Below are positions 1-64,000 of a DNA stretch of 64,000 bases, in pieces (the first letter of the stretch is position 1; each line of letters opens with the position of its first letter). The notes beneath the pieces are model-generated. The model saw only the letters and a program-made list of their open reading frames with translations. It did not search any database and was not told the DNA's origin. Made by a program: the position numbers and the translations under genes. Origin of the DNA: Terriglobia bacterium (GTDB lineage: Bacteria; Acidobacteriota; Terriglobia; JAIQFV01); contig JAIQFY010000011.1 of the NCBI GenBank assembly GCA_020072965.1, positions 14,925 to 78,924 of the forward strand, given 5' to 3'.

Positions 1-20
1 ATTTGAGGGTTGCAGAGAGG

Positions 21-404
21 ATGACGGTCATGAAGTGGGGCAAGCGGGCAGGAGTTCTCTTAATCAGTTTCGTATGGATGTTAGGGTTAGGTTGTGCATC
101 CAATGCCCAATGGTACAGTGAAAAGCAGATCAAGAAACTGCGCAAAAGCTCGCGTGCGGTAGTCACCCTGGCACAGGCTTCTGTGAGACTGGATGTCCAT
201 CCGAAGGGCGCGCTTGTTTATGTGGATGGCAATCTGGCCGGCACGGTACAGGATTTCAACGGCAGTAACGAACGACTTTTTCTTTTTCCCGGACGGCACA
301 CCCTTGAACTGCGCGATCCCGACTATGAGACCTTCTCGACGGATGTGAAGGTTCTCCCCGAACAGGATTTCCGTCTGAAGGTCCGCATGCACAAGCGGGA
401 GTAG
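21..404 (+). CDS. PEGA-domain lipoprotein, probable
   Basis: Signal peptide with lipobox-like LGLGC. VYVDGNLAGT is PEGA-like. The ORF frame opens at 3 with TTG, and the first ATGs are at 21 and 30. Confidence 0.5.
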   Translation: MTVMKWGKRAGVLLISFVWMLGLGCASNAQWYSEKQIKKLRKSSRAVVTLAQASVRLDVHPKGALVYVDGNLAGTVQDFNGSNERLFLFPGRHTLELRDPDYETFSTDVKVLPEQDFRLKVRMHKRE

Positions 405-583
405 GGTCCCCCACCTTTGCGGCCGCCACACCTTTCTGGGGTACGGGGTGCAGCCCGGCGAATCGCTTTGGTCGCCCGGGTCCGACAAGGCCAACGCCGA
501 GGCCAACCAACCTACGAAAATCCGGAACTCTTGTTTATAAAACAAGACCCGCTCAGGTCAGAAATACGAAGAGAAGAGCGCCG

Positions 584-1153
584 CTAGGCGGTCGAACCTC
601 GACCCGCGGCCAGCGGGGTTGTGAGTTTTGCTACAATGGCCTCGCCAAAGGCCCTTGCTGCATCGGGGTTTTCACCCGTCACCAGATTTCCATCCACCGT
701 GACCGGCTCTCCTGTATAAACGGCTCCCCCTTTTTCAAATTCACTCATGGAGTCTGCCGTCTTATAGACTGTGGCGCGGTGACCCGCGAGGACACCGGCC
801 CGCGCCAGAACGGCCCCCGAGAGGCAGATGGCCGCGGTTGTCTTACCGGAAGTCTTGGCTTCACCGAGCAGGGCATGCAACCTTCGATCTCCCCAAAGGT
901 ACTCGGGGGACCCCATGCCGCCGACCACCACGATGGCATCGAAGTCCGCCATTTTCACTTCCGAGATCAGCAGGTCTGGCTTCACTTTCGCGCCTAACAT
1001 TCCCGTGCACTCCATCTTGGAGCGGCTGGCCACTTTCACCGTGGCGCCGGCCGCTTCAAGGATCTGCCGCGGAACAAGCAGTTCTTCATCCCGAAATTGA
1101 TCGGGGGCAATCACCATGACCACCTTCTTGTCGGAGAGTTTCTTTGTGACCAT
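584..1153 (-). CDS. DJ-1/PfpI family protein (ThiJ-like glutamine amidotransferase-like fold)
   Basis: KVVMVIAPDQFRDEE...AAICLSGAVLARAGVL is a typical DJ-1/PfpI nucleophile-elbow region. Length is 189 aa. Confidence 0.85.
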   Translation of the reverse strand: MVTKKLSDKKVVMVIAPDQFRDEELLVPRQILEAAGATVKVASRSKMECTGMLGAKVKPDLLISEVKMADFDAIVVVGGMGSPEYLWGDRRLHALLGEAKTSGKTTAAICLSGAVLARAGVLAGHRATVYKTADSMSEFEKGGAVYTGEPVTVDGNLVTGENPDAARAFGEAIVAKLTTPLAAGRGSTA

Positions 1154-1282
1154 GACACCTCCTTCTTGAGCGTAACGGCATCAAGGGTTTTCATTGAACG
1201 TCAGGAGCAATGAAATTATAATCCCGGTCGCACCCCAGGACTCAACGGAAAGTCTGAACGGAGCATCGCCCTGATTCCCATC

Positions 1283-2524
1283 GTGCTGACAACCTTCTAT
1301 GTGCTCGCGATCCTGGTGGTAATCCAGGGTATCGTCTCGGTACTGGAGGGCGTGCACTACCATCGTTACATTTTGTCCACCTCGCGCCAAACCAGGGTCG
1401 ATGGGCCCCCGCCGCGGATTACAGTGGTCGTGCCTTGTAAGGGCGATGACCACGAACTGGCAGAAAATCTAAGAGCCGTCCTCCACCAGGATTCTCCGGC
1501 CTTCGAAACCATCTTCGTCACGGCTAGCGTGGATGATCCCGCCCAAACGATCTTTGAGAGACTGCGCGTCGAGTTTCCCCTGCAAATCATCAAAAGTGTG
1601 GTTGCCGGCACGAGTGACCAGCGTGGAGAGAAAGTAAATAACCTTTTGAAGGCGCTCGACCAGGCCGATCCCTCCTCAGAAGTTTTTGCCTTCGCCGATT
1701 CTGACGCCCGGCCTCCCTCCTTTTGGCTCCGTGAACTGGTCGCCCCTCTCCATGCCCCGGGAGCGGTCCCCGGCGCGGTCACGGGATATCGATGGTACCT
1801 TCCTGAACGTCGAAACCTGCCGAGTGTGCTGCGGAGTGCCTGGAACGCCGGAATTGTGACCCTGCTGGGGGCACATGACAAGAATTTCTGCTGGGGCGGC
1901 TCCACGGCTATCCGGAGACTAACTTTTGAGCGCGCTCGGGTCAGGGACTACTGGCAGCATTCCATCAGCGACGATTATTCATTGACGCAAGCCCTCCGGG
2001 AGGCCCAACTGGCTATCCGCTTTGTGCCGCAATGCCTGCTCCCCTCGAGCGGGCGTACCACCTGGCGCGAAGTCATGGAGTGGAGCACTCGCCAACTCAT
2101 CCTTACACGGATCTATTCGAATAGACTCTGGAAACTGGCCGCCGTCTCACAAACAGGCTTTACGCTTGTTGTTCTCTTGGCCATCGCGCTGTTGCCACGC
2201 GAATGGCGATTATTTTCCCCTACAAGCAGTTCTGGTCCGACCTTCTTCAACTGGATTGTCCGCCTTCCCGTGACGAGTATATTATTCATGATTTTTGTCC
2301 TTGGGTCTATTCGCGGTCTCTTCCGATGGCTTTCGGTGAGAGTCATTCTTTCGGACCATATGAAAAACCTCGACTACTTCGCCTGGGCATATATCCTGCT
2401 GCCGCCGGCAATCTCCCTCTTCAGCACATTCATTCTCTGGCGCTCGGCCATGACTCGTGTAGTGGCGTGGCGGGGCAAGGTCTACGAATTGGTCTCGTCG
2501 CGGGAAGTGAAAGTCCTGCAATGA
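1283..2524 (+). CDS. Membrane glycosyltransferase, GT2/GT21 (ceramide glucosyltransferase-like) family
   Basis: N-terminal TM helix, then ITVVVPCKGDD and D-x-D-like FADSD. C-terminal multi-TM region. Confidence 0.6.
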   Translation: MLTTFYVLAILVVIQGIVSVLEGVHYHRYILSTSRQTRVDGPPPRITVVVPCKGDDHELAENLRAVLHQDSPAFETIFVTASVDDPAQTIFERLRVEFPLQIIKSVVAGTSDQRGEKVNNLLKALDQADPSSEVFAFADSDARPPSFWLRELVAPLHAPGAVPGAVTGYRWYLPERRNLPSVLRSAWNAGIVTLLGAHDKNFCWGGSTAIRRLTFERARVRDYWQHSISDDYSLTQALREAQLAIRFVPQCLLPSSGRTTWREVMEWSTRQLILTRIYSNRLWKLAAVSQTGFTLVVLLAIALLPREWRLFSPTSSSGPTFFNWIVRLPVTSILFMIFVLGSIRGLFRWLSVRVILSDHMKNLDYFAWAYILLPPAISLFSTFILWRSAMTRVVAWRGKVYELVSSREVKVLQ

Positions 2525-2665
2525 GCACACCTCGACTCTCCGAAAGCTAACAGGGATGAGTGAGCAAATGCAGGAGGACTCGAATTTTCATTTTCCAGGT
2601 CCTCGGGTGCCTTTCTACCGGCGCTCTTCCTTGGCTTACCCTTACCGCAAGTTGAACAACGGTGG

Positions 2666-3295
2666 CTACAGCTTCCGGCACACCGCGACGCCGTCACGGA
2701 TCGGAAGAATTGTGGTGAAGAGCCTGGTTGAGGAGTAAATCAGGCGATTGAACTCCTGGATTTTTCGGGTCGATAGGTCCGGCCGAGAGCGGGCGACACG
2801 GCCACTCCAGAGGACGTTGTCGGTAATAAATAACCCTCCCTTGCGGACTCGTGGAACCGCCACTTTGAAGACATCCGGATACCAGTACTTGTCGACATCA
2901 TTGAAGATGATGTCGAAATCACCCCTCACCTGCTGGAGGAGATCCAGGGCGTTGCCGACCATCACATGGATTCTTTTTGAAACGCCGGCGCGCTTGAAAT
3001 ACCCTTCGGCTTCCTTCGCGTTCTTCGGGTTTCCGTCGGTGTAAAACACCTCGCCCCGCTCTCCCACTGCCCTCGCCAGCCACAGGGTCGAATAGCCAAT
3101 CGCGGAACCCATTTCAAAGACTCGCTTCGCGCCGGTCGCGGTCGCCAGAAGGTAGAGGACCCGAGCCACAGCCGGTCCAATAATTGGAATGGCGCGTTTC
3201 GCCGCTTCAGCTTCCATCTTCCTCAACACGACGTCCCGAGGCGGAAGCAAATCGTAGATGTAGCGTTCCACTTCGCGATTCGTAATCTCGTTCAT
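2666..3295 (-). CDS. Class I SAM-dependent O-methyltransferase (family 3, caffeoyl-CoA OMT-like)
   Basis: VFEMGSAIGYSTLWLA SAM motif I and DIIFNDVDKYWYP, typical of OMT family 3. Confidence 0.8.
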   Translation of the reverse strand: MNEITNREVERYIYDLLPPRDVVLRKMEAEAAKRAIPIIGPAVARVLYLLATATGAKRVFEMGSAIGYSTLWLARAVGERGEVFYTDGNPKNAKEAEGYFKRAGVSKRIHVMVGNALDLLQQVRGDFDIIFNDVDKYWYPDVFKVAVPRVRKGGLFITDNVLWSGRVARSRPDLSTRKIQEFNRLIYSSTRLFTTILPIRDGVAVCRKL

Positions 3296-3447
3296 CTCAG
3301 CTCCTGGTTCATGCAGGAATTTTAGAAAACCACCGCCGCAATCGCCAAACCAAAACCCGGAACGGATGACGTCAAAGGCCTTTATCCTTGAAAACTCGGG
3401 GGGGGTTCAGCGAAGGCTCTAGGTCGTTTGCGGGGGTTAACTTCCCA

Positions 3448-3951
3448 TCAATTGATCTTCCGTTTCAGCTGGTCCAGTGCCTGACGCGCCAATGCGTAAT
3501 CCGGAGCGATCTCGAGCGAGCGCTCCAGGCAGGCGCGGGCGCGTGTGTACATTTCTTTGGCAATATAGATTCGCCCGAGGTTATAGTGAGGATAATGATA
3601 GGCATCGTAGCGCTTCGCCTCGATGGCTTTTTCAAGCCACGGGACCGCCTCATCGGGACGGCCCAGATCAATCAGGTAGACGCCGATATCGTTGTAGGGA
3701 TTCCCAAAATCCGGGTCCACCCGGATGGCCTGTTTGCATTCTTCGATCGCTTCCTCGATCCGGCCCTGAAAGCTGTATGTCCAGCCCAGGAAGGTATGCG
3801 CCTCCGCCGTGGGAAAGACTTCGATGGATTCCCGGTACAGATCAACGGCTTCTTCTAAATCGCCGCTCATCTGCTTTTCATAGGCCTGTCGAAATAGCTC
3901 GACGGCCCGGACCACCTCTTCAGGATCAATTGACATAGGAGAATTCATCAT
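3448..3951 (-). CDS. TPR-repeat protein
   Basis: Repeated A..Y..A/LG..Y TPR-like helices. Probable start at the internal MMNSPMS rather than the ORF-track start. Confidence 0.65.
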   Translation of the reverse strand: MMNSPMSIDPEEVVRAVELFRQAYEKQMSGDLEEAVDLYRESIEVFPTAEAHTFLGWTYSFQGRIEEAIEECKQAIRVDPDFGNPYNDIGVYLIDLGRPDEAVPWLEKAIEAKRYDAYHYPHYNLGRIYIAKEMYTRARACLERSLEIAPDYALARQALDQLKRKIN

Positions 3952-4166
3952 ACCTGACCCCTGGCGAAAGTGGAAGAGCCCAATTCCTTGCGGACGGGTG
4001 AAGGAGATCCACCCACAGAACCCGGACTCGAGATTGAATAATTCACCAAAAGTAGTTAGAATCTGCACTCCCTTCTGGAGTGTGTGATCTGGGTTTTATC
4101 CCACAGTCCGGTCATTTCAGGAGGGGCATCTTGTTGGGTAACAAATAGAAAGGGATCCGGGAAATT

Positions 4167-4739
4167 ATGAAGCATCCATCGAGGACGGCCAGAGTTTTTC
4201 TGATGAGAATTATTCTTCTGTATGCACTCCTTCTCATGTCATTTTCCAGCGCCCGGTTGAATGCAGAGGAACCGGGTCAATCCCCCGGTGCAAAGGATGC
4301 GAAACCCGAAGCCAAACCCCTTGAGGTTTCAATCATCAATGCCCGCAAATTCAGTGAAACCCTGAAGAAACTCAAAGGTAAGATTGTTGTGATCAACATG
4401 TGGGCCACCTGGTGCGTGCCCTGCCGAAAAGAGTTCCCGATTCTCGTTCAACTGTACCAGCAATACAAATCCAGGGGGATGGAACTTCTGGCCATTTCGA
4501 ATGACGACTTCCAGAATCTTGAAGACGTTAAGGATTTTGTCAGAGAGCAGCATGCTCAATTTCCCGCGTTCATCGTCGATCCTGATGGCGCGAACGACTT
4601 GCGGGAAGCCATTTATCCGGAATGGACCGGGGGGCTGCCCTCGACGTTTTTCTTCGATCGTCACGGCGATCTGAAGGGAAAAATTTTGGGAATGCTCGAC
4701 CGCGAGGAGTTTGAGGACAGGATTAAACCCTTGCTCTGA
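4167..4739 (+). CDS. TlpA/ResA-like thiol:disulfide oxidoreductase (thioredoxin fold), secreted
   Basis: Signal peptide and WATWCVPCRKEFP (WCxPC redox motif). Confidence 0.8.
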   Translation: MKHPSRTARVFLMRIILLYALLLMSFSSARLNAEEPGQSPGAKDAKPEAKPLEVSIINARKFSETLKKLKGKIVVINMWATWCVPCRKEFPILVQLYQQYKSRGMELLAISNDDFQNLEDVKDFVREQHAQFPAFIVDPDGANDLREAIYPEWTGGLPSTFFFDRHGDLKGKILGMLDREEFEDRIKPLL

Positions 4740-4799
4740 TCGGATCAATTTGTTGCGACCTCATCCTACTCAAGAGTTTCGGAAAAAGTGCGGGGGACC

Positions 4800-5459
4800 A
4801 TGGACAGCAAAGAATTCGTGAAGGAACTTCAATCATCCAATAACAAAATCCTTGAACGGCTGCGCTCCCCTGTCGATATTCTGTCCGGGCCGGAAGCGGC
4901 GATGTCCATTCCAAGTCTTTTGAAGATCGCCCTCAAGAACGAAGTCGAGGCCACGGAGCTGGCGGCCGTCTGGATGCCGACAACTGCCAATGTGGAGGTG
5001 AAGATGGCGTTCGCGCGCCAGGTGGGCGACGAAGCCAAACATTACCGGCTCATTGAGGAGCGGCTTCATCAACTGGGAGAATCACTGGAGGGTTTTAATC
5101 CTCTCGGTCACGGATATTCGCCCCTGTTCAAGTTTTTGAGCGTGCTCCGGGACATGGTGGACCGGGTGGCAGCTGCCCAGTTCACTCGCGAGGCCATCGC
5201 CGTGGTCAAGAACGAACAGTTCATTGCCTTATGCGAGGCCAAGGGCGATCACGAAACCGCACGCCTCTATCGGGACATCATTCAGCCGGACGAAGAATTC
5301 CACCACGAGCTGGGTCGAAGGCTCCTGGAAAAGTATGCCACCACTGAAGAGCTGCAGTCGAACGCCCGTCTCAGCGCCCGTCAGACGCTGGAGTTGGCGG
5401 ATGAGCTTCAGGGACTCGCTTTCAAGCAACTCGGAATCCACCATGCGCCCGGCTGTTGA
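4800..5459 (+). CDS. Ferritin-like diiron-carboxylate protein
   Basis: Four-helix ligand pattern E..E, DEAKH (ExxH), E, DEEFHHE (ExxH). No Cys. Start chosen at MDSKEF. Confidence 0.55.
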   Translation: MDSKEFVKELQSSNNKILERLRSPVDILSGPEAAMSIPSLLKIALKNEVEATELAAVWMPTTANVEVKMAFARQVGDEAKHYRLIEERLHQLGESLEGFNPLGHGYSPLFKFLSVLRDMVDRVAAAQFTREAIAVVKNEQFIALCEAKGDHETARLYRDIIQPDEEFHHELGRRLLEKYATTEELQSNARLSARQTLELADELQGLAFKQLGIHHAPGC

Positions 5460-5486
5460 GCTGCACCCTTCTTTTATTGAACTGCC

Positions 5487-5753
5487 ATGCCTGATTTCTT
5501 TCCGGTCATTGACCAGCTTCTGAGCCAGCTGATTGAGCAGCAGCGCTGCAAAGTGATGCGCTTGGCTCACTCACTTAATTCTTCATTGACCTTTGAGGAT
5601 CTTTTGAATCCTCAGACATTCCCCGAGCTGGCTGCCAATCCCTCCTTCAACTACGAGGATGGAATCCTGGCGGGACTATTGAGTGCACAGATGGCAATGC
5701 GCGCGGAAGGCCGGCAACTGGCCTCGTCACAGGAATCCCGGAACGCAGGCTGA
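5487..5753 (+). CDS. Hypothetical small protein
   Basis: Co-directional ORF between the ferritin-like and GlcG genes. No recognisable motifs. Confidence 0.3.
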   Translation: MPDFFPVIDQLLSQLIEQQRCKVMRLAHSLNSSLTFEDLLNPQTFPELAANPSFNYEDGILAGLLSAQMAMRAEGRQLASSQESRNAG

Positions 5754-5817
5754 ATGAACTCAGCGCCCGCGGTGTGGCCTTCGCGGGGAGTCTCGAAACC
5801 TCTTTGGAAGCCTTCCC

Positions 5818-6252
5818 ATGATTACTGTTCCTAAGCTGACGCTCGATGACGTAAAGAAAATAATGGAGGCGACGGAATCGAAGGCCCGCTCGATCGGCGT
5901 GGACCTGGACATTGCCATCGTGGACGATGGTGGTCATCTACTCATGTTTGAGCGGATGGACAGCGCCAAGATCACCTCCATCCAGGTTTCCATTGACAAG
6001 GCCTTCACGGCGGCTGGAGCGCGCCGGCCCACGCATGAGTATGCCGCAGTGGCGGGCGCCGGTGGGCCCGCCTTCGGAATCCATGTCAGTCACCAGGGTC
6101 GTTTCTCCATTGTCGGGGGCGGAGTTCCCATTTTCGTGGAGGGTCGCATCGTCGGTGCCGTCGGCTGCAGTTCGGGCACGGCAGAACAGGATCGCGAGGT
6201 GGCCGAGGCAGGTATTCAGGCGTTCATGAGGGGCCTATCCCAAATGGGTTAG
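5818..6252 (+). CDS. GlcG/HbpS-like (DUF336) heme-binding protein
   Basis: LDIAIVDDGGHLLMFERMD...FTAAG...GGGVPI..GRIVGAVGCSSGT is typical of DUF336. Confidence 0.7.
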   Translation: MITVPKLTLDDVKKIMEATESKARSIGVDLDIAIVDDGGHLLMFERMDSAKITSIQVSIDKAFTAAGARRPTHEYAAVAGAGGPAFGIHVSHQGRFSIVGGGVPIFVEGRIVGAVGCSSGTAEQDREVAEAGIQAFMRGLSQMG

Positions 6253-6403
6253 TTTCGGCACCGACAATCCGAACCCAACGCAGCACTCGCGACTGCAGCT
6301 GCTGTCTTCTGTACCCCTTGGCTCATTCAAATTTCCCCCCCAGTCAAAAAATAATTCCGCTATAATGACCTTCTTTTACAAACTGTAGAGACGATCATCC
6401 TTC

Positions 6404-7612
6404 ATGACGAAGAGAACTGCTCTTCACGGGATTGAAAAAACACTGGGCGCGGCTTTTGGAATCCGCTCCACGCCAGGACCGGAGGGCCCCGAAGGGGCCT
6501 GGGAAATCGCATCCGTCTACTCGACGGTCGACGATGAATATGCCGCGGTCCGGGAGGGGATTGGATTCTTCGACTTCTCCCACCGAGGAAAAATCCGGGT
6601 GAAGGGCCCCGACAGCCTCAAGTACCTGCACGGGCAGGTTACCAACGAGATCAAGAAACTGCCCCTTCATGCCGGTTGTTATGCCTTGGCATTGACCCAC
6701 AAAGGGGCCGTGATCGGAGACTTGAATATCTACCGGACAGGCGTCGAAGAACTCCTGATCGATACTTCTGAGTATTGTACTCACCAGGTGTTTGATCAAC
6801 TGCTGCGGTTCGCGATCTCCGATGACGTGGAGATAGAAAACGTCGGTGAGAGCATCTGCCACCTCGCCATCCATGGACCGGGCACAATCCGTTTTTTCCT
6901 CGAACAGTTGCACCCTCCGGAGGCCGAGAGGGTATCGCCGTCGAACTCCATTCAAGAGTCCACCCTGGACTCCAGCCACCTCCTCGTCGTTCGGCAAGGC
7001 TATGACAAGGGGGTGGGATGGACCGGAGAGATTGGCTTCGATCTCTTCCTGGAGGGACAAGACCCCGGGAAACTGTGGAATGCAATCCTCCAAAAAGGAA
7101 AACCGTATGGCATGAAATGCGTCGGTATGAAAGCCTTCAACACCTTGCGCCTGGAAGCCGGAGTCCCGCTTTACGGATTGGATATGAGTGAGGACAATCT
7201 CCCCCAGGAGGTGCTTGCTTCCGAGGACGACTTTCGGCGGGCCATTTCCACCGACAAGGGGTGTTATATCGGTCAGGAAGTCGTCGCACGCCTTGTTTCA
7301 CGCGGACATGTAAATCGTGTTCTGGCTGGACTGATATTGAATGACACCAACGAACCACGGAGGCGTTCCCCCCTTTTTGACGGTGGTAAAGCGGTGGGTG
7401 AGTTAACCAGCACTGCCTGGTCTCCTTCTCTGAAGAAAATAGTGGCCCTCGGGTATGTTCCTTTCCTCCGGGAGGAACCGGACTATGAATTCTCAGTCGG
7501 CGAGCCAAATTCGACGGTTCAGGCAAGGGTGGTCCCCCTTCCCTTTTATACGACAAGACACCTAGACGGAGAGGAGCTTCCCAGATTGAATTGGACGACC
7601 GAGGCGCATTGA
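6404..7612 (+). CDS. Aminomethyltransferase (GcvT/YgfZ) family folate-binding protein
   Basis: N-terminal GIGFFDFSHRGKIRVKGPDSLKYLHG resembles the GcvT family. Length 402 aa. Confidence 0.75.
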   Translation: MTKRTALHGIEKTLGAAFGIRSTPGPEGPEGAWEIASVYSTVDDEYAAVREGIGFFDFSHRGKIRVKGPDSLKYLHGQVTNEIKKLPLHAGCYALALTHKGAVIGDLNIYRTGVEELLIDTSEYCTHQVFDQLLRFAISDDVEIENVGESICHLAIHGPGTIRFFLEQLHPPEAERVSPSNSIQESTLDSSHLLVVRQGYDKGVGWTGEIGFDLFLEGQDPGKLWNAILQKGKPYGMKCVGMKAFNTLRLEAGVPLYGLDMSEDNLPQEVLASEDDFRRAISTDKGCYIGQEVVARLVSRGHVNRVLAGLILNDTNEPRRRSPLFDGGKAVGELTSTAWSPSLKKIVALGYVPFLREEPDYEFSVGEPNSTVQARVVPLPFYTTRHLDGEELPRLNWTTEAH

Positions 7613-7695
7613 GACTCGCTCGGATTCCCGGAGGCTTTGACGATCACAATCTCATCCGCGTTCACCCGGGTTTGCCCTTGCTCACAAACTGACTC

Positions 7696-8886
7696 ATGAG
7701 ACAAAAATCTTCCCTGTTCACGATCTTTCTCATCGTTTTTATTGACCTGCTTGGCTTCGGCATTGTGGTCCCCTATCTCCCTTCATATGCGGTCGAGAAA
7801 TTTAAGGCGACAAATTTTGAAGTTGGCTTGCTCATGGCAAGTTTTTCGTTCATGCAGTTCATTTTTGCTCCGATCTGGGGCGGTCTGTCGGATCGCAAAG
7901 GGCGTCGTCCCATTTTGATCATGAGCCTGGCGGGCGCCAGCCTCTCCTATTGGATTCTGGGTATTGCAAACACTTTGCCCCTCCTTTTTTTCTCCCGCCT
8001 CCTCTCCGGAACGGCTGCAGCCAACATTTCAACGGCACAAGCCTATGTGAGTGACATCACAACCCCGGAGAATCGCGCCAAAGGGATGGGAATGATCGGC
8101 GCCGCGTTCGGGCTTGGGTTTATTTTCGGTCCGGCCATTGGCGGAGGGCTCAGCCATGTGAACTACGCGCTTCCGGCCTACTTCGGATGCGGGCTTTCAG
8201 CACTCGCCATGGTGATGGCTGTGTTTCTGCTCCCCGAATCGCTCCAGCCTTCCCGCGAAAGGGTCACTAGGGGACGCCAGATTGGTCCCCGCGCCATCTT
8301 GAAAGCATTCACTCATCCCCACCTGAGCCTCCTCTTTGTTATTTTCTTTATATTCACGTTCTCCTTTTCTTGTTACGAAACGACCTTCCCACTGGTGGGT
8401 CTCAAGAAATTTGGCTTTCACCCGGCACAGATTGGACTCTGGTTCGCTTATGTGGGCGTGGTGACCGCAGGAATTCAGGGTGGCCTCATTGGCCGGCTGG
8501 CAAAGAGATATGGCGAGCGCAAGCTGATTATCCTGGGTGTTGTGCTGACCATCATCGGGATTGTTTTTATTCCCTATTCCCCGTCGATGATGATCCTGGG
8601 AGCGGTTCTTCTCTCACTCGGCATCGGAGCAGGCATCACCAATCCCTCTCTCTCCAGCTTTATTTCGCTCTCGACCGAAGCCACGGAACAGGGCAGTGTC
8701 CTGGGGATGTCGCAATCTCTGTCGAGCCTCGCGAGAATCCTGGGGCCGATCTGGGGTGGCTTCGGTATGCAACACTGGGGATTTGGATTCCCTTATCTTA
8801 CTTGTGGCGGGTTGCTGGCTCTGGCGTTGCTTTCGGGACTGCGGCTCCTCAATGCACGCGTTGTCGTTGATCAGCCGATCGCATAG
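7696..8886 (+). CDS. MFS transporter (drug:H+ antiporter-like)
   Basis: 12-TM profile and GGLSDRKGRRPILI (MFS motif A). Confidence 0.85.
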   Translation: MRQKSSLFTIFLIVFIDLLGFGIVVPYLPSYAVEKFKATNFEVGLLMASFSFMQFIFAPIWGGLSDRKGRRPILIMSLAGASLSYWILGIANTLPLLFFSRLLSGTAAANISTAQAYVSDITTPENRAKGMGMIGAAFGLGFIFGPAIGGGLSHVNYALPAYFGCGLSALAMVMAVFLLPESLQPSRERVTRGRQIGPRAILKAFTHPHLSLLFVIFFIFTFSFSCYETTFPLVGLKKFGFHPAQIGLWFAYVGVVTAGIQGGLIGRLAKRYGERKLIILGVVLTIIGIVFIPYSPSMMILGAVLLSLGIGAGITNPSLSSFISLSTEATEQGSVLGMSQSLSSLARILGPIWGGFGMQHWGFGFPYLTCGGLLALALLSGLRLLNARVVVDQPIA

Positions 8887-8981
8887 CCCAGTTTGACGAT
8901 ACCCCGAATCTTTCTCAGGACCATTCCGATGAGGATGAGCTCGCACCTCATACTTAATCGATTGGCTCATGGAGTTAACTG

Positions 8982-9914
8982 ATGCCTCTACCGGTTATCC
9001 TTGATTGCGACCCCGGACACGATGATGCCGTAGCCATTTTGCTGGCCTGCGCATCCCCCGAACTGGACGTGCTGGGTATTTCGACTGTGGCCGGGAATGT
9101 TCCCCTTGAAAAAACCTCAAAGAACGCCCTCAAGATCTGTGAGCTCGCCAAGCTTGATCATGTCAGGGTATATGCCGGCATGTCGCGCCCCCTGGTGAAG
9201 GAATTGCTGACCGCCGAGGAGGTACACGGAAAGAGCGGGCTCGATGGACCGGACTTGCCGGTCCCGAAGCGCCGCTTGGAGCCGAAACACAGCGTCGACT
9301 TCATCACCGAAGAATTATTGAGTCACAAGGAGCCTATCACCCTGATTCCCACAGGACCCTTAACCAATATTGCGATGGCGCTGGTCAGAGAACCCCGCAT
9401 CCGAAACCACATTCGGGAGATTGTCTTGATGGGGGGAGCGATCGCCGAAGGGAACACCACCCCCGCGGCGGAGTTCAACATCTACGTCGACCCTCACGCG
9501 GCAGATATCGTATTCCGCAGTGGTGTTCCTGTGACGATGATCGGGCTGGATGTGACCCATCAAGCGCTTGTGCTTCCCGACCGGTTGCAGCGGATCCGCG
9601 ATCTGGGATCCCACACCGCCCTCGTGGTGGCCGGGTTGATTGAGTTCTTCCAGGAGCACCATCGTGTCAAGTATGGCATGGCTGGGCCGCCGCTCCATGA
9701 TCCCTGTGCCGTGGCTGCGGTCGTGGATCGGACCCTTTTTCAGTTCAAGAAAATGCATGTGGCGATCGAATTGGAGGGGAGATTGACCCAGGGCCGGACC
9801 GTCTGTGACTTGTGGAACGTTACCGGAAATCCCGTAAATTCAGAGGTCGCGCTCTCGATCGACGCACCCCGGTTTTTCGATCTGCTGATTTCCCGCCTGG
9901 CGAAGTATCCCTAG
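8982..9914 (+). CDS. Inosine-uridine preferring nucleoside hydrolase family protein
   Basis: N-terminal DCDPGHDD (DXDXXXDD) Ca-binding signature. Length 310 aa. Confidence 0.9.
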   Translation: MPLPVILDCDPGHDDAVAILLACASPELDVLGISTVAGNVPLEKTSKNALKICELAKLDHVRVYAGMSRPLVKELLTAEEVHGKSGLDGPDLPVPKRRLEPKHSVDFITEELLSHKEPITLIPTGPLTNIAMALVREPRIRNHIREIVLMGGAIAEGNTTPAAEFNIYVDPHAADIVFRSGVPVTMIGLDVTHQALVLPDRLQRIRDLGSHTALVVAGLIEFFQEHHRVKYGMAGPPLHDPCAVAAVVDRTLFQFKKMHVAIELEGRLTQGRTVCDLWNVTGNPVNSEVALSIDAPRFFDLLISRLAKYP

Positions 9915-10075
9915 ACCCTGAAAATACACCTGCCGAAGGCACAGCCGATGCCAACATTCCCTCTGAATGACATCCCATGACTTCCAAACTACCCTTGCCC
10001 TCGGAGCTGCTCCGCGAGGTTTCCGAATCTTTGCGGATCATGCTATAATCCGCCTCTTTTCTGTAGCTTTCTGCC

Positions 10076-10360
10076 ATGAGTGATCACGACCAGAACAACA
10101 AGGAATCGCAGCCCGGGAACCGACGCGAATTCCTGAGGCGGTTTCTGAAGAAGGGCGCTCCCCTTATCGTAGGGGCGGTGACAAAACCGCTCACGAATCT
10201 CCCGGGAGTTACCCCGCCTAAATTCGCCCCTGATGCGGAGAGTCCGGCTGTCCGCGCAGCGGTTGAAGCGGAGCATATTTCTGAAGAACTGAAAAAAGAA
10301 TTCGAACGTACGCATGAAGAGTTCATCCAAAACAATCCGGACTTCCTTGAGAAGCCGTGA
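10076..10360 (+). CDS. Hypothetical small protein with Tat-like RREFLRR motif
   Basis: RREFLRRFLKKGAPLIVGAV resembles a twin-arginine leader. No other homology recognised. Confidence 0.3.
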   Translation: MSDHDQNNKESQPGNRREFLRRFLKKGAPLIVGAVTKPLTNLPGVTPPKFAPDAESPAVRAAVEAEHISEELKKEFERTHEEFIQNNPDFLEKP

Positions 10361-10418
10361 TCATGATCAGGGATGAAGATCGCTTGAATTTGAAGCAAAA
10401 CAGTCAGGACAAGAAGGC

Positions 10419-10470
10419 AAACGACTAAAGTCGTTACTACAGCCTGGTAAACGACTGAAGACGTTACGAC
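10419..10470. repeat. Two tandem copies of a 21-nt palindromic motif AACGACTrAAGwCGTTACkAC (arms AACGACT/AGTCGTT)
   Basis: Copies at 10419-10440 and 10449-10470, about 40 bp upstream of the DHH gene start. A third copy lies downstream at 11489-11509. Confidence 0.7.
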
Positions 10471-10510
10471 AGGCTGATGGACGAATAAAGGCGGGCTCTA
10501 CGACCGGCAT

Positions 10511-11467
10511 ATGAAACTGAGAATCCTGCATCACGACAACTGTTTTGATGGTGCCTCCTCGGCGGCGTTGTTCAGTCGTTTTTACCGCGAGATGGTCAAT
10601 CCTCAGGCGGAGATTTGTTACACGGGGTTGACTCATAAATCGGAAAAACAGTTCAACGAATGCCTGTTTGACGGCGATGAAAATGTCATTGTGGATTTCA
10701 AATACTCTCCCTCGCCCCGCCTCACCTGGTGGTTCGACCACCACAAGAGCGCCTTTCTCACCAAGGAGGATGAGGACCATTTCCGCCAGGATCAAAGCGG
10801 GAAGAAATTTGTCAATCCCGAATTTAAGTCATGCACCAAGTTCATCGCGACGACGCTGGCAGAAAGGTTCAATTTCAAGGTCAACGGGCTTTCGGAGTTG
10901 ATTTACTGGGCCGATATCATTGATGGGGCCCAGTATCCGGATGCTCGATCAGCCGTGGAGATGAAGGAGTCGGCGATGAGGTTGACGCTGCTGATTGAAT
11001 CCAACCGCGAACCGGGACTCCTGCAGCAGATCATCCGTGAACTTGCGGTCCGGCCCCTGGCCGATCTGGCGTCGGAGTATTGCACCGGCGAGCGGTTCAA
11101 AAAGCTTTGGGCGCAGCATGAGCGGGCGATTCGATTGATCAACGAGCGGGCCATCACTGACCGGGGTGTCGTGTTCTTCGATCTCAGCGACGTGGACGTG
11201 GAAGGATATAACAAGTTCATCCCCTACTTTCTCCATCCGGAGTGCGTGTATACCGTCAGTGTGCTCTCGACTCCCATGCGGGCCAAGGTTTCGGTCGGCT
11301 CGAACCCGTGGAACCAGTCGAGGCGCACCCATAATCTCGCCGAAATCTGTGAACGCTATGGCGGCGGTGGTCATGCGCAGGTTGCTGCCATTTCCTTCCC
11401 TACCTGTGATCTCGAGAGCGCCAAGAAAGCCGCACGACAAATTGTTGAAGAACTTCAAGACGCGTAG
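10511..11467 (+). CDS. DHH/DHHA1 family phosphoesterase (NrnA/RecJ-like domain)
   Basis: HHDNCFDGASSA (motif I), WFDHH (DHH motif) and GGGGHAQVAA (DHHA1 GGGH). Confidence 0.75.
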   Translation: MKLRILHHDNCFDGASSAALFSRFYREMVNPQAEICYTGLTHKSEKQFNECLFDGDENVIVDFKYSPSPRLTWWFDHHKSAFLTKEDEDHFRQDQSGKKFVNPEFKSCTKFIATTLAERFNFKVNGLSELIYWADIIDGAQYPDARSAVEMKESAMRLTLLIESNREPGLLQQIIRELAVRPLADLASEYCTGERFKKLWAQHERAIRLINERAITDRGVVFFDLSDVDVEGYNKFIPYFLHPECVYTVSVLSTPMRAKVSVGSNPWNQSRRTHNLAEICERYGGGGHAQVAAISFPTCDLESAKKAARQIVEELQDA

Positions 11468-11488
11468 TTTCTCCCAGCTTTCCATCTT

Positions 11489-11509
11489 AACGACTGAAGT
11501 CGTTACTAC
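11489..11509. repeat. Third copy of the 21-nt palindromic motif (AACGACTGAAGTCGTTACTAC)
   Basis: Differs by 1 nt from copy 1 (10419-10440). Lies 22 bp downstream of the DHH gene stop. Confidence 0.7.
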
Positions 11510-11599
11510 GGCAATCAAGGGAAAAATCATGTCGGCTGTGTCCTGATGTGATATTGTTTCATCTTCAAAAAGGACGTTCGAGAAGGGAATCCATCGCCG

Positions 11600-12052
11600 A
11601 TGAGCGTTCAGCGCAGGCAACCCGGACGGCGGTTTCATTTTCATACTTCACTGCAGGTCCGGTTTCGGGATGTCGATGTCAAGGGCCATGTCAACCATGC
11701 CGTATATTTTTCTTATTTTGAAATGGCCCGATGTGAATACTGGATGTCGTTATTTTCATTGGCGCACTTGAGCGACATTGACTTTATCGTGGTGCATGCC
11801 GAATGCAATTATCTCCAGCCGGCCCAATATGCCGAATGGCTGGAAGTTTATGTGGCCGTCACCGGAATCCGGAACTCGAGCTTTGTGATGGAGTATGAGG
11901 CGAGGTCGCGTCGGCCCCGCCGGGTCGTGGCAACGGGCTCGACCATCCAGGTGATTTATGATTACTCCGGGGATCAAACGAAAAGGGTTCCATTGTCGGT
12001 GCGCCGAAAAATCGAGAGGTTTGAGAAGCGCCCGTTGTCGACGGCTCTATAG
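11600..12052 (+). CDS. Acyl-CoA thioesterase, 4HBT/hotdog fold (YbgC-like)
   Basis: VRFRDVDVKGHVNHAVYFSYFEMAR matches the hotdog thioesterase N-terminal catalytic region. Confidence 0.7.
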   Translation: MSVQRRQPGRRFHFHTSLQVRFRDVDVKGHVNHAVYFSYFEMARCEYWMSLFSLAHLSDIDFIVVHAECNYLQPAQYAEWLEVYVAVTGIRNSSFVMEYEARSRRPRRVVATGSTIQVIYDYSGDQTKRVPLSVRRKIERFEKRPLSTAL

Positions 12053-12073
12053 GCTTCGCGGCGTTAATTCCAG

Positions 12074-13345
12074 ATGGGAGTTCCTGTGGTCAGACGTGTC
12101 GTCATTACCGGGATTGGGGCGGTGAGCCCCAATGGGATGGGCCGCGAAACCTTTTGGGACAATACCCGGAAGGGCGTCAGCGGAGTGGATACGATTTCGC
12201 TTTTTGATTCGTCTCACCTCTCAGCGCGTATTGCCGGGGAAGTGAAGAATCTTGACGGGGACGGCTTCGTCAAATACAAGGACCGCCCTCATGTGTCGCG
12301 CGTGGTACCCATGGCATTGGCTGCGTCCGACGAGGCGCTCCGCGATGCGGATTTAAATGTCGATTCCATGGCCAAGGAGGAGAAGCAGCAGATCGGTGTC
12401 ATGCTCGGGACAGGCGGAGGGTCGGTTGAATTTACAGAGGAGATGTACCGGCTCTATTATACCGGCCAATCCAAAAGGGTCTCTGTGTATACAATTCCCT
12501 CTTCCACTATCGGCACCCTGGCCAGTGAGATATCCATGCGCTTCGGCCTCCGGGGTCTGAGCCACGTCGTCTCGACAGGATGCACCTCCTCCACCGATGC
12601 CCTTGGGCATGCCGCACTCATGATTCGCTCCGGAATGATTGACCGGTTTCTCGTCGGCGGCGCCGATGCGCCTATTGCCCCCCTGATTATGGGGGCCTTC
12701 TGCCTCATGCGGATTCTTACCTCCTCCTGGAACCACGACCCCAAGCGCGCTTCGCGTCCATTTTCACAAAGCCGCGACGGGTTTGTGCTGGGTGAAGGGG
12801 CGTGGATGTTCGTTCTCGAGGAACTTCAACTGGCACGTGCACGCGGCGCCCGGATTTATGGCGAAGTGGCCGGATACGGCTCCACCTGCGACGCCTACCA
12901 TCGCGTCCGTATGGATGAGAGCGGCGAAGAGCCTGCCCGCGCTATGAGTCTCGCGCTGAAGGAAGCCCACTTGACAACCCGGGAGGTCGATTACATTAAC
13001 CTCCATGGAACCTCCACGCTGCTCAATGACCGCATTGAAACCCGGGCGGTCAAACTGTGCTTCGGCGACAGAGCGTCGACGTTGCCCGGATCTTCGCTGA
13101 AATCCATGATTGGGCACCCCCAGGGTGCCTGTGGGGCGGCCGGCGTAGCTGCTTCTCTGCTGGCCATGCGCGACGATGTCCTGCCTCCCACGATTAACCT
13201 GGATGACCCCGATTCAGAATGCGATCTCGACTATATTCCTGACGTCGGACGGCGAAAGGAGATCAATGTGGCGCTCTGTAATTGCATCGCATTCGGATCC
13301 AAGAATTCAGCGCTCGTTCTGAAGCGAGTGAATGGGAAAAATTAG
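12074..13345 (+). CDS. Beta-ketoacyl-ACP synthase (KAS I/II, FabF-like)
   Basis: ITGIGAVSPNG; active-site Cys in GCTSS; His in NLHGTST; KSMIGHPQGACGAAG. Confidence 0.85.
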   Translation: MGVPVVRRVVITGIGAVSPNGMGRETFWDNTRKGVSGVDTISLFDSSHLSARIAGEVKNLDGDGFVKYKDRPHVSRVVPMALAASDEALRDADLNVDSMAKEEKQQIGVMLGTGGGSVEFTEEMYRLYYTGQSKRVSVYTIPSSTIGTLASEISMRFGLRGLSHVVSTGCTSSTDALGHAALMIRSGMIDRFLVGGADAPIAPLIMGAFCLMRILTSSWNHDPKRASRPFSQSRDGFVLGEGAWMFVLEELQLARARGARIYGEVAGYGSTCDAYHRVRMDESGEEPARAMSLALKEAHLTTREVDYINLHGTSTLLNDRIETRAVKLCFGDRASTLPGSSLKSMIGHPQGACGAAGVAASLLAMRDDVLPPTINLDDPDSECDLDYIPDVGRRKEINVALCNCIAFGSKNSALVLKRVNGKN

Positions 13346-13399
13346 AACATTTGGGGCAAACACCTTACCCTTATAAATTTCGAACAGGTTAAGAGTACG

Positions 13400-14149
13400 G
13401 TGTCGGTCCCTTCATTGATTAGATTCCCCAAAGGCTCACTTATGTCACTCCGGCGACCCGACCGAATCCGCCAGGAGGAGCTCCTTGATTCCGGTGCGGG
13501 CTCCCCCGAGGAGATTGCCGCCAGCCTTCGCGATCTCCGCCGGATTAATCGATACCTGGGCGGTCACCGCGTCAGCCTGATTCCGATACGGGAACTGGTG
13601 CGGAGCCTCTCCCTCAAGCAGTTTTCGCTTCTGGATGTCGCCACAGGAGGCGCCGACCTTCCCGTGGCAGCCGCCCGGTGGGCACAACGCATTGCCTTGC
13701 CTTGTCGCGTGGTGGGCCTGGATATCAGCTCACGACACCTGGCTTTTGCCCGCGAGAGCATTCAGCAATTTCCGGGAATCCGGTTGGTTCGAGGCGACAT
13801 CGATCACCTGCCGTTTGCCCCCTCCAGTTTTGATTTTGTGAATACCTCGTTGTTCTTGCATCACGTCGCGGACGCTGAGGTCGCGCCATTTCTAAAGACC
13901 CTGACCTCACTGGCCAGAGTGGCCGTCATCATCAACGATCTTCAACGCCACTGGGTCCCATATTTTTTCCTGAAACTGACCCAGCCTGTTTTCGCTCGAA
14001 GCCGCATCACGCAGTTTGATGGCTTTGCTTCGCTGCGCCAGGGCTTTACGCCCGGTGAAATGAGAGCCCTGGCCGAGAACACGGGGATCGCGAACATTTC
14101 GGTGACCCGTCGTTTCCCTTACCGCTTGGCGATGGTGATACCCAAATGA
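13400..14149 (+). CDS. Class I SAM-dependent methyltransferase
   Basis: LLDVATGGADL (motif I), VVGLDIS, SFDFVNTSLFLHH. Confidence 0.75.
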   Translation: MSVPSLIRFPKGSLMSLRRPDRIRQEELLDSGAGSPEEIAASLRDLRRINRYLGGHRVSLIPIRELVRSLSLKQFSLLDVATGGADLPVAAARWAQRIALPCRVVGLDISSRHLAFARESIQQFPGIRLVRGDIDHLPFAPSSFDFVNTSLFLHHVADAEVAPFLKTLTSLARVAVIINDLQRHWVPYFFLKLTQPVFARSRITQFDGFASLRQGFTPGEMRALAENTGIANISVTRRFPYRLAMVIPK

Positions 14150-14191
14150 TGGACCCCGCAGCAAGGAAGGGGGACCCGTTCTCCCGTCCCA

Positions 14192-15418
14192 ATGAGCTTG
14201 TTTCTGAACAACACCGGCAGCCAAGGAACCCTGAGGATGAACACTCCATTTGATGTCATCATTGTGGGCGCGGGTCCGGCGGGTAGTTCTGCGGCGATTG
14301 CTCTTGCCTCTCGGGGCTGGCATGTAGCCTTAATGGAAAAGCAGACCTTCCCCCGCGACAAGCTCTGCGGCGAGTTTATTTCCCCCGAGGGGATCAGTGA
14401 CTTTGCAAGACTCGGGGTCCTCCCTGCCCTATTGAAGAAGGAACCTGCCCCCGTCCACAGGGTGAGGGTAACCCTCTCTGCCGATCATCAAGTTCGGATC
14501 GAACTGCCGGAATTCGGATGGGGACTCAGCCGCTATGCCCTGGATCAGGTCCTTTTTGAGCATGCAAGGGCTCTGGGAGTGGAATGCCATGAGAATTCTC
14601 CCGTCCACACGATCAAGGGAGATCTCGAACGAGGATTTCGCGTAGAGGTCGGCCCTCAGAGTAGCTCACGAGTAGTTCTCAAGGCGAAAACGGTGATCGC
14701 AGCAACAGGCCGATGGTCCAATGTTCCTCGCGACCCGCTCCATGCTGTGCATGGACGGAAGCGGTTGAAGCGGTTTGTAGGGATCAAGGCCCATTTTCAG
14801 GGTGAGCCCAATCTGGATGATGCCGTCGAACTACACTTTTTCCAGGCGGGATATTGCGGCTTAAATCGTATTGAGGGCGGCGAGATCAATCTGTGCGCCC
14901 TGGTTGAGGAGGAATTTGCAACCCGATTTGCCAGAAGCTGGGAGGCCTTGATTGAGGCGGCCGCGGGACAGAATCCTCATCTCGATAATCGTATTCGAGC
15001 CATGAGACGGTCTTCAGAATTTCTCGTGACAAGCCCGGTCATCTTTCAAAAACGGGAGAGAATTCTCCGCGACATCTTCATGGTAGGTGATGCCGCAGGC
15101 TTCCTCGACCCGTTCAGCGGCGACGGGATTTCGACGGCTGTTCGATCCGCTACTCTGGCCTCCCGGTGCATCGACGACGTGATGCGGGGAAACGTCTCCA
15201 ATGAACGAACAATGAAAAATTACGACCGGGCTTACCAGTCAGAATTCGGACGAAGATTCTTATTTTCCCGGATCATCCGCAACGCGCTGTCCTTAGGCGG
15301 CATCCCGCCGGCTTTTTCTCGCCTTCAGGCGAGGATTCCGGCCCTGGGCAAATGGGTGGTAAGACAAACCAGGGGAGAGGTGTCGGGTGCCGGGTGTCAG
15401 GTGTCGAGAGAAAGATAG
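14192..15418 (+). CDS. FAD-dependent oxidoreductase, geranylgeranyl-reductase/halogenase-like family
   Basis: FDVIIVGAGPAGSSAA Rossmann FAD motif and GDAAGFLDPFSGDGI. Alternative start at 14237. Confidence 0.75.
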   Translation: MSLFLNNTGSQGTLRMNTPFDVIIVGAGPAGSSAAIALASRGWHVALMEKQTFPRDKLCGEFISPEGISDFARLGVLPALLKKEPAPVHRVRVTLSADHQVRIELPEFGWGLSRYALDQVLFEHARALGVECHENSPVHTIKGDLERGFRVEVGPQSSSRVVLKAKTVIAATGRWSNVPRDPLHAVHGRKRLKRFVGIKAHFQGEPNLDDAVELHFFQAGYCGLNRIEGGEINLCALVEEEFATRFARSWEALIEAAAGQNPHLDNRIRAMRRSSEFLVTSPVIFQKRERILRDIFMVGDAAGFLDPFSGDGISTAVRSATLASRCIDDVMRGNVSNERTMKNYDRAYQSEFGRRFLFSRIIRNALSLGGIPPAFSRLQARIPALGKWVVRQTRGEVSGAGCQVSRER

Positions 15419-15455
15419 TTCTCAGTTGTCAGTTCTCAGTTGTCAGTGATCGGAA
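15418..15455. repeat. Short tandem repeat (TTCTCAGTTGTCAG x2) after a GT-rich GTGTCGGGTGCCGGGTGTCAGGTGTCG run
   Basis: Read directly from the sequence at the 3' end of the FAD oxidoreductase gene. Confidence 0.5.
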
Positions 15456-15573
15456 ACGAGAAGTGAGATTTAGAAGCACATAATCCGCCGGCATTGACGC
15501 CTTCCTTTAATCTCCAAGGTTTCAGTTCGGAACGGAGTCAAAACCCCGGATTATTGAATCCAAAGGGTTGGCC

Positions 15574-15831
15574 TCAGGATTCCGTCAGGTTGTTTTCCGG
15601 TTCGTAGAGTCGGAGGCTGCCATCGGCGGTATCAAAGGCGGCATGCGTGGTGTGTCCCTCGGCGCACCGGTAAATCGCGTAACTCGAAGTCCCGAGGATA
15701 ATCTTCCCCGCCGGATCAACCGAGGCTCCCTCGCCGAACTGTTCGGTGAGCTTCGCCGTCGACATGCAGACTCGACAGCCAATTTTCTCCGGAATCCGGG
15801 GACGATCGTCATCCAGTTCAGGATTTGACAT
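15574..15831 (-). CDS. Hypothetical small zinc-ribbon-like protein
   Basis: CRVC...C..GH pattern. Intergenic placement. Weak. Confidence 0.3.
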   Translation of the reverse strand: MSNPELDDDRPRIPEKIGCRVCMSTAKLTEQFGEGASVDPAGKIILGTSSYAIYRCAEGHTTHAAFDTADGSLRLYEPENNLTES

Positions 15832-16012
15832 GAATCGCTTGATGCCTCCTTGAAAATCGCTCTTTGTTCACCTGCCATCGGCCCCCTACCCGGGATAGCG
15901 GCACACCGAAATCATTATGCTGTTCTGCGGGACCTGCCCGCCTGGGGAATCGTTGCCGTCCGAACAATTTTACGCTATAGTCTCGGCGCTCCAAACAAGT
16001 GTCTAGAGGGCG

Positions 16013-16468
16013 ATGTCGGCTTTGACGCCGATGGACAGGCAAAATGACGCTGACCAAGAGATTCTAAAAGCATCGACGGAGTTGTTCATGGACAAGAAGG
16101 TGGAGCAACAGTTGGAGAAGCTGATTGCGGGGTTTTGCGATTATGAAATGATCTTCTACCCCCGGTCGGCGCTCGATGGTCAAAGAGCCATTTTGGAGTT
16201 CCACTTTGAGGGAATTACCGAGCAGACGCAAAAAATGGAACGCCTGATCATCGTGCGCAAGGGCAAGGCAATGGAGATCGAAATCGCCAAGAGTTCAGAA
16301 ATGAAATATGAATACGGCGATTTCCGCCACCAGGTTGAAGAGGGCGAGCCTATCCGGAACCGTTTGCGGGGGGATGAAGAAGTGATCCTCATCGTGCGCT
16401 CAGAGTTTTCGACCAAGCCCAAGGGTCCGCATATTTCAACAAAGGTCATTGAAGTCTACGAACATTGA
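16013..16468 (+). CDS. Hypothetical protein
   Basis: 151-aa ORF with no recognisable motifs. Divergent from the zinc-ribbon ORF. Confidence 0.35.
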   Translation: MSALTPMDRQNDADQEILKASTELFMDKKVEQQLEKLIAGFCDYEMIFYPRSALDGQRAILEFHFEGITEQTQKMERLIIVRKGKAMEIEIAKSSEMKYEYGDFRHQVEEGEPIRNRLRGDEEVILIVRSEFSTKPKGPHISTKVIEVYEH

Positions 16469-16631
16469 TTAAAAAAGAAGTGAACATTAAAAAGTGGCCA
16501 CTGAATCGTCAGAGACCGCCTTGGCAGAGCTCCCTGTCTATCTCGCAACTTGTCACTGTTTACTCTTTGCGGCTCTTCGGTTCACTGGGCCCTCCCCGCT
16601 TGTAACTCCCACTTCAACTCCCCTCGCCGGT

Positions 16632-19600
16632 TCATGAGAATGGAACTATCACGATGTTCCCGTTCGGGCCAAAGAAGGTAATACCCACCGTTTCTCCGCT
16701 ATTCGATGTGTTGATCAGAATAATTTGAGTTGTGAAGCCGCCACCGTCGACCACCTGGGGGATAAAGAGCGGGCCAATCGGCGGATTATTGAGATCAGCC
16801 ACAGGCAAAGTCGAGTAGATTTCTTCACCGCGCTCATTATGCGTCAGGCGCAACGTTATCAAAGCGAGCGGCTGGTTGCTTTGAATGGTCAGTACTCCTT
16901 TAAATTCTGATGGAATCGAGACCGATGAGAAAAGTTGTTCAATGAACGCCGCGAGGTGGATGTTCGGATCAACATTTATGCTTGTCGTCCGGTCAAACGA
17001 GCCGTCCAGGCTAACGAGGTGGAGGGTTACGCTGGCCGATGAAGCATTTCGATTGACCAGCGCAATTCCGGTATTGCGGTCCAGTGGCACAGAAGACCGT
17101 TCGATGTAAACGCGGGCGTTGGTCGTCGGAATTGCATTTAAGACTCCAGCCTGTGAGGATTGGCCGGTAGCGCCCTTTCCTGCAAAGATCACTGCCCCCG
17201 CAGGAAGCTGCCCGGATGTAGGCGTCACCACGGCATAGGCTACCTTCAGCCCTCCCTGCCCTGTCGTCGAAAACTTCTGCATGCCATTGGCGCTTATTGA
17301 ATAGAATAAGGAACTGACCGGTCCGCTGCCAAAATCCAGCAAGATAGGAGTTCCGGCATCCCTGAAAAGCGATATAGTTCCGGCAATGGTTGATCCGGAG
17401 GTGTTCATCAGCAAGATCTGAGTTGGATTCCCGTTTCCATCCAGGATTTGAGAGAAGATCAGGTTTGAGCCAACAGGAGTGACCGTGGGATCGACCACAG
17501 GCAAGGCACTGAAAATCGATTCAGGGGGATGGTCATTGGGGGCGGAGCGTAAGTTGACCGCAGCAAAAGGAGCTGATGCAGTAAAGGTCAGGGTCCCCAG
17601 AAATGAACTGCCCAAAGCTGAACAACCGAACTGACTGGCAAATTGAGCAACCTTTCCCAAGGGTGGAACTGTTACAGCCGGACATGAACTGGACACGCCA
17701 TTTTGATCTCTCAGCGTCAAATTGACTGTCAATGCAGTATTGCCCGGGTTCACCAGTGCAACGCCGCTATCGCGGCCGTTCGCCGCATCGAAGTCCACGA
17801 ACACCCTCGATGAGGTCGCGGGGGCAACCGCCGGCACGCCGGCTTCAGTAATGAGGGCTCCGCTTTGTCTCTGTGCAAAAATCGCCAAACCGACGGGTGG
17901 AGGACCTGCCGGGTTCGTCACCTGACCGTAAGTGACCGAGGCGAACTGTCCCTGCCCGGAGGAGATTTTCGAAACGCCACCACTCGCCGGGAGTTGGGCG
18001 CTGAAAACAGAAGAAACCAGGGTGGTGTCGACACTGCCCCGTCCGTTGGTTGCAGTTGAAAAAAATGACTGCCAGGCCTGGCGTATCGTATCAATCTTGG
18101 CAAGGTCCGCCGCGGAAGGCGTCGTGTTCCTTTGCACCAGCAAGATCCATGCTTGCCGAAATGCTTTTTGCGACGTAGCCGGGGTGGGCGTTCGAACGCC
18201 ATTCGGCCTGGTACCGCCACCAGGAAGCGGGACGCTCGCCGTAATGATGTCGTTAACGGTAACAGTGTGTTTAGTCCCACCGAAAGTAATACGAATGGCG
18301 GGCGGGGACCCGTTGGCTCGACCTCCGGCCCCTGTAGGATTAAACACGGCAAATGTGGGGGAGATTTCCGACTGGTCTTTAAGACCCATCAGATATTGAT
18401 CGAGATCGCTGTATTTCGAAGTGGCATCGTCTTTTGTTGTGAAGGTCCCGTTACCATTGTCCTGAATGTCGTTCCCTTCCATAACCGATCCGTCCGAATT
18501 GAAAAAGAAACTCCAGTGAGCGCAATCGCGCCCCAGGATTGTGTTTACAAAAGTCTGCGGACTCGTCGTCGGATCGCAGATTGCCCCCGGGATGTCAACG
18601 AAAGACATCCAGCGGTGCCCAAATTCCTGCCCGATCACCTCCACGGTGCTGTTCGTCCCCAGGAAAATCTGGTTGGGATCATTGGGATATTGACTGAGCG
18701 GCCCCAGGGTAAGAAAGCTCCGGAGACGTCCTTTCGTCCCCCAAGCCGGGTCGGGCTGGAACACGGGGAGGACCCCCAAGCCGGTAGCGTCATTGCTGAC
18801 ATTTTCTTCAAAGGCGAACGCGCCGGATCCTAAATTGAAATTAAAATTTGTCAGGAATGTAATGAAATCGTAATCGTCACCATGGCTCTGAAAAAATTTC
18901 TGGGCGAGAGCCGTCCTTGAAATCTGCGTAGAGGTCGAGAAGAATTCGAAGACGACACCGAATTCAGGAGTGGATGTAGTCAACGTCGTGTAATCCACAA
19001 CGGAAGGCGGGCTTCCCAGATTGTTTCCCGGCGCGATCCCCACAACGCCTTCCGATGTTCCCATTCCGTTATAGGAGAACTCTATGGATCCATTCGCAAA
19101 CAAAACGACTTCGAAGGTATTGTGGTTCCGATTGACGTTGGAGCAGAAATCACTGAAATTCGGGATGTCATTCCAAATGGCGATGAACCGATCGCTTCGT
19201 TGGAGCGTCCTGATATCCCCCGTCCCACAACCCGGTTCGAGGTCGGCAAAAAGGGGGCCAATGCGAGGCTGACGGCCCATGAAACGGACGACGTCACGTT
19301 CATCGCTGGTGGAATCGCCGGAACCAAATGTCAAATGGCCATCCGAACCGACAAACACACTCGTGTAAGTTTGGCCAAAGAAAGTAAAAGTGAACCCACC
19401 CGAGAACGAAACCTGCGTGGCGTCGTCATCCGAAAGGTTGGGTCCGGGGGGCTGTCCAGGGGCAGGTGCGGCGGTGCCCGGCACGAGGACCGAACCTGCC
19501 GCCGGATCAAAATTTTGTGCGATTTTATTCACCAAATAGCCCGAGCCGTTTGGCGTGAACCGGATATTGCTGCTATCCAGATCGAAGAGATTCGCGGGAA

Positions 19601-19889
19601 AAACGACGGTTCCATCATCCTCGATGACCGCAATATTTCCTTGATCCGCATTCAGGGTATTCTGTTTCAATGAAAACTTAGGACCCTGTTGGCGATATTT
19701 GAAGTTCTGTGAGTTGCGGGCGGTGTCATTCCAATTCCCCGGATAGGTCCCGTCGACGAATCCGCCTTCCCGCAATCGCTCGGGTGAAACCTGTGGCCGA
19801 TTGGATCGGGCCAAAAGCGAAGTGGGCAGACCCAGAATCGCAAAATAAATTAAGAAGGAAAACACCATTCTTTTGAGTGAAAGCTTCAT
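16632..19889 (-). CDS. Large secreted protein (1085 aa) with an N-terminal beta-sandwich-like domain and C-terminal approx. 95-aa internal repeats
   Basis: Signal peptide MKLSLKRMVFSFLIYFAILGLPTSLLA. Repeated modules ending ..TQILLMNTSGSTIAGTISLF / ..TQIILINTSNSGETVGITFF / ALVNPGNTALTVNLTL / ALVNRNASSASVTLHL. GQEFGHRW is a possible metal site. Confidence 0.7.
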   Translation of the reverse strand: MKLSLKRMVFSFLIYFAILGLPTSLLARSNRPQVSPERLREGGFVDGTYPGNWNDTARNSQNFKYRQQGPKFSLKQNTLNADQGNIAVIEDDGTVVFPANLFDLDSSNIRFTPNGSGYLVNKIAQNFDPAAGSVLVPGTAAPAPGQPPGPNLSDDDATQVSFSGGFTFTFFGQTYTSVFVGSDGHLTFGSGDSTSDERDVVRFMGRQPRIGPLFADLEPGCGTGDIRTLQRSDRFIAIWNDIPNFSDFCSNVNRNHNTFEVVLFANGSIEFSYNGMGTSEGVVGIAPGNNLGSPPSVVDYTTLTTSTPEFGVVFEFFSTSTQISRTALAQKFFQSHGDDYDFITFLTNFNFNLGSGAFAFEENVSNDATGLGVLPVFQPDPAWGTKGRLRSFLTLGPLSQYPNDPNQIFLGTNSTVEVIGQEFGHRWMSFVDIPGAICDPTTSPQTFVNTILGRDCAHWSFFFNSDGSVMEGNDIQDNGNGTFTTKDDATSKYSDLDQYLMGLKDQSEISPTFAVFNPTGAGGRANGSPPAIRITFGGTKHTVTVNDIITASVPLPGGGTRPNGVRTPTPATSQKAFRQAWILLVQRNTTPSAADLAKIDTIRQAWQSFFSTATNGRGSVDTTLVSSVFSAQLPASGGVSKISSGQGQFASVTYGQVTNPAGPPPVGLAIFAQRQSGALITEAGVPAVAPATSSRVFVDFDAANGRDSGVALVNPGNTALTVNLTLRDQNGVSSSCPAVTVPPLGKVAQFASQFGCSALGSSFLGTLTFTASAPFAAVNLRSAPNDHPPESIFSALPVVDPTVTPVGSNLIFSQILDGNGNPTQILLMNTSGSTIAGTISLFRDAGTPILLDFGSGPVSSLFYSISANGMQKFSTTGQGGLKVAYAVVTPTSGQLPAGAVIFAGKGATGQSSQAGVLNAIPTTNARVYIERSSVPLDRNTGIALVNRNASSASVTLHLVSLDGSFDRTTSINVDPNIHLAAFIEQLFSSVSIPSEFKGVLTIQSNQPLALITLRLTHNERGEEIYSTLPVADLNNPPIGPLFIPQVVDGGGFTTQIILINTSNSGETVGITFFGPNGNIVIVPFS

Positions 19890-20085
19890 AACTCTCCTTG
19901 ATTTTCTTTGGTTTACGAAAGGGTTACGGAACTCAACTGATCCCGGATGATAAGAAGTCCTTTAGATGCCACCAACCGGCGATTGGTTTAATCTCGCTCC
20001 CCTCATTGCCGCGGTTATTCGTTGAAGTCCAATTTCGATTCCCGTCTTGTGAATTCACTTTGGCTTTCCAGAAGGTGCTCTTGTT

Positions 20086-20223
20086 GGGACGTACGGCCGT
20101 ACACCTATAAGCTTCCATTTCCTTAAGGTGCCCTCGTAGGGGCGCACAGCCGTGCGCCCAGAGAGGGGTTACACGGGGCATTCGGTTTCCATACCATGTT
20201 AGGGCGCACGGCTGTGCACCCCT
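20086..20223. repeat. Cluster of three REP-like GC-rich hairpins (GGGaCGTACGGCCGTACaCC; GGGGCGCACAGCCGTGCGCCC; GGGCGCACGGCTGTGCACCCC)
   Basis: Imperfect palindromes with 8-bp stems. Copies 2 and 3 are reverse complements of each other. They lie between the ROK gene 3' end and the large secreted gene 5' end. Confidence 0.55.
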
Positions 20224-20229
20224 ACACAG

Positions 20230-21204
20230 CTATCGTCCAAGCCGCTGCCACACCATATGTGCTGCGCCGAGCAAACCCGCCCTGTCGATGAGACGCGACC
20301 GGACGATCGGCATTTTTTCGGCCCGATAAACGTATGACCGGGCAAAAACCTCTCTCATCATGAAGGGCGCAAATGCCCCCCAGGCTTTCGCCACCCCGCC
20401 CCCGATAATGTATTTTTCGAGATCAAGAACGTTCGTCAGATTGGCGATGACGATTCCGAGTGCCCAACCGACGAGTTGGTATATTCCCCGGGACGCCGGG
20501 TCACCCGTCCTGGCCAACCGGAAAATATCCGCGGCGGTGGCCTTGTCATTCTCCCTGAAGAGTTTCTTAAGAAACGCGGACTCTCCGCGATCCGCTGCCG
20601 CGCGGGCGCGCCGGACCACCCAGGGAGCGGAGGCATATGTTTCCGCACAACCGTAGGAGCCACAATTGCAGAGTTCGCCATTTGGATCCACGATCATGTG
20701 CCCGGTCTCAGCCGCAGTGCCCCGGGTCCCGCTCCAAATCTTTCCTTCCAGGACGATGCCACAACCAACCCCTGTACCCAGCGTCAATAGACTCGCATTC
20801 CTGAAACCTCGGGCTGCTCCCTTCCACACTTCGCCCAGCGCAGCGACATTGGCATCATTGTCCACGATGACTTCCACTGGCAGAATCTTCTCCATTTTGG
20901 CTTTGACCGGGAAATATCCTTTGCCGGGAAAATTGGGAGACTCATGCAACTCCCGATGATAGTAAACCAGCCCGGGGACGCCCACGCCGACACCCGCCAG
21001 GCGTCGTTTTTTCTTCCGGAGATCGGAGCTGAGATCCAGGATCAAATCGCACATCCGCTCGATGACGTCATCGCGGCCGCGCTCCACCTGCGTCGGAATG
21101 CGCCTCTCGTCGAGGATCGTTCCCCCGTCATCCACCGCCGCCACACGCAGGTTCGTCCCACCCAAATCCACGCTGGCTACAAAATCGTTCATGGAAATCT
21201 TCAT
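20230..21204 (-). CDS. ROK family sugar kinase / glucokinase
   Basis: VDLGGTNLRVAAVD N-terminal ATP motif and ROK Cys-rich CNCGSYGCAETYAS zinc motif. Confidence 0.85.
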   Translation of the reverse strand: MKISMNDFVASVDLGGTNLRVAAVDDGGTILDERRIPTQVERGRDDVIERMCDLILDLSSDLRKKKRRLAGVGVGVPGLVYYHRELHESPNFPGKGYFPVKAKMEKILPVEVIVDNDANVAALGEVWKGAARGFRNASLLTLGTGVGCGIVLEGKIWSGTRGTAAETGHMIVDPNGELCNCGSYGCAETYASAPWVVRRARAAADRGESAFLKKLFRENDKATAADIFRLARTGDPASRGIYQLVGWALGIVIANLTNVLDLEKYIIGGGVAKAWGAFAPFMMREVFARSYVYRAEKMPIVRSRLIDRAGLLGAAHMVWQRLGR

Positions 21205-21270
21205 GATGACATCTCAACGGCACTGCCGAGGCGCCATGCCGGCCAGACCATCGCCTCAATTGAACTCCCT

Positions 21271-21738
21271 TTAGAAAATCTTTCCATTCCGATAGACAGC
21301 AGGGACATAATCATTAAGAACCGATCCCTCCACAACCTCCCCCATGATCACGAAGTGTGATCCCACTTTTTTGTGCGATATCACCCGGCAATCCAGATAC
21401 GCAATCGAATCGCAGAGGATGGGTGAACCGGTGACTGCAGTCCTCGTGGGTATCCCGATCAATTTGTCGGTTTCACTTGATGTAGCCCTCCCCAGGGCGT
21501 AAGCCAACTCCTGCTGTTCCCTTGCAAGGACATTGATCGCAAAGATCCTGCTTTCCAACATCATCCGGGTTGTACAACTTTCGGGTGTCAACCCCACCAC
21601 GACCTGCATGGGTTCCTTGGAGACTTGAGCGACCCAGACCGCGGTCATGGCGCTTACTTCTTCCCCTCGTTTCGTTGTAATCACATAGACGCCGTATGTC
21701 AGGGAGTAGATGGCCTTTTTCGTGTCTTCAAGGTTCAC
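21271..21738 (-). CDS. Flavin reductase-like FMN-binding domain protein
   Basis: YGVYVITTKRGEEVSAMTAVWVAQVS matches the flavin reductase split-barrel fold. Confidence 0.8.
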   Translation of the reverse strand: MNLEDTKKAIYSLTYGVYVITTKRGEEVSAMTAVWVAQVSKEPMQVVVGLTPESCTTRMMLESRIFAINVLAREQQELAYALGRATSSETDKLIGIPTRTAVTGSPILCDSIAYLDCRVISHKKVGSHFVIMGEVVEGSVLNDYVPAVYRNGKIF

Positions 21739-21819
21739 GGGAATGAACTCGTCTCCATTTGAATTTCAACGGTATTTTGTAACACCGCTGAGGCGCAGAG
21801 TCCGCCGAGGGGGACACCC

Positions 21820-23847
21820 CTACTTCAGATACTCATCAAACCATCCCACAACGCGAGTGAGCAAATCCAGCTGGTGGGCCCGCTCTCCAAAAATGTGAGC
21901 CTCCCGGGGATAAACCACTATTTCGGTTTTAACACCCAACTGCTTCAACCCATGATAAAACTCCTGACCTTGTCCCAGGGGAACCCGCTGATCGCCCCCT
22001 CCATGGACGACAAGGGTCGGCGTTTTCACGTTCTTTACAAATGACATCGCAGAGTGCTTTTCATATGCATCCCGACGATTGAAAGGCAGATCAAGAAAAT
22101 AAGACTTCAGGAATGAGGGCGTGATGTCAGTGGTTCCATTAAAGCTGAAGAGATTGGTCACGCCCGCACCCACGATGGCGGCTTTGAAGCGATCCGTTTG
22201 AGTAACGGCCCACGAGGACATGAAACCGCCGTAACTCCAGCCCCCGATTCCCAGGCGGTTCGGGTCAGCGATCTTCTTTTCAACCAACTCATCGACCCCG
22301 CTCATGATATCCACAAAATCTCCGCCGCCCCAATCGTCTCGATTTGCCTCAACGAAAGCCGTCCCCTGCCCATCGCTTCCTCGAGGATTGGGCAACAAGA
22401 CGACGTAGCCGTGCGAGGCCAGTAGTTGTCCCCACCCATGCCAGCTTCCATGCCAACCCATCCACCAAGCCCACTCGGGGCCGCCATGAATCTCAGCGAT
22501 GGTGGGATACAACTTGCCGGGATCATAGTCCGGGGGTTTGATCAGGACCCCATAAATCGTCTTGTCGTCCTTCTTGCTCTTCCAGGAAATCTCTTCGATG
22601 CTCCCGAGGCGCCACTGCTCCACCTGTGGATTCACGCGGGTCAGTTGCTGTTGCTTCTGATTCTGCTCGTCAATGATCCATACGTCGGTGGGCGCGTCCC
22701 CTTTCTGATGAAGAAACGTGATGGCGCTCGCATCTTGATTCATCGAAAAGCCGTGGTCCCGGCCGGCCTCAATTTGAACGTCAAACATCTTCTTGGTGCG
22801 GCCGTTGGTGGTATCGAGCCCCGAGATCATGGCATGGGCGCCCTCAATCGATTCCACAATTAAATACTTGGAGTCCGGCGCCCAGCGTGCCCAAAAAATA
22901 GTACCCTTGTAATCGCCGTCGAGGCGCTTCACGTCGCCCCCGGAGGCGGGGACAATCGAAAGGGAGGCGGTGATCCCAGTGGGAGTGCGTTCTTGAAAGG
23001 CGACCCACTTTCCGTCGGGAGAATATCCCCATTCACCCACCCCCGCGCGCTCGCTGAGTGTCCGAACAATTTCGCCCTGCCGGTTTATGGTCACCAGTTT
23101 GGAGTGCCAATACATTTCGTCGAGATCCGGCGTTGAGGAAATGAGGAGGGCAAGTTCCCGGCCATCAAACGACCACTCCGCATCAATCACATGTAGGTCT
23201 TGTTTGGTAACCAGCCTTGTCTCGTGCAACACAGGATCACAAAGATAAAGGCGTACGAATTTCCACTCGTGATCTATATACTTTCGATCATCGTGCTTCT
23301 TCTTGCGCGCCTCGTCCTCCGGCGTCGGCCCATCTTTTGCGAGAAGCGCAATCGTCTTTCCATCCTTCGACCATGAGTAAGTAGAGACGCCGCCCTTCAG
23401 CTCTGTGATCTGCCGTCCCTCGCCTCCATCCGTTGGCATGATCCAGAGCTGCGTCTTCGGAGGTTCCGCATCCTTATCTTCATCTTCGGCTTTGCCCTTT
23501 ACTTCGCTTCGGTCGGAAAGAAATGCGAGCCACTTGCCATCGGGAGACCATCGCGGCGAGGTCTCGCTCTTTTCGCTGAAGGCATATTTGTGCGGGGGAG
23601 TCTTCCCGTCGGTCGCAACCATCCAGACGTCTGAATTGCGTGGCCTGTCCGGATGCTCCGGATCAGCAGGCTCGGTCACGACGAAAGCGATCTGCTTCCC
23701 GTCGGGTGAGATTTGAGGATCGCTGACCTCACGCAGATCAACGATTTCAGCGGGGGTTGGAAAGTGTCTGGATTCAGCGTGCAACAACCCTTCGGCTGAA
23801 ACCACCAAGGCTGCGAAGATAAACGGCAGACACCTGGACTTCTTCAT
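21820..23847 (-). CDS. S9 family serine peptidase (prolyl oligopeptidase/acylaminoacyl peptidase) with N-terminal beta-propeller
   Basis: Signal peptide. Repeated SPDGK propeller blades. GWSYGGFMS (GxSxG), and C-terminal catalytic Asp/His region. Confidence 0.85.
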   Translation of the reverse strand: MKKSRCLPFIFAALVVSAEGLLHAESRHFPTPAEIVDLREVSDPQISPDGKQIAFVVTEPADPEHPDRPRNSDVWMVATDGKTPPHKYAFSEKSETSPRWSPDGKWLAFLSDRSEVKGKAEDEDKDAEPPKTQLWIMPTDGGEGRQITELKGGVSTYSWSKDGKTIALLAKDGPTPEDEARKKKHDDRKYIDHEWKFVRLYLCDPVLHETRLVTKQDLHVIDAEWSFDGRELALLISSTPDLDEMYWHSKLVTINRQGEIVRTLSERAGVGEWGYSPDGKWVAFQERTPTGITASLSIVPASGGDVKRLDGDYKGTIFWARWAPDSKYLIVESIEGAHAMISGLDTTNGRTKKMFDVQIEAGRDHGFSMNQDASAITFLHQKGDAPTDVWIIDEQNQKQQQLTRVNPQVEQWRLGSIEEISWKSKKDDKTIYGVLIKPPDYDPGKLYPTIAEIHGGPEWAWWMGWHGSWHGWGQLLASHGYVVLLPNPRGSDGQGTAFVEANRDDWGGGDFVDIMSGVDELVEKKIADPNRLGIGGWSYGGFMSSWAVTQTDRFKAAIVGAGVTNLFSFNGTTDITPSFLKSYFLDLPFNRRDAYEKHSAMSFVKNVKTPTLVVHGGGDQRVPLGQGQEFYHGLKQLGVKTEIVVYPREAHIFGERAHQLDLLTRVVGWFDEYLK

Positions 23848-24265
23848 CAGATCCTCCAGATTGAAACGGCAAATCATAGTTCAAGGCTTGTCCCGCAACA
23901 CCTGCTGAGGTAGATCTCCTCTGCCTCGGGCCAGAAAAACTGTCATTCTAACGCAGACCCGGAGATTTTATTTTAATTTTTGCGGAAAACGGTCTGCCCC
24001 AATCGAGCCCAGGTGGTCACAAAGAAAAGATCGAATAGAAACATCCCCTCAAGGAGCCCCTATCGCACAACCAAAACTCCAAATCTAAGGGAGCCTCTAG
24101 CAGTCTCGTACGTTGCACTCTGAAGCACTTTCTCGCCCGGGGCTTTTGTCAACCGCCTTTAAAAATCCCCCTCCAGGATCCCGAACCGGGGGTGCCAGGG
24201 CATTTCTCCGGGTTGCGGCGTCAACCCGTCCTGTGCCTGTTGCGTCTTCTTGGGCTGATACGGGA

Positions 24266-25225
24266 CTAAAACAAGGCGGGGCCCGAGATGATGTAGTTTT
24301 CCATCTTCCCGAATTCTCTCGAACTCATAAAGATGGCGTGGGAATCAATTCGGAATCCAGCGCGGATTAGCTCGCGAATCGATTCCACATTCGGACTGGG
24401 GATTTGGATGGTGAGTCCGGGATGCAGTCGTGCCGCCGACTCGATCGCCTGATGGAGGACGGGCAGCATGGCACGGGTGTCCTTCACCGCCAACGGGCCA
24501 ACTTGACCCTTGGGCGAAATGTAGAAATATCCGATGGTTCGATCGCTCTTCTTTGCAAGCCAGCAGCGGTTCCCGCTGCGTTTGATGAAAAGCTCGTGGT
24601 CTTCGTTCCGTCCACTTCCACGCGCCACTTTGTCAATGGAGCTCATCTCATGAACAGCCTCCCGAATTCCTCCTTGTGATCCCGTGGGATCCAGCTCACA
24701 AATTTTGATTTCGCGTTCCGCAGCCCACGTCGGCTTAAGATCCTTAGAGCGACAGACAAGTGTATAGATCGGAAATTGCGGTGTCATGCCGAGCATGATG
24801 TAGCTTCGCATGGCGGGAGGATAAAGAGAACTGTAGGTCGATGTAATCCGGTAGGGCCTGTCGCTTTGAAGTGACCGTTTCAGCAATTGCCTCCCGATAC
24901 CCCGGTTTTGAAACTCGGGGACAATCCAGAAGTCGCACAGGAACCAGATTGAGCCACGAACAATGGAGCACACAAATCCAATGACCTTCGTGTTCGACTC
25001 GGCCACCCAGAAGCCCTGTGCATCCGTCGCGAGAACATGACGAAGGTAAGGCGGAACCCTCCGCATGCCCCGGAGGGATTGCCGGGTGCCGTAAACCCTT
25101 CGAATCATATCTTGGAAAGAGCTCAAGAATGTCTCCCAGACGGCGCGAAGATCTTCGGGCCGACAGGGACGAATTAGAATTTGAGAAGTCATATGAACCG
25201 GCTTATCGGGGATTGTGCCTTCCAT
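24266..25225 (-). CDS. GNAT family N-acetyltransferase (tandem GNAT-like)
   Basis: FLCDFWIVPEFQNRGIGRQLL matches the acetyl-CoA binding motif A. Confidence 0.6.
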   Translation of the reverse strand: MEGTIPDKPVHMTSQILIRPCRPEDLRAVWETFLSSFQDMIRRVYGTRQSLRGMRRVPPYLRHVLATDAQGFWVAESNTKVIGFVCSIVRGSIWFLCDFWIVPEFQNRGIGRQLLKRSLQSDRPYRITSTYSSLYPPAMRSYIMLGMTPQFPIYTLVCRSKDLKPTWAAEREIKICELDPTGSQGGIREAVHEMSSIDKVARGSGRNEDHELFIKRSGNRCWLAKKSDRTIGYFYISPKGQVGPLAVKDTRAMLPVLHQAIESAARLHPGLTIQIPSPNVESIRELIRAGFRIDSHAIFMSSREFGKMENYIISGPALF

Positions 25226-25450
25226 TCAGGACAGGATAAGCAGGAGGGGTTCCTTCACCTAGGGGCCCTGCAGGGCCGGGGTGTCGGCGGCCCATGGGGC
25301 GCCCGGCCGCTTCCTACCATCGCATCGGGTCAACAGAGTCCTCTCAAATTGGACACCATGAAATTCGTACCTACGAGGCTGGCCTGTGCACACTGTCTCT
25401 ATGGCGGCCATTCCATATCTGATGACCGGCGCCCGATCCAGAGACTGGCT

Positions 25451-25762
25451 CTAGTCAGCAAGAAAAAAACGCGAGGGGATTGCCGCGGCATTTCGTGCCC
25501 GGTGGGGGTCGCCTTCCGAGACGTGGAATGCCTCACCCGTCTTCACCAGGATTTTCTGATCGGGCATTTCAAACTCGATGACCCCTTCCAGAACATACCC
25601 GAGGTGGCCCCGCGCACACCATTCTTCATGTTTTGCATCCACGGCATATTCGACCAGGCGGAACCGATGTCCTCCGGATTCAAATCCCTTTTGACGAATG
25701 CCCGGCGATGTTTCGACCCACTCCTGCTTCTCAAAACTGAAAGTCTCGATCATGCTGTCCAT
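25451..25762 (-). CDS. Cupin domain protein
   Basis: GHLGYVLEGVIEFEM...GEAFHVSEGDPH matches two-motif cupin His ligands. Confidence 0.7.
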   Translation of the reverse strand: MDSMIETFSFEKQEWVETSPGIRQKGFESGGHRFRLVEYAVDAKHEEWCARGHLGYVLEGVIEFEMPDQKILVKTGEAFHVSEGDPHRARNAAAIPSRFFLAD

Positions 25763-26241
25763 TCCTCCCGAGGGCTCTTCCAGGATTGATCTTACCTAGC
25801 GACGACATAAGTGTATCGGTATGATGAATGCAAACACCCGGTTGGGTCGAACTCATCGCCTCGTCAATTCAATTGGCCTAGGAATCGTGGAGTAATTAGC
25901 GGGTTGCGCATCCCTCTACGGGATTCCCAGCCTCCCCACCTCCGAGCTTGCCGTCCAAAGACCTCCAACAATCTCCTTCGTTCAACACCCAGTCATGGCG
26001 GACGAATCATACTATTAAGGACATCAAAAGTGCTACCGTCGAATACAATTTTTTTCGGCTCATGAGGATTAATTTACACGCCTCGACTCGCCTGATATCA
26101 GCGCCCCTCGGCCCACCTGGTTCATGGTTTCTATTCTTGCTCGAATCGGCCCTCGATTTGCCGGACCCCCCAGGGAATTCGGAGGAGCGCTCCTCCAGGC
26201 GATTCTGGCCTCGGTCCGTGCGAACGTTTATAGGAAGACGT

Positions 26242-28398
26242 CTAATTCTTCGGGAACTGAATCACCTTTACCGTCTCTAAGGCTCTCAGATACTCCTGGA
26301 CCCATTCAAGAGGGATGGGTCCAAATTCAGCGGAGACAAAATCACGGATGGCCTGGACCGAACGTTTTCCATCCACCAGGTTAAGAATCTCGTAAGAGTA
26401 ATCCGCAGAAGATGCCCGGCGAACAGGGCTGGTCGGTTCCGGCAGTCCATCGAGATTGGCGAAAATCTTCAGCTTTGTCGTATTTTCAGTCCCGTAATGA
26501 TCCGCCAAATAATCGTAACCGAACAACGACATGGCCCCCTTGATGTCAAGGCGGGACGGAACTTCGCCCGTTTCTTCCTTGGGCTCAAGCTCACCAAGAA
26601 AACCCTCCACCTCATCGCCTCGCACTCCCGACCAGCCGACCAGGTCGCGGGTAAACCCTATCAGGTCAAACCTCGCAACTTGCTCTTCTCCAATAAAACC
26701 CTTTAAGGAAATGAAGTTTGCTCTTTCCCGCCGCACTAAGTGCCGCAAAAAATTATCCATTTCCCGCAGGGGATCCCGCGGGGTCGAACGGGCGGCGAGG
26801 CGCGCCTGTTCGCTGAAGCGTACCTGTGAATCCGCCATTCGCCGCTTCGCGTGGACAATCACTTCCGAGGTGATCTCCGCGGAGTTGGTCGAGTCCAGGT
26901 TCGCCAGGAAGTACCCGCTGGCGGCCCCCACAATGGCCGCGCGTTTGAGCTTGGTTGAGTCGATCTTATCGATGGAATCTTCATTGGTGTGGATATACCG
27001 ATCCGGCCAGTCATTGAGGTAAATCGCGGGTATCCGGAATGAGCCCTCATCATAGACCTGGTGATCACTCCCCTCGGTGTACTCGGAGATTTCCAGATGC
27101 AGTGCATCCTTCGACCCATCCGATGCATGGACACCAAACTGGGGTTCCCCGGTCGCCGCAAATTGATCGCTGAGATCGCGCACATATTCACCAAAGACCT
27201 GGGCCACGTCGTTCACAAAGGAGGGGATGGAATCGGGGGTGCGAGTGACGTGGAAAATAGCCTTCGTTTTCTCCTGGGAGCCGCCGACCATATCCATGTG
27301 AATCGCCGCCTTCATTTTCGTAACCAATTCCGGATGCGAGGAGAGGAAGATCTGAGTTCCCTCAATTTCGGGGGCCCACACAAACCGCAGGGTGCGCTTG
27401 AGGGGAGGGATGCTTTTCTCCCCGGTCAGCCGATGAATCGTCCGCGCAACTTCAAGGATGGCCGAACAGCCGCTGGCGTTGTCGTTGGCTCCGGGCATTT
27501 GATGATCAAGGTGACAACTGAAAACTATTTCCTCATTCTTGAGGCGCTCATCGGATCCAGGCAAGGTCCCGGTAACGACCTCATAAAACCCGTCATGCCG
27601 CCCTGCCTTCACCCGGGCCCGCAGCCAGACTTTTTCTCCATGTGCCAGCCGGTTCCGGAAATCCCGCGCTTGCCGGAGCGATACCTGAAATGCAAAGGTC
27701 CTGGTGGAGGAATATGAATCGAGATGTCCCCAGCGGACCAGGGAGTCATCCTCGCCCTGCCAGCCCTGCGATTGATTGAGGGCATAGCTGACCATCCCCA
27801 CAGCCCCGAAGCGATCCACAGCCAGTTTCTGCGCGGCGCTTCCCTGGGACGAAATAAGGACTATCTTCCCCTTGACCTCCTTATTCTCATAGTCCTTTTC
27901 ATTGGTCCCACTGCCGACATCAATCAACTCTGCCGTCACGTCGGCCGATTCAGAATCCTCAGCCAAGCAGACACGCATATCCTCCCAGGAACAGATCCGG
28001 CGGAGGAGGGAAAACGCCGAAGGGGCAGTGTGCGGGCCTCGGGGCCTCGAGTTTTTCTCCGGGAGAACCTCCCACAAATCGGCCGAATCGGCATCCCATG
28101 CCTGGCGGGCCTTGAGGGCACCATAGAGCCGCCTTCCGTCGGCGGGGAATCTTTCGATGCGAGCATCCGTGAGGCCATTCTCCCGGGCACGTGCGAGAAC
28201 AAACTCCGCGGCGTCATGGAAGTCGCGCGAACCGCGGACCCGGTTGAAGGTGGTGATGGCCTGGAGGTTCCGTTTCGCCGAGCCGCCACTGACCTCTTCC
28301 ATGATGTGGTGCATCGTCGATTCAGGCAAAAGCGATTGAGATTGCGCACCGCAGAGATGAGGGATCAAGAGTAAAAAGATCGCAGCGCCCTTGCGCAT
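26242..28398 (-). CDS. M28 family metallopeptidase with PA domain and C-terminal extension, secreted
   Basis: Signal peptide MRKGAAIFLLLIPHLCGAQS. HMDMVGG and TNEDSIDKID are Zn-ligand motifs. RBS AGGAGG upstream of the 28398 start. Confidence 0.75.
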   Translation of the reverse strand: MRKGAAIFLLLIPHLCGAQSQSLLPESTMHHIMEEVSGGSAKRNLQAITTFNRVRGSRDFHDAAEFVLARARENGLTDARIERFPADGRRLYGALKARQAWDADSADLWEVLPEKNSRPRGPHTAPSAFSLLRRICSWEDMRVCLAEDSESADVTAELIDVGSGTNEKDYENKEVKGKIVLISSQGSAAQKLAVDRFGAVGMVSYALNQSQGWQGEDDSLVRWGHLDSYSSTRTFAFQVSLRQARDFRNRLAHGEKVWLRARVKAGRHDGFYEVVTGTLPGSDERLKNEEIVFSCHLDHQMPGANDNASGCSAILEVARTIHRLTGEKSIPPLKRTLRFVWAPEIEGTQIFLSSHPELVTKMKAAIHMDMVGGSQEKTKAIFHVTRTPDSIPSFVNDVAQVFGEYVRDLSDQFAATGEPQFGVHASDGSKDALHLEISEYTEGSDHQVYDEGSFRIPAIYLNDWPDRYIHTNEDSIDKIDSTKLKRAAIVGAASGYFLANLDSTNSAEITSEVIVHAKRRMADSQVRFSEQARLAARSTPRDPLREMDNFLRHLVRRERANFISLKGFIGEEQVARFDLIGFTRDLVGWSGVRGDEVEGFLGELEPKEETGEVPSRLDIKGAMSLFGYDYLADHYGTENTTKLKIFANLDGLPEPTSPVRRASSADYSYEILNLVDGKRSVQAIRDFVSAEFGPIPLEWVQEYLRALETVKVIQFPKN

Positions 28399-28513
28399 GA
28401 GTCCTCCTCTTCGAATCAGGTTGATGGATTTCTTTTCTACATTCAGGGGGCCCGTTCCACGCCGCGGGGTCTCACCGGTCACCCCTCCGAAACAAAAGAC
28501 CGGGCGCAAGCCG

Positions 28514-29629
28514 TCAAATTGCGTTTACAAAGTGTTTAAACCTCTCGCCGGACAGGACCCTTTGCGCCTGCTCTCTCCCACGCGTGAATGTTCGCATGGT
28601 TCTGGAATTGTTAGTACTCAGAAAACCGGCTTCGACCGGATGGTCGGGGAAGAGAATGTAGAGCCGTTCTTCCTCCAGGGCGCGGCGCACCCCCTCCCAC
28701 GAATTCAGAGAAGCCAAGCGCATGGAGGTCTCCCACAGGCGTCCCTGCGGATCACAGCAGAACACGATAGTCTTTTCGCATCGAACCGATTCCGAGAGTT
28801 TATTGAAGCGCCCGTCCTCCTCGAAAACTCGAAACGGCATCTTGAGCGAAAAGCCCCCGTCCAAAAAAGCGGCTCCCACATCATCCGCAAACTGATAAGG
28901 CGAAACCATCTCTTCCCAGGCGGCATCGCCGGAACAGGCGTTCGGATGTAGCGGATCCAATCCCCTCCAGACGGGCAGGAGCTCTTCCGCCCGCATGGGC
29001 TCGCCCATCGCAAAGGGCACCAGACAGGAAGCTTCAATGGCATTGTGGTAGTTGACCCGGGTCAGAGGCCGGACCAATTCATTGCACATGGATGAAGGCA
29101 GATGCGACCCGAAGATCACGGGGTCTTCAATGTAGTCTTCGGGAAGATACTTCCATGCCCGCGGGAGTTTGCGCGTTGATGACTTGAAAAAATAATGGAG
29201 TGAATCCCTGCGGCTAAAGGGCCTGCCATCCCGGCGTCTCACCCGGGTGGTAAACACCAGCAGGCGAGTTCGAGTCTCGGGAGGGGTATCGAATACCGCC
29301 GTGAGCTCCCGTGCACTCATGACATACCGGATGGAATGATAGAGAAATGAACGGAATCGCGACAAACCGCCCAGCGACCGGAATTCCGGCAGTTCATGGG
29401 TACGCGGAGGAATCCCTTCCAGGCCCCAGTGGCTCCATCCCTTCATCACAGTTTCATGAGTGCCGGTGGCCACATCAGCAGCGGCATAACCGCCCGCGGA
29501 GGCCCCCATGACAATGCGGGGATAGCAGCCCTTGGCGCGCGCCCATTGCATCAGCTCATATAGCACGCCCCCTTGCCACGCCCCCCGGCCCGCCCCGCCT
29601 GAATCCAGCACCCAACAGAAAGCTGTCAT
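28514..29629 (-). CDS. Patatin-like phospholipase family protein
   Basis: GGAGRG oxyanion motif, GASAGG (GxSxG) and later DGG. Confidence 0.6.
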   Translation of the reverse strand: MTAFCWVLDSGGAGRGAWQGGVLYELMQWARAKGCYPRIVMGASAGGYAAADVATGTHETVMKGWSHWGLEGIPPRTHELPEFRSLGGLSRFRSFLYHSIRYVMSARELTAVFDTPPETRTRLLVFTTRVRRRDGRPFSRRDSLHYFFKSSTRKLPRAWKYLPEDYIEDPVIFGSHLPSSMCNELVRPLTRVNYHNAIEASCLVPFAMGEPMRAEELLPVWRGLDPLHPNACSGDAAWEEMVSPYQFADDVGAAFLDGGFSLKMPFRVFEEDGRFNKLSESVRCEKTIVFCCDPQGRLWETSMRLASLNSWEGVRRALEEERLYILFPDHPVEAGFLSTNNSRTMRTFTRGREQAQRVLSGERFKHFVNAI

Positions 29630-29748
29630 GAGAATTCGAACAATTGTGACGATGAAATCCAATCAAGATTCAACGCCGACCGCGCGGGTCCGCCCCGCAG
29701 TCGAATGCGGCGAAAAATAAAGATCCGGCTCTTCAGAGGTCAAAACGC

Positions 29749-30528
29749 CTACCGGGCGCAGGTGAGATGTCGCCCTCCGTCGACCGCAAGTGTTTCCCCG
29801 GTGATCCATCCGGATCGGGCGCTGGCCAGGAAGAGGATGGCCTCTGCGACATCCTCGGTGCGGCCGACGCGGCCCAGCGGGTGGGTGGTCTTGCTGTGCT
29901 CCAAAAATTTTGCATAAGCCTCATCCGACATCCCCCCTGCCCGGTGAAGATTCGTCACCACCACCCCCGGGTTTACGGCGTTGACCCGGACCCCTTTGGG
30001 CGCCAGGTCGAGGGCTGCACATTGCGTCATGGCGTTGACGGCGGCCTTGCTGGCCACGTACGCGAAGACGTTCGGAAAGGCGCGTGTCCCAGCGACCGAG
30101 GAAATATTGACGATGCATCCCTTGCGCTCCACCAGGGACGGGAGAACGGCCTTCATCATCAGGAAAATCGAACGCACATTCACGTCCATCATCCGATCAA
30201 ACAGTTCATTTGATGTTGCGTCGAGGGGGGCGGTTGCGATGATCCCGGCGGCATTGACCAGGACATCGATCCCACCCCATCGGGTTACCGTGGTTTGTAC
30301 GGCGCGCTGAATAAAGGTCTCGTCGGTCACATCACCCACAAACTTTTCCGCGTCGCCTCCGAGGGCGATAATCTCTCGCAGGAGGCCATCGAGTTCTTTT
30401 TCCCGTCGCGCCACGATCGCCACCCGGGCCCCGCTCCTGACAAAGGTCAGTGCTGTGGCACGGCCAATTCCACTGGATGCGCCAGTGACGAGGGCAACCT
30501 TGTTTTCAAACTCTCTGGAATTAACCAT
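29749..30528 (-). CDS. SDR family oxidoreductase (short-chain dehydrogenase)
   Basis: VALVTGASSGIGRATA (TGxxxGxG), NAAG, and the S...YxxxK catalytic pattern (YVASKAAV). Confidence 0.9.
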   Translation of the reverse strand: MVNSREFENKVALVTGASSGIGRATALTFVRSGARVAIVARREKELDGLLREIIALGGDAEKFVGDVTDETFIQRAVQTTVTRWGGIDVLVNAAGIIATAPLDATSNELFDRMMDVNVRSIFLMMKAVLPSLVERKGCIVNISSVAGTRAFPNVFAYVASKAAVNAMTQCAALDLAPKGVRVNAVNPGVVVTNLHRAGGMSDEAYAKFLEHSKTTHPLGRVGRTEDVAEAILFLASARSGWITGETLAVDGGRHLTCAR

Positions 30529-30625
30529 GAGAAATGAACGCTCCTTCTGGAGTTCTGGTCTCAATGGGCGGACTGAATAGGATGGGCCGGGAAGAGACTC
30601 GCACTCCGCATAGACACCGCCTGCT

Positions 30626-31951
30626 TCAGGACGCCTGCCTTGTCAGATCACGGGCCAGGGCCAGCGTAGCATCGATTTCCGCTTCGTTGTTATAAATATG
30701 GGTGGACTGACGAACCCCGTTGTCGTTGCCCATGGATCTCACTCGAATCTTTCGTGCGTTCCAGAATCTGTCCATCATTTCCGGGCCCGTGACCCCATCC
30801 ATTTTCCAGGTCGTGATGCCCGCACTCATCTCGGGATGGATCGAAGAAAGAATGGTCGCCCCACTCAATTTTTGAATCTCCGAACGCAAATAATCACCCA
30901 GGTGTTTGATGCGGCTGATCACCCGTTCATGGCCGAGGCTGTTGTGAAAATCAAGTGCAGCCTCGTAACCCTTCAGGAGGGAGAGGTTCCCGGTACCGTA
31001 CTGCATGAACCGATAGGCACCCTTATCGTAACTCGCCCATTCGGCCGAGGCCAGCGTGGTCCAGATTTCAGATTGGCGGGATTTCCTCACGTACAGCAAG
31101 CCGGAACCGGAGGGAGCCAGAAGCCATTTGTGAGGAGACGAGTAGTAGGCGTCACAATCGATCTCACGCACGTCAACGTGGATGTGGCCAACCGCCTGGG
31201 CCCCGTCAATGGCCACGAAGATATTCTTCGCCCCTTGCTCGCGGGCTAATGCCGCCAGGCGCTTGACCGGCAAGATCAGGCCCAGCATCGAGGTCATATG
31301 CGGGATTGCCAGCACCCGGGTCTTCGAGTTGATCGCGGATGCAAACCGCCGAGTGATTTCGTCGGGATCATTGGGCGGTCTGGGAATGGGAACGGTTTTC
31401 CATACCGCGCCATGACGCTTCGCGCGCACCAGCCATCCACAGGACCCTCCCGGGTGTTCCTGGTCGGTCTGGACGATCTCCTCGCCCTCTTTCAGGTCAA
31501 TCCCCTGTGCTAGAAAATTCATGCCGAAGGTCGCATTTTGCGTGGTGCACACCTCATCGGGGTCACAGTGAATCAGCCTTGCGATCTTCTCCATGAGGGG
31601 AGGGAAATTGCGGTATCCGGAAAACCAGTCAGGATGTTCGCGACGATAGTCCCAGTGCGTCACGGTGGCATTAAGCTCCGCCATATTCGTGGTCACCGCT
31701 TCCAAAACCGGGCGCGGCATCGAGCCCAGGGTCGCCGTATTGAAGAAGGCTTCCTCGCGAGGGATCAGGAACTGGTCCCGAACATTTTTCCAGTAGGCGA
31801 CTTCATCCGCGCTGTGGTTTCCCACATTCGAAGATGCTGCCTCCAGCCTCGACGAAAAACCAGGGGTTGAATCACCATGGTGCAAATCGACGATCGGCAA
31901 AAGGGCCGGTGAAACCATCAGCGTGTGAATGAATTTACGGCGTGAGATCAT
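30626..31951 (-). CDS. Class V aminotransferase-fold PLP-dependent enzyme with Tat signal peptide
   Basis: N-terminal SRRKFIHTLMVSPALL twin-arginine motif. SPHKWLLAPSGSG is the PLP-lysine region typical of class V enzymes. Confidence 0.75.
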   Translation of the reverse strand: MISRRKFIHTLMVSPALLPIVDLHHGDSTPGFSSRLEAASSNVGNHSADEVAYWKNVRDQFLIPREEAFFNTATLGSMPRPVLEAVTTNMAELNATVTHWDYRREHPDWFSGYRNFPPLMEKIARLIHCDPDEVCTTQNATFGMNFLAQGIDLKEGEEIVQTDQEHPGGSCGWLVRAKRHGAVWKTVPIPRPPNDPDEITRRFASAINSKTRVLAIPHMTSMLGLILPVKRLAALAREQGAKNIFVAIDGAQAVGHIHVDVREIDCDAYYSSPHKWLLAPSGSGLLYVRKSRQSEIWTTLASAEWASYDKGAYRFMQYGTGNLSLLKGYEAALDFHNSLGHERVISRIKHLGDYLRSEIQKLSGATILSSIHPEMSAGITTWKMDGVTGPEMMDRFWNARKIRVRSMGNDNGVRQSTHIYNNEAEIDATLALARDLTRQAS

Positions 31952-32134
31952 GGATGTCTACCTTCCAGGGCCAATCGAACCGCAGGTCCCTGTTCTGTGT
32001 GCTTGGTTGAGGGGCATCTGTTCCAGCTTTGACTCAGAACCGCTGTGTCGTGATCATCCCGTTGAAATCAAGCGGTCTGGGGGCGAGGGATTGTCCCATT
32101 CCAACGGGAGGAGGTGGGAGATCGGAGTTGGCAT

Positions 32135-32428
32135 CTACGATCTTCCAAAGAACAAGTGCGCTTCACACTGGCACTCACGTTCATGCGGCGTGGGACAAAG
32201 CTTGATGCGATCCCTCAATTCTCCATACCGCAAATCATGAAGGCGCAACACTTCTGCGTCATCGAGCGACCAGGAATCGGCTTTCCCCGAAGTCATCTGA
32301 TACTTGGCATCGCAATCGAGACACTGAAAGATCCCCAGTGTACGAGGCTCCCCTGCAAACACCACATCAATTGTGGCCCCCTCGAGACGCGACCCTTCAC
32401 AATCCGGACATTCTACAACGTCTTTCAT
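32135..32428 (-). CDS. Hypothetical zinc-ribbon protein
   Basis: CPDCEG....CLDCDAKY paired CxxC. Co-directional with its neighbours. Start chosen at MKDVVE. Confidence 0.35.
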   Translation of the reverse strand: MKDVVECPDCEGSRLEGATIDVVFAGEPRTLGIFQCLDCDAKYQMTSGKADSWSLDDAEVLRLHDLRYGELRDRIKLCPTPHERECQCEAHLFFGRS

Positions 32429-32621
32429 CCCCCCTCCTTCAGTCGGATCCTTCGGATGAAGGTTGCCTGTGAATCCAATATAGAAACCCGTTCTCACGCA
32501 GGGAGCCGGAATTATAGGAGAAATCAAAAAACGGGAACAGAAAATATTTCCGTTTGACGGGAAGGGCTACATTGCCGTCAATGGTGAAAGTTCGCTGGAG
32601 CTTGAAGAGCATTGCGATAGC

Positions 32622-33353
32622 TCATCTCCTGGTCGAAGGGAGGGGGAAGTTCGCCCCGTCTCGATCGTCCGCAAAGAGCGCCTCCAGGTCGGACAATTGC
32701 AGGCTCCCAATCGATCGCGTCCGGAAATCGGCATGTTCGAGTTCACGCAGAGGATAGGAGTGCGCCACGGCCACGCACCTCATCCCAGCATGATGCGCGG
32801 CCTTGATCCCATGAAGGGAGTCCTCGATGATGAGGCATTCGCTCACAAGAATCTTGCTTTCCCCCCGTGGTCGCCGCCGGTTCAGCGCCTTCCAAGCCCT
32901 CAGGAATGTCTCCGGGTGCGGTTTGCCGTGGACCACATCGTCCGCACTGACGACAGCTGCAAAGTATCGTCGCAGTCTGAATTTCACCAAGATCGATTCA
33001 ATTTCTGAACTCAGTGCGCCGGAAGCTATGGCCAGGGGGTAGCACGCTGCACATTCCCGGATGAACTCAATCGCTCCCGGAAAGAGACGAATCCTCGTCT
33101 TCAAAAGGGCGCGATAGGCGCGCTCTTTTGCACCTCGCAGGCGCCTCACCGCAGCAGTGGATGACTCCCTGTGGTGGTCCAAAAGAACTTCGCGGATGCA
33201 ACTCCGATCGTCATAAGCTAAATAGCGGGCCATGTAATCCCGCTTGGTGAGACGAATTCCCTCTTTCTCGAAGATGGTACGGAAGGCGAGGAAGTGAAGC
33301 GGCTCGTCGTCGATGATCACTCCATTAAAATCGAAAAGGATGGCTCGAAGCAT
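32622..33353 (-). CDS. HAD-IA family hydrolase (beta-phosphoglucomutase/phosphatase-like)
   Basis: ILFDFNGVIID (DxD motif I), downstream S/T motif II and K...D motif III. Start chosen at MLRAILF. Confidence 0.8.
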   Translation of the reverse strand: MLRAILFDFNGVIIDDEPLHFLAFRTIFEKEGIRLTKRDYMARYLAYDDRSCIREVLLDHHRESSTAAVRRLRGAKERAYRALLKTRIRLFPGAIEFIRECAACYPLAIASGALSSEIESILVKFRLRRYFAAVVSADDVVHGKPHPETFLRAWKALNRRRPRGESKILVSECLIIEDSLHGIKAAHHAGMRCVAVAHSYPLRELEHADFRTRSIGSLQLSDLEALFADDRDGANFPLPSTRR

Positions 33354-33820
33354 TGTGAGAGAACCCAGCCCGTTGGATTTTGGCCTCAAAAACACTTGAT
33401 CAGTTCAGCCGTAATCATCACGGGTCTGACAGCCCAGTTTGCCGAAAGATCCTCCCCCTCGGGAGATCGATTCTGGCTCGATTCACACGAGGCCTCTTCC
33501 CCGCTCCACTTATTGCAGCGTATCCGGGACGATAGTAGTACACTTTTCAATTTGAGCCTTCATTTTTTAATTGCGCAACTGCAACTTGCCCAACCGATGG
33601 CCTTCCTTTAGTTTAGTGGTGGAGTCCAAGCACCCGGATTGTTGTATTCGCAACCCTTGACCTCTCCGTTTCCCCTTCCCTGATAGGTCATAAATTCGGA
33701 CGAAACACAAGGCGGCACAGACCAAAGAAGACTTAAATTTCTGACCTTTACGCTCCATTTCCAATTTCCCAAAGCGACCACTCCGGCAACATTTTATCAG
33801 CAACGCAACCGTTGCATGCA

Positions 33821-33832
33821 ACACGGGCCGAA
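33821..33832. promoter_or_regulatory. Perfect 12-bp palindrome GTTGCATGCAAC (candidate enhancer/operator site)
   Basis: Intergenic. The same core recurs at 51935-51946, and a 17-nt variant CTGTTGCACTGCAACAG at 45481-45497. Each is followed by a sigma54-like element. Confidence 0.4.
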
Positions 33833-33929
33833 GGGCCGGGCAAGGCGATGAAGGCTTCATTTTCAAAGGAATGCCCAACAAAACCAATATCTTGTGAAGT
33901 TTTTCACTCGATAAAGGTTTCTGCGTTCT

Positions 33930-33945
33930 TGGCATCCTTCATGCA
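33930..33945 (+). promoter_or_regulatory. Candidate sigma54 (-24/-12) promoter TGGCATCCTTCATGCA
   Basis: GG and GC dinucleotides spaced exactly 12 nt. Lies about 100 bp upstream of the GNAT/por operon and 109 bp downstream of the palindrome. Confidence 0.4.
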
Positions 33946-34042
33946 GTAATTCATTCGGAATGAAGGGCAAAAGCATGTTGTGTGAAACCTCTCTTACTGC
34001 CAACAGGGACGCCTGGTCCAGGGGAAAGTGTGAGACAGGTGG

Positions 34043-34651
34043 GTGGAAAGTGGCAGGGGAAGGAGGGCTGCAATGCCGACCCTGACTCATGATGCACCCC
34101 CAATCGCATTTCGTGACCCGAAAAGGGCTGCTGAACATGAACCAACGAATTGGTCACGAGCGTTCATTGACAAGAAAGGAGCGCGAGCGACAGCAAGGTC
34201 GTTCCGCCCCCAGGACTTAAAGGCATTGCAGGAGATGTACTTTCAGTTCGAACCCAAACAAATCGCGCAACGGATTCCTCCCCGCACTGAAGAGCAAATC
34301 AGTCGCTGGTTACGCTGTCTGACCCATGACGGCGAGAATATTGTGGCGTTGATCGGACGCCGGCTGGTGGGGCACGCGGTGTTATGCGATTTGCAGGATG
34401 GTCGGGCTGAGCTTGCCATCTTTGTTCACCAGGATTTTCGAAATCGCGAAATTGGCACTCAATTGATCCAGTTGGCCAAGCGGGCAGCCATGGCGGCCGC
34501 CTACCGCCAGATCTGGATTTCCGTGGAGTCGTCCAATCTGCAAGCAATTCACGTCTTCCAGAAGAACAGTTTTCAATTCCTCGGAAGTTTCGATACCGAA
34601 AGTGAAATGGTCCTCGATCTCAGCCCTACGGGAAGGCAAATCGATAAATGA
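34043..34651 (+). CDS. GNAT family N-acetyltransferase
   Basis: HQDFRNREIGTQLIQLA acetyl-CoA motif. Stop overlaps the porGD start (ATGA). Confidence 0.7.
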   Translation: MESGRGRRAAMPTLTHDAPPIAFRDPKRAAEHEPTNWSRAFIDKKGARATARSFRPQDLKALQEMYFQFEPKQIAQRIPPRTEEQISRWLRCLTHDGENIVALIGRRLVGHAVLCDLQDGRAELAIFVHQDFRNREIGTQLIQLAKRAAMAAAYRQIWISVESSNLQAIHVFQKNSFQFLGSFDTESEMVLDLSPTGRQIDK

Positions 34652-35601
34652 CCACATTCAATACGAACGTTCAACTCCCATTTCAAGATGATCTGGGATT
34701 CTGCAATGTCCTGATGTCAGCGATTGGCGGGGACGGCGCCAACATGGCAGCCAAGCTGCTTTTCAAGGTGTGTGTGACGTATCTGGATCTCGACGGCGCC
34801 TATGATGCGAAATACGGCAGCGAGAAAAAGGGAACGCCCACGGATGTTTCTCTTCGGTTCTGCAAATTCGGAACCTCTGTCCGGGAGAGCGGTCCGACCA
34901 ATCGTCCGCACATTCTCTGTATTTTTCGCGATGCCCTGATCCGGCCTCTGGCACTCAACCGCGGCCTGCAGAAGAATGCATTGGTGATTGCCAACACCCG
35001 GCGCTCACCGGAGGAGATCCGAGATGACTTACGGCTCCACAGCGGGACCATCTGCTGTCTGGATGCCACACGGATCGCCTTGGAAACCAATTCGCGATTG
35101 AATATACCCATCCTGGTGCTGCTCGCAAAATTCCTGCAGATCCCGATGGAAACGCTGCGCAAGGTGGTGGGAGAGACCTGGCCCCGGGCGTCCACAGCAA
35201 ATCTCCAAGCCTTCGATCGTGCCCTGGGGTCCTTTGCGCAAAAGCGGTTTGAGGCTGACGGGAAGTACCCGCTCGTCCCCCCGGCTGAGCCTCGGGGGCG
35301 TATCGGCTACATGAACATGAACGAGGGAGGAGCCATCAATGCCACGACGCACCTAAATCTTTCGTCATCCATGCCCAGCGCCAGCATCAATCCCCTCCCG
35401 GATTTTCATGCTGAGATCTGCACTCATTGTGGGCTTTGCATGTTGGCCTGCTCTGACCCGGGAGCGATCGTCTGGGATGACAAGAAGATGATTGCCATCG
35501 ACGCCGTGTACTGCAAAGGGTGCATGCGCTGTGTTGAAGCATGTCCAGACACGAAGAAAGGGAAGGCCCTGACCGCCCCGGCCGAACTGGCCGTTGCCTG
35601 A
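34648..35601 (+). CDS. porGD: 2-oxoacid:ferredoxin oxidoreductase gamma-delta fusion (PorG + 2x[4Fe-4S] ferredoxin PorD)
   Basis: SAIGGDGANMAAKLL is a gamma-subunit GGQG-like motif. C-terminal CTHCGLCMLAC and CKGCMRCVEACP ferredoxin motifs. Confidence 0.8.
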   Translation: MTTFNTNVQLPFQDDLGFCNVLMSAIGGDGANMAAKLLFKVCVTYLDLDGAYDAKYGSEKKGTPTDVSLRFCKFGTSVRESGPTNRPHILCIFRDALIRPLALNRGLQKNALVIANTRRSPEEIRDDLRLHSGTICCLDATRIALETNSRLNIPILVLLAKFLQIPMETLRKVVGETWPRASTANLQAFDRALGSFAQKRFEADGKYPLVPPAEPRGRIGYMNMNEGGAINATTHLNLSSSMPSASINPLPDFHAEICTHCGLCMLACSDPGAIVWDDKKMIAIDAVYCKGCMRCVEACPDTKKGKALTAPAELAVA

Positions 35602-35704
35602 AGCTGGAGTTCCCGCGAGGACGCTTTGCAGCCCCTCAGCATAAAATGAGGCTTGCAAACACTGAGAAAGAAACGAAATCATCCGCACTCCCTAGGAACC
35701 GATC

Positions 35705-37957
35705 ATGCCCTTGGATACCTTGATTGAAAAGACTGAACTGAAGAAAGCCGTTGCGGCAGCAACCCAGGTCACATTTATCGGAAGTGGTAACGAGGTTGCC
35801 GCGAAGGCCATCCTCGACATCGGGTACGACGGAGAAGGTTACTATCCGATCACTCCCTCGTGCGAAGTGGGAGAGATGGTCAGCCGGGCCATTGCCAATG
35901 GAGAGGCCGACATGTCGTTCGTGGTGGGGACGAGCGAGCTTGCCGCTATTTCAGTCGTTACGGGAATGGCGATTGCGGGCGGGCGCGCCGTCGACGTCAC
36001 CTCGTCGCAAGGGCTGATGCTGAAGGCTGAAGAGATGCCGGCTATCAGCGGTCTCGGTCTGCCGGTGGTCTTGAACCTGGCTACCCGCGACATCAATGCC
36101 CCGCTCAACATCAAAAATGGACACAGTGATCTGATGGCTACGCTCGGCTGGGGGTGGCTCACCTTTTGCGCTCCCACTGTCCAGGCGGTTTATGATCTGA
36201 ACGTCATCGCCATCAAGGTGGCCGAAACCGTCAACCTGCCTGCTATCGTGGCCTACGACGGTTTCCACACCAGCCATGCCAATCGCCGCATTCTCGTGTT
36301 TGCCCGGCGGGAGGATGTGCGTCGATTTGTTGGGCCTACACCTCCCCGCCTCAACCTTCTCGACCTCGAGCATCCCCATACCTTCGGCCCGTACATGAAT
36401 GATGATTTGATCAACACAAAGGTGCAACTTGACGAGAAATTCAAAAGGGCTTACGACCTCATTCCTGAGGTCTTCGAGGCGTTTTTTCAGCTCACTGGCC
36501 GCCGCTACAATTTTGTCGAAGTCTATGGAGATCCGGATGCCGAAGCAGGCCTTTTCATTTTGAATTCAGCCGGCGAGGCCTCGAAGGCGTCGGTTGACAG
36601 AATGCGCGCAGAAAATAAGCGGGTTAAAGCGATTATTCCGACTGTCCTGCGCCCCTGGCCCGAGGATGAAATGCGCGAAGCGATCGGCGACACACCGCGC
36701 CTCGTCGTGGCGGAGAGGGCCTCTCAGTATGGCGCCGGGAACTATCTAGCCAATGAACTGGGGGCGACTTTACAACGTGCGGGGAAAACGAATCTGCTCA
36801 TCAGTCGAACCTACGGAATCGGGGGGCTTAACTTCCGTCCCGAGGATGGGGTCGAACTGCTGAACCTTGCCTGGCATTATCCCAGTATCACTGAAGATGA
36901 GCGGAAACTGCGGGGCTATTATGGAGCTTGGCCGGGTGAGCCCGGTTACGATCCGCCGGAGATCTTTACTCCCCTCACCGCCGCAGAAACTACCCTGAAT
37001 GCGAACCAAGCCAAGATTGACTTCAAACACCTTTCCCAAATGCCCTCCCGGATTGCCAAGCATTCCGCTTGTCCGGGATGCGGGATGTTTGCCAACCTGA
37101 ATCTGTTCATGCGTGGCATTGACGGAAATGTGGTTTTCCTGTTCAACACCGGCTGCGGTATGGTCGTGACCACCGGATTCCCCAACACCAGCTTCAAGAC
37201 CCCGTATTTCCATAACCTTTTTCACAATGGGGCATCGACCGCCACCGGTGTAGTCGAAATGTATCGCCGCTTCCGTGCCCAGGGAAGAATCAAAGACGAA
37301 ATCACCTTCATTGTCGTCTCGGGCGATGGCGGCGACGACATTGGAATGGACCAGGTGATCGGATCAGCTCTACGCAATGACCCGTTTATCATGCTGGAAT
37401 ATGACAACAAAGGTTACATGAATACGGGGGGACAACTCTGTTACACTGGTTTCAAGGGCGAGAGGTTCACGAACGCGCCGCTGGGAAAAATGGGCCAGGG
37501 TAAGCAGCAGCACAGCAAAGACATTATCGAAATCCTGCGAGGCACTAATTCCCCTTACCTGTTCACCGCGGCCGAATCCAATCCCCGCGATATGATTGCA
37601 AAGGCCCGCAAGGCCCAGGCCATGGTTCGCGCCGGGAACTTTGCCTTTGGGAAGGTATTTTCCGTGTGCCCTCTCAATTGGGGCGCGGAAGACTCGAAGG
37701 GCAATGAGATTGTTGATCGAGCAGTCAAGAGTTGTTTGTTTCCTCTCTACGAGATCGAGAACGGTATCACGCATCTGAATTACGATCCTCAGGCCTCGGG
37801 ACGCAAGATCTCCGTTCAAGCCGCCTTTGAATTGATGGGAACGGCATTTTCTCATTTGACCAAGGAACAATTCGCCGGCTTGACGCGGGAGATCCAAGAC
37901 GAAACGGACAGGCGTTGGGACCGTCTGAAAGAACTCGCCACCAATCCCAAATTGTGA
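35705..37957 (+). CDS. porAB: 2-oxoacid (pyruvate-type):ferredoxin oxidoreductase alpha-beta fusion, TPP-binding
   Basis: Alpha domain followed by a beta domain with CPGCG and the GDGGDDIGMDQ TPP-Mg motif. Length 750 aa. Confidence 0.85.
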   Translation: MPLDTLIEKTELKKAVAAATQVTFIGSGNEVAAKAILDIGYDGEGYYPITPSCEVGEMVSRAIANGEADMSFVVGTSELAAISVVTGMAIAGGRAVDVTSSQGLMLKAEEMPAISGLGLPVVLNLATRDINAPLNIKNGHSDLMATLGWGWLTFCAPTVQAVYDLNVIAIKVAETVNLPAIVAYDGFHTSHANRRILVFARREDVRRFVGPTPPRLNLLDLEHPHTFGPYMNDDLINTKVQLDEKFKRAYDLIPEVFEAFFQLTGRRYNFVEVYGDPDAEAGLFILNSAGEASKASVDRMRAENKRVKAIIPTVLRPWPEDEMREAIGDTPRLVVAERASQYGAGNYLANELGATLQRAGKTNLLISRTYGIGGLNFRPEDGVELLNLAWHYPSITEDERKLRGYYGAWPGEPGYDPPEIFTPLTAAETTLNANQAKIDFKHLSQMPSRIAKHSACPGCGMFANLNLFMRGIDGNVVFLFNTGCGMVVTTGFPNTSFKTPYFHNLFHNGASTATGVVEMYRRFRAQGRIKDEITFIVVSGDGGDDIGMDQVIGSALRNDPFIMLEYDNKGYMNTGGQLCYTGFKGERFTNAPLGKMGQGKQQHSKDIIEILRGTNSPYLFTAAESNPRDMIAKARKAQAMVRAGNFAFGKVFSVCPLNWGAEDSKGNEIVDRAVKSCLFPLYEIENGITHLNYDPQASGRKISVQAAFELMGTAFSHLTKEQFAGLTREIQDETDRRWDRLKELATNPKL

Positions 37958-38224
37958 TCCATTTGAATGGCAAATCAATGGACCGGCGATGTCGAAGCAT
38001 GGCCCTCGAAGCCGCATGCACCCTCCGGGGATCCCTGGAGGATCTGGCTGCGAGGGACAAGAGGTTTAAGATCTCGGGGATAGGGGCGGGGTAAGCAGCA
38101 GGATGCAGGATGAAACGGGTGTTTCGGCCGAATCGTGGATATCGACCCACGACCGGCTTAACTGGGTCGCCACTTCCCTCTGCGCGCTCAAATGCAGAAG
38201 GATTCTAAGAAAGAGGGTTCAACA

Positions 38225-38686
38225 ATGGAGGATTCTCTCACTATGAAACTCACCGTAGATCTCGCAGGGGATAACGGGTTCCGGATCAAGTCCGCCAACC
38301 ATGTATTTGTGTGTGACCATGCGGCTGAAACACCGGGTCCTCACGCCACTCTCACCCCGGTCCAGTTGTTGATCGCTTCTCTGGGAGCGAGCATCTCCAA
38401 CTCAGCTGTGGAGTTCTGCAAGGAGCATTCCCTGCCGGTGGCGGGACTGAAGACGATCCTGGAATGGGATTTTGCGGGGGACCGAAACCGCATTGGCAGG
38501 ATCGACGTCTCGGTGCACTTGCCCAATGCCGTCCCTGGCAGTCTTGCGGACGACTTCATGAGCGCCATCCACCAGTGCACGGTCTATCAGACCTTGCAGC
38601 TCAAACCGGAAATGCATTTTCACACCACCCTCGATGTGGAAAAGCCGGAAGGCGAAACACTGATTCATTTCGCAGGGGCGGAGTAA
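38225..38686 (+). CDS. OsmC/Ohr family peroxiredoxin-like protein
   Basis: PGPHATLTPVQLLIASLGASIS and the second conserved Cys region (HQCTVYQT) match the OsmC fold. Confidence 0.75.
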   Translation: MEDSLTMKLTVDLAGDNGFRIKSANHVFVCDHAAETPGPHATLTPVQLLIASLGASISNSAVEFCKEHSLPVAGLKTILEWDFAGDRNRIGRIDVSVHLPNAVPGSLADDFMSAIHQCTVYQTLQLKPEMHFHTTLDVEKPEGETLIHFAGAE

Positions 38687-38726
38687 GCGGAATCTCAGAT
38701 CGCTGCTCAAGAGGAGTTTTTTACTC

Positions 38727-39578
38727 ATGCATGTTATCGTTGGCAGAAAACAACTGGCGCCCGACGTGGTGCAGACCGAAGTCGAGGCTCCCCTGGTCGC
38801 CCGAAAGCGCAAGGCGGGGCAATTCGTCATGATCCGCATTAGCGAGGAGGGAGAACGCATTCCTTTGACGATTGCAGACTCCGATCCCGTTCGGGGAACG
38901 ATCACCCTTATTGTGCAGGCGGTCGGAAAGTCCACCAAGCAACTGAACCAGTTGCAACCGGGCGATACCCTCGTGGACGTGGTGGGGCCGCTCGGGAAGC
39001 CGACCCACATCGAACCCAATGCTAATGTTGTGTGTATTGGCGGCGGAATCGGCGCGGCGGTGGTCTATCCCATCCTCAAAGCCTATAAGGATTCTTCCAG
39101 CCATGTGACTTCGATCATTGGTGCACGGACCAAGGATTTGTTGATCCTGGAGCAGGAAATTCGTGCCCGGTCCGAACAGACTATCGTCACCACCGATGAT
39201 GGCAGCTACGGGATGCATGGATTTGTAACGGATGCATTGAAGAAGCTCATGAACAATGGAAAACCCATTGATCTCGTCATCGCGATCGGGCCGGTCCCGA
39301 TGATGCGCGCGGTGTGCCGGGTAACCCAAGAGGCCAAGATCAAGACAATCGTCAGCCTCAACCCGATTATGGTGGATGGAACAGGGATGTGCGGGGGATG
39401 CCGGGTGATGGTGGGCGGAAAGATGCAGTTCGTTTGTGTCGACGGTCCCGAATTCGAGGGGCATGAAGTAGATTTTGATGAGCTGACCGCACGGCTCAAG
39501 AGTTACGTGGAGTTTGAAAAGGAAGCTCAGGCAAGGTATGAAAATATCTGTGGCGTCCATTGCGGCTTGGAGTCGTGA
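38727..39578 (+). CDS. nfnA: NfnA/SudB-like FAD + [2Fe-2S] subunit (ferredoxin-NADP reductase PyrK-like)
   Basis: FVMIRISEEGERIPLTIA FAD-binding barrel, GGGIGAAVVYP, and C-terminal CGGCRV cluster motif. Confidence 0.8.
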   Translation: MHVIVGRKQLAPDVVQTEVEAPLVARKRKAGQFVMIRISEEGERIPLTIADSDPVRGTITLIVQAVGKSTKQLNQLQPGDTLVDVVGPLGKPTHIEPNANVVCIGGGIGAAVVYPILKAYKDSSSHVTSIIGARTKDLLILEQEIRARSEQTIVTTDDGSYGMHGFVTDALKKLMNNGKPIDLVIAIGPVPMMRAVCRVTQEAKIKTIVSLNPIMVDGTGMCGGCRVMVGGKMQFVCVDGPEFEGHEVDFDELTARLKSYVEFEKEAQARYENICGVHCGLES

Positions 39579-39637
39579 AAGCCGTGCTGTTCGCCACGGA
39601 TTCGAATCAAAAATTCTTCTGAGTTCAGTAAAGAATA

Positions 39638-41094
39638 TGGCAAAGAAAATTGGCGCGAAGACAAAAACCCCGATGATGTGTCAGGATCCCCAGGTGCGGG
39701 CTCACAATTTCAATGAGGTGGCGCTGGGCTACAGGGAGGAAGAGGCGGTATTTGAGGCCAATCGGTGCATTGAGTGCAAGAACATGCCCTGCATCGCGGG
39801 TTGTCCGGTCGAAATTGATATCCCCTCCTTCGTCAAGGCGATCGCCGAACGACGGTTCGAAGACGCCACCCGCATCTTGAAGTCAAGGAACTCGCTGCCC
39901 GCCATCTGCGGACGTGTCTGCCCGCAGGAAGAGCAGTGCGAGCTGAAGTGCACCCTGGGTGCCCGTTTCGAGCCGGTCGCGATCGGCCGACTTGAGCGCT
40001 TCGTCGCCGACTGGGCGAGGGCTCACATGGCGGAAGAGATCCCGACTAAGCGACCTTCCAATGGAAAGAAGGTCGCTGTGGTGGGTTCAGGACCCGCCGG
40101 GCTGACCTTGGCGGGAGATTTGGTGCAACTGGGCTACCAGGTCACCATTTTCGAGGCGCTGCACAAGGCGGGAGGAGTTCTCGTTTACGGAATCCCGGAA
40201 TTTCGTCTTCCCAAGAACATCGTGCAACAGGAGATCGACTACCTCATCAAGATGGGCGTGGAGCTGAAGACCAGCGTCGTCATTGGAAAATCCCTGACGT
40301 TGACAGAGTTGATGACCGAATTAGGATTCGATGCCGTGTTCATTGGGACAGGTGCGGGCCTGCCTTCCTTCATGAAGATTCCGGGCATCAATTTGATTGG
40401 CGTGTACTCTGCCAATGAGTATCTCACGCGTTCCAATTTGATGAAAGCCTATCGATTCCCTGAATATGACACTCCCGTCATCCGGGGCCGCAATGTGGCA
40501 GTGGTGGGAGGTGGCAATACCGCGATGGACTCCATCCGGACCGCCTTGCGCCTGGGCGCAGAAAACGCCTATCTGGTGTATCGCCGCTCCCGGGCTGAAA
40601 TGCCTGCCCGCAAAGAGGAGGTGGAGCACGCGGAAGAGGAGGGCGTCCAATTCCACATGCTCACCAATCCGGTCGAGATCCTGGGCAATGAGAAGGTTCG
40701 CGTCCGGAGCATGCGGGTGCAGAAGATGGAGCTCGGCGATCCCGATGAATCCGGGCGCCGCAAGCCGATCCCCATCCCCGGCTCTGAATTCGAATTGAAC
40801 GTCGATACCGTCGTTATGGCGGTGGGCCAGGGGGCGAATCCCGTCCTCACTTCCACTGCGCCGGATTTGAAAACAAATAAGTGGGGAAACATCGTTGCCG
40901 ATCCCGAGACCGGGGCAACGAACATCCCCGGTGTGTTTGCGGGAGGAGACATCGTCAGTGGCGGCGCGACCGTCATTCTGGCGATGGGAGCGGGGCGGAA
41001 AGCGGCTCGGGCCATTGACCAATACCTCCGGGAACTGAACCTGAATGCTACGCCGCAGCCGCAGGAGGCGGAAGAAAGTACAGTTCCAAACTGA
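39638..41094 (+). CDS. nfnB: NfnB / GltD-like NADPH-dependent oxidoreductase (glutamate synthase small-chain family)
   Basis: CIECKNMPCIAGCP and CGRVCPQEEQC Fe-S motifs. VAVVGSGPAGL and VAVVGGGNTAMD are dinucleotide-binding motifs. Confidence 0.8.
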
Positions 41095-41262
41095 GGTACC
41101 CATATCGTGCGGTTGAGTTCGAAAGGCCGCGATCCAACGAGGCAGGAATACTTGAATGCAACCCACACATGAATTGGCCCGTCCTTATGAACCTGATCGC
41201 GGGGAACTCAGACGTGGACTGGACTCAGTGGGCATTCAGCGGAGCAGGGAGGCTGGAAGAAA

Positions 41263-41652
41263 ATGTCAGTGATTGTGAATCATCGCGAAAAATACTCCTT
41301 CGAGGCCCACACCCGGAATCATCTGATCCTGAGTGATCAGCCGACTTCCTCTGGAGGCGGAGACTCGGCCATGACTCCGAATGAGCTATTCGTCTCCTCC
41401 TTGGGATTGAGCATGGCAGTCTATATCCAGCACTTCTTCCGGGCACGGAACCTGCCCGGCGATCGCTTTTCGCTCCACCTCGATTGGGAGCAGGAAGAGA
41501 ATCCAACCCGGATTTCCAAGGTGAGTGCCTGCATTCACCTCCCCCCGGAAGTGCCCGAACGTTATCGAGAAGGCCTGCGTCACGCCGCGGAATCCTGTCC
41601 CCTCGAACATACCTTGCGGGCTGCGCTCAAGATTGAGGTCCAAATCGGATAG
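41263..41652 (+). CDS. OsmC-like family protein
   Basis: MTPNELFVSSLGLSMAVYI and a C-terminal Cys (AESCPLEHT). Second OsmC paralog in the locus. Confidence 0.6.
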   Translation: MSVIVNHREKYSFEAHTRNHLILSDQPTSSGGGDSAMTPNELFVSSLGLSMAVYIQHFFRARNLPGDRFSLHLDWEQEENPTRISKVSACIHLPPEVPERYREGLRHAAESCPLEHTLRAALKIEVQIG

Positions 41653-42010
41653 GGGAATTCAATGAACAGATACTCAAAGGAGGTGATCGATTGAAGCGGC
41701 CAACCGGGGTTATCATCCTCCGGGTTCGGCCCTCGAAAGTACTTTCTTTCGGATCAGATTCCGCATCTGTGAACCCGAAGGAAATTCAATTCAAGCCAGT
41801 CCTCATAACGTAGTTTCATTCAAATGCCTGGGGCTTGAGGCGGTTTTTCAACCATGGCGGGGTGAATGTCCAAGGGGAATTCATCCAAGAACGATCAGGC
41901 ATCAATGAGATGCTCGATGTTGATCATCGGAATCTATCAATCTGGTTCTTTCGTAATAGGATTTTCCAAAGTCAAACACGAACGGCAAACCTCTTCAGAA
42001 AGGAAACATC

Positions 42011-43285
42011 ATGACACCTACTATGACTCAAGGGTTAACTGAAACCTTGAATGCCTTCGAGATAGCTCAGAAGCAGTTCGCGGACGCGGCCGACATTTTA
42101 GGGCTGGACGAAGGAGTTCGCAAGAAACTCAGAACCCCCGAACGATGTCTCACCGTCGCCATCCCCACCCGGATGGACGACGGCCGGCTTGAGGTTTTCA
42201 TCGGGCATCGAGTACAACACAACACCACGCGCGGCCCCTCCAAGGGCGGCATCCGTTTTCATCCCAACGTCACCCTGGATGAAGTTAAAGCTCTGGCCAG
42301 CTGGATGACTTGGAAATGCGCGACGGTAGGAATCCCTTACGGCGGCGCCAAAGGCGGCATTACCTGCAACCCGAAGGAGATGTCCCAGGGTGAACTGGAA
42401 CGAATGACCCGCCGCTATGCCTCCGAGATTTCGCTCATTATCGGACCAGAGAAAGACATCCCCGCTCCGGATGTGTACACCAATGCCCAGACCATGGCCT
42501 GGATTATGGATACCTACTCCATGAACAAAGGCTATGCAGTGCCGGGCGTCGTTACCGGAAAGCCCCTCGCACTGGGTGGATCGCTCGGTCGGAATGAAGC
42601 CACAGCGCAGGGTTGCGTTTACATCATTGAAGAAGCTGCCAAGAAACTGGGAATCGATCTGAAGACCGCCACTGCCGTGATTCAAGGGTATGGGAACGCC
42701 GGATCCATCGCGGCCTATCTCCTCCATGACCTCGGAGTAAAAATCATTGCGGTCAGTGACTCCCGGGGAGGCATCTTGAACACCCAGGGATTCGATCCGA
42801 GAAAGGTGCTGGAGTTCAAAAATCAGACCGGCTCAGTGGTGGGTTTCCCGGGCACCGAATCGATCTCCAATGAAGAGATCCTCAATCTCAAGTGCGACGT
42901 CCTGGTCCCCGCTGCACTCGAAAACTGCATTACTCTGAAGAACGCTGTAAAGATCAATGCGAAAATCGTGGCCGAGGCGGCAAACGGGCCGACTACCCCG
43001 GGCGCCGACGAGATCCTCTTCGATCGCAAAATCGTTGTTCTTCCCGACATTCTCGCCAATGCGGGTGGAGTCACGGTCAGCTATTTCGAGTGGGTGCAAA
43101 ACGTTCAGGAATTGTACTGGGACATCGAGGACGTGAACTCCCGCTTGAAGAAGATCATGACCCGCAGCTTCAACGACGTCTATGCCATCCACAAGGACAA
43201 GAGGATCAACATGCGGAAGGCGGCGTACGTGCTTGCAGTCGGTCGCGTGGCAGAGGCCTTCAAGCTGCGTGGCCTGTTTCCATGA
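42011..43285 (+). CDS. gdhA: Glutamate dehydrogenase (NAD(P)+)
   Basis: KGGIRFHP, GGAKGG and the GYGNAGS dinucleotide fold. Length 424 aa. Confidence 0.9.
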   Translation: MTPTMTQGLTETLNAFEIAQKQFADAADILGLDEGVRKKLRTPERCLTVAIPTRMDDGRLEVFIGHRVQHNTTRGPSKGGIRFHPNVTLDEVKALASWMTWKCATVGIPYGGAKGGITCNPKEMSQGELERMTRRYASEISLIIGPEKDIPAPDVYTNAQTMAWIMDTYSMNKGYAVPGVVTGKPLALGGSLGRNEATAQGCVYIIEEAAKKLGIDLKTATAVIQGYGNAGSIAAYLLHDLGVKIIAVSDSRGGILNTQGFDPRKVLEFKNQTGSVVGFPGTESISNEEILNLKCDVLVPAALENCITLKNAVKINAKIVAEAANGPTTPGADEILFDRKIVVLPDILANAGGVTVSYFEWVQNVQELYWDIEDVNSRLKKIMTRSFNDVYAIHKDKRINMRKAAYVLAVGRVAEAFKLRGLFP

Positions 43286-43537
43286 TCGGGTGTAGGACTC
43301 CTTTGAAATTGCGTGTTGCCTCAGCAGAAGGCTCGATACCAAACGTGGCGTTTGTTTGAGTGCGTAGGATATTCCCGAAAGGACGGCCTCAGGATGCCAG
43401 ACCTTTGCCGCCCTTTCGGGACCTCTTCCCTGTGTTCGGCCCGGCCCCGCACAGCCCCAAGCAAGAGATAATTTATATCCCCTGATAAGGAGAATAAAGA
43501 GGACCGTAGGGGTAGCGACCAACGATCTTTTTCCAAT

Positions 43538-44839
43538 ATGCGCCTAGACGTCACACTTAACAATTTCCGCAACCAGCGGGTCATCATCCATGCCAAGCAT
43601 GATTCCATCTCTATTTGTCTGAATCATTTCAACAACAGCCTCAACTTCGACCGTGAAGGGCGGATCATCTCCGTTTTTCTGAATGGCCATACATTCCAAC
43701 GCAGCGAAGACAATCGGTACCTGGTCAAATGGAAGACCGACAAGTTGGGTTCCCCCCTCACGATGCGCAGGTCACTCGAACCGAAGGAAATCCAGGAGTT
43801 TTTCACCAACGCGCGAGAGACAGTTCGTGAGGTCCTCGAGGCATTACAACTGCAGAAAATGAAAGCTCTTATCGAGCAGCATATCCCGGTCAGTGAGGCT
43901 AAAGCGGTACAGGAGTGGATGCAGCGGATCCTCACTTACACCCTGGATCGGTACGCCGAGCGAGCCAGGGAATTTCTTCAAATCTATAAACCCATCAGTA
44001 TCCTGCCGCCAGACCAGTACCGCTCACTGGTGGTCCAGGGGACCGAAGGATGCCACTATAACCAGTGCAGCTTTTGCACTTTCTACAAGGACCGCGAGTT
44101 CCGAATTAAAACGCCAGCGGAGTTCCGAAAACATCTCAAGGACATTCGGAAGTATTACGGCGAATCCCTCCGCCTGCGCCGAACTATCTTTCTCGGTGAC
44201 GCCAACGCCATCGTGACGCCCCAGAAAACCCTCCTGAAGTTTCTCGACGCCATCAATGAGGAGTTCGATATCACCCCGCCCGGGATGGAGAAAGAAGATC
44301 GCACCCTTTGGAAGAAGGCTCATCCCATCCACTTCAACGGGATCGTGTCCTTCATGGATTGCTTCACCTCCAAGCAAAAAACCGTTGATGAGTTCAAGGA
44401 GATGGCAGCTCGAAATCTCAAACGAGTTTATATAGGCGTTGAGACGGGAAGTGATCCGCTCCTGGCCTTCCTTAACAAACCCGGCCGGAGTGAAGAGATT
44501 TGCGAAGCCGTGGACCATGTCAAGAAAGCTGATCTGTCCGTGGGCCTGATTATCATGGTGGGGATTGGAGGAATGAAATTCAATGCGGAGCATATCGAAA
44601 AAACGGTCAAGCTGTTGCGCTCGCTCCCGCTTAGCGAGCACGACCTGATTTACTTTTCGGAGTTTGTCCAGCTCCCGGAAATGCCCTATACGCATAAAGC
44701 CCTGGAAGAGCGAATCCGCCCCCTTTCACCCACACAGATCAAAACCCAAATGACCTTAATGCGCCAACAACTCCGAGCCACCTATCCCGTCCCTCCTGCG
44801 AAGCTCTCGGTCTACGACGTCAGGGATTTCATGTACTGA
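43538..44839 (+). CDS. Radical SAM-like protein with non-canonical CX4CX2C cluster motif
   Basis: GCHYNQCSFCTF; downstream VYIGVETGSDPLL...VGLIIMVGIGG resembles the radical-SAM TIM-barrel. N-terminal approx. 160 aa unassigned. Confidence 0.55.
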   Translation: MRLDVTLNNFRNQRVIIHAKHDSISICLNHFNNSLNFDREGRIISVFLNGHTFQRSEDNRYLVKWKTDKLGSPLTMRRSLEPKEIQEFFTNARETVREVLEALQLQKMKALIEQHIPVSEAKAVQEWMQRILTYTLDRYAERAREFLQIYKPISILPPDQYRSLVVQGTEGCHYNQCSFCTFYKDREFRIKTPAEFRKHLKDIRKYYGESLRLRRTIFLGDANAIVTPQKTLLKFLDAINEEFDITPPGMEKEDRTLWKKAHPIHFNGIVSFMDCFTSKQKTVDEFKEMAARNLKRVYIGVETGSDPLLAFLNKPGRSEEICEAVDHVKKADLSVGLIIMVGIGGMKFNAEHIEKTVKLLRSLPLSEHDLIYFSEFVQLPEMPYTHKALEERIRPLSPTQIKTQMTLMRQQLRATYPVPPAKLSVYDVRDFMY

Positions 44840-45480
44840 TCCGGCCCCCTCTCTCGGTTCCCTCGCGGCTTCAGGTCGTAGATCCAGTCTTTTCTCTCCT
44901 CATGCCTTGTCCCCCTTGCAGGGATTTATTCTTACCCTCGAATTAGTTCCGAGAGAAGGGATTGGCCCCTTTTTGACATGAAGTCTCCGTCTTCTGATTC
45001 AACTTACTGAGAGTTTGCTGAAAATTCCATTTAATTCGACTTTCCAGGAGGAGTCCTCTCTCGACTCATAGGATATGTCCGTCTAGATAGCCAGATCACA
45101 GACAACCTGGCCCATACTCCCCTCCCCCGAGACGCCCGAAGCCCGGTATCCGCATGCTCTCAATGTCTGGGGGATTGAGTTACTCTCACCAATTCCACAG
45201 GTCGCTGTCCGGCTACGAGTAGAAGACGGTGCCTTCCACGGACTCTGCTGCCCCTGGTGCTGCAGCCAGGATCGAGACCTCCAAGAGCAAACCCGGACTC
45301 TTCCTTCCTTTGATTGCCCTTTTGGAACCATCGTGAACTAAATGATCTGAAATAAAAAGTCCGATATTTCCCTGCTAGAGGGCCAAAAAGTCCTTTAAAT
45401 CTCCTCAGCTGGATCGATATCCTGACGTCCCACACAGCCAATTTTCCATCCTCCTTTTGCAACCCTCCGATGAAACATTC

Positions 45481-45497
45481 TGTTGCACTGCAACAGT
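45481..45497. promoter_or_regulatory. 17-nt palindrome CTGTTGCACTGCAACAG (candidate enhancer-binding site)
   Basis: In the 1-kb AT-rich leader upstream of the cytochrome operon, 190 bp upstream of a sigma54-like element. Confidence 0.4.
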
Positions 45498-45670
45498 GGC
45501 ATTCCTCAGCGCCTGGAACAAGAGTTTTAAATTTCATCTAATCTGCTGATTCTAAATACTATGCTAATACAGCCTTTTCTTTGAACTCCAGACTTCATTG
45601 GCGTACGAATTGCTAATCCTATATGTGAATTTTTGCACTAAGATTCACCATTGCCAGCAGTTCGGCGCAA

Positions 45671-45686
45671 TGGCACCCGGAATGCT
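45671..45686 (+). promoter_or_regulatory. Candidate sigma54 (-24/-12) promoter TGGCACCCGGAATGCT
   Basis: Strong -24 TGGCAC. GC of the -12 box lies 12 nt after GG. About 185 bp upstream of the decaheme cytochrome start. Confidence 0.45.
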
Positions 45687-45871
45687 GATGAATCAAACAT
45701 TGAATCTGGGATGTAGCCGCAAATGATTAATGACAACTCCGGTCTAAATTGGATAGAATCTGCCCTTGCTTCCTGCTCGCCTCTTTTAAGGTCAATCACT
45801 CTCGTTGCCATTCCTGGAAACAATTTGCTTCTTTGAGCACACCACCTAGTATGAACTACAAGGAGATTACT

Positions 45872-46873
45872 ATGACCTCATTCACGGGCCCGCTGAAGGC
45901 GATCAAGATGACGCTCATCAGCGGCTTAGTGCTTGTGGGACTTGTGGGCGCCTTTTCCCTTTCCTTCTCGAAGTCGGCCAAGCCCGACAAGGGAAAGACT
46001 CCGCAAGCCACGTCGGCGAATTACAAGGCGGAGGACTATGTTGGGGCTGACACCTGCAAGACCTGCCACGAAGAGATTTACAACAATTTCCAAAAGACGG
46101 GCCACTTCAAACTGACGCGATATGGCAACTGGACGGCCGACAACAAAGGCTGCGAAGCCTGTCACGGACCGGGCAAGGCCCACGTGGATGGAGGCGGTGA
46201 TAAGACCAAGATTCATACGTTCGAGGATCAATCAGCCAAACAGATATCTGAAACGTGTCTCCGTTGCCATGCCGGAAAAGAGGAACACAACAATTTCCGA
46301 CGGGGTGAACACTGGCGGAACGATGTGAGCTGTATCAACTGTCATGCGCCCCATTCGCCAACGGCCACAGATCTTAAAATGTTGGTCCAGAAGGAACCGA
46401 TGCTCTGCATCTCCTGCCACAGCGAGATCAAAGCGCAGTTCAATATGCCTTTCCGTCACAAGGTGATGGAAAACACCACGAAGGGCAACGTGCTGGAAGG
46501 CACCATGAAGTGTACTGATTGCCATAATCCTCATGGCGGGTTTGAACAGAAGCAGGTGAGGCTGGCAACGGGAGGAGATGCCCCCTGCATGAAGTGTCAC
46601 GCCGACAAACAGGGACCCTTTGTATTCGAGCATGCGCCGTTGAGGGAGGAGGGTTGCACGATTTGCCATATCCCGCACGGGTCGAATAATCCAAAACTGC
46701 TGAAGCGCAATGAAGTCCGGATACTCTGCCTGGAATGCCACAGCAATGCGGGCACCGTGGGAGCGCCTGATACTCCGTCGTTCCATAACCAGGCAACAGC
46801 GCGATTCCAGAACTGCACGACCTGCCATGTCAAGATTCACGGCTCGAATCTCGATCGATTCTACTTCCGTTGA
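45872..46873 (+). CDS. Decaheme c-type cytochrome, MtrA/PioA/MtoA-like periplasmic conduit cytochrome
   Basis: 10 CXXCH motifs (CKTCH, CEACH, CLRCH, CINCH, CISCH, CTDCH, CMKCH, CTICH, CLECH, CTTCH). 333 aa. Signal/TM at N-terminus. RBS AAGGAG 7 nt upstream. Confidence 0.8.
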   Translation: MTSFTGPLKAIKMTLISGLVLVGLVGAFSLSFSKSAKPDKGKTPQATSANYKAEDYVGADTCKTCHEEIYNNFQKTGHFKLTRYGNWTADNKGCEACHGPGKAHVDGGGDKTKIHTFEDQSAKQISETCLRCHAGKEEHNNFRRGEHWRNDVSCINCHAPHSPTATDLKMLVQKEPMLCISCHSEIKAQFNMPFRHKVMENTTKGNVLEGTMKCTDCHNPHGGFEQKQVRLATGGDAPCMKCHADKQGPFVFEHAPLREEGCTICHIPHGSNNPKLLKRNEVRILCLECHSNAGTVGAPDTPSFHNQATARFQNCTTCHVKIHGSNLDRFYFR

Positions 46874-46922
46874 CGTGTGAGGGGCCTACACCGCTAACGA
46901 TATTTTTGGAGAAACGCACATC

Positions 46923-48932
46923 ATGAAAAATAAAATCGGATTCACGCTTTTGATCGTGCTGGGGATCGCGATGGGGGCATTGGTGGTCCGTGCACAGTCC
47001 ACTCCCCCCTCCAGCGATACGGTCCTGGGGGGTTATACCGTGACCCAGGATGCCGAGTTGGGGGTGCGGTTTTTGGGCCGAGACGGGAATGAGAATAAAT
47101 ACCGCAGCGATCTGAATTACGGCCGGGGCTTCCGGCTCTTCAACTATGATTTCCTGGCGCGATCGAAGGACGGCCACGGAGGCTTTTTTGATCTATTCCG
47201 TGTGACGGCGCTCGGCTGGGGTGGGGATCCCAACGAGTTTCTGCGCGTGGATGTCGAGAAGAACAAGTGGTACCGTTTTGATGCCACTTTCCGCCAGTTT
47301 GATTATTTCAACAACCTCACCAATCTGGCGCTGAACCAGCACCTCGCCGATAACAGTCGCAAATTCGACGATTTCAATTTGGCGCTCTTCCCTGACAATC
47401 AGCACTTCAAGTTTTACGTCGGTTACACGTTTGACAAGAGCAGTGGGAATGCGACCACGACGTACGATTACCAGCGCGATGAGTTCCCCATCCAGTCTAA
47501 AGTCCGGTCCGTGGCCAATGACTGGCGGGTCGGCTTTGATGCCAAGGTGTGGGTGTTTGACCTTTCCTTTCTCCAGGGATACCGCATTTTTAAGGACGAT
47601 ACTACTTACGTGGTTCCCTCTCTTAATGTGGGAAATAACCCGACGAATACCAGCGTCATTAATTTCTTAACGCGGGATGTGCCGTCGCGCACCCACATGC
47701 CCTTTACCCGTTTCAGTGCCCACACGCTGATCAAGAAGAAGCTGGACTTTACCGGTCGGTTCATTTACTCAACTGGGACCACCACCTATAATTTCGCAGA
47801 GGCCGTGAAGGGGGTCGATGCCTCCAACAACAACATTCTCCTGGATCTTTTCAATGGACCCGGGAGCGCCCGGCGGCCTAACGGCATTGGTGATTTGGGG
47901 GCGAGTTTCTTTGCCACCGACCGTTTGACCATCTCGGAGACCTTCCGAGTAAACACTTTCCGCATTTCGGGCGGGTCGAACGTCTTCGAATCGTTGTTCC
48001 GCACTCGCACGACGGCATTTGGAACAACTACGCTTCCTCCGACTTTCATTTCCTCCCTGATCTTCGAACTGGTCGGATATCGTTTGTTCTCCAATTACAT
48101 TGAGGGGGACTACAAGTTCAGTCCAAAATTCTCCGGACATGTCGGTTATCGATATACGTCGCGGCGGGTGGAGTTGGGTACCTCGATTCAACCGCCTTTG
48201 GGAACGGCGCTCGATACCGACACCCAGTTCAACCACACCAACTCGGTGGTGGTGGGGTTCAAAGCACGCCCCGCTTCCATCTGGACCGTCTATTTTGACT
48301 TTGAGCGTGGCACGGCGGACAACGTGTTCACGCGGCTCTCCAATTACAACTACACCAACTTCCGCGTGCGCACCAGTGTCAAGCCGACAAAGACCCTGAC
48401 ATTTAACGCTTCCCTGGTGACCCGCGACAACAACAACCCCGCCCTCACCCAGGGGGGTCAGAACTTCGGTGTTGATGCCAAGGGGCGGATCTTTAGCGCG
48501 TCAGCGGATTTCAGCCCCAACTCGAAATTTACTTTCACAAGCGGCTATACCTATAACCGCCTTACCTCCGATTCCTCTATCATCTTTTTCCTCGGGGGCA
48601 TCCAGACCACAGGAACCAGCTTGTATTTCCTGAGGGACCATTACTTCTTTTTCAATTCCCACGTCCAGCTCCATCCTCGAGTGGGCCTTTTCTTCGGCTA
48701 TCGCATCGAGAAGGACACCGGCCAGGGAGACCAGGTTGCGAGTTCGCCGAGCCAGTTGATTTCGTCCTATCCGTTGCAGTTCCACTCACCCGAGGTTCGG
48801 TTGACTTTCAAACTGCTTGAGCATCTGGATTGGAATGCCGGGTTCCAGCGGTATGATTACAAGGAGAAATTCCTGAACAACCAAAACTACCGAGCGAATT
48901 TGCCTTACACTTCGCTTCGGCTCTACTTCTGA
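46923..48932 (+). CDS. Outer-membrane beta-barrel protein, MtrB/PioB-like porin partner
   Basis: Signal peptide. 669 aa, rich in alternating aromatic/Gly/Thr/Asn. C-terminal ...SLRLYF. Translationally adjacent to the decaheme gene. Confidence 0.65.
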   Translation: MKNKIGFTLLIVLGIAMGALVVRAQSTPPSSDTVLGGYTVTQDAELGVRFLGRDGNENKYRSDLNYGRGFRLFNYDFLARSKDGHGGFFDLFRVTALGWGGDPNEFLRVDVEKNKWYRFDATFRQFDYFNNLTNLALNQHLADNSRKFDDFNLALFPDNQHFKFYVGYTFDKSSGNATTTYDYQRDEFPIQSKVRSVANDWRVGFDAKVWVFDLSFLQGYRIFKDDTTYVVPSLNVGNNPTNTSVINFLTRDVPSRTHMPFTRFSAHTLIKKKLDFTGRFIYSTGTTTYNFAEAVKGVDASNNNILLDLFNGPGSARRPNGIGDLGASFFATDRLTISETFRVNTFRISGGSNVFESLFRTRTTAFGTTTLPPTFISSLIFELVGYRLFSNYIEGDYKFSPKFSGHVGYRYTSRRVELGTSIQPPLGTALDTDTQFNHTNSVVVGFKARPASIWTVYFDFERGTADNVFTRLSNYNYTNFRVRTSVKPTKTLTFNASLVTRDNNNPALTQGGQNFGVDAKGRIFSASADFSPNSKFTFTSGYTYNRLTSDSSIIFFLGGIQTTGTSLYFLRDHYFFFNSHVQLHPRVGLFFGYRIEKDTGQGDQVASSPSQLISSYPLQFHSPEVRLTFKLLEHLDWNAGFQRYDYKEKFLNNQNYRANLPYTSLRLYF

Positions 48933-49234
48933 GCGATGCCAATTACGCTCGAGGTAAAACCATTGGACCAAGAAGGATTATTCTTATCGATAAACTCTAG
49001 ATGTCGCGCCTGCAACGATCCGTGATACGGACGCGGACACATCGACTTCGGAAGCTGATCGTCCGATATTTTAAACAGCCACTCCTGCAGGGGGCTGCAC
49101 CTTAAGTCAAGGAGGTAGAAAACCATGGCCATGGCAGATTATGACAATGACCCCTAACCTATAGGTTGCCGATTTTTTTCGTCTACATTTGTGAAAGCAT
49201 TCACATGACGTTAACGTCAGAAAGGATCATTTTT

Positions 49235-50194
49235 ATGGTAAAGAAGCTCATATTAGCATTTACGTTCTTACTTGTTCTTGCAAGCCTATCTTTGGCCGCC
49301 AATCCCACTCCGGCACCGCTCAATGTCCCGACCTACAACTATTCGGAGTCGAATGGCTGTCCGAGTTGTCACTTCTCGTCGGGAACGGCAGGCGATCACA
49401 TGATGGAAGCGGTCGGCATGAGTATCGACAAGGGCAACACTGCTTTCACGCTCTCTGGCAGTGGCTGGCGTGCATCCCGGCATGCTCAATCCAACCATGG
49501 GTCCACGCAAAATACCTTCTGTGCAAAATGCCACTCTCCTCTTCAAGCCACACCTCAAGCGACCTTTAACAATGGGTTCCTGGAGAACACGGCGTTGATC
49601 GCTGATGGCCAAATGGAAGGTGTCACCTGTGCGGGGTGCCATCCGCCCCACGCCACCGTTCCTCGCCTTGGGATTTACCATTTCGGTCAGGACAAGACCA
49701 AGGCATCATCGTACACATTGATTCAGGAAGATGAGCAGGACCTGCTTTGCCTCAACTGCCACGTCAACCGACACAACGAGACCAACACTGCCTTTAAGCG
49801 GATGTACGACGCCGGCGTGCAGTGCACGGATTGCCACATGGCTCGCTATGGATTGACCAACAATGGTCAGGGTACAGTCCAAAAGCGCTTCCATGATTTC
49901 AAGGTGGCAGAGAATCTACCGTATTCCTGCGGTGTCGACGGGGCGGTTTCTGGATTCCGGTGCCATCCCGGCTTCAGCACAGAAGCAACTCTCGCCTTCC
50001 TGCCCTTCCTGAAGGAGCAGCACAGCGATTGGTGGCCTCTGACTCAGAGTGCCGGCAAGAGAGGCAATGCGACGGCTACTAGGACCCTGGCAACACCGGC
50101 CGATTATATGGACCTCTGGAAAGAGATCCAGAACGGGACTACCCGGGTGCAGAGCGAAGCGAAACGAGTGGATCGAACTCAAGCTGCCCAGTAA
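49235..50194 (+). CDS. Secreted pentaheme c-type cytochrome
   Basis: Sec signal MVKKLILAFTFLLVLASLSLA. 5 CXXCH motifs (CPSCH, CAKCH, CAGCH, CLNCH, CTDCH). RBS AAAGGA. Confidence 0.8.
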   Translation: MVKKLILAFTFLLVLASLSLAANPTPAPLNVPTYNYSESNGCPSCHFSSGTAGDHMMEAVGMSIDKGNTAFTLSGSGWRASRHAQSNHGSTQNTFCAKCHSPLQATPQATFNNGFLENTALIADGQMEGVTCAGCHPPHATVPRLGIYHFGQDKTKASSYTLIQEDEQDLLCLNCHVNRHNETNTAFKRMYDAGVQCTDCHMARYGLTNNGQGTVQKRFHDFKVAENLPYSCGVDGAVSGFRCHPGFSTEATLAFLPFLKEQHSDWWPLTQSAGKRGNATATRTLATPADYMDLWKEIQNGTTRVQSEAKRVDRTQAAQ

Positions 50195-50238
50195 ACTTTT
50201 GATTCGCTTGACGGTAGCATTCTGAATTCTATTTGTCT

Positions 50239-50299
50239 GGGCCGCGTGGAAATTGAGGGAAGGCGACCCTTCATCATTTCTTTTGCGGCCCTTTTTTAT
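50239..50299 (+). terminator. Rho-independent terminator-like hairpin GGGCCGC...GCGGCCC followed by TTTTTT
   Basis: Outer 7-bp stem plus inner GAAGG-CGAC-CCTTC stem, then a T-run. 45 bp after the pentaheme gene stop. Confidence 0.5.
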
Positions 50300-50372
50300 T
50301 GCAAAAATGTGAATTTATTCACAAGTAAGTCGTGCCATTGATTTCAAACTCAATCATAGGAGGTAGTACTAA

Positions 50373-51161
50373 ATGGACTCATCAAATAGAAGACGTTTTG
50401 TTAAGAACGTGGGTGGAATCGCGATCGGTGCAGTCGCTGGGTCCGGGGTTACCCGGCTCCTTTCTTCGGACGAAGCGCCACTTGCGATTCCGGCTTTGCC
50501 TTGGCCTTATGTGGATTTGGATCCGATTGCAGTAGCCGAGAGAGCGTACCTGGGTTATTCCAACGGTGGGTGCATGTACGGGGCATTCGAGGGAATTATC
50601 GGGGAGTTACGTACCAAGCTGGGAGCACCATTCGATACCTTTCCTACCACCATGATGAAATACGGTGGCGGGGGGGTCGCCGGTTGGGGCAGTCTCTGTG
50701 GAGCGTTGAATGGCGTCGCGGCAGCCATTTATCTTTTGAAGGATTCAAAAACCGGAAATGATCTGATCAGTGAAATCTTTAACTGGTACGGAGTAGAAAA
50801 GCTCCCAAATTACCGACCAAAAACCCCGAAGTTTGAAATTGCAACCACTATTTCGGAGTCCCAGTTGTGTCATGTGTCTGTCACCAAGTGGGCTAATCAC
50901 ACGGGTTTCAAAACGGGCTCTCCCGAGCGCGCTGAAAGATGTGCGTGGCTCACTGCTTCTGTCGCCAAGTACACCACAGAATTGCTGAACAAGCAGCTCG
51001 CCGGGACTTACCAGCGGGCGCACCAAACCCCCGCGAAGGTTACTCTGTGTTTGCAGTGCCATGGACCCAGCGGCACGGTAGCCAATGTCCATATTACCGG
51101 GGGTCAAAGTAACTGCACCTCGTGTCATCATCGACACTGGGCTGGAGGAGTCGAGTTCTGA
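50373..51161 (+). CDS. C_GCAxxG_C_C family redox protein with C-terminal diheme c domain (split-Soret cytochrome-like), Tat signal
   Basis: SNRRRFVKNVG twin-arginine leader. Cys pattern C...CGALNG...C...C. CLQCH and CTSCH at the C-terminus. RBS AGGAGG. Confidence 0.65.
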   Translation: MDSSNRRRFVKNVGGIAIGAVAGSGVTRLLSSDEAPLAIPALPWPYVDLDPIAVAERAYLGYSNGGCMYGAFEGIIGELRTKLGAPFDTFPTTMMKYGGGGVAGWGSLCGALNGVAAAIYLLKDSKTGNDLISEIFNWYGVEKLPNYRPKTPKFEIATTISESQLCHVSVTKWANHTGFKTGSPERAERCAWLTASVAKYTTELLNKQLAGTYQRAHQTPAKVTLCLQCHGPSGTVANVHITGGQSNCTSCHHRHWAGGVEF

Positions 51162-51287
51162 TTCTTCACATGGGTCAGGAAGGATTAAAGAAGGGCGAAG
51201 GATCCCGAACACACTCATAGCAGTAGGGCGGATCCCCTACCTTCTCCCCGATCCTGGCCCGAAACCTCCGGCTTGATCTTCAGGGAT

Positions 51288-51348
51288 GGGCCGCGTTCGA
51301 ATTTGATGGAAGTTACATTCTATCGATTCGATCCGGCCCCTTTTTTCT
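51288..51348 (+). terminator. Terminator-like hairpin GGGCCGC...CGGCCCC followed by TTTTTT
   Basis: Same GGGCCGC/GCGGCCC-Tn architecture as at 50239 and 51831. Confidence 0.45.
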
Positions 51349-51409
51349 CTTCGAATGGTTCTGAATATCGCGCCATGTCAATTGAGGGGTCGCCAACGTA
51401 GTGCCTCTG

Positions 51410-51786
51410 TTGAATCCGTCGATTGCCACATGGCTCCGTATGGACTGACCAACAACGGCCAGGGAACGGTGCGGAAGCGCTTCCATGATTTCAAGGTGGC
51501 CCAGAATCTTCCCTATTCGTGCGGGGTGGATGGGTCTGTGAATGGATTTGTTTGCCACGCGGGATTCAACACAGAATCGGCTCTCGCCTTCCTTCCCTAC
51601 ATGAAGGAGCAGCACAGCGACTGGTGACCGGTAAACTCAAGCACCGGCAAGAGGGCCGCGAGCACAGCCGTGGGTGCGCTGCAGACTCCAGAAGATTACA
51701 TGGCACTCTGGAAGCGAATCCAAGATCGAGGCGGACAACTCCCGCTTAAGCACAAGCAAGTTGACCGGAAAGCGATTCATCTCTAG
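51410..51786 (+). pseudogene. Degenerate 3' fragment of a paralog of the pentaheme cytochrome gene (in-frame TGG TGA stop, first heme Cys lost)
   Basis: SVDCHMAPYGLTNNGQGTVRKRFHDFKVAQNLPYSCGVDGSVNGFVCHAGF...KEQHSDW* aligns with 49835-50194 of the intact gene at about 80% nt identity. TGGTGG has become TGGTGA. Homology continues after the stop and through the terminator. Confidence 0.7.
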
Positions 51787-51830
51787 CAATCATACATAAT
51801 CTACGCACGACATTGGATTTAACCACTTTA

Positions 51831-51888
51831 GGGCCGCATCGGGATGGTAGGCAGGCAAACTGCCGACATCCCCTTGCGGCCCTTTTAC
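51831..51888 (+). terminator. Terminator-like hairpin GGGCCGC..(GGCAG-GCAAA-CTGCC)..GCGGCCC followed by TTTT
   Basis: Duplicated together with the gene fragment. Paralogous to the 50239 terminator. Confidence 0.45.
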
Positions 51889-51934
51889 ATTCAGTCTTAC
51901 CCTCAATCTGCAACGCGCCGCATGTAACAAATCC

Positions 51935-51946
51935 GTTGCATGCAAC
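51935..51946. promoter_or_regulatory. Perfect palindrome GTTGCATGCAAC (second copy)
   Basis: The 14-mer CCGTTGCATGCAAC is identical to the one at 33819-33832. Lies 118 bp upstream of a sigma54-like element. Confidence 0.4.
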
Positions 51947-52052
51947 CGATCATTAAAACTCTAAGAGTACCCAAAATGGGACGAATTGTCCTGATCTTAT
52001 ACAGTCAATGGGACTTAAATTCCAGGTGGACAAATGAATCTTTTCACATGAA

Positions 52053-52068
52053 TGGCAGGGGAAGTGCC
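52053..52068 (+). promoter_or_regulatory. Candidate sigma54 (-24/-12) promoter TGGCAGGGGAAGTGCC
   Basis: GG to GC spacing is 12 nt. About 175 bp upstream of resB. Confidence 0.35.
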
Positions 52069-52228
52069 CTATCCGATTATGGAGAAAGATGCTTAGAAAG
52101 GATTCATGAGGGTGCGACTTTGGTACAAATGGACAGTTCGCGGTTTAGGTGCATTGTCAGCCAGGTTTCTATTCCGAACATGACAGGGAAAAGGACATTC
52201 ACGCTTCACGCGCATTGATCTCTGGCAT

Positions 52229-53887
52229 TTGTCCCAGGGCATGATTGAATTCTCTATGAAATCAAACGGAAAGACACGGATGTCCAACGAAAGTTCGTGG
52301 ATTGAAGGAACAACAACTCAAGCTCCCCAGAAACTCAGTCCTACTGCCGAAAGAGGCGAGGAAAAAGCCGGGCCCGCAAATGGAGGATTTCTTGATGCTT
52401 CCATCCGTTTTCTGAGCACCGTTCGCCTGGGACTCTACCTGTTGATTATCCTCGTTGTCATCTCGTTTATTGGAACGATCATCCCCCAAAAACCGAACAC
52501 CTCTCCTGAAAACCTGCAAAGAATGTTTGCCCCCGCCAACCTCGTGCTGCTGGACCGGATTGGCATCCTCGATATTTTTCACGCCTGGTGGTTCAAGGCG
52601 TTACTGACGCTGCTCGGCCTGAACATCGTCTTCGCATCACTGGACCGCTTCTCACACGCATGGAGATACATCAGGCGCCCGGCGCGATGGCTCACCGAAA
52701 CGGTAATTCGAGCCCAGCACCAGCATGCCGAAATCCACTTCCAGACTTCCCTCGAGGAAACCGAGCGAGCGGTCAAAGGGCGGTTGAGGAAGTGCCTGGG
52801 GCATCCTGAGGAGACCGAAAGGGAGGGACGGAAGGTCATCTTTGCGCAACGGCATGTTTATTCGCGCCTGGCCGCCTATGCAATTCATCTCAGCCTCCTG
52901 GTCATCTTCGCCGGGGGATTGATCGGATTGGAATTGGGCTACAAGGCGCGGGTATCTTTGAGGGAAGGAGAATCCACTTCAAAGGTCATCCTTTTCGATA
53001 CCACGCGGAGTGTCGTGGAGGCCGCAGGGGAACCGAGGTTCCTTGAGAAGGAAATTCCCTTCACGCTTCAACTGGACAAGGCCGAAGTCGTTTTTAACAA
53101 CCCCAAAGACTCCAGCCTTCTCCACCGCGATGACATCCAGAGTCCCGGTGTGGTGAAGAACTGGTACTGCACGATGTCTGTTTGGGAAAATGGGGTCAAG
53201 CAAAGCACCCAGGTGGTGGCGGTGAACCAACCGCTTTCGCACCGGGGATTCCGGTTCTTTCAAAGTGGTTTTGATTTCGGGAACGGACTGAAGGAATTTA
53301 CATTTCAGGTTCGTTTGAAGGGGGCGGGCGGACAATCCTCTGAAGCCGTTTACAAGGTTCGAAAGGGGGACTCCTTCGAGATCAAAGACGCCCACCTGGT
53401 CGCCACGCCGGTGCGGTCGGGAATCATGCCGCAAGCCGATCTGCCCTTTGTATTTCTCAGCCTCCAAAGCAGCGATGGGAAGCCCCCTCTCCAGCTGCCG
53501 GTCTTCGACGAGCCCACGACCCAAAAAATGCGCCAGGGGGCGAACGATGCATCGCCGCTTCCTAAACCTCCTGATGGGATGGAGATTTTTCTGATCGACG
53601 CCACCCCGGAGTTCTCGACGACCCTTCAGGTCTCGCGTGATCCCGGAGTTAACACGGTGTGGGCGGGATGCATTCTCCTGATGTTGGGATTGATGGTGGC
53701 CTTTTACTTTTCGCATCAACGGGTGTGGGCCCTGTTGATTCCCGTTGAGGACGGCACGACGGTCGTCCTTGGCGGTGATTCCAGCAAGAACCGATCTGCT
53801 TTCGCAAGAAAATTTCAGCATCTTGTCGACTTGATGGGGCCACAGGAAGAAGCCTCCCCCGTGAGGCAGGATTTCAAGGAGAAGTAA
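52229..53887 (+). CDS. resB: Cytochrome c biogenesis protein ResB/CcsB (system II)
   Basis: N-terminal TM after FLDASIRFLSTVRLGLYLLIIL. Large periplasmic domain. C-terminal TM. Immediately followed by ccsA. Confidence 0.85.
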   Translation: MSQGMIEFSMKSNGKTRMSNESSWIEGTTTQAPQKLSPTAERGEEKAGPANGGFLDASIRFLSTVRLGLYLLIILVVISFIGTIIPQKPNTSPENLQRMFAPANLVLLDRIGILDIFHAWWFKALLTLLGLNIVFASLDRFSHAWRYIRRPARWLTETVIRAQHQHAEIHFQTSLEETERAVKGRLRKCLGHPEETEREGRKVIFAQRHVYSRLAAYAIHLSLLVIFAGGLIGLELGYKARVSLREGESTSKVILFDTTRSVVEAAGEPRFLEKEIPFTLQLDKAEVVFNNPKDSSLLHRDDIQSPGVVKNWYCTMSVWENGVKQSTQVVAVNQPLSHRGFRFFQSGFDFGNGLKEFTFQVRLKGAGGQSSEAVYKVRKGDSFEIKDAHLVATPVRSGIMPQADLPFVFLSLQSSDGKPPLQLPVFDEPTTQKMRQGANDASPLPKPPDGMEIFLIDATPEFSTTLQVSRDPGVNTVWAGCILLMLGLMVAFYFSHQRVWALLIPVEDGTTVVLGGDSSKNRSAFARKFQHLVDLMGPQEEASPVRQDFKEK

Positions 53888-53890
53888 ATC

Positions 53891-55375
53891 ATGAGTCGTG
53901 TTCATACCGGACCATTGACCGAAGGTGACGGGGCAGCACAGAAGAAGATACTTTGGCCGATGCTCTCCAGTGTTCTTGGGATGGTGCTGCTGGCGTTATT
54001 TGTGATCCCGAACATTCTCAAGAGCGGGGCCGGATTGATGAGTCCGGGAGCCCTGCTCAGTCTGGCCATCATTTTTTACGTCGGCTCCTCGGCCTTGCTG
54101 ATCAGCTATCTGCTGCGGCGCGTGGAGCGTCTCCTCCAGGTGGCCAAAGGGTTGATACTGGTGGGCTTCATCTTTCACACCGGTGCCATCGTCGCCCACT
54201 GGATGGTCGCAGGACGTCCGCCCATTTCAAACATCTTTGAAATGCTGATCAGTTTTGCCTGGGCCCTCATTGCCCTGGATTATGTTTTCCAGCGAATCTA
54301 TAAGCTCAAGATCCTCAGTTCGTTCAGTGTCCCCATCGCCACCCTGGCAGTATTGCTTTCGACTATCCTGCCTGCGGACCCGGAGCGAACACTGCCCCCG
54401 GCACTCCAAAGTGTGTGGCTATACATCCATGTCACCTTTGCGATTTTCAGTTATGTCGCCTGTGCCATTGCGTTTGTGGCTTCAATCCTCTACCTCGTCA
54501 AAGACCGCGTGAAGCTCGAGACTTTCGGAATGATCACACAGGCCCTCACGGTCACGACCATCGCGGGGATTGACTGGCTGGGAAATGCGGACACGGCCCA
54601 CCGGCACTTCAACATCCTGCTGCGGGGTGAGTTCTTCCTCAGCCTCCTCTACAAAGGACGTGAGATTGCCATTCCAGGGATGGAAAAGACTTACCTGGTC
54701 GCGGGACTGCCCTTTGCCGGCAACGCCTTGCGGGTCTCCCTTCTGGTAGCCGTCATCGGACTGGTCCTGTACCTGGCAAAAGCCTCTTCGAAAACTCTGC
54801 TCCGGGTGACCCAGTTGGGATTTCTCGCACAGCTGGCATCAGTGGCCGTCATTCTGGCCGCGACACTCAGTAACTCGACGCAGCAGATGATCGACAGGAT
54901 TCCCGGACAAGTTCTGGGCCAGTTTGACGCGGCGGCCCTGGCGAAGGCGGCCACGGTCAGCATCAAATCCATTCCATTCATCTTTGCGGGACTCCTCGTG
55001 GCGCTGGTCACCACACTGTTATTTCTTATCTTGCACTCCCGGCATGAGGCCATTGTATCTTCGCTCCCCGATGGCAAGCTGCTGGACGAGGTCAATTACA
55101 AGGTCGTCACCATCGCGTTTCCATTACTCACCTTGATGATTGCCACGGGAGCCTTCTGGGCCAATCGCACCTGGGGTTCTTACTGGAACTGGGACCCCAA
55201 GGAAGTGGGGGCTCTGATTACCTGGCTGGTTTATGCAGCCTACCTGCATATGCGCATCGTTCGCGGCTGGGCCGGCCGGCGAGCCGCCTATTTCGCTATC
55301 ATCGGTTTTGTGTTTGTCCTCTTTACGTTCATTGGGATTAGTTATCTGCTCCCGGGCCTCCATGCGTACGCTTGA
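53891..55375 (+). CDS. ccsA: Cytochrome c-type biogenesis protein CcsA/ResC (system II heme lyase), long form (494 aa)
   Basis: Multi-[28 protein letters not shown] is the Trp-rich WWD heme-handling motif. Confidence 0.85.
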
Positions 55376-55488
55376 TCGAGACATCGCACGGTGGAATTCA
55401 CCCCGGGCCTGAGAGCGCATCAAGCTTCATCCTCTTGCAGGATGAGGGTCGTCCGGTTCTTCAAATTACTCATCAAGGAGATGTCCGG

Positions 55489-55594
55489 CATGAAACTCAT
55501 GAAAATGCTGATCTTCATCTTCGCCACCGTAATGCTTTCAATCACCCTGCTGTATGACAAGGCGATACACAAAGAAAGAGGGGAAGCCTTCTAG
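55489..55594 (+). CDS. Possible small hydrophobic peptide (34 aa)
   Basis: MKLMKMLIFIFATVMLSITLLYDKAIHKERGEAF is a single predicted TM helix between ccsA and the CDF gene. Speculative. Confidence 0.2.
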
Positions 55595-55830
55595 CCACTG
55601 CCATCTGAAATACAACAAGACATTGAATGACGTGGGCACGTGTTATGCAAAGAATCACAATCTCTCCGACTGCAAGGCGCCGGAGGCAAAGTAGGCGAAG
55701 GGCATTGGACTGTCGGGCTGCATTGGAAGGCAAGGGCTTGAACGCGATTCGCGCTGGATGGAGCCCGGCGCAACGTGTTCGGGCGGAAATGTTTTTGGGG
55801 AAGGAAATGATCTCCCTGGAGTGAGACAGG

Positions 55831-56718
55831 ATGGACGGGACCAGAGAAAAAAAAGTCGTTGCTCTGACCTCTCTGGTGGCTGCCGTTTTGCTCACCCTGT
55901 TCAAAGCCATCGTGGGAGTGGCGACTGGAAGCCTCGGAATTTTGTCTGAAGCGGCGCACTCCGGACTCGATTCTGCCGCAGCGCTGATGACCTATTTCGC
56001 GGTTTCGATTTCAGCCAAACCTGCCGACGACTCCCACCACTATGGACATGGAAAATTCGAAAGTTTCTCAGCGCTCTTTGAAGTGGTCCTGCTGCTGCTC
56101 ACCTGCTGCTGGATTATCTACAGGGCCGCCTATCGCCTGGCCGGCCACCGCGTGGAGGTGGAAGTCAATGTCTGGAGTTTCGCGGTGATGGGCATTGCCA
56201 TCGTGGTGGACATCACTCGCTCGCAGGCCCTGATGCGGGTGGCCCGGCGTTACGGAAGTCAAGCCCTGGAAGCCGATGCGTTACATTTTCAAAGTGATAT
56301 CTACAGCTCGCTCGTCGTCATCTTCGGACTCATTTTCACCAAGGCGGGCTTCCCGGTCGGCGATCCATTGGCCGCCCTGGGTGTTTCTATCCTCGTCATG
56401 ATCGCCTCTGTCAGGTTGGCGATGCGATCCAGCCAGGTGTTGTTGGATCGTGCCCCCTCGGGGGTCGAGGATCATATTCGCAAGATTCTCACTTCGTTGC
56501 CCCGGGTCCTGGAAGTTCGAAAAATACGGGTGCGCGATGCGGGAACGCAGATGTTTGTCGACGTCACGATTGCGGTCGATGGCCATATGTCACTGGACGA
56601 ATCACACGCGGTGGCAGATGAATCAGAACGCCAGATCGCCGCGGTGATCTCCAATGTGGATGTGACGATCCACGTCGAGCCGGCGACTCAGGCCTTGTTT
56701 CTGAATGAACGACCTTGA
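55831..56718 (+). CDS. Cation diffusion facilitator (CDF) family metal efflux transporter
   Basis: GSLGILSEAAHSGLDSAA, HYGHGKFE and a C-terminal cytoplasmic domain. Length 295 aa. Confidence 0.85.
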   Translation: MDGTREKKVVALTSLVAAVLLTLFKAIVGVATGSLGILSEAAHSGLDSAAALMTYFAVSISAKPADDSHHYGHGKFESFSALFEVVLLLLTCCWIIYRAAYRLAGHRVEVEVNVWSFAVMGIAIVVDITRSQALMRVARRYGSQALEADALHFQSDIYSSLVVIFGLIFTKAGFPVGDPLAALGVSILVMIASVRLAMRSSQVLLDRAPSGVEDHIRKILTSLPRVLEVRKIRVRDAGTQMFVDVTIAVDGHMSLDESHAVADESERQIAAVISNVDVTIHVEPATQALFLNERP

Positions 56719-56815
56719 AATGGTATGGCTGAAGGAGGCTTTCACCCGGTGGCCACTCTTCCGGGTTTATCCCCGCTCAGGAAATCCGGCTACTCTTAGC
56801 CCATTGGATCTGACC

Positions 56816-58840
56816 ATGAAAATTCGTCCCTTACAATTACCGGGTCTGCGATCTGTCCGGTTCATCTTTCCTTTGTTTCTCTTTCTCTTAATGATCTCCT
56901 GTTCCGCGGCCTGGGGAGCAGTCAAGAGCTCTGAATGTCTGAGCTGCCACGCCATGGAGGGGTTCCAGTCTCCCGGTGGAATGAATCTGTATGTCGACCA
57001 AAAGCGATTTGAGAAGAGCGTCCACTCCTTCTTGAATTGCACGGATTGCCACTCTGACGTTTCAAAGACACCGCATGCTTCCCAATTGGCCAAAGTGAAC
57101 TGCGGTACCTGCCACGAGGAACAACAGAAAAAATTCGCGTTGTCGATTCATGCGGGAAAAGTGATTCACAATCCTTCCGACGGGGGAAACGGAAAGAAGG
57201 CGTTCACGTGCGCGGACTGCCATAGCCCTCATACGATTCTGCCGAAGAGCGATCCGGCCGCTGCCACCCATCACACCAACGTGCCCGCCCTTTGCGGCAC
57301 CTGCCATCAGAACCTGCAGTTTGTTATTGAATCGCCCATGGCAGAAACCTCCAAGCCTTTTTTCGCCTACCGGGAAAGCGTCCATGGAAAATCAGTGGCG
57401 GCGGGATCGGAGCGGGCCGCGGTCTGTTCCGACTGCCATAACGCTCACGACATCTTGCCGCCCAACAACCCGAAATCCACGATCTTCAAAACCAACACTC
57501 CCGAAACATGCAGAAGGTGCCACGAAAACATTTACGCCGAGTACAGCGATTCCGTGCATGGAAAAGCGGTGAAGCGGGGGCTTTTCAACGCCCCGGTCTG
57601 CGTGGACTGCCACGGAATCCATTCCATTAAGTCACACATTGATCCGAGGTCGAACGTGGCGGCCCAGGTCATTTCGCGATCCACATGTGGGCAGTGCCAT
57701 TCAGGAGAGAAACTCTCTGCCGAGTACGGCGTCCCCGAGAATCGAGTCTCCTCTTATTTTGCAAGCTATCACGGCCTGGAGAGCCGGGTGGGATCGGTTG
57801 AAACGGCCAATTGCGCCAGTTGTCACGGGGTGCATCACATCCTTCCGTCGGGCGACCCACGGTCCACGGTGAACAAAGCCAACCTCGCACAAACCTGCGG
57901 GCAGTGCCATCCCGGGGCCAGCGAAAATTTTGCCAAGGGTCGCATCCATCTGCTGAAAGGACAAGGGGATGCTATCGGCGGACGGATCATAACGGCTGTC
58001 ACCCAGTTTTACGTTTGGCTGATATTCCTGGTGGTGGGGGGAATGATTATTCACAACGCGATTGATTACTTCGCCCGGGCCCGCCTGCGATTGCGTGAGG
58101 ATTTGCTGCATGGGAAGGCCACCATCGAGCGAATTCACTTGAGCGGCCGTATCCAACACGGAATTATGTTGTCGAGCTTCATCCTGCTGGTCATAACCGG
58201 ATTTGCGCTGAAGTTTCCCGACGCTCAGTGGGTGCATGCCCTGTTCCTCGGAAATGCCGCTGTCCGCGGCGTGGTCCACCGCATCGCCGCTGTAATTTTC
58301 ATCGGCCTCGCCTTCTTCCATCTCTATTTCATCCTCTTCACGAAAAAGGGCCGGCAGGAATTGAAGGCCTGGCTTCCCCGGCTTCAGGATGTCCGGGACA
58401 TGCCCCTGATGATCAGCTATAACCTGGGACTTACAAATGAACACCCCCGATTCGATCGCTTCGGCTATGTGGAGAAGATGGAGTATTGGGCGCTGGTGTG
58501 GGGCACCCTCATCATGGTGGCCACCGGACTGGCGCTGTGGGCGAAAACCTTCGTCCTGTTTTACATCCCAAAATGGGGTCTGGATGTCTTTGAAGTGATT
58601 CACTACTACGAGGCCTGGCTTGCCACGCTTGCCATCATCGTTTGGCATCTCTATATGGTCCTGATGCGACCGGGTTCGTACTCGTCGAGCTGGATGTGGC
58701 TGACCGGAAAGATTACCCGCGAAGAAATGATTGAGGAGCATCCCCTGGAATGGGAACGGATGGAACGCGAATCAAGGTCAGCCGAGAATGCCGAAAAAGA
58801 GGAGGCACAAGAGATCCCTCAACCTGCCCGTTCGACATAA
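56816..58840 (+). CDS. CbcL-like fusion of an 11-heme c-type cytochrome and a dihaem cytochrome b (FdnI/HydC-like) membrane domain
   Basis: Signal/TM, then 11 CXXCH arranged in paired repeats. C-terminal 5-TM region with conserved His (HNAIDYF, HGIMLSS, HRIAAVIF, WHLYMVL). Confidence 0.75.
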   Translation: MKIRPLQLPGLRSVRFIFPLFLFLLMISCSAAWGAVKSSECLSCHAMEGFQSPGGMNLYVDQKRFEKSVHSFLNCTDCHSDVSKTPHASQLAKVNCGTCHEEQQKKFALSIHAGKVIHNPSDGGNGKKAFTCADCHSPHTILPKSDPAAATHHTNVPALCGTCHQNLQFVIESPMAETSKPFFAYRESVHGKSVAAGSERAAVCSDCHNAHDILPPNNPKSTIFKTNTPETCRRCHENIYAEYSDSVHGKAVKRGLFNAPVCVDCHGIHSIKSHIDPRSNVAAQVISRSTCGQCHSGEKLSAEYGVPENRVSSYFASYHGLESRVGSVETANCASCHGVHHILPSGDPRSTVNKANLAQTCGQCHPGASENFAKGRIHLLKGQGDAIGGRIITAVTQFYVWLIFLVVGGMIIHNAIDYFARARLRLREDLLHGKATIERIHLSGRIQHGIMLSSFILLVITGFALKFPDAQWVHALFLGNAAVRGVVHRIAAVIFIGLAFFHLYFILFTKKGRQELKAWLPRLQDVRDMPLMISYNLGLTNEHPRFDRFGYVEKMEYWALVWGTLIMVATGLALWAKTFVLFYIPKWGLDVFEVIHYYEAWLATLAIIVWHLYMVLMRPGSYSSSWMWLTGKITREEMIEEHPLEWERMERESRSAENAEKEEAQEIPQPARST

Positions 58841-58909
58841 CCCCGACGGATGGGGGCGGCGGGCCTCTGTGTTTTTTCGGCCCGGAGCTACGAGCCTTCA
58901 AGAAAAACT

Positions 58910-60700
58910 ATGCAATCCCGGAAGCGACAACGACAAAGCATGCTGGTGCTGGTGATCTTTCTGCTCGCAGTCTTTCTCGTCGTGTCTTATCGATTCTACA
59001 AGGAAACCGAAATCAAGGTGGTGGCACAGTCCGGCGTTCAACAATGGTTGATTGCAGAAACGGCCGCGGCGGGAGTGGAAGGGTACTTTGACACCATTTA
59101 CAAGCGCCTGGAAAAGGAATCCACGACCCTCGCCGCCCGCCCTGCGAACCAGCCCATTGCAGACCATTCACTCGACGCACTCTATCTCGATTTGTCGTAC
59201 CGGATTGCAGGGGTCTACCTGCTGAACGACAAATTTCAGATCGAGGTCTTTCGATCCAACGATCCCCAACTACGTAGTTATCTGCCGCAGATCACGGGAC
59301 CCTTGATGACCGCCCTTCTGCGCGGAGAACATGTGGTAGGCTCTCCGGTCGCCATCAGTAACTATGAATACATCTTCGAGATCCTCGAACCGGTGCTCGA
59401 TTCGGGGGGGCACTTGAAGATGGCCCTCGGCGCCGCGGTTCCCCTCCGGAATTTGAGCTCTCTCTATCTCGACCCGTTGAATTCCACCAAGACCCATTAC
59501 GCGTGGATGCTGGATCAGAAAGGGATGCTTCTCTACAATCCACGTCACGCCGAGATGCTGGGACACCAGATTCTCCAAAACCGCCAGGAGTGTTTTTCCT
59601 GCCACCTTAATTTCGAGACGGAAGAACGTATGGTGCGCGGGGATACGGGGACGGCGACCATCGAATTCAGGAACAAGGACCGGGACCTGGTCGCCTTTAC
59701 ACCCATCCGCATGGGTAATCAGCATTGGTCGCTCGCCGTTTCGATCCCCTATACCGAGGCCACCGCACTCACCCGTGACAGTTTTCGCAACACTCTCCTC
59801 CTGGTGGCCTTCTTCTTCTCGATCATTATTGGCGGGGCGGTGCTGGTCATGAACATGCACGCCCGCAGCATCAAGGCCGAAGAGGAGGCGCGGTTCACAA
59901 GACGGCAGGCGCAACTCGAGCGTCAATTGCTGCAGTCAGAACAACTGGCGGGCATCGGCCGTATGACCTCGCAGATTGCCCATCAAATCAAGACGCCGCT
60001 CTCGGCCATCTCGTTGAACATTGAGTATCTCGAAAAAGAAGTCCGAAAGCGCCTCCTTTCCAGTGGCGTCCCGATGGGTGATGCTTCGCTGGAAGACATC
60101 GAGAATGTCACGGCTTCAGTCACCAGCGAGATTCAGCGTCTGGCCGCTTTGATCGAAGACTATTTGAAATTTGCGCGCCTTCCTAAACCCGTCTTTCATC
60201 CGGGTTCACTGACCGAAATGTTGGAAAGCCAGGCGGCGTTTTTGGAAAAGGAAATGGGAGACCGTCACATTCAGTTGAAGGTAGACGCTGCGCCTGCGGG
60301 AAGCGGTGAGGCCGGCGGCCCCGATAAGATTCTGATGGATGAAAACCTGATCTGGCAGGCCGTTACCAATCTCATCCGCAACTCGGCCGAGGCAATGCCC
60401 TCAGGCGGTACGATCACACTGCGCGTAAGATGCGCCGACAATGACGTCGAATTCAAAGTCTCGGACGAAGGGACCGGAATCCCCGAAGACAAGCTCCCCC
60501 ACATCTTTGAACCCTTCTTCACGACCAAGCCTGACGGAACCGGATTGGGACTCTCTTATGTCCACCGGGTCGTCACCGAACATCACGCTTTCATCGCCTG
60601 CCAGAGCCGCATGGGCGTGGGAACATCATTCACGATTAACTTTCCCCGGTGGACAGACCAATCCCTGGAAGATGGAGCCTATGTTGATGCTAAATCGTGA
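58910..60700 (+). CDS. Sensor histidine kinase with periplasmic sensor domain containing a CXXCH heme-binding motif
   Basis: Two TM helices flank an approx. 280-aa periplasmic domain containing CFSCH. H-box IAHQIKTPLSAIS. HATPase_c N/G boxes (IRNSAEAM, DEGTGIP, GLGLSY). Confidence 0.8.
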   Translation: MQSRKRQRQSMLVLVIFLLAVFLVVSYRFYKETEIKVVAQSGVQQWLIAETAAAGVEGYFDTIYKRLEKESTTLAARPANQPIADHSLDALYLDLSYRIAGVYLLNDKFQIEVFRSNDPQLRSYLPQITGPLMTALLRGEHVVGSPVAISNYEYIFEILEPVLDSGGHLKMALGAAVPLRNLSSLYLDPLNSTKTHYAWMLDQKGMLLYNPRHAEMLGHQILQNRQECFSCHLNFETEERMVRGDTGTATIEFRNKDRDLVAFTPIRMGNQHWSLAVSIPYTEATALTRDSFRNTLLLVAFFFSIIIGGAVLVMNMHARSIKAEEEARFTRRQAQLERQLLQSEQLAGIGRMTSQIAHQIKTPLSAISLNIEYLEKEVRKRLLSSGVPMGDASLEDIENVTASVTSEIQRLAALIEDYLKFARLPKPVFHPGSLTEMLESQAAFLEKEMGDRHIQLKVDAAPAGSGEAGGPDKILMDENLIWQAVTNLIRNSAEAMPSGGTITLRVRCADNDVEFKVSDEGTGIPEDKLPHIFEPFFTTKPDGTGLGLSYVHRVVTEHHAFIACQSRMGVGTSFTINFPRWTDQSLEDGAYVDAKS

Positions 60701-61799
60701 TTCAGATCCCCTGATTCGACAGCAGCGCCGGGGTCGAACCCGGAAATTGGCCCAGGGACGATCTCTCACAAGGCGGGCCCTGCGCCTTGTTTCCACGAGT
60801 CTCGTTTTTGGGACAGGTCTCCTCGCGGCCTTGCTGGGTTTTTCGGCAGTCAACGCAGGTTCCACATTCGGGTCGCCGGATTGTACCCTCTGCCATGCGA
60901 ATTCAAAAACCCCTGTTACCCAGGACATGCTCAAAGACTCTGTCCATGCACGGCTCACGTGTATTGATTGTCATACTGGAATCCTGAATGCTCCCCATGC
61001 CGAGAAGCCCCCAGCCGTAGACTGTGGATCCTGCCATGCCGCCGAATCAATGGGATGGCACAAGAGTCCGCACGCGGTGAGGCCGGGCGCTCCTACCTGT
61101 GTCGGTTGCCATGGAACTCATTCCATGCATGCAATTCGCCCCGGGAACAACTCTGTCATCAAGCTGCAGATTGCCCAGCTCTGCGAAAAATGTCACGACA
61201 AGCAATTTGCCAGCTACAAGACCAGCGTTCATGCCCGAGCCTTGGAAAGAGGAGATGGAGAGGCGGCCACCTGCACCGATTGCCATGGCGGGCATGCCAT
61301 CCAAGGTCCCGAATCCGCCGGTTCGCCGGTGGCTCCTGCTTCCGTTTCCAGCACCTGCGGCGCCTGTCACGCCGATAAGAAGACCATGTCGATGTCCGGG
61401 CTCCCTACAGACCGGGTGTCCACATTCCGTAGCAGTTTTCACGCTGCCGCGTTGAGAATGGGGAACATGAAAGCTGCCACCTGTGCCTCATGCCATGGCG
61501 CCCATGACATCCTAGCTTCCCCCGATCCCGCCTCGCGCACCAGTCCGGCCAATTTGCCGAAGACATGCAGTCGATGCCATGCCGGTGTGAAGCAGGGGTT
61601 TGCCGGTGTCAGGATCCATGTTGATGTCAGCCCGACTGGGGCGAGAGCCGCCTGGTTTGTCCGAATCTTTTACATTGCATTCATCAGCATCCTGGTGCTG
61701 GGTTTCATCATTCACATTCTCGCCGAGCGCTTGGGGGCACTGAGAAAGAGAAGGATTGCGCACCGCGATGCTTCTTCGGAAAAGGGGGGTGTCCAATGA
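60681..61799 (+). CDS. Nonaheme c-type cytochrome with C-terminal membrane anchor
   Basis: 9 CXXCH. C-terminal TM helix WFVRIFYIAFISILVLGFIIHIL. Overlaps the histidine kinase stop by 20 nt. Confidence 0.8.
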   Translation: MLMLNRDSDPLIRQQRRGRTRKLAQGRSLTRRALRLVSTSLVFGTGLLAALLGFSAVNAGSTFGSPDCTLCHANSKTPVTQDMLKDSVHARLTCIDCHTGILNAPHAEKPPAVDCGSCHAAESMGWHKSPHAVRPGAPTCVGCHGTHSMHAIRPGNNSVIKLQIAQLCEKCHDKQFASYKTSVHARALERGDGEAATCTDCHGGHAIQGPESAGSPVAPASVSSTCGACHADKKTMSMSGLPTDRVSTFRSSFHAAALRMGNMKAATCASCHGAHDILASPDPASRTSPANLPKTCSRCHAGVKQGFAGVRIHVDVSPTGARAAWFVRIFYIAFISILVLGFIIHILAERLGALRKRRIAHRDASSEKGGVQ

Positions 61800-62524
61800 A
61801 TACCGCAGGTGGCCCCGAACAAGTAGACCGCAGGCCCTCGCGACAACCCGGCGCCACAATCAGCCGCCTCACATTATGGCAAAGGTGGGAGCACGGCCTG
61901 ATGGCACTTTCTGTCACGCTGCTCATCCTATCGGGTGTTGCTCTGACATACCATGAGCAAGCTTGGGCCCGATTCTTGATCTGGCTTATGGGCGGGTTGC
62001 AGGGCCGTCACTGGGTTCATCGAACCGCCGCCATAGGCCTCCTGGTCGCTGGTCTGCTGCATTTACTCGGCTTGATGCTATCTGAGCGGCATAAACGTGA
62101 TTTTCGTGAGGTCAAGCCAAGACCAAACGATTTCCGTGCCGCTTGGTCGGGGTTGAAATTTGCCTTTTCCGGAAAGGGGGAACCGCCCCATTACGGTTGG
62201 TTTACTCCCATGCAAAAGCTTCAATACTGGGGGGTGCTGATTGGATGTTTGTTGATGGGAGTCTCAGGGGTGCTTCTGTGGAACCCCGTCTTCACGCTGA
62301 ATTCCTTCCCCAAGTGGGTTCTGGACACCATGCTGGTCCTCCACGCCACGGAGGCCCAGTTCATCTTTGTGCTATTCATCCTCTGGCATCTATATGACGT
62401 CCACGTCGCGGAAGGAAATTTTCCGATGAACCCCGCCTGGCTTACAGGAAGGATGTCGGAGGAGCACTTCGCCCGGCAGCACCGTGCCTCCTGGGAAAAC
62501 GGTCGCTCCAAGGAGGAGGCATGA
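61796..62524 (+). CDS. Cytochrome b subunit (FdnI/HydC/PhsC-like dihaem b)
   Basis: 4-5 TM helices with conserved His (WEHGLMA, HRTAAIGLL, WHLYDVH). Start overlaps the upstream stop (ATGA). Confidence 0.75.
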   Translation: MNTAGGPEQVDRRPSRQPGATISRLTLWQRWEHGLMALSVTLLILSGVALTYHEQAWARFLIWLMGGLQGRHWVHRTAAIGLLVAGLLHLLGLMLSERHKRDFREVKPRPNDFRAAWSGLKFAFSGKGEPPHYGWFTPMQKLQYWGVLIGCLLMGVSGVLLWNPVFTLNSFPKWVLDTMLVLHATEAQFIFVLFILWHLYDVHVAEGNFPMNPAWLTGRMSEEHFARQHRASWENGRSKEEA

Positions 62525-63630
62525 CGCGCTCGCTCTTCAAGCCGCTTGCCCTCGAAGCCGCATTTGTCCTTCTCGGGATGACCTGGCTTGTAACCCCCCT
62601 CCCGGTCCGCGCTCAAGAAGACATTCGATGCCTTACTTGTCATGGCAAGCCCGGTTTCGAAAAAACGCTTCCCTCTGGCAAGAAGCTCGAATTATTTGTA
62701 GATCCGATGCGTTTGCGTCTCTCCGTCCACAAGGATCGGAAGTGCGTCGACTGCCATGCCGATGTGACCGAAGTCCCGCATCCCGAGATCCCCCAGAAAG
62801 TGAACTGTGGACGATGCCACTTCCTGGGTAACTCAGTAGGAGCCCCTCAGCTGCAAAGATACATCGAGTATGGGACGAGCGTTCATGGGAAAGCGCTGGC
62901 CGAAGGAAATCCCAAGGCTCCTGTTTGTCAGGATTGTCATGGAGACCATTTCATTCTTCCCGGCTCCGATGCCCGTTCTCAGGTGAACCACAAGAGCATT
63001 CCTCAGACCTGCGGGGGTTGTCATCTGGAAATCTACGCCCAGTACCAGGAATCAGTGCACGGACAGGCCCTGATCAAGGGAGTCAAAGATGCGCCGGTGT
63101 GCACCAACTGTCATGGAGAGCACAATATCCTCAAACCCCAGGACAAGACCTCCACCGTGAATCCCGGAACAGTAGTGAACACATGCTCCAAATGCCATTC
63201 CAAGGTCGTCATCATGGAGAAGTACGGGGTCAAGGCGGAGCAGGTGGCCACCTACCGGGAATCCTTCCATGGGATTGCCAACGAATTCGGGATGCTCAAG
63301 GCGGCCAACTGTGCCTCCTGTCATACCGCTCATCAGATTTTCCCGGAGCAGGACCCCCGTTCGACGGTCAATTCAAGAAACATCCCGCTCACCTGCGGAA
63401 AATGTCACCCCGGGGCCAATGCCAACTTTGCCCAGGGGCGAATTCATCTCAACCCCAAGGACAAATCGGCGGGAATCGTTTACTGGGTAGCATTGGGCTT
63501 CAAGGTCTTGACTCTATCAACACTCGCTGGTCTCCTGATCCATATCGCCCTCGACCTCTATCGCCGGTTCAAGAACCGGAAGCAGCCGGGTGAGAAGAAG
63601 GAAGTTGAAGTCGCGGAGAAGTCGCAATGA
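62521..63630 (+). CDS. Nonaheme c-type cytochrome with C-terminal membrane anchor (paralog of 60681-61799)
   Basis: Signal peptide, 9 CXXCH and a C-terminal TM helix. Same paired-CXXCH module organisation. Confidence 0.8.
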   Translation: MTRSLFKPLALEAAFVLLGMTWLVTPLPVRAQEDIRCLTCHGKPGFEKTLPSGKKLELFVDPMRLRLSVHKDRKCVDCHADVTEVPHPEIPQKVNCGRCHFLGNSVGAPQLQRYIEYGTSVHGKALAEGNPKAPVCQDCHGDHFILPGSDARSQVNHKSIPQTCGGCHLEIYAQYQESVHGQALIKGVKDAPVCTNCHGEHNILKPQDKTSTVNPGTVVNTCSKCHSKVVIMEKYGVKAEQVATYRESFHGIANEFGMLKAANCASCHTAHQIFPEQDPRSTVNSRNIPLTCGKCHPGANANFAQGRIHLNPKDKSAGIVYWVALGFKVLTLSTLAGLLIHIALDLYRRFKNRKQPGEKKEVEVAEKSQ

Positions 63631-64000
63631 GTGAAGAGAAGAGAACCTCGATCGAAGAAAGCCTTTGGGCTCAGAAGGACACGGCGGAGACGGCTGCCCG
63701 CTTGTCTCGGAGCATTTCTGATTCCGTGAGGAGAGAATTGCCGAAGGGTCTCCCGGAACCGCAGTTCAAGCGCTTGAAGAAGGAGCTTCTGGCTTCGCTT
63801 GAGAAGGAAATGGCCCTCGAGAGCCGGCGGGTCATCCGCCTCTTTCTGGATGAAGAAGAGGCACAACAGAAACATCTGGAGAAAAGGCGGAAGCGGAAAG
63901 TCCTTTTCGAAGAGTCCGTGGAGCGCATCAGTGTGAATCAACGTGCCCAGCACATGATCCTTCTTACCTGTACCGTGCTGCTTATCATCACCGGACTGCC
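63627..64000 (+). CDS. Cytochrome b subunit, second copy (5' partial, runs off the window)
   Basis: ATG at 63627 overlaps the upstream stop. The first TM region VNQRAQHMILLTCTVLLIITGL parallels RWEHGLMALSVTLLILSG of the 61796 gene. Confidence 0.5.
   Translation, partial: MSEEKRTSIEESLWAQKDTAETAARLSRSISDSVRRELPKGLPEPQFKRLKKELLASLEKEMALESRRVIRLFLDEEEAQQKHLEKRRKRKVLFEESVERISVNQRAQHMILLTCTVLLIITGL

Follow-up and report, generated by a model that had tools for sequence, protein, structure and literature searches.

Inspection of a 64,000-nt stretch of DNA of a Terriglobia bacterium (GCA_020072965.1 JAIQFY010000011.1:14925-78924; hereafter the window), and of related loci, revealed an operon containing two pairs of genes, each encoding a nine-haem cytochrome c (cA, cB) and an FdnI-like cytochrome b (bA, bB), followed by a gene for an NrfH-type multihaem cytochrome (M). 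Judging from the sequences and by analogy with known complexes, we consider it fairly probable that these split CbcL-type pairs and M act together as an assembly connecting the quinone pool with the periplasm. The cluster represents a conserved, tightly coupled module of five to six genes, old and unnamed, which is carried by many uncultured lineages. Among the steps of extracellular electron transfer, that of the inner-membrane quinol:cytochrome oxidoreductases is, to our knowledge, the one least understood; these enzymes have been studied almost solely in Geobacter and Shewanella.

The genes of the operon are arranged in the order histidine kinase, cA, bA, cB, bB, M and sigma54 response regulator, with a gene encoding a fused c/b protein (F) located just upstream; all genes given below with window coordinates lie on the + strand. 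The operon extends beyond the end of the window. Its distal part was recovered from a metagenomic contig (ERZ27248002 k141_2593454; 100% identity over 11,480 nt), which completes bB, the truncated last gene of the preliminary description, and then contains M and the response regulator gene. Stop and start codons overlap by 4 nt (ATGA) at positions 61796, 62521 and 63627 and between bB and M, i.e. at 4/4 junctions of the Terriglobia locus. The c-to-b overlaps at 61796 and 63627 had been noticed before; the presence of the same overlap at 62521 means that bA and cB are also coupled. For the co-transcription of the c and b genes, on which the preliminary description depended, these overlaps are as good a support as sequence alone can give. 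A hairpin resembling a terminator is located 3′ of F (58850-58870); F may or may not share the transcript of the operon. When the region was scanned for intrinsic terminators and sigma70 promoters, their numbers did not exceed those in shuffled sequence, hairpins of this kind included, and the scan was not used to define the limits of transcripts.

The first pair (unit A) begins with cA (60681..61799), a cytochrome c with an N-terminal signal or anchor sequence. It carries 9 CXXCH motifs, and a His lies within its C-terminal TM helix (residues 329-347). The gene may instead start at 60687, the position in the public gene call, which is preceded by GGAG 9 nt upstream; with either start the gene overlaps the stop codon of the histidine kinase gene (60700). 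Orthologues of cA are present in loci L007, L008 and L009 and others. The stop codon of cA overlaps the start of bA (61796..62524), which encodes a 4-TM FdnI-like dihaem cytochrome b matching PF01292 (Ni_hydr_CYTB; E 7e-15) and FdnI itself (PDB 1kqf_C; E 3e-7). Residues His33, His75, His183 and His198 of bA align with His18, His57, His155 and His169 of FdnI. For bA the publicly called start is 61901; the start at 61796 is preferred, since the shorter form would lack the first haem-ligand residue, His33.

The second pair (unit B) has the same organization. The start of cB (62521..63630) overlaps the stop of bA, and its product contains a signal peptide, 9 CXXCH motifs and, at the C-terminus, a TM helix (residues 322-340). 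The occurrence of 9 CXXCH motifs within approx. 370 aa, recurring in orthologues from other phyla, is far beyond chance; the haem numbers given here are those predicted from such motifs. Within the cB clade the identity across phyla is 53-85%. A His in the anchor helix is retained in 46/54 cB-type proteins, with Tyr or Phe in its place in several lineages. We considered whether this residue, together with a second His of TM-II situated 14 residues past the first, could constitute a third haem site. A PDB sequence search with the c subunits returned no similar solved structure, the best match of cB having E 1.6e-4. Only the first 124 aa of bB lie inside the window (63627..64000, the window end). 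The complete protein has 349 aa (contig L001, 11107-12156; 100% identical in the overlap) and matches PF01292 with E 8e-11. It is composed of a charged, helical, cytoplasmic N-terminal extension of approx. 100 aa and a 4-TM FdnI-like cytochrome b, in which His109, His151, His259 and His274 are the ligand equivalents. The AF2 model of bB (mean pLDDT 81.5) has FdnI as its best fold match (TM-score 0.77). The two split pairs, with an anchored nine-haem cytochrome c and a b partner of the FdnI type, are therefore as the preliminary description had them, and the same holds for the ligand residues on which the b assignment turned, as in four genomes F, bA and bB each retain the complete set of four His that ligate haem in FdnI.

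The fused unit F (56816..58840) contains a signal peptide and a c domain with 11 CXXCH motifs, and not 9; an anchor helix leads to its b domain, which is FdnI-like and dihaem, with 4 TM helices (PF01292, E 4e-15). Its most likely start is 56816, within an ORF open from 56705. More than 5,600 homologues of F were found, mostly of approx. 670 aa. In the AF2 model (mean pLDDT 77.5), the b domain has FdnI (1kqf_C) as its best match, with a TM-score of 0.81. Residues 39-170 of F match PDB entry 28pb_A, whose title is only "Cytochrome c" (E 1.7e-11). After the signal peptide F has five TM helices (one anchor plus four) and the split pairs likewise have one plus four, which places the split point exactly after the anchor helix. 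On this predicted topology, cA/bA and cB/bB correspond to CbcL divided at the point where the anchor helix gives way to the b bundle of four helices.

The cytochrome encoded downstream of bB represents a different type of protein. M (679 aa, 16 CXXCH; ATGA overlap with bB) has a TM helix at residues 8-26 followed by the sequence CSNCHYM, and its N-terminus matches NrfH (2j7a_C) with E 3.8e-5 in a phmmer search. An N-terminal TM helix and the CxxCHxM motif were found in all downstream cytochromes examined (38/38); these proteins (approx. 510-790 aa) mostly carry 13-18 haem motifs, with up to 37 in some loci. This fourth, NrfH-type quinol module and the two-component system lie at or beyond the edge of the window, outside the view of the preliminary description.

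The sensor histidine kinase (58940..60700; Pfam HisKA, HATPase_c and dCache_1) has two TM helices (residues 1-19 and 286-304); its periplasmic domain is dCache-like and carries one CXXCH motif (CFSCH, residue 218), which is kept in the orthologues of loci L008 and L009 and marks the kinase as a candidate redox sensor of the haem-c type. The operon ends with the gene for a sigma54 activator with a receiver domain. No strong sigma54 promoter was found directly 5′ of the kinase gene or cA, and moderate -24/-12 matches are located at 55634 and 45599/45671.

Further upstream, the window contains genes for (i) a DmsE/MtrA-family decahaem cytochrome (45872-46873; TIGR03508, 252 bits vs a cut-off of 192), (ii) a secreted protein of 669 aa ending in LRLYF, which matches no family and is a beta-barrel candidate (46923-48932), and (iii) a five-haem cytochrome, so named from its haem count (49166-50194). 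The region 45872..50194 is a candidate outer-membrane conduit. It is followed by genes for the system II cytochrome c maturation proteins ResB (52229-53887; PF05140, E 3e-78) and CcsA (53891-55375; PF01578, E 4e-49). This context fits the reading of the cluster as an assembly, and the decahaem cytochrome and the barrel candidate would also agree with a CbcL-like role as menaquinol oxidase in the reduction of low-potential extracellular acceptors.

The gene string [F]-cA-bA-cB-bB-M recurs elsewhere, and the same order was found in Methylomirabilis and two further distant genomes. In a census of 84 loci, bA-cB-bB was present in 31 and cB-bB-M in 35. The 4-nt overlap was found at 12/19 cA-bA, 20/31 bA-cB and 21/39 bB-M junctions. 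All loci with the tandem cluster are MAGs or metagenome contigs and, as labelled, they represent approx. a dozen phyla, including Acidobacteriota, Methylomirabilis (Methylomirabilota), Calditrichota, Zixibacteria, Ignavibacteria, Armatimonadota and Aquificota. Over the loci, the haem counts are 11 for F, 9 or 11 for cA and 8-9 for cB. Some lineages lack cA (L010, L041, L042 and L044) and six loci lack bA, so a strict 1:1 pairing of c with b is not universal.

The three units F, A and B share 29-41% identity with one another. For unit B and F, the counterparts at the same position in Methylomirabilis and other genomes are 43-85% identical, i.e. closer than the adjacent paralogue. For unit A the corresponding values are 41-43% (c) and 34-36% (b). 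Orthology by position is thus clear for both members of unit B (cB and bB) and for F in its b domain, and weak for unit A. A recent tandem duplication was rejected, given the identity between paralogues and the clear orthologues of cB, bB and F at the same positions in other phyla. The preliminary description had proposed three paralogous and redundant units within 8 kb. The paralogy stands; redundancy is not supported, because the paralogues are old, the order is conserved and the same-position orthologues are closer for unit B and F (for unit A only weakly so).

Based on these data, the following mode of action is proposed. In each pair, the anchor helix of the c subunit would pack against the b bundle, by analogy with FdnH and FdnI. 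The two b haems would provide the transmembrane path for electrons, linking the periplasmic nine-haem chain with a quinone site close to the cytoplasmic face. Both pairs and M would be co-produced, and they probably form one fixed assembly or relay rather than alternates; the association of c with b, of pair with pair and of the pairs with M is suggested by the coupling of the genes and by the analogy with Fdh-N. Such an assembly would join the (mena)quinone pool to periplasmic or outer-membrane cytochromes for extracellular or periplasmic electron transfer, in either direction. Individual units may have distinct roles, and they may be tuned to different potentials. Expression in the Terriglobia MAG is probably controlled by the sensor kinase, with its predicted periplasmic haem, and by the sigma54 activator. 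If the products do form one assembly, the cluster would constitute a widespread candidate path linking the quinone pool with the haem wires of the periplasm; it would also be of use as a genomic marker and for examining how energy is conserved or dissipated at the quinone-to-haem step.

In the Fdh-N trimer three gamma subunits lie side by side. A bolder version of the proposal, which we regard as unlikely, is that cA, bA, cB, bB and M, usually with F nearby, form a single respiratory supercomplex. Its FdnI-type units would be placed side by side like the Fdh-N gammas, and approx. 35-45 c haems would connect a periplasmic NrfH-type quinol site with quinone sites of the FdnI type at the cytoplasmic face. 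Such a complex could operate a quinone loop, or divide electrons between the quinone pool and an external acceptor in the manner of a Q cycle, and would be a haem-only functional analogue of cytochrome bc1.

Alternatively, the three (in fact four) units could be independent quinol oxidases tuned to different acceptor potentials, comparable to ImcH, CbcL and CbcBA of Geobacter and clustered only through their duplication history. The strong divergence of the paralogues agrees with such a specialization, as do their differing haem counts and the conserved motif that each paralogue has for itself at the position aligning with the FdnI loop which we take to be its quinone loop. Co-expression is also compatible with independence, since ImcH and CbcL of Geobacter are both constitutively expressed and gated by potential, not by transcription (bioRxiv 10.1101/2021.04.15.440034). 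However, overlaps that join one module to the next (bA to cB, bB to M) occur in most loci, the order is maintained in MAGs labelled as approx. a dozen phyla, and in some variants bA or cA occurs without its partner, all of which is hard to reconcile with self-sufficient units; the three model oxidases of Geobacter are encoded at separate loci. Old paralogues, conserved order and overlaps fit differentiated, co-produced parts better than interchangeable alternatives, the motifs proper to each paralogue also agree with the assembly, and we consider independent oxidases unlikely. If the units nevertheless act separately, the cluster would be a natural experiment in the splitting and diversification of the CbcL design.

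The same hardware might also work inwards, so that quinone is reduced at the cytoplasmic face by donors in the periplasm or outside the cell (Fe(II), reduced humics or a syntrophic partner); energy would then be conserved by a redox loop, as in Fdh-N and as proposed for MtoC. The FdnI fold, which the folds of bB and F match, moves electrons from the periplasm to a cytoplasmic-side quinone site in Fdh-N (bioRxiv 10.1101/2022.08.31.506072). Fe(II) oxidisers harbour two relatives of CbcL, MtoC and MtrH, and quinol oxidases and quinone reductases are not separable by any sequence feature (PMC6295460). The Methylomirabilis cluster, moreover, adjoins Rieske/cytochrome b genes. On the other hand, sequence does not fix the direction of flow, a conduit of the DmsE/MtrA type can run either way, and the NrfH-type module of M is classically a quinol dehydrogenase; a mainly inward function is quite unlikely in our estimation. 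It is hardly credible that the b subunits belong to a formate dehydrogenase (gamma subunit) or a hydrogenase (cytochrome b), with the cytochromes c as unrelated neighbours, even though the source annotations read "formate dehydrogenase subunit gamma" and TIGR01583 is the best NCBIfam match. The scores of bA (42.4 bits) and F (57.5 bits) are far below the cut-off of that model (115.85), and c and b genes are joined by 4-nt overlaps. In the window and in those related loci whose genes have Pfam calls, the b genes have only cytochrome c genes on either side (plus the kinase and response regulator genes in this lineage). Neither in the window extension nor in these related loci are they flanked by molybdopterin (FdnG) or FeS (FdnH) genes. 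The database name was rejected on the TIGR01583 score and the gene neighbourhood.

The assembly proposed here has parts in common with several known systems. CbcL is a menaquinol oxidase for low-potential extracellular acceptors, in which a nine-haem c domain is fused to an FdnI/HydC-like dihaem b domain (PMC6295460; bioRxiv 10.1101/2022.08.31.506072), and the CbcL/MtoC/MtrH family, with 3-23 haems, is present in many phyla including Acidobacteria (PMC6295460). The units described in this study share with CbcL of Geobacter sulfurreducens (GSU0274) the combination of a periplasmic multihaem c and an FdnI/HydC-like dihaem b, without an FeS, flavin or molybdopterin subunit. F has the exact single-polypeptide architecture of CbcL/MtoC/MtrH, as far as the published description allows the comparison; an approximate CbcL query, rebuilt from an OCR-damaged supplementary alignment (PMC9129911), matched only two irrelevant short proteins. 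In contrast to CbcL, encoded by a single gene, cA/bA and cB/bB consist of two polypeptides each, in a fixed tandem with an NrfH-type multihaem cytochrome, and bB has its helical cytoplasmic extension. Since c and b are separate, overlapping ORFs, the pairs were classed as a split variant and not as CbcL proper.

Split Cbc-like pairs are already present in the literature. Carboxydocella thermautotrophica is described as having two clusters per genome in which homologues of CbcL are divided between a b-type dihaem membrane protein and a multihaem c with a TM anchor (PMC6085454). These clusters (CFE_2192-2193 and CFE_2225-2226) are located at separate loci and not in tandem, and their description mentions neither translational coupling of one cluster to the other nor an NrfH-type multihaem cytochrome downstream. 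We found no description of the conserved tandem cluster, and no named system with the arrangement c-b-c-b-NrfH-multihaem, in the literature searched, which left out most subscription journals.

Like the pairs, CbcBA (GSU0593-0594) is encoded by two genes, one for a multihaem c whose C-terminal anchor helix contains a His and one for a dihaem b, and is associated with a sigma54-dependent response regulator, on which CbcBA depends (bioRxiv 10.1101/2021.04.15.440034). CbcB is a thiosulfate-reductase/hydrogenase-like protein with three ligand His and without sequence homology to the b domain of CbcL (bioRxiv 10.1101/2021.04.15.440034), the fourth His being provided by the c anchor helix, whereas bA and bB have all four and the anchor His is additional. 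For the b subunits, FdnI models outperform PhsC (E 8e-11 vs 5e-5). CbcBA is a single pair and CbcA has 7 haems, compared with 9 in cA and cB.

Fdh-N of E. coli (FdnH anchor helix and FdnI; PDB 1KQF) provides the best fold match of the b modules (0.77-0.81) and the four His ligands, and there too a periplasmic electron-transfer subunit with a C-terminal helix pairs with a four-helix dihaem b. The partner in the pairs is a multihaem c instead of an FeS protein, and a catalytic molybdoenzyme is lacking. M shares with NrfH/NapC/NirT (PDB 2J7A chain C) the N-terminal TM helix, the CxxCHxM motif and an equally spaced second CXXCH; compared with NrfH (four haems, approx. 160 aa), it is much extended (16 CXXCH in 679 aa) and has no NrfA partner. 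The module joins, in one gene cluster, two kinds of quinone-interacting anchor, the FdnI type and the NrfH type.

The two tandem cytochrome c/cytochrome b gene pairs reported in the preliminary description were confirmed. They comprise four genes in the forward orientation: (i) cA (60681-61799; start possibly at 60687), encoding a protein with nine CXXCH motifs, an N-terminal hydrophobic signal or anchor and a C-terminal transmembrane (TM) helix, (ii) bA (61796-62524), whose product lacks CXXCH motifs and matches Pfam family PF01292 (Ni_hydr_CYTB; E 7e-15), (iii) cB (62521-63630), again with nine CXXCH motifs and a C-terminal TM helix, and (iv) bB (PF01292; E 8e-11), which starts at 63627 and continues beyond the end of the window. 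This last gene was recovered in full by an exact-protein look-up, which extended the window through a metagenome contig (ERZ27248002 k141_2593454; L001) identical to it over 11,480 nt. The complete bB protein (349 aa) carries a charged N-terminal extension of approx. 100 aa before the cytochrome b domain. This extension (residues 1-105; positions 63627-63941 of the window and 11107-11420 of L001) is cytoplasmic and conserved in the stand-alone bB family. In the AlphaFold model it forms a helical hairpin, one helix of which is 52 residues long (pLDDT ~80-90); the extension could serve in oligomerisation or in docking to a protein of the cytoplasm.

The cA/bA, bA/cB and cB/bB junctions are all ATGA stop/start overlaps, and therefore the second pair is coupled to the first, beyond the c-to-b coupling inside each pair. 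In L001, a further ATGA overlap links bB to the gene of a multihaem cytochrome, M (679 aa, 16 CXXCH motifs), which begins with a TM helix and then the motif CSNCHYM. The gene 17 nt past M encodes a response regulator that contains an HTH_8 and a sigma54-interaction domain. On the other side, a histidine kinase gene (58940-60700, forward strand) extends 14-20 nt into cA. The periplasmic dCache-like domain of the kinase contains a single CFSCH motif, which is kept in two close orthologues (loci L008 and L009); judging by this motif, the kinase is possibly a c-haem redox sensor. The L001 extension and the kinase overlap thus define a unit kinase-cA-bA-cB-bB-M-regulator, with the fused cytochrome c-b gene F (forward strand) placed just before it. 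The start of F is most likely at 56816, since its homologues are approx. 670 aa long; the product has 11 CXXCH motifs, an anchor helix and a PF01292 domain. A hairpin with a T-run (58850-58870, forward strand) lies directly 3′ of the F stop codon and may separate F from the kinase-to-regulator transcript, such matches being no commoner in this region than in shuffled sequence.

The sole significant solved relative of the b units by sequence is FdnI, the cytochrome b subunit of E. coli formate dehydrogenase-N (Fdh-N; PDB 1KQF chain C). FdnI is also the top structural match to the AlphaFold models of the F b domain (mean pLDDT of the F model 77.5; TM-score 0.81, rmsd 3.5 Å) and of bB (mean pLDDT 81.5; TM-score 0.77). 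In the published Fdh-N structure, the haem ligands of FdnI are His18, His57, His155 and His169. In an alignment of the window proteins with those of three distant genomes, F, bA and bB keep a His at each of these positions (in the window, His33, His75, His183 and His198 of bA and His109, His151, His259 and His274 of bB), so the FdnI-like character ascribed to the b ORFs in the preliminary description withstood this comparison. The overlapping bA start at 61796 is preferable to the public gene call at 61901, because the latter would remove His33. As regards the c domains of the cluster, their closest solved relative is a recent deposit, PDB 28pb chain A (a 278-residue "Cytochrome c"), which matches residues 39-170 of F, including the first four haem motifs (E 1.7e-11).

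Two further membrane His residues are conserved, the first of them 14 residues past the ligand in TM-II. The second sits in the anchor helix of the c subunit, close to its cytoplasmic end. All of 41 fused homologues have this His, as do 46 of 54 cB-type anchors; some lineages carry Tyr or Phe instead. The anchor-helix His may belong to a quinone site, may bind a haem between the subunits (the role suggested for its counterpart in CbcA), or may do neither. Motifs of the b paralogues also align with a loop of FdnI that is presumably quinone-binding. At this position the near-invariant motifs are RFS[YF][IV]EKFDYWAVYWG in bB and RF[ST]YxEK[AM]EYWAL[VI]WG in F, and bA has mostly ..TPxQK[LF]QYWG.

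The preliminary description treated F and the two pairs as redundant units. They are, however, only 29-41% identical to each other, and neighbour-joining trees and identity matrices group them by position rather than by genome. Identity within the cB clade is 53-85% (vs ~38% to other paralogues), within the bB clade 51-84% and within the F b domain clade 43-48%; the positional grouping of unit A is weaker, but in the same direction. The low identity and the positional grouping speak against a local duplication. The data as a whole fit an old, differentiated, co-produced set better than redundancy. A search with full-length bB yielded more than 1,800 homologues, and among the matches listed almost all were stand-alone proteins of ~290-370 aa. 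The gene order is the same around all three distant homologues whose context was inspected (one of them from Candidatus Methylomirabilis): a fused unit (650-703 aa), c (406-434 aa), b (230-236 aa), c (350-385 aa) and b (334-348 aa), followed by one or two large multihaem cytochromes.

Scanning of species-representative genomes with a bB profile gave at least 594 hits. A rough census was performed on 84 loci (80 retrieved by their similarity to bB, the three context loci and the window), using our own ORF caller (which over-estimates lengths), a b-domain HMM, CXXCH counts and best-BLAST labels from four reference genomes. The arrangement cA-bA-cB-bB was found in 19 loci, bA-cB-bB in 31 and cB-bB-M in 35, with a fused unit nearby in 23. 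The record titles include Acidobacteriota, Methylomirabilis, "Deltaproteobacteria", Syntrophorhabdales, Latescibacterota, Calditrichota, Poribacteria, Zixibacteria, Ignavibacteriales, Bacteroidetes, Armatimonadota, Bipolaricaulia, WOR-3, Hydrothermus and Aquificota. The exact 4-nt overlap is the commonest junction at each position (cA to bA, 12/19; bA to cB, 20/31; bB to M, 21/39). The N-terminus of M has, in all 38 cases examined, a TM helix, CxxCH[YIFE]M and a second CXXCH at NrfH spacing, and M matches NrfH (2J7A chain C) with a phmmer E value of 3.8e-5. Two variants were distinguished: (i) F-bA-cB-bB-M, with an orphan bA (L010, L041, L042 and L044), and (ii) cA-cB-bB followed by a 13-haem M, lacking bA (L021, L023, L029, L030, L038 and L039, from Ignavibacteriales, Calditrichota and Zixibacteria), with F downstream in L023 and L030. 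The anchor-helix His of cB is replaced by Phe in exactly these six orphan-cA loci. In locus L006, from one relative (GCA_040961615.1), cA and bA are separated by an inserted Rieske/cytochrome b operon (2833-6014) that includes a nine-haem cytochrome of its own; in the Methylomirabilis locus L004, these bc-type genes directly precede the cluster.

Within the window, the cluster is preceded on the same strand by ResB and CcsA genes and by a candidate MtrAB-like outer-membrane conduit (45872-50194, forward strand). The latter encodes a decahaem cytochrome of the DmsE/MtrA family (TIGR03508; its 252 bits exceed the NCBIfam cut-off), a beta-barrel candidate (a secreted protein of 669 aa without a family match, ending in ...LRLYF with a C-terminal Phe) and a five-haem cytochrome (49166-50194). 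Two sigma54-like -24/-12 motifs (45599 and 45671) occur upstream of these genes. A split-Soret-like cytochrome follows (50373-51161, forward strand; NF047622, E 1e-56, below cut-off); its N-terminus is twin-arginine-like (SNRRRFVKN), and the protein has two CXXCH motifs as well as a C_GCAxxG_C_C region. A pseudogene remnant (51391-51768, forward strand) in the 1-kb gap that precedes ResB represents the C-terminal ~126 residues of a protein paralogous to the five-haem cytochrome; it carries an in-frame stop, and the identity is 64% for amino acids and 80% for nucleotides (over 234 nt). Elsewhere, a 1085-aa ORF (16632-19889, reverse strand) encodes a protein with a signal peptide, without a Pfam or NCBIfam match and without CXXCH.

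Most likely, each c/b pair forms an FdnH/FdnI-like heterodimer, which would transfer electrons between a quinone site on the cytoplasmic side and a chain of haems in the periplasm. Both pairs and M, often together with F, would act as a single assembly or as a fixed relay, connecting the quinone pool with cytochromes of the periplasm or the outer membrane. The conduit candidate, the five-haem and split-Soret-like cytochromes, ResB and CcsA agree with this reading. The sequence does not fix the direction of electron flow; inward flow, through a redox loop like that of MtoC or Fdh-N, is a viable alternative. The preliminary description had suggested that the units may be tuned to different acceptor potentials, as proposed for Geobacter ImcH/CbcL/CbcBA. 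This is a less probable reading, weakened by the coupling of the modules to each other, by the conserved gene order and by the variants with an orphan bA or cA. Overall, the earlier interpretation is partly supported. Expression would be controlled by the sensor kinase, with its predicted haem, and by the sigma54 activator; such control would be specific to this lineage, because the kinase is shared only by L008 and L009.

No molybdopterin or FeS subunit genes were found beside the cytochrome b genes in the window extension or in related loci with Pfam calls. The label "formate dehydrogenase subunit gamma" was rejected (TIGR01583, 42-57 bits vs a cut-off of 116). The split itself is not new: an earlier study described split "Cbc-like" clusters of two genes in Carboxydocella thermautotrophica (PMC6085454). 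What is added here is the recognition of tandem pairs plus an NrfH-type multihaem cytochrome as one conserved cluster across many phyla, for which no name was found in the searchable literature. After its signal peptide and 11-haem region, F has a single anchor helix and then four helices of the FdnI type. In the split pairs, c carries the anchor helix and b the other four; the pairs therefore correspond to a CbcL-type protein cut exactly at the boundary between its anchor helix and its b bundle. CbcL (GSU0274) of Geobacter sulfurreducens is a nine-haem cytochrome c fused to an FdnI/HydC-like dihaem cytochrome b, and its family, with 3-23 haems, spans many phyla (PMC6295460; bioRxiv 10.1101/2022.08.31.506072). 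CbcBA (GSU0593-0594) of the same species is also split, but its b subunit has been described as carrying three ligand His only and as unrelated in sequence to that of CbcL (bioRxiv 10.1101/2021.04.15.440034), whereas bA and bB are FdnI-like with four. Judged by these features against the published descriptions, the modules are classed here as a split variant of CbcL-type bc cytochromes rather than as homologues of CbcBA.

Follow-up and report, generated by a model that had tools for sequence, protein, structure and literature searches.

Among bacterial extracellular sensors, Cache domains form the largest class, and they have been thought to be cofactor-free; according to a 2026 preprint, single-Cache heme domains are the first exception. 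These sCache_heme or Tll0287-like domains (PF11845, formerly DUF3365), represented by GSU0582, GSU0935 and Tll0287 (PDB 3B47, 3B42 and 5B82), comprise about 20,000 sequences, occur in anaerobic Gracilicutes-type lineages as fusions to kinases and other outputs, and stand alone in nearly half of cases (PMC12889525). The ligand-binding dCache_1 domains (PctA 5LTX, Tlp1 4WY9, TlpA 6E09, KinD 4JGQ and Mlp24 3C8C) are cofactor-free double-Cache sensors whose distal module is, for most of them, the site where a small ligand binds. On the output side, the sigma-54 regulator BccR of Geobacter sulfurreducens induces the bc-type cytochrome CbcBA as the redox potential falls, and the paper describing it names no kinase for BccR (bioRxiv 10.1101/2021.04.15.440034).

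We analysed a 64,000-nucleotide stretch of DNA from a Terriglobia bacterium (the window), which holds an apparent extracellular-electron-transfer island in a soil acidobacterium. Within it lies a sensor histidine kinase gene with a CXXCH motif, and the features of this gene are as follows.

58910..60700, + strand: sensor histidine kinase gene, 596 aa, with TM1, predicted heme-dCache sensor, TM2, HisKA and HATPase_c (ORF, Pfam, colinear orthologues)
58940..58996, + strand: TM1 (aa 11-29), after a K/R-rich cytoplasmic N terminus (Kyte-Doolittle, positive-inside rule)
58997..59788, + strand: periplasmic double-Cache sensor domain (aa 30-293, 264 aa; AlphaFold, Foldseek, family profile)
59162..59443, + strand: membrane-distal Cache module (about aa 85-178), with low conservation across family members (model secondary structure, alignment)
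59444..59749, + strand: membrane-proximal Cache module (about aa 179-280), with the heme motif and W199, G205, F235 and W273 (alignment, model, Foldseek)
59546..59557, + strand: H213-A-E-M216, the query's form of the H-P-E-M motif, candidate distal heme ligand or ligands (family alignment)
59591..59605, + strand: CFSCH (aa 228-232), putative c-type heme attachment motif with H232 as presumed proximal ligand (sequence, family alignment)
59789..59857, + strand: TM2 (aa 294-316); about 33 aa of helical linker come after it (Kyte-Doolittle scan, Pfam)
59957..60181, + strand: HisKA/DHp domain (aa 350-424), phospho-acceptor H358 at nt 59981-59983 (Pfam 9.6e-11; H-box read)
60338..60649, + strand: HATPase_c (aa 477-580) with N, G1, F and G2 boxes (Pfam 1e-24; motifs read)

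The open reading frame runs from an ATG at 58910 to a TGA at 60698-60700. Two orthologues are colinear with residues 1-596 of the kinase at 87% and 73% identity, and the orthologue whose gene call is on record likewise has 596 aa, which together support the start codon. The exact kinase sequence gave no match in an assembly index. The protein is a class I (HisKA) transmembrane sensor histidine kinase, with its H-box (SQIAHQIKTPL, containing H358) and its N, G1, F and G2 boxes readable in the sequence (NLIRNSAEA, DEGTGI, FEPFFTTK and GTGLGL). A Kyte-Doolittle scan gave two hydrophobic segments, TM1 and TM2. Both are flanked by K/R-rich sequence, MQSRKRQRQS at the N terminus and HARSIKAEEEARFTRRQ after TM2, and by the positive-inside rule this enrichment on both sides places the intervening 264-aa loop in the periplasm. 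The initial annotation, which had read CFSCH as lying on the periplasmic side between the two TM helices of a canonical HisKA/HATPase kinase, is thus upheld on topology and on the catalytic core. A Pfam scan of the linker after TM2 found neither a HAMP nor a PAS domain.

The kinase had also been described as embedded among cytochrome genes, and this holds on both flanks, where multiheme c-type and b-type cytochromes are encoded.

52229..55375, + strand: ResB (52229-53887) and CcsA (53891-55375), System II cytochrome c maturation pair (Pfam 3e-78 and 4e-49)
56705..58840, + strand: 11-heme cytochrome c fused to a cytochrome b of 4-5 TM (CbcL/CbcBA-like quinol oxidoreductase), 70 nt upstream of the kinase (Pfam, sequence)
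60687..61799, + strand: 9-heme cytochrome c with C-terminal TM anchor (alternative ATGs at 60672 and 60681)
61796..62524, + strand: cytochrome b (PF01292, 4 TM; Pfam)
62521..63630, + strand: 9-heme cytochrome c with C-terminal TM anchor (Pfam, sequence)
63627..64000, + strand: N-terminal portion of a further cytochrome b, truncated where the window stops (78% identity to 14718-15767 of orthologous locus L002)

As the initial annotation had noticed, the kinase stop overlaps the start of the next cytochrome gene, by 14-29 nt depending on which possible ATG is used. This 9-heme cytochrome has a 70% identical counterpart in L002 and is absent from a second orthologous locus, L001. By domain content, with PF01292 cytochrome b paired with or fused to TM-anchored periplasmic multiheme cytochrome c, the genes form a CbcBA/CbcL-type cluster. 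The island also contains an MtrA/DmsE-like decaheme gene, and a cation-diffusion-facilitator gene is present in it.

We then asked how well the heme motif is kept. An exhaustive HMMER search of a 1.8-billion-protein library returned 471 clusters matching at E<=1e-3, and 136 of the best 150 carried a single CXXCH. In all 137 aligned bearers (these 136 relatives and the query), the motif occupies one common alignment column, so the conservation on which the initial annotation had staked its reading is present. The family shares a second motif, H-P-E-M, a short distance upstream of CXXCH: M216 is found in 124 of the 137 bearers (91%) and H213 in 116 of 137 (85%), and both were absent from all seven CXXCH-less relatives aligned across those columns. 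Further conservation is centred on the proximal module (W199, G205, H213, M216, F235 and W273), with nearly all conserved columns at aa 198-285. The query departs from the consensus at several positions, such as N210 (mostly H in the family) and A214 (mostly P). A CXXCH would arise by chance in a domain of such composition with a probability of 2e-4 to 4.5e-4; because the motif is kept in relatives in one column and is linked to H-P-E-M, it is not a chance occurrence.

These data point to a covalent c-type heme on CFSCH, an assignment drawn from sequence. One possible alternative is that the CXXCH carries no heme and serves as a disulfide, a metal (Zn, Cu or Fe) site or a structural element, with the kinase sensing something else. 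CXXC motifs can act as redox-active disulfides, and the cation-diffusion-facilitator gene in the island would fit a metal site. Against this, the histidine after the second cysteine is invariant in the 136 motif-bearing relatives, with CXXCR or CXXCY in only two others; the sensor domain has no cysteines beyond the two of CFSCH; the Met/His motif is co-conserved with CXXCH and lost together with it; and the motif is periplasmic, as expected of a c-type cytochrome, with the ResB and CcsA maturation genes adjoining. We therefore consider a heme-free CXXCH highly improbable. For the preferred heme-c assignment, the conserved Met and His close to CXXCH suggest a six-coordinate heme, in which a weak Met ligand could be displaced by a gas.

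The initial annotation had proposed fold prediction as a check for a PAS or Cache domain, and the AlphaFold model indeed has a Cache fold (pLDDT 91.7, pTM 0.88), with two Cache modules on a long N-terminal helix. Foldseek aligned the sensor domain to the dCache structures of PctA, TlpA and Tlp1 with TM scores of 0.70-0.72, and the family profile matched dCache structures at 1e-9 to 1e-5 (KinD 1.9e-9, Tlp1 2.6e-8, and Mlp24). The query itself matches dCache_1 (PF02743) weakly, at 25-28 bits, which is below the Pfam gathering cut-off of 45; PF02743 was matched by 23 of 23 relatives at E<=1, the best at 9.4e-22. A single-sequence search of the PDB with the sensor domain gave noise only, and word-indexed homologue searches gave no hits with the sensor domain, two fragments with family profile A1 and none with profile A4. 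On this modelling, the sensor is a double-Cache fold made of an N-terminal helix, distal and proximal PAS-like modules, and a C-terminal helix that runs into TM2. Modelled alone, the proximal module reached a pLDDT of 91.4, and its best Foldseek matches were the proximal modules of dCache proteins. In the model, CXXCH sits in the connector that joins strands two and three of this module; in other Cache and PAS modules, this connector forms the ligand pocket.

The double-Cache fold raises the possibility that the main signal is a small molecule bound in the membrane-distal module, as in amino-acid-sensing dCache_1 receptors, with the heme in an accessory or modulatory role. The nearest solved folds, PctA, TlpA and Tlp1, are ligand-binding receptors, and dCache_1 ligands usually sit in the distal module (PMC4822843). 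However, conservation in this family is lowest in the distal module: it has few conserved columns, among which no R/W/Y/D ligand-binding signature was found, and most relatives align to the proximal part alone. A distal ligand as the principal signal thus appears unlikely, and we favour the proximal module with its predicted heme as the input.

We next compared the family with the heme-binding Cache domains already described. The query has a conserved CXXCH in an extracytoplasmic Cache domain, as sCache_heme proteins do, in which the motif is strictly conserved, and two Cache modules rather than one. PF11845 was matched by 0 of 23 sensor domains at E<=1 and by 0 of 23 proximal modules at E<=10; a scan of 74 full-length members found 28 families, and PF11845 was absent from the 25 of these that were listed, nor was it reported for the query. 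Family profiles gave no match to 3B42, 3B47 or 5B82 at E<=10, and these structures were not among the top 50 Foldseek matches of either the sensor domain or the proximal module. Profile, structure and module number thus rule out membership of sCache_heme. The Geobacter comparison in the initial annotation needs correction on two counts: the query is of the double-Cache, dCache_1-like type and not of the single-Cache PF11845 type of GSU0582 and GSU0935, and the 'few' heme-c sensors it had in mind belong to a domain family that numbers in the tens of thousands of proteins by itself.

The matches to dCache_1 and to dCache structures, together with the lack of PF11845 matches, indicate a separate heme-dCache family, apparently undescribed and found mostly in kinases of uncultured anaerobes. 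Among sampled full-length members (at least 400 aa), HATPase_c was present in 66 of 74 and HisKA in 61 of 74. Members are now labelled only as 'ATP-binding protein', 'PAS domain S-box protein' or 'Cache domain-containing protein', and in the literature searched, a limited library, we found no earlier description of a heme-bearing double-Cache domain. More tentatively, as a proposal that we rate somewhat below even, this could be a second, independently evolved heme-c Cache family ('dCache_heme'), in which CXXCH and H-P-E-M arose within the proximal module of dCache_1 and not by the fragment insertion proposed for sCache_heme. Counted in 50%-identity clusters, it would number at least 136 and might reach several hundred, spread over uncultured anaerobic phyla (Acidobacteriota, Nitrospirota, Zixibacteria, Eisenbacteria, Schekmanbacteria and Thermodesulfobacteriota). 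Its short forms would be periplasmic redox sensors driving sigma-54 regulators of bc-type respiratory cytochromes, and would provide the kinase, so far unnamed, that feeds BccR-like control over which electron-transfer branch is used.

To find a partner for the kinase, we searched for response regulators. The initial annotation had reported none in the window, in agreement with a Pfam receiver scan of large (at least 150 aa), non-nested ORFs and with tblastn of the window using the orthologous regulator, which gave nothing better than E=2. Its suggestion to look in the flanking genome for a sigma-54-type (NtrC-family) regulator was borne out in related genomes. In three Terriglobia loci (L001, L002 and L003), a regulator with Response_reg, Sigma54_activat and HTH_8 domains closes the same cytochrome b/c cluster; it occupies the same relative place at 86-99% identity and is the sole receiver protein in those loci. 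By the gene order of L002, the corresponding gene is expected about 2.7 kb beyond the window end, near 66.7 kb, and would encode a regulator of about 475 aa preceded by a cytochrome b (about 349 aa) and a multiheme cytochrome (about 675 aa). In addition, a sigma-54 regulator lies directly downstream of the kinase in four of four distant short-form relatives (P0014, P0016, P0159 and P0024), with the two genes overlapping in some; two of these four pairs adjoin cytochrome c7 genes, and one of the two, at locus L013, also has a cytochrome b. The kinase core scores highest against AtoS and ZraS, and the L002 regulator against AtoC, NtrC and ZraR. These are known cognate families, which supports the pairing. 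PAS-containing long forms of the family adjoin other partners, indicating that sigma-54 output is not universal in the family.

Because the regulator lies outside the window, its pairing with the kinase rests on synteny in other genomes. It is conceivable that the kinase signals to another, unlinked response regulator and that its place among cytochrome genes is incidental. In favour of this, the window holds no regulator, the orthologous regulator lies about 6 kb, or four to five genes, downstream of the kinase, and no sigma-54 promoter was found near the kinase. The conserved place of a sole receiver protein in three orthologous loci, its immediate adjacency to the kinase in all four short-form relatives and the AtoS/ZraS-like core nevertheless make an unlinked partner decidedly unlikely, and we infer that the kinase works with the NtrC-type regulator.

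For the cytochrome genes close to the kinase, no sigma-54 -24/-12 element was found immediately upstream, whether in the window or in orthologous loci, and a comparative search across L001-L004 gave no conserved sigma-54 site near the kinase or in the b/c cluster. Consensus-like sites across the window were at chance level (26 found versus 29 expected). The only candidate -24/-12 sites, at 45599 and 45671, precede the decaheme gene. A sigma-54-like site at 55634 was rejected after alignment with three orthologous loci placed it inside a conserved small ORF.

Taken together, the kinase most likely reads the periplasmic redox or gas state and governs respiratory cytochrome genes through a sigma-54 regulator. 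The more specific arrangement, which we consider probable, is a kinase with heme c in its proximal dCache module that signals directly to the DHp domain, and from there through an NtrC-type sigma-54 regulator to the control of cytochrome genes. One c-type heme would be attached covalently through C228 and C231, possibly installed in the sensor domain by the adjoining ResB/CcsA, with H232 as one axial ligand. The other axial ligand would most likely be M216 (or H213), which shares the inter-strand connector with CXXCH. This would put the heme next to the helix that runs on into TM2, so that a shift in its oxidation or ligation state could pass through the short helical linker to DHp, without an intervening HAMP or PAS domain, and set autophosphorylation at H358. 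The phosphate would then pass to the NtrC-type sigma-54 enhancer-binding regulator whose gene, expected a short way past the window end, would close this cytochrome b/c cluster, and the regulator would switch the cytochrome genes of the extracellular-electron-transfer island.

The same architecture could instead hold a heme that senses a gas (NO, CO or O2) and not periplasmic redox potential. Of heme-c Cache domains fused to signalling modules, the only ones characterised resemble NO sensors in their spectra and kinetics (PMC12889525; 10.64898/2026.05.25.727664), and in the locus of a distant relative (L015) a cytochrome P460 gene lies about 4.4 kb upstream of the kinase. By contrast, the retained Met and His near CXXCH argue for six-coordination, even though Met is a ligand that a gas might displace; the neighbouring genes encode quinol-oxidoreductase-type b/c cytochromes and an MtrA/DmsE-like decaheme protein, not NO-detoxification functions; and the analogous Geobacter regulator responds to falling redox potential. 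We therefore give gas sensing a minor, though appreciable, chance and infer that redox is the signal.

The findings point to a separate double-Cache family in which the predicted heme occupies the proximal module, the part coupled directly to the TM helix, and a heme-dCache kinase would offer a clean system for studying how the membrane is crossed by a signal that starts as a redox or ligand change at heme. That heme-dCache kinase, sigma-54 regulator and b/c cytochromes recur together suggests a concrete and testable candidate for the sensor by which metal-reducing or electroactive bacteria choose among quinol-oxidising branches as the acceptor potential shifts.

Compared with known systems, the sensor resembles sCache_heme proteins in being an extracytoplasmic Cache domain with one heme c (predicted here), a CXXCH in a helical connector over a beta-sheet, and kinase fusions. 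Unlike those single-Cache domains, it places the heme motif in the proximal module of a double Cache, and whereas many sCache_heme domains occur by themselves, most sampled full-length members here carry a kinase ATPase domain. With the ligand-binding dCache_1 receptors it shares the double-Cache fold and sequence homology, but in the heme-dCache family the proximal module is conserved, with CXXCH and H-P-E-M, and the distal module is variable. Aligned with Tlp1, the motif region requires only a 4-residue gap, with no clear inserted helix. Similar to the heme-b PAS sensors FixL and EcDOS/DosP, a heme in a PAS-like pocket would control the attached signalling enzyme, and a Foldseek search with the proximal module matched EcDOS and DosP (TM about 0.51); unlike the query, those proteins are cytoplasmic and bind heme b non-covalently, without CXXCH. 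In Geobacter, Gsu0591 and Gsu0599, which are near bccR (GSU0598) by locus tag, are heme sensors, each described as a single PAS-like domain bearing two heme motifs. By gene kinds, the window and its orthologous loci resemble BccR-CbcBA, in which a sigma-54 receiver/AAA+/HTH regulator is encoded beside cytochrome b and TM-anchored multiheme cytochrome c; the present locus differs in having an acidobacterial (Terriglobia) host and three tandem b/c modules plus one fused.

The sensor histidine kinase gene (window 58910-60700, + strand) is an intact ORF of 596 aa, and its start codon is supported by orthologues from three Terriglobia metagenome-assembled genomes (87%, 87% and 72% identical) that are colinear from residue 1; a further orthologue, 73% identical, has a gene call of the same length. 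Hydropathy gave two membrane segments, aa 11-29 and aa 294-316. The N-terminus (MQSRKRQRQS) and the stretch after TM2 are both K/R-rich, and the 264-aa loop is therefore periplasmic. This loop carries CFSCH at aa 228-232, where the initial annotation had placed a heme-binding motif, and the sensor domain has no other cysteines. The kinase is canonical, as had also been claimed, with Pfam HisKA at aa 350-424, HATPase_c at aa 477-580, the H-box AH358QIKTPL and all of the N, G1, F and G2 boxes. TM2 is connected to the DHp domain without an intervening HAMP or PAS domain.

The probability of a chance CXXCH in a domain of this composition is about 2-5 x 10^-4. With aa 28-296 as the query, HMMER was run exhaustively against 1.84 billion cluster representatives and returned 471 matches at E<=1e-3. 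Exactly one CXXCH is present in 136 of the 150 best of these, and its column is identical in all 137 aligned bearers (136 relatives and the query), which settles the question of conservation that the initial annotation had raised. In P0058 and P0120, two individual relatives, CXXCR and CXXCY replace CXXCH while the neighbouring conserved residues are retained; either true ligand variation or errors in the sequences could explain this. The C-terminal half of the domain is the only part aligned in most relatives, and the conserved positions (W199, G205, H213, M216, C228, C231, H232, F235 and W273) cluster there. H213 and M216, which belong to a family H-P-E-M motif (H-A-E-M in the query), occur in 116 and 124 of the 137 CXXCH-bearing sequences, respectively; both are missing from all seven CXXCH-less relatives aligned over these columns. 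This co-occurrence is as expected if H-P-E-M were to provide the distal heme ligand or line the pocket. A non-heme role for CXXCH is unlikely: its histidine is invariant, a Met/His motif is linked to it, and maturation genes are adjacent.

An AlphaFold2 model of the sensor domain, built from a 23-sequence alignment (pLDDT 91.7, pTM 0.88), comprises a long N-terminal helix, a distal and a proximal PAS-like module, and a C-terminal helix running into TM2. The initial annotation had pointed to a PAS/Cache fold; in Foldseek searches of the PDB, the model matched the double-Cache ligand-binding domains of PctA, TlpA and Tlp1 (TM 0.70-0.72). In the proximal module, a connector joins the second strand to the third; CXXCH is located where a short helix of this connector ends, and H213 and M216 are further N-terminal in it. 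It is this connector that, in Cache and PAS modules, closes off the pocket for a ligand or cofactor. That a ligand in the distal pocket is the main signal is disfavoured, as the distal module is poorly conserved.

The known heme-c Cache sensors GSU0582, GSU0935 and Tll0287 belong to Pfam PF11845, lately renamed sCache_heme and reported as the first case of a Cache domain that binds its cofactor covalently (PMC12889525). We found no PF11845 match in the query kinase, in 23 family sensor domains at E<=1 or in the 23 isolated proximal modules at E<=10, and in 74 full-length family members, 28 families were found, of which the 25 listed do not include PF11845. Likewise, family profiles did not match the sCache_heme structures 3B42, 3B47 and 5B82 even at E<=10, and membership of the query domain in the Geobacter-type heme PAS/sCache group was rejected on these grounds. 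By contrast, dCache_1 was matched by 23/23 family sensor domains, many of which also match dCache_2 or sCache_2, although over the query loop itself the match is sub-threshold (25 bits against a cut-off of 45). Family profiles matched the solved dCache proteins KinD (1.9e-9) and Tlp1 (2.6e-8), the alignment with Tlp1 having just a 4-residue gap at the CXXCH region. Because dCache matches are present and PF11845 and its structures are unmatched, the sensor is best described, from sequence comparison, as a dCache_1-type domain that gained a predicted heme site in its proximal module. Subject to biochemical confirmation that heme is bound, the query represents a sizeable, unannotated family of predicted heme-bearing double-Cache domains. 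Its distinctness from Geobacter-type heme PAS/sCache sensors is what is new relative to the initial annotation, whose observation and interpretation both hold.

Full-length members carry HATPase_c (66/74), HisKA (61/74) and, in about one-third, added PAS domains; all database labels are generic. By source names, the hosts are Terriglobia, Nitrospirota, Zixibacteria, Eisenbacteria, Schekmanbacteria and Thermodesulfobacteriota. We read the neighbourhoods of nine members non-orthologous to the query. Among long forms, with PAS domains, P0009, P0162 and P0021 each have a single receiver protein as their neighbouring partner. Behind both P0002 and P0004 come, as a pair, a receiver-HisKA-HATPase hybrid kinase and a receiver-GGDEF protein; this raises the possibility of a phosphorelay that carries the heme signal into c-di-GMP signalling. 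All four short forms, which share the query architecture (P0014, P0016, P0159 and P0024), have a sigma-54 regulator immediately downstream. Cytochrome c7-type genes adjoin the kinase in short-form loci L013 and L015, with cytochrome b also in L013.

As the initial annotation had noted, no response regulator was found within the 64-kb window. The orthologous locus L002 has the window's gene order: ResB, CcsA, a small CXXCH ORF, a cation-diffusion facilitator, an 11-heme c/b fusion and the kinase, then multiheme c, cytochrome b, second multiheme c, second cytochrome b, third multiheme c and a regulator. This 475-aa regulator, with Response_reg, Sigma54_activat and HTH_8 domains, has the same place in the orthologous loci L001 (86% identity) and L003 (99% identity), so a candidate for the sigma-54-type partner that the initial annotation had suggested seeking was located in orthologous loci. 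The final 374 nt of the window code for the N-terminal part of the following cytochrome b, which shares 78% identity with the corresponding protein of L002, and the query-locus regulator is therefore predicted about 2.7 kb beyond the window end. The repeated synteny of kinase and sigma-54 regulator disfavours pairing of the kinase with an unlinked regulator. Top scores for the kinase core are AtoS and ZraS, and for the L002 regulator AtoC, NtrC and ZraR (all below equivalog cut-offs), which fits a sigma-54-type pairing as judged by sequence.

The kinase is embedded among cytochrome genes, as described initially, with the 11-heme c/b fusion before it and multiheme c and cytochrome b after it, and its stop codon does overlap alternative ATGs (60672, 60681 and 60687) of the next multiheme cytochrome gene. 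Window 56705-64000 (+) consists of repeated cytochrome-b/multiheme-c units: fused 11-heme c/b, 9-heme c, cytochrome b, 9-heme c and a further cytochrome b start. L001 (the 73% orthologous locus) lacks the 9-heme gene that comes right after the kinase. As in CbcA, the c subunits here have C-terminal TM anchors. Other features of the window include a possible porin-cytochrome conduit (45599-50194, +) and a 1085-aa ORF (16632-19889, -) with no confident Pfam family and a sub-threshold DUF5719 match.

45749-46873 (+), MtrA/DmsE-family decaheme cytochrome (TIGR03508, 252 bits, above cut-off)
46923-48932 (+), 669-aa signal-peptide protein, no Pfam match, faint GSU2204-family match
49166-50194 (+), pentaheme cytochrome, part of the possible conduit
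50373-51161 (+), C_GCAxxG_C_C family protein with two CXXCH, the cytochrome cluster on one side of it and ResB/CcsA on the other
55490-55695 (+), small conserved ORF between CcsA and the cation-efflux gene

In L002 the small ORF encodes a 67-aa signal-peptide protein with CXXCH (CSYCH), and it is also kept in L001 and L004. In the window copy, a 2-nt deletion shifts the frame and Ser stands in for the motif's first Cys; gene decay and a sequencing error are the two explanations.

Target promoters are the weak point of the proposed sigma-54 circuit. Good -24/-12 candidates in the island occur only at 45671 (TGGCACCCGGAATGCT) and 45599, upstream of the decaheme gene; none was found near kinase-proximal genes in the window or orthologous loci, and the window-wide count of sigma-54-like sites is at chance level. 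In the Nitrospirota locus L015, a near-consensus sigma-54 promoter (TGGCACGGATAGTGCA, 2874-2889, +) lies about 45 nt upstream of a same-strand run of small ORFs, NrfD, an Fe-S protein, cytochrome c7, the heme-dCache kinase and the sigma-54 regulator, which may indicate autoregulation. Immediately upstream of this promoter-led run is a gene for cytochrome P460.

We infer the whole signalling chain, from heme to sigma-54 promoters, from anatomy and context. ResB/CcsA would attach heme to C228 and C231, with H232 and probably M216 as iron ligands, and the oxidation or ligation state of the heme would report the state of the pool of electron carriers in the periplasm; a diatomic gas is a less likely signal. 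It is possible that the kinase senses NO or CO, as signalling sCache_heme proteins resemble NO sensors (PMC12889525). Whether set by carrier pool or gas, a change in heme state would alter the proximal module adjoining TM2, and a short helical linker would carry the signal to the DHp domain and set H358 phosphorylation; phosphate would then pass to the NtrC-type regulator, activating sigma-54 promoters of cytochrome genes. In Geobacter, BccR, a sigma-54 response regulator, turns on the bc-type cytochrome CbcBA when redox potential falls; the paper names no kinase for BccR (10.1101/2021.04.15.440034). BccR is the nearest functional precedent for the proposed sigma-54 control of cytochrome genes.
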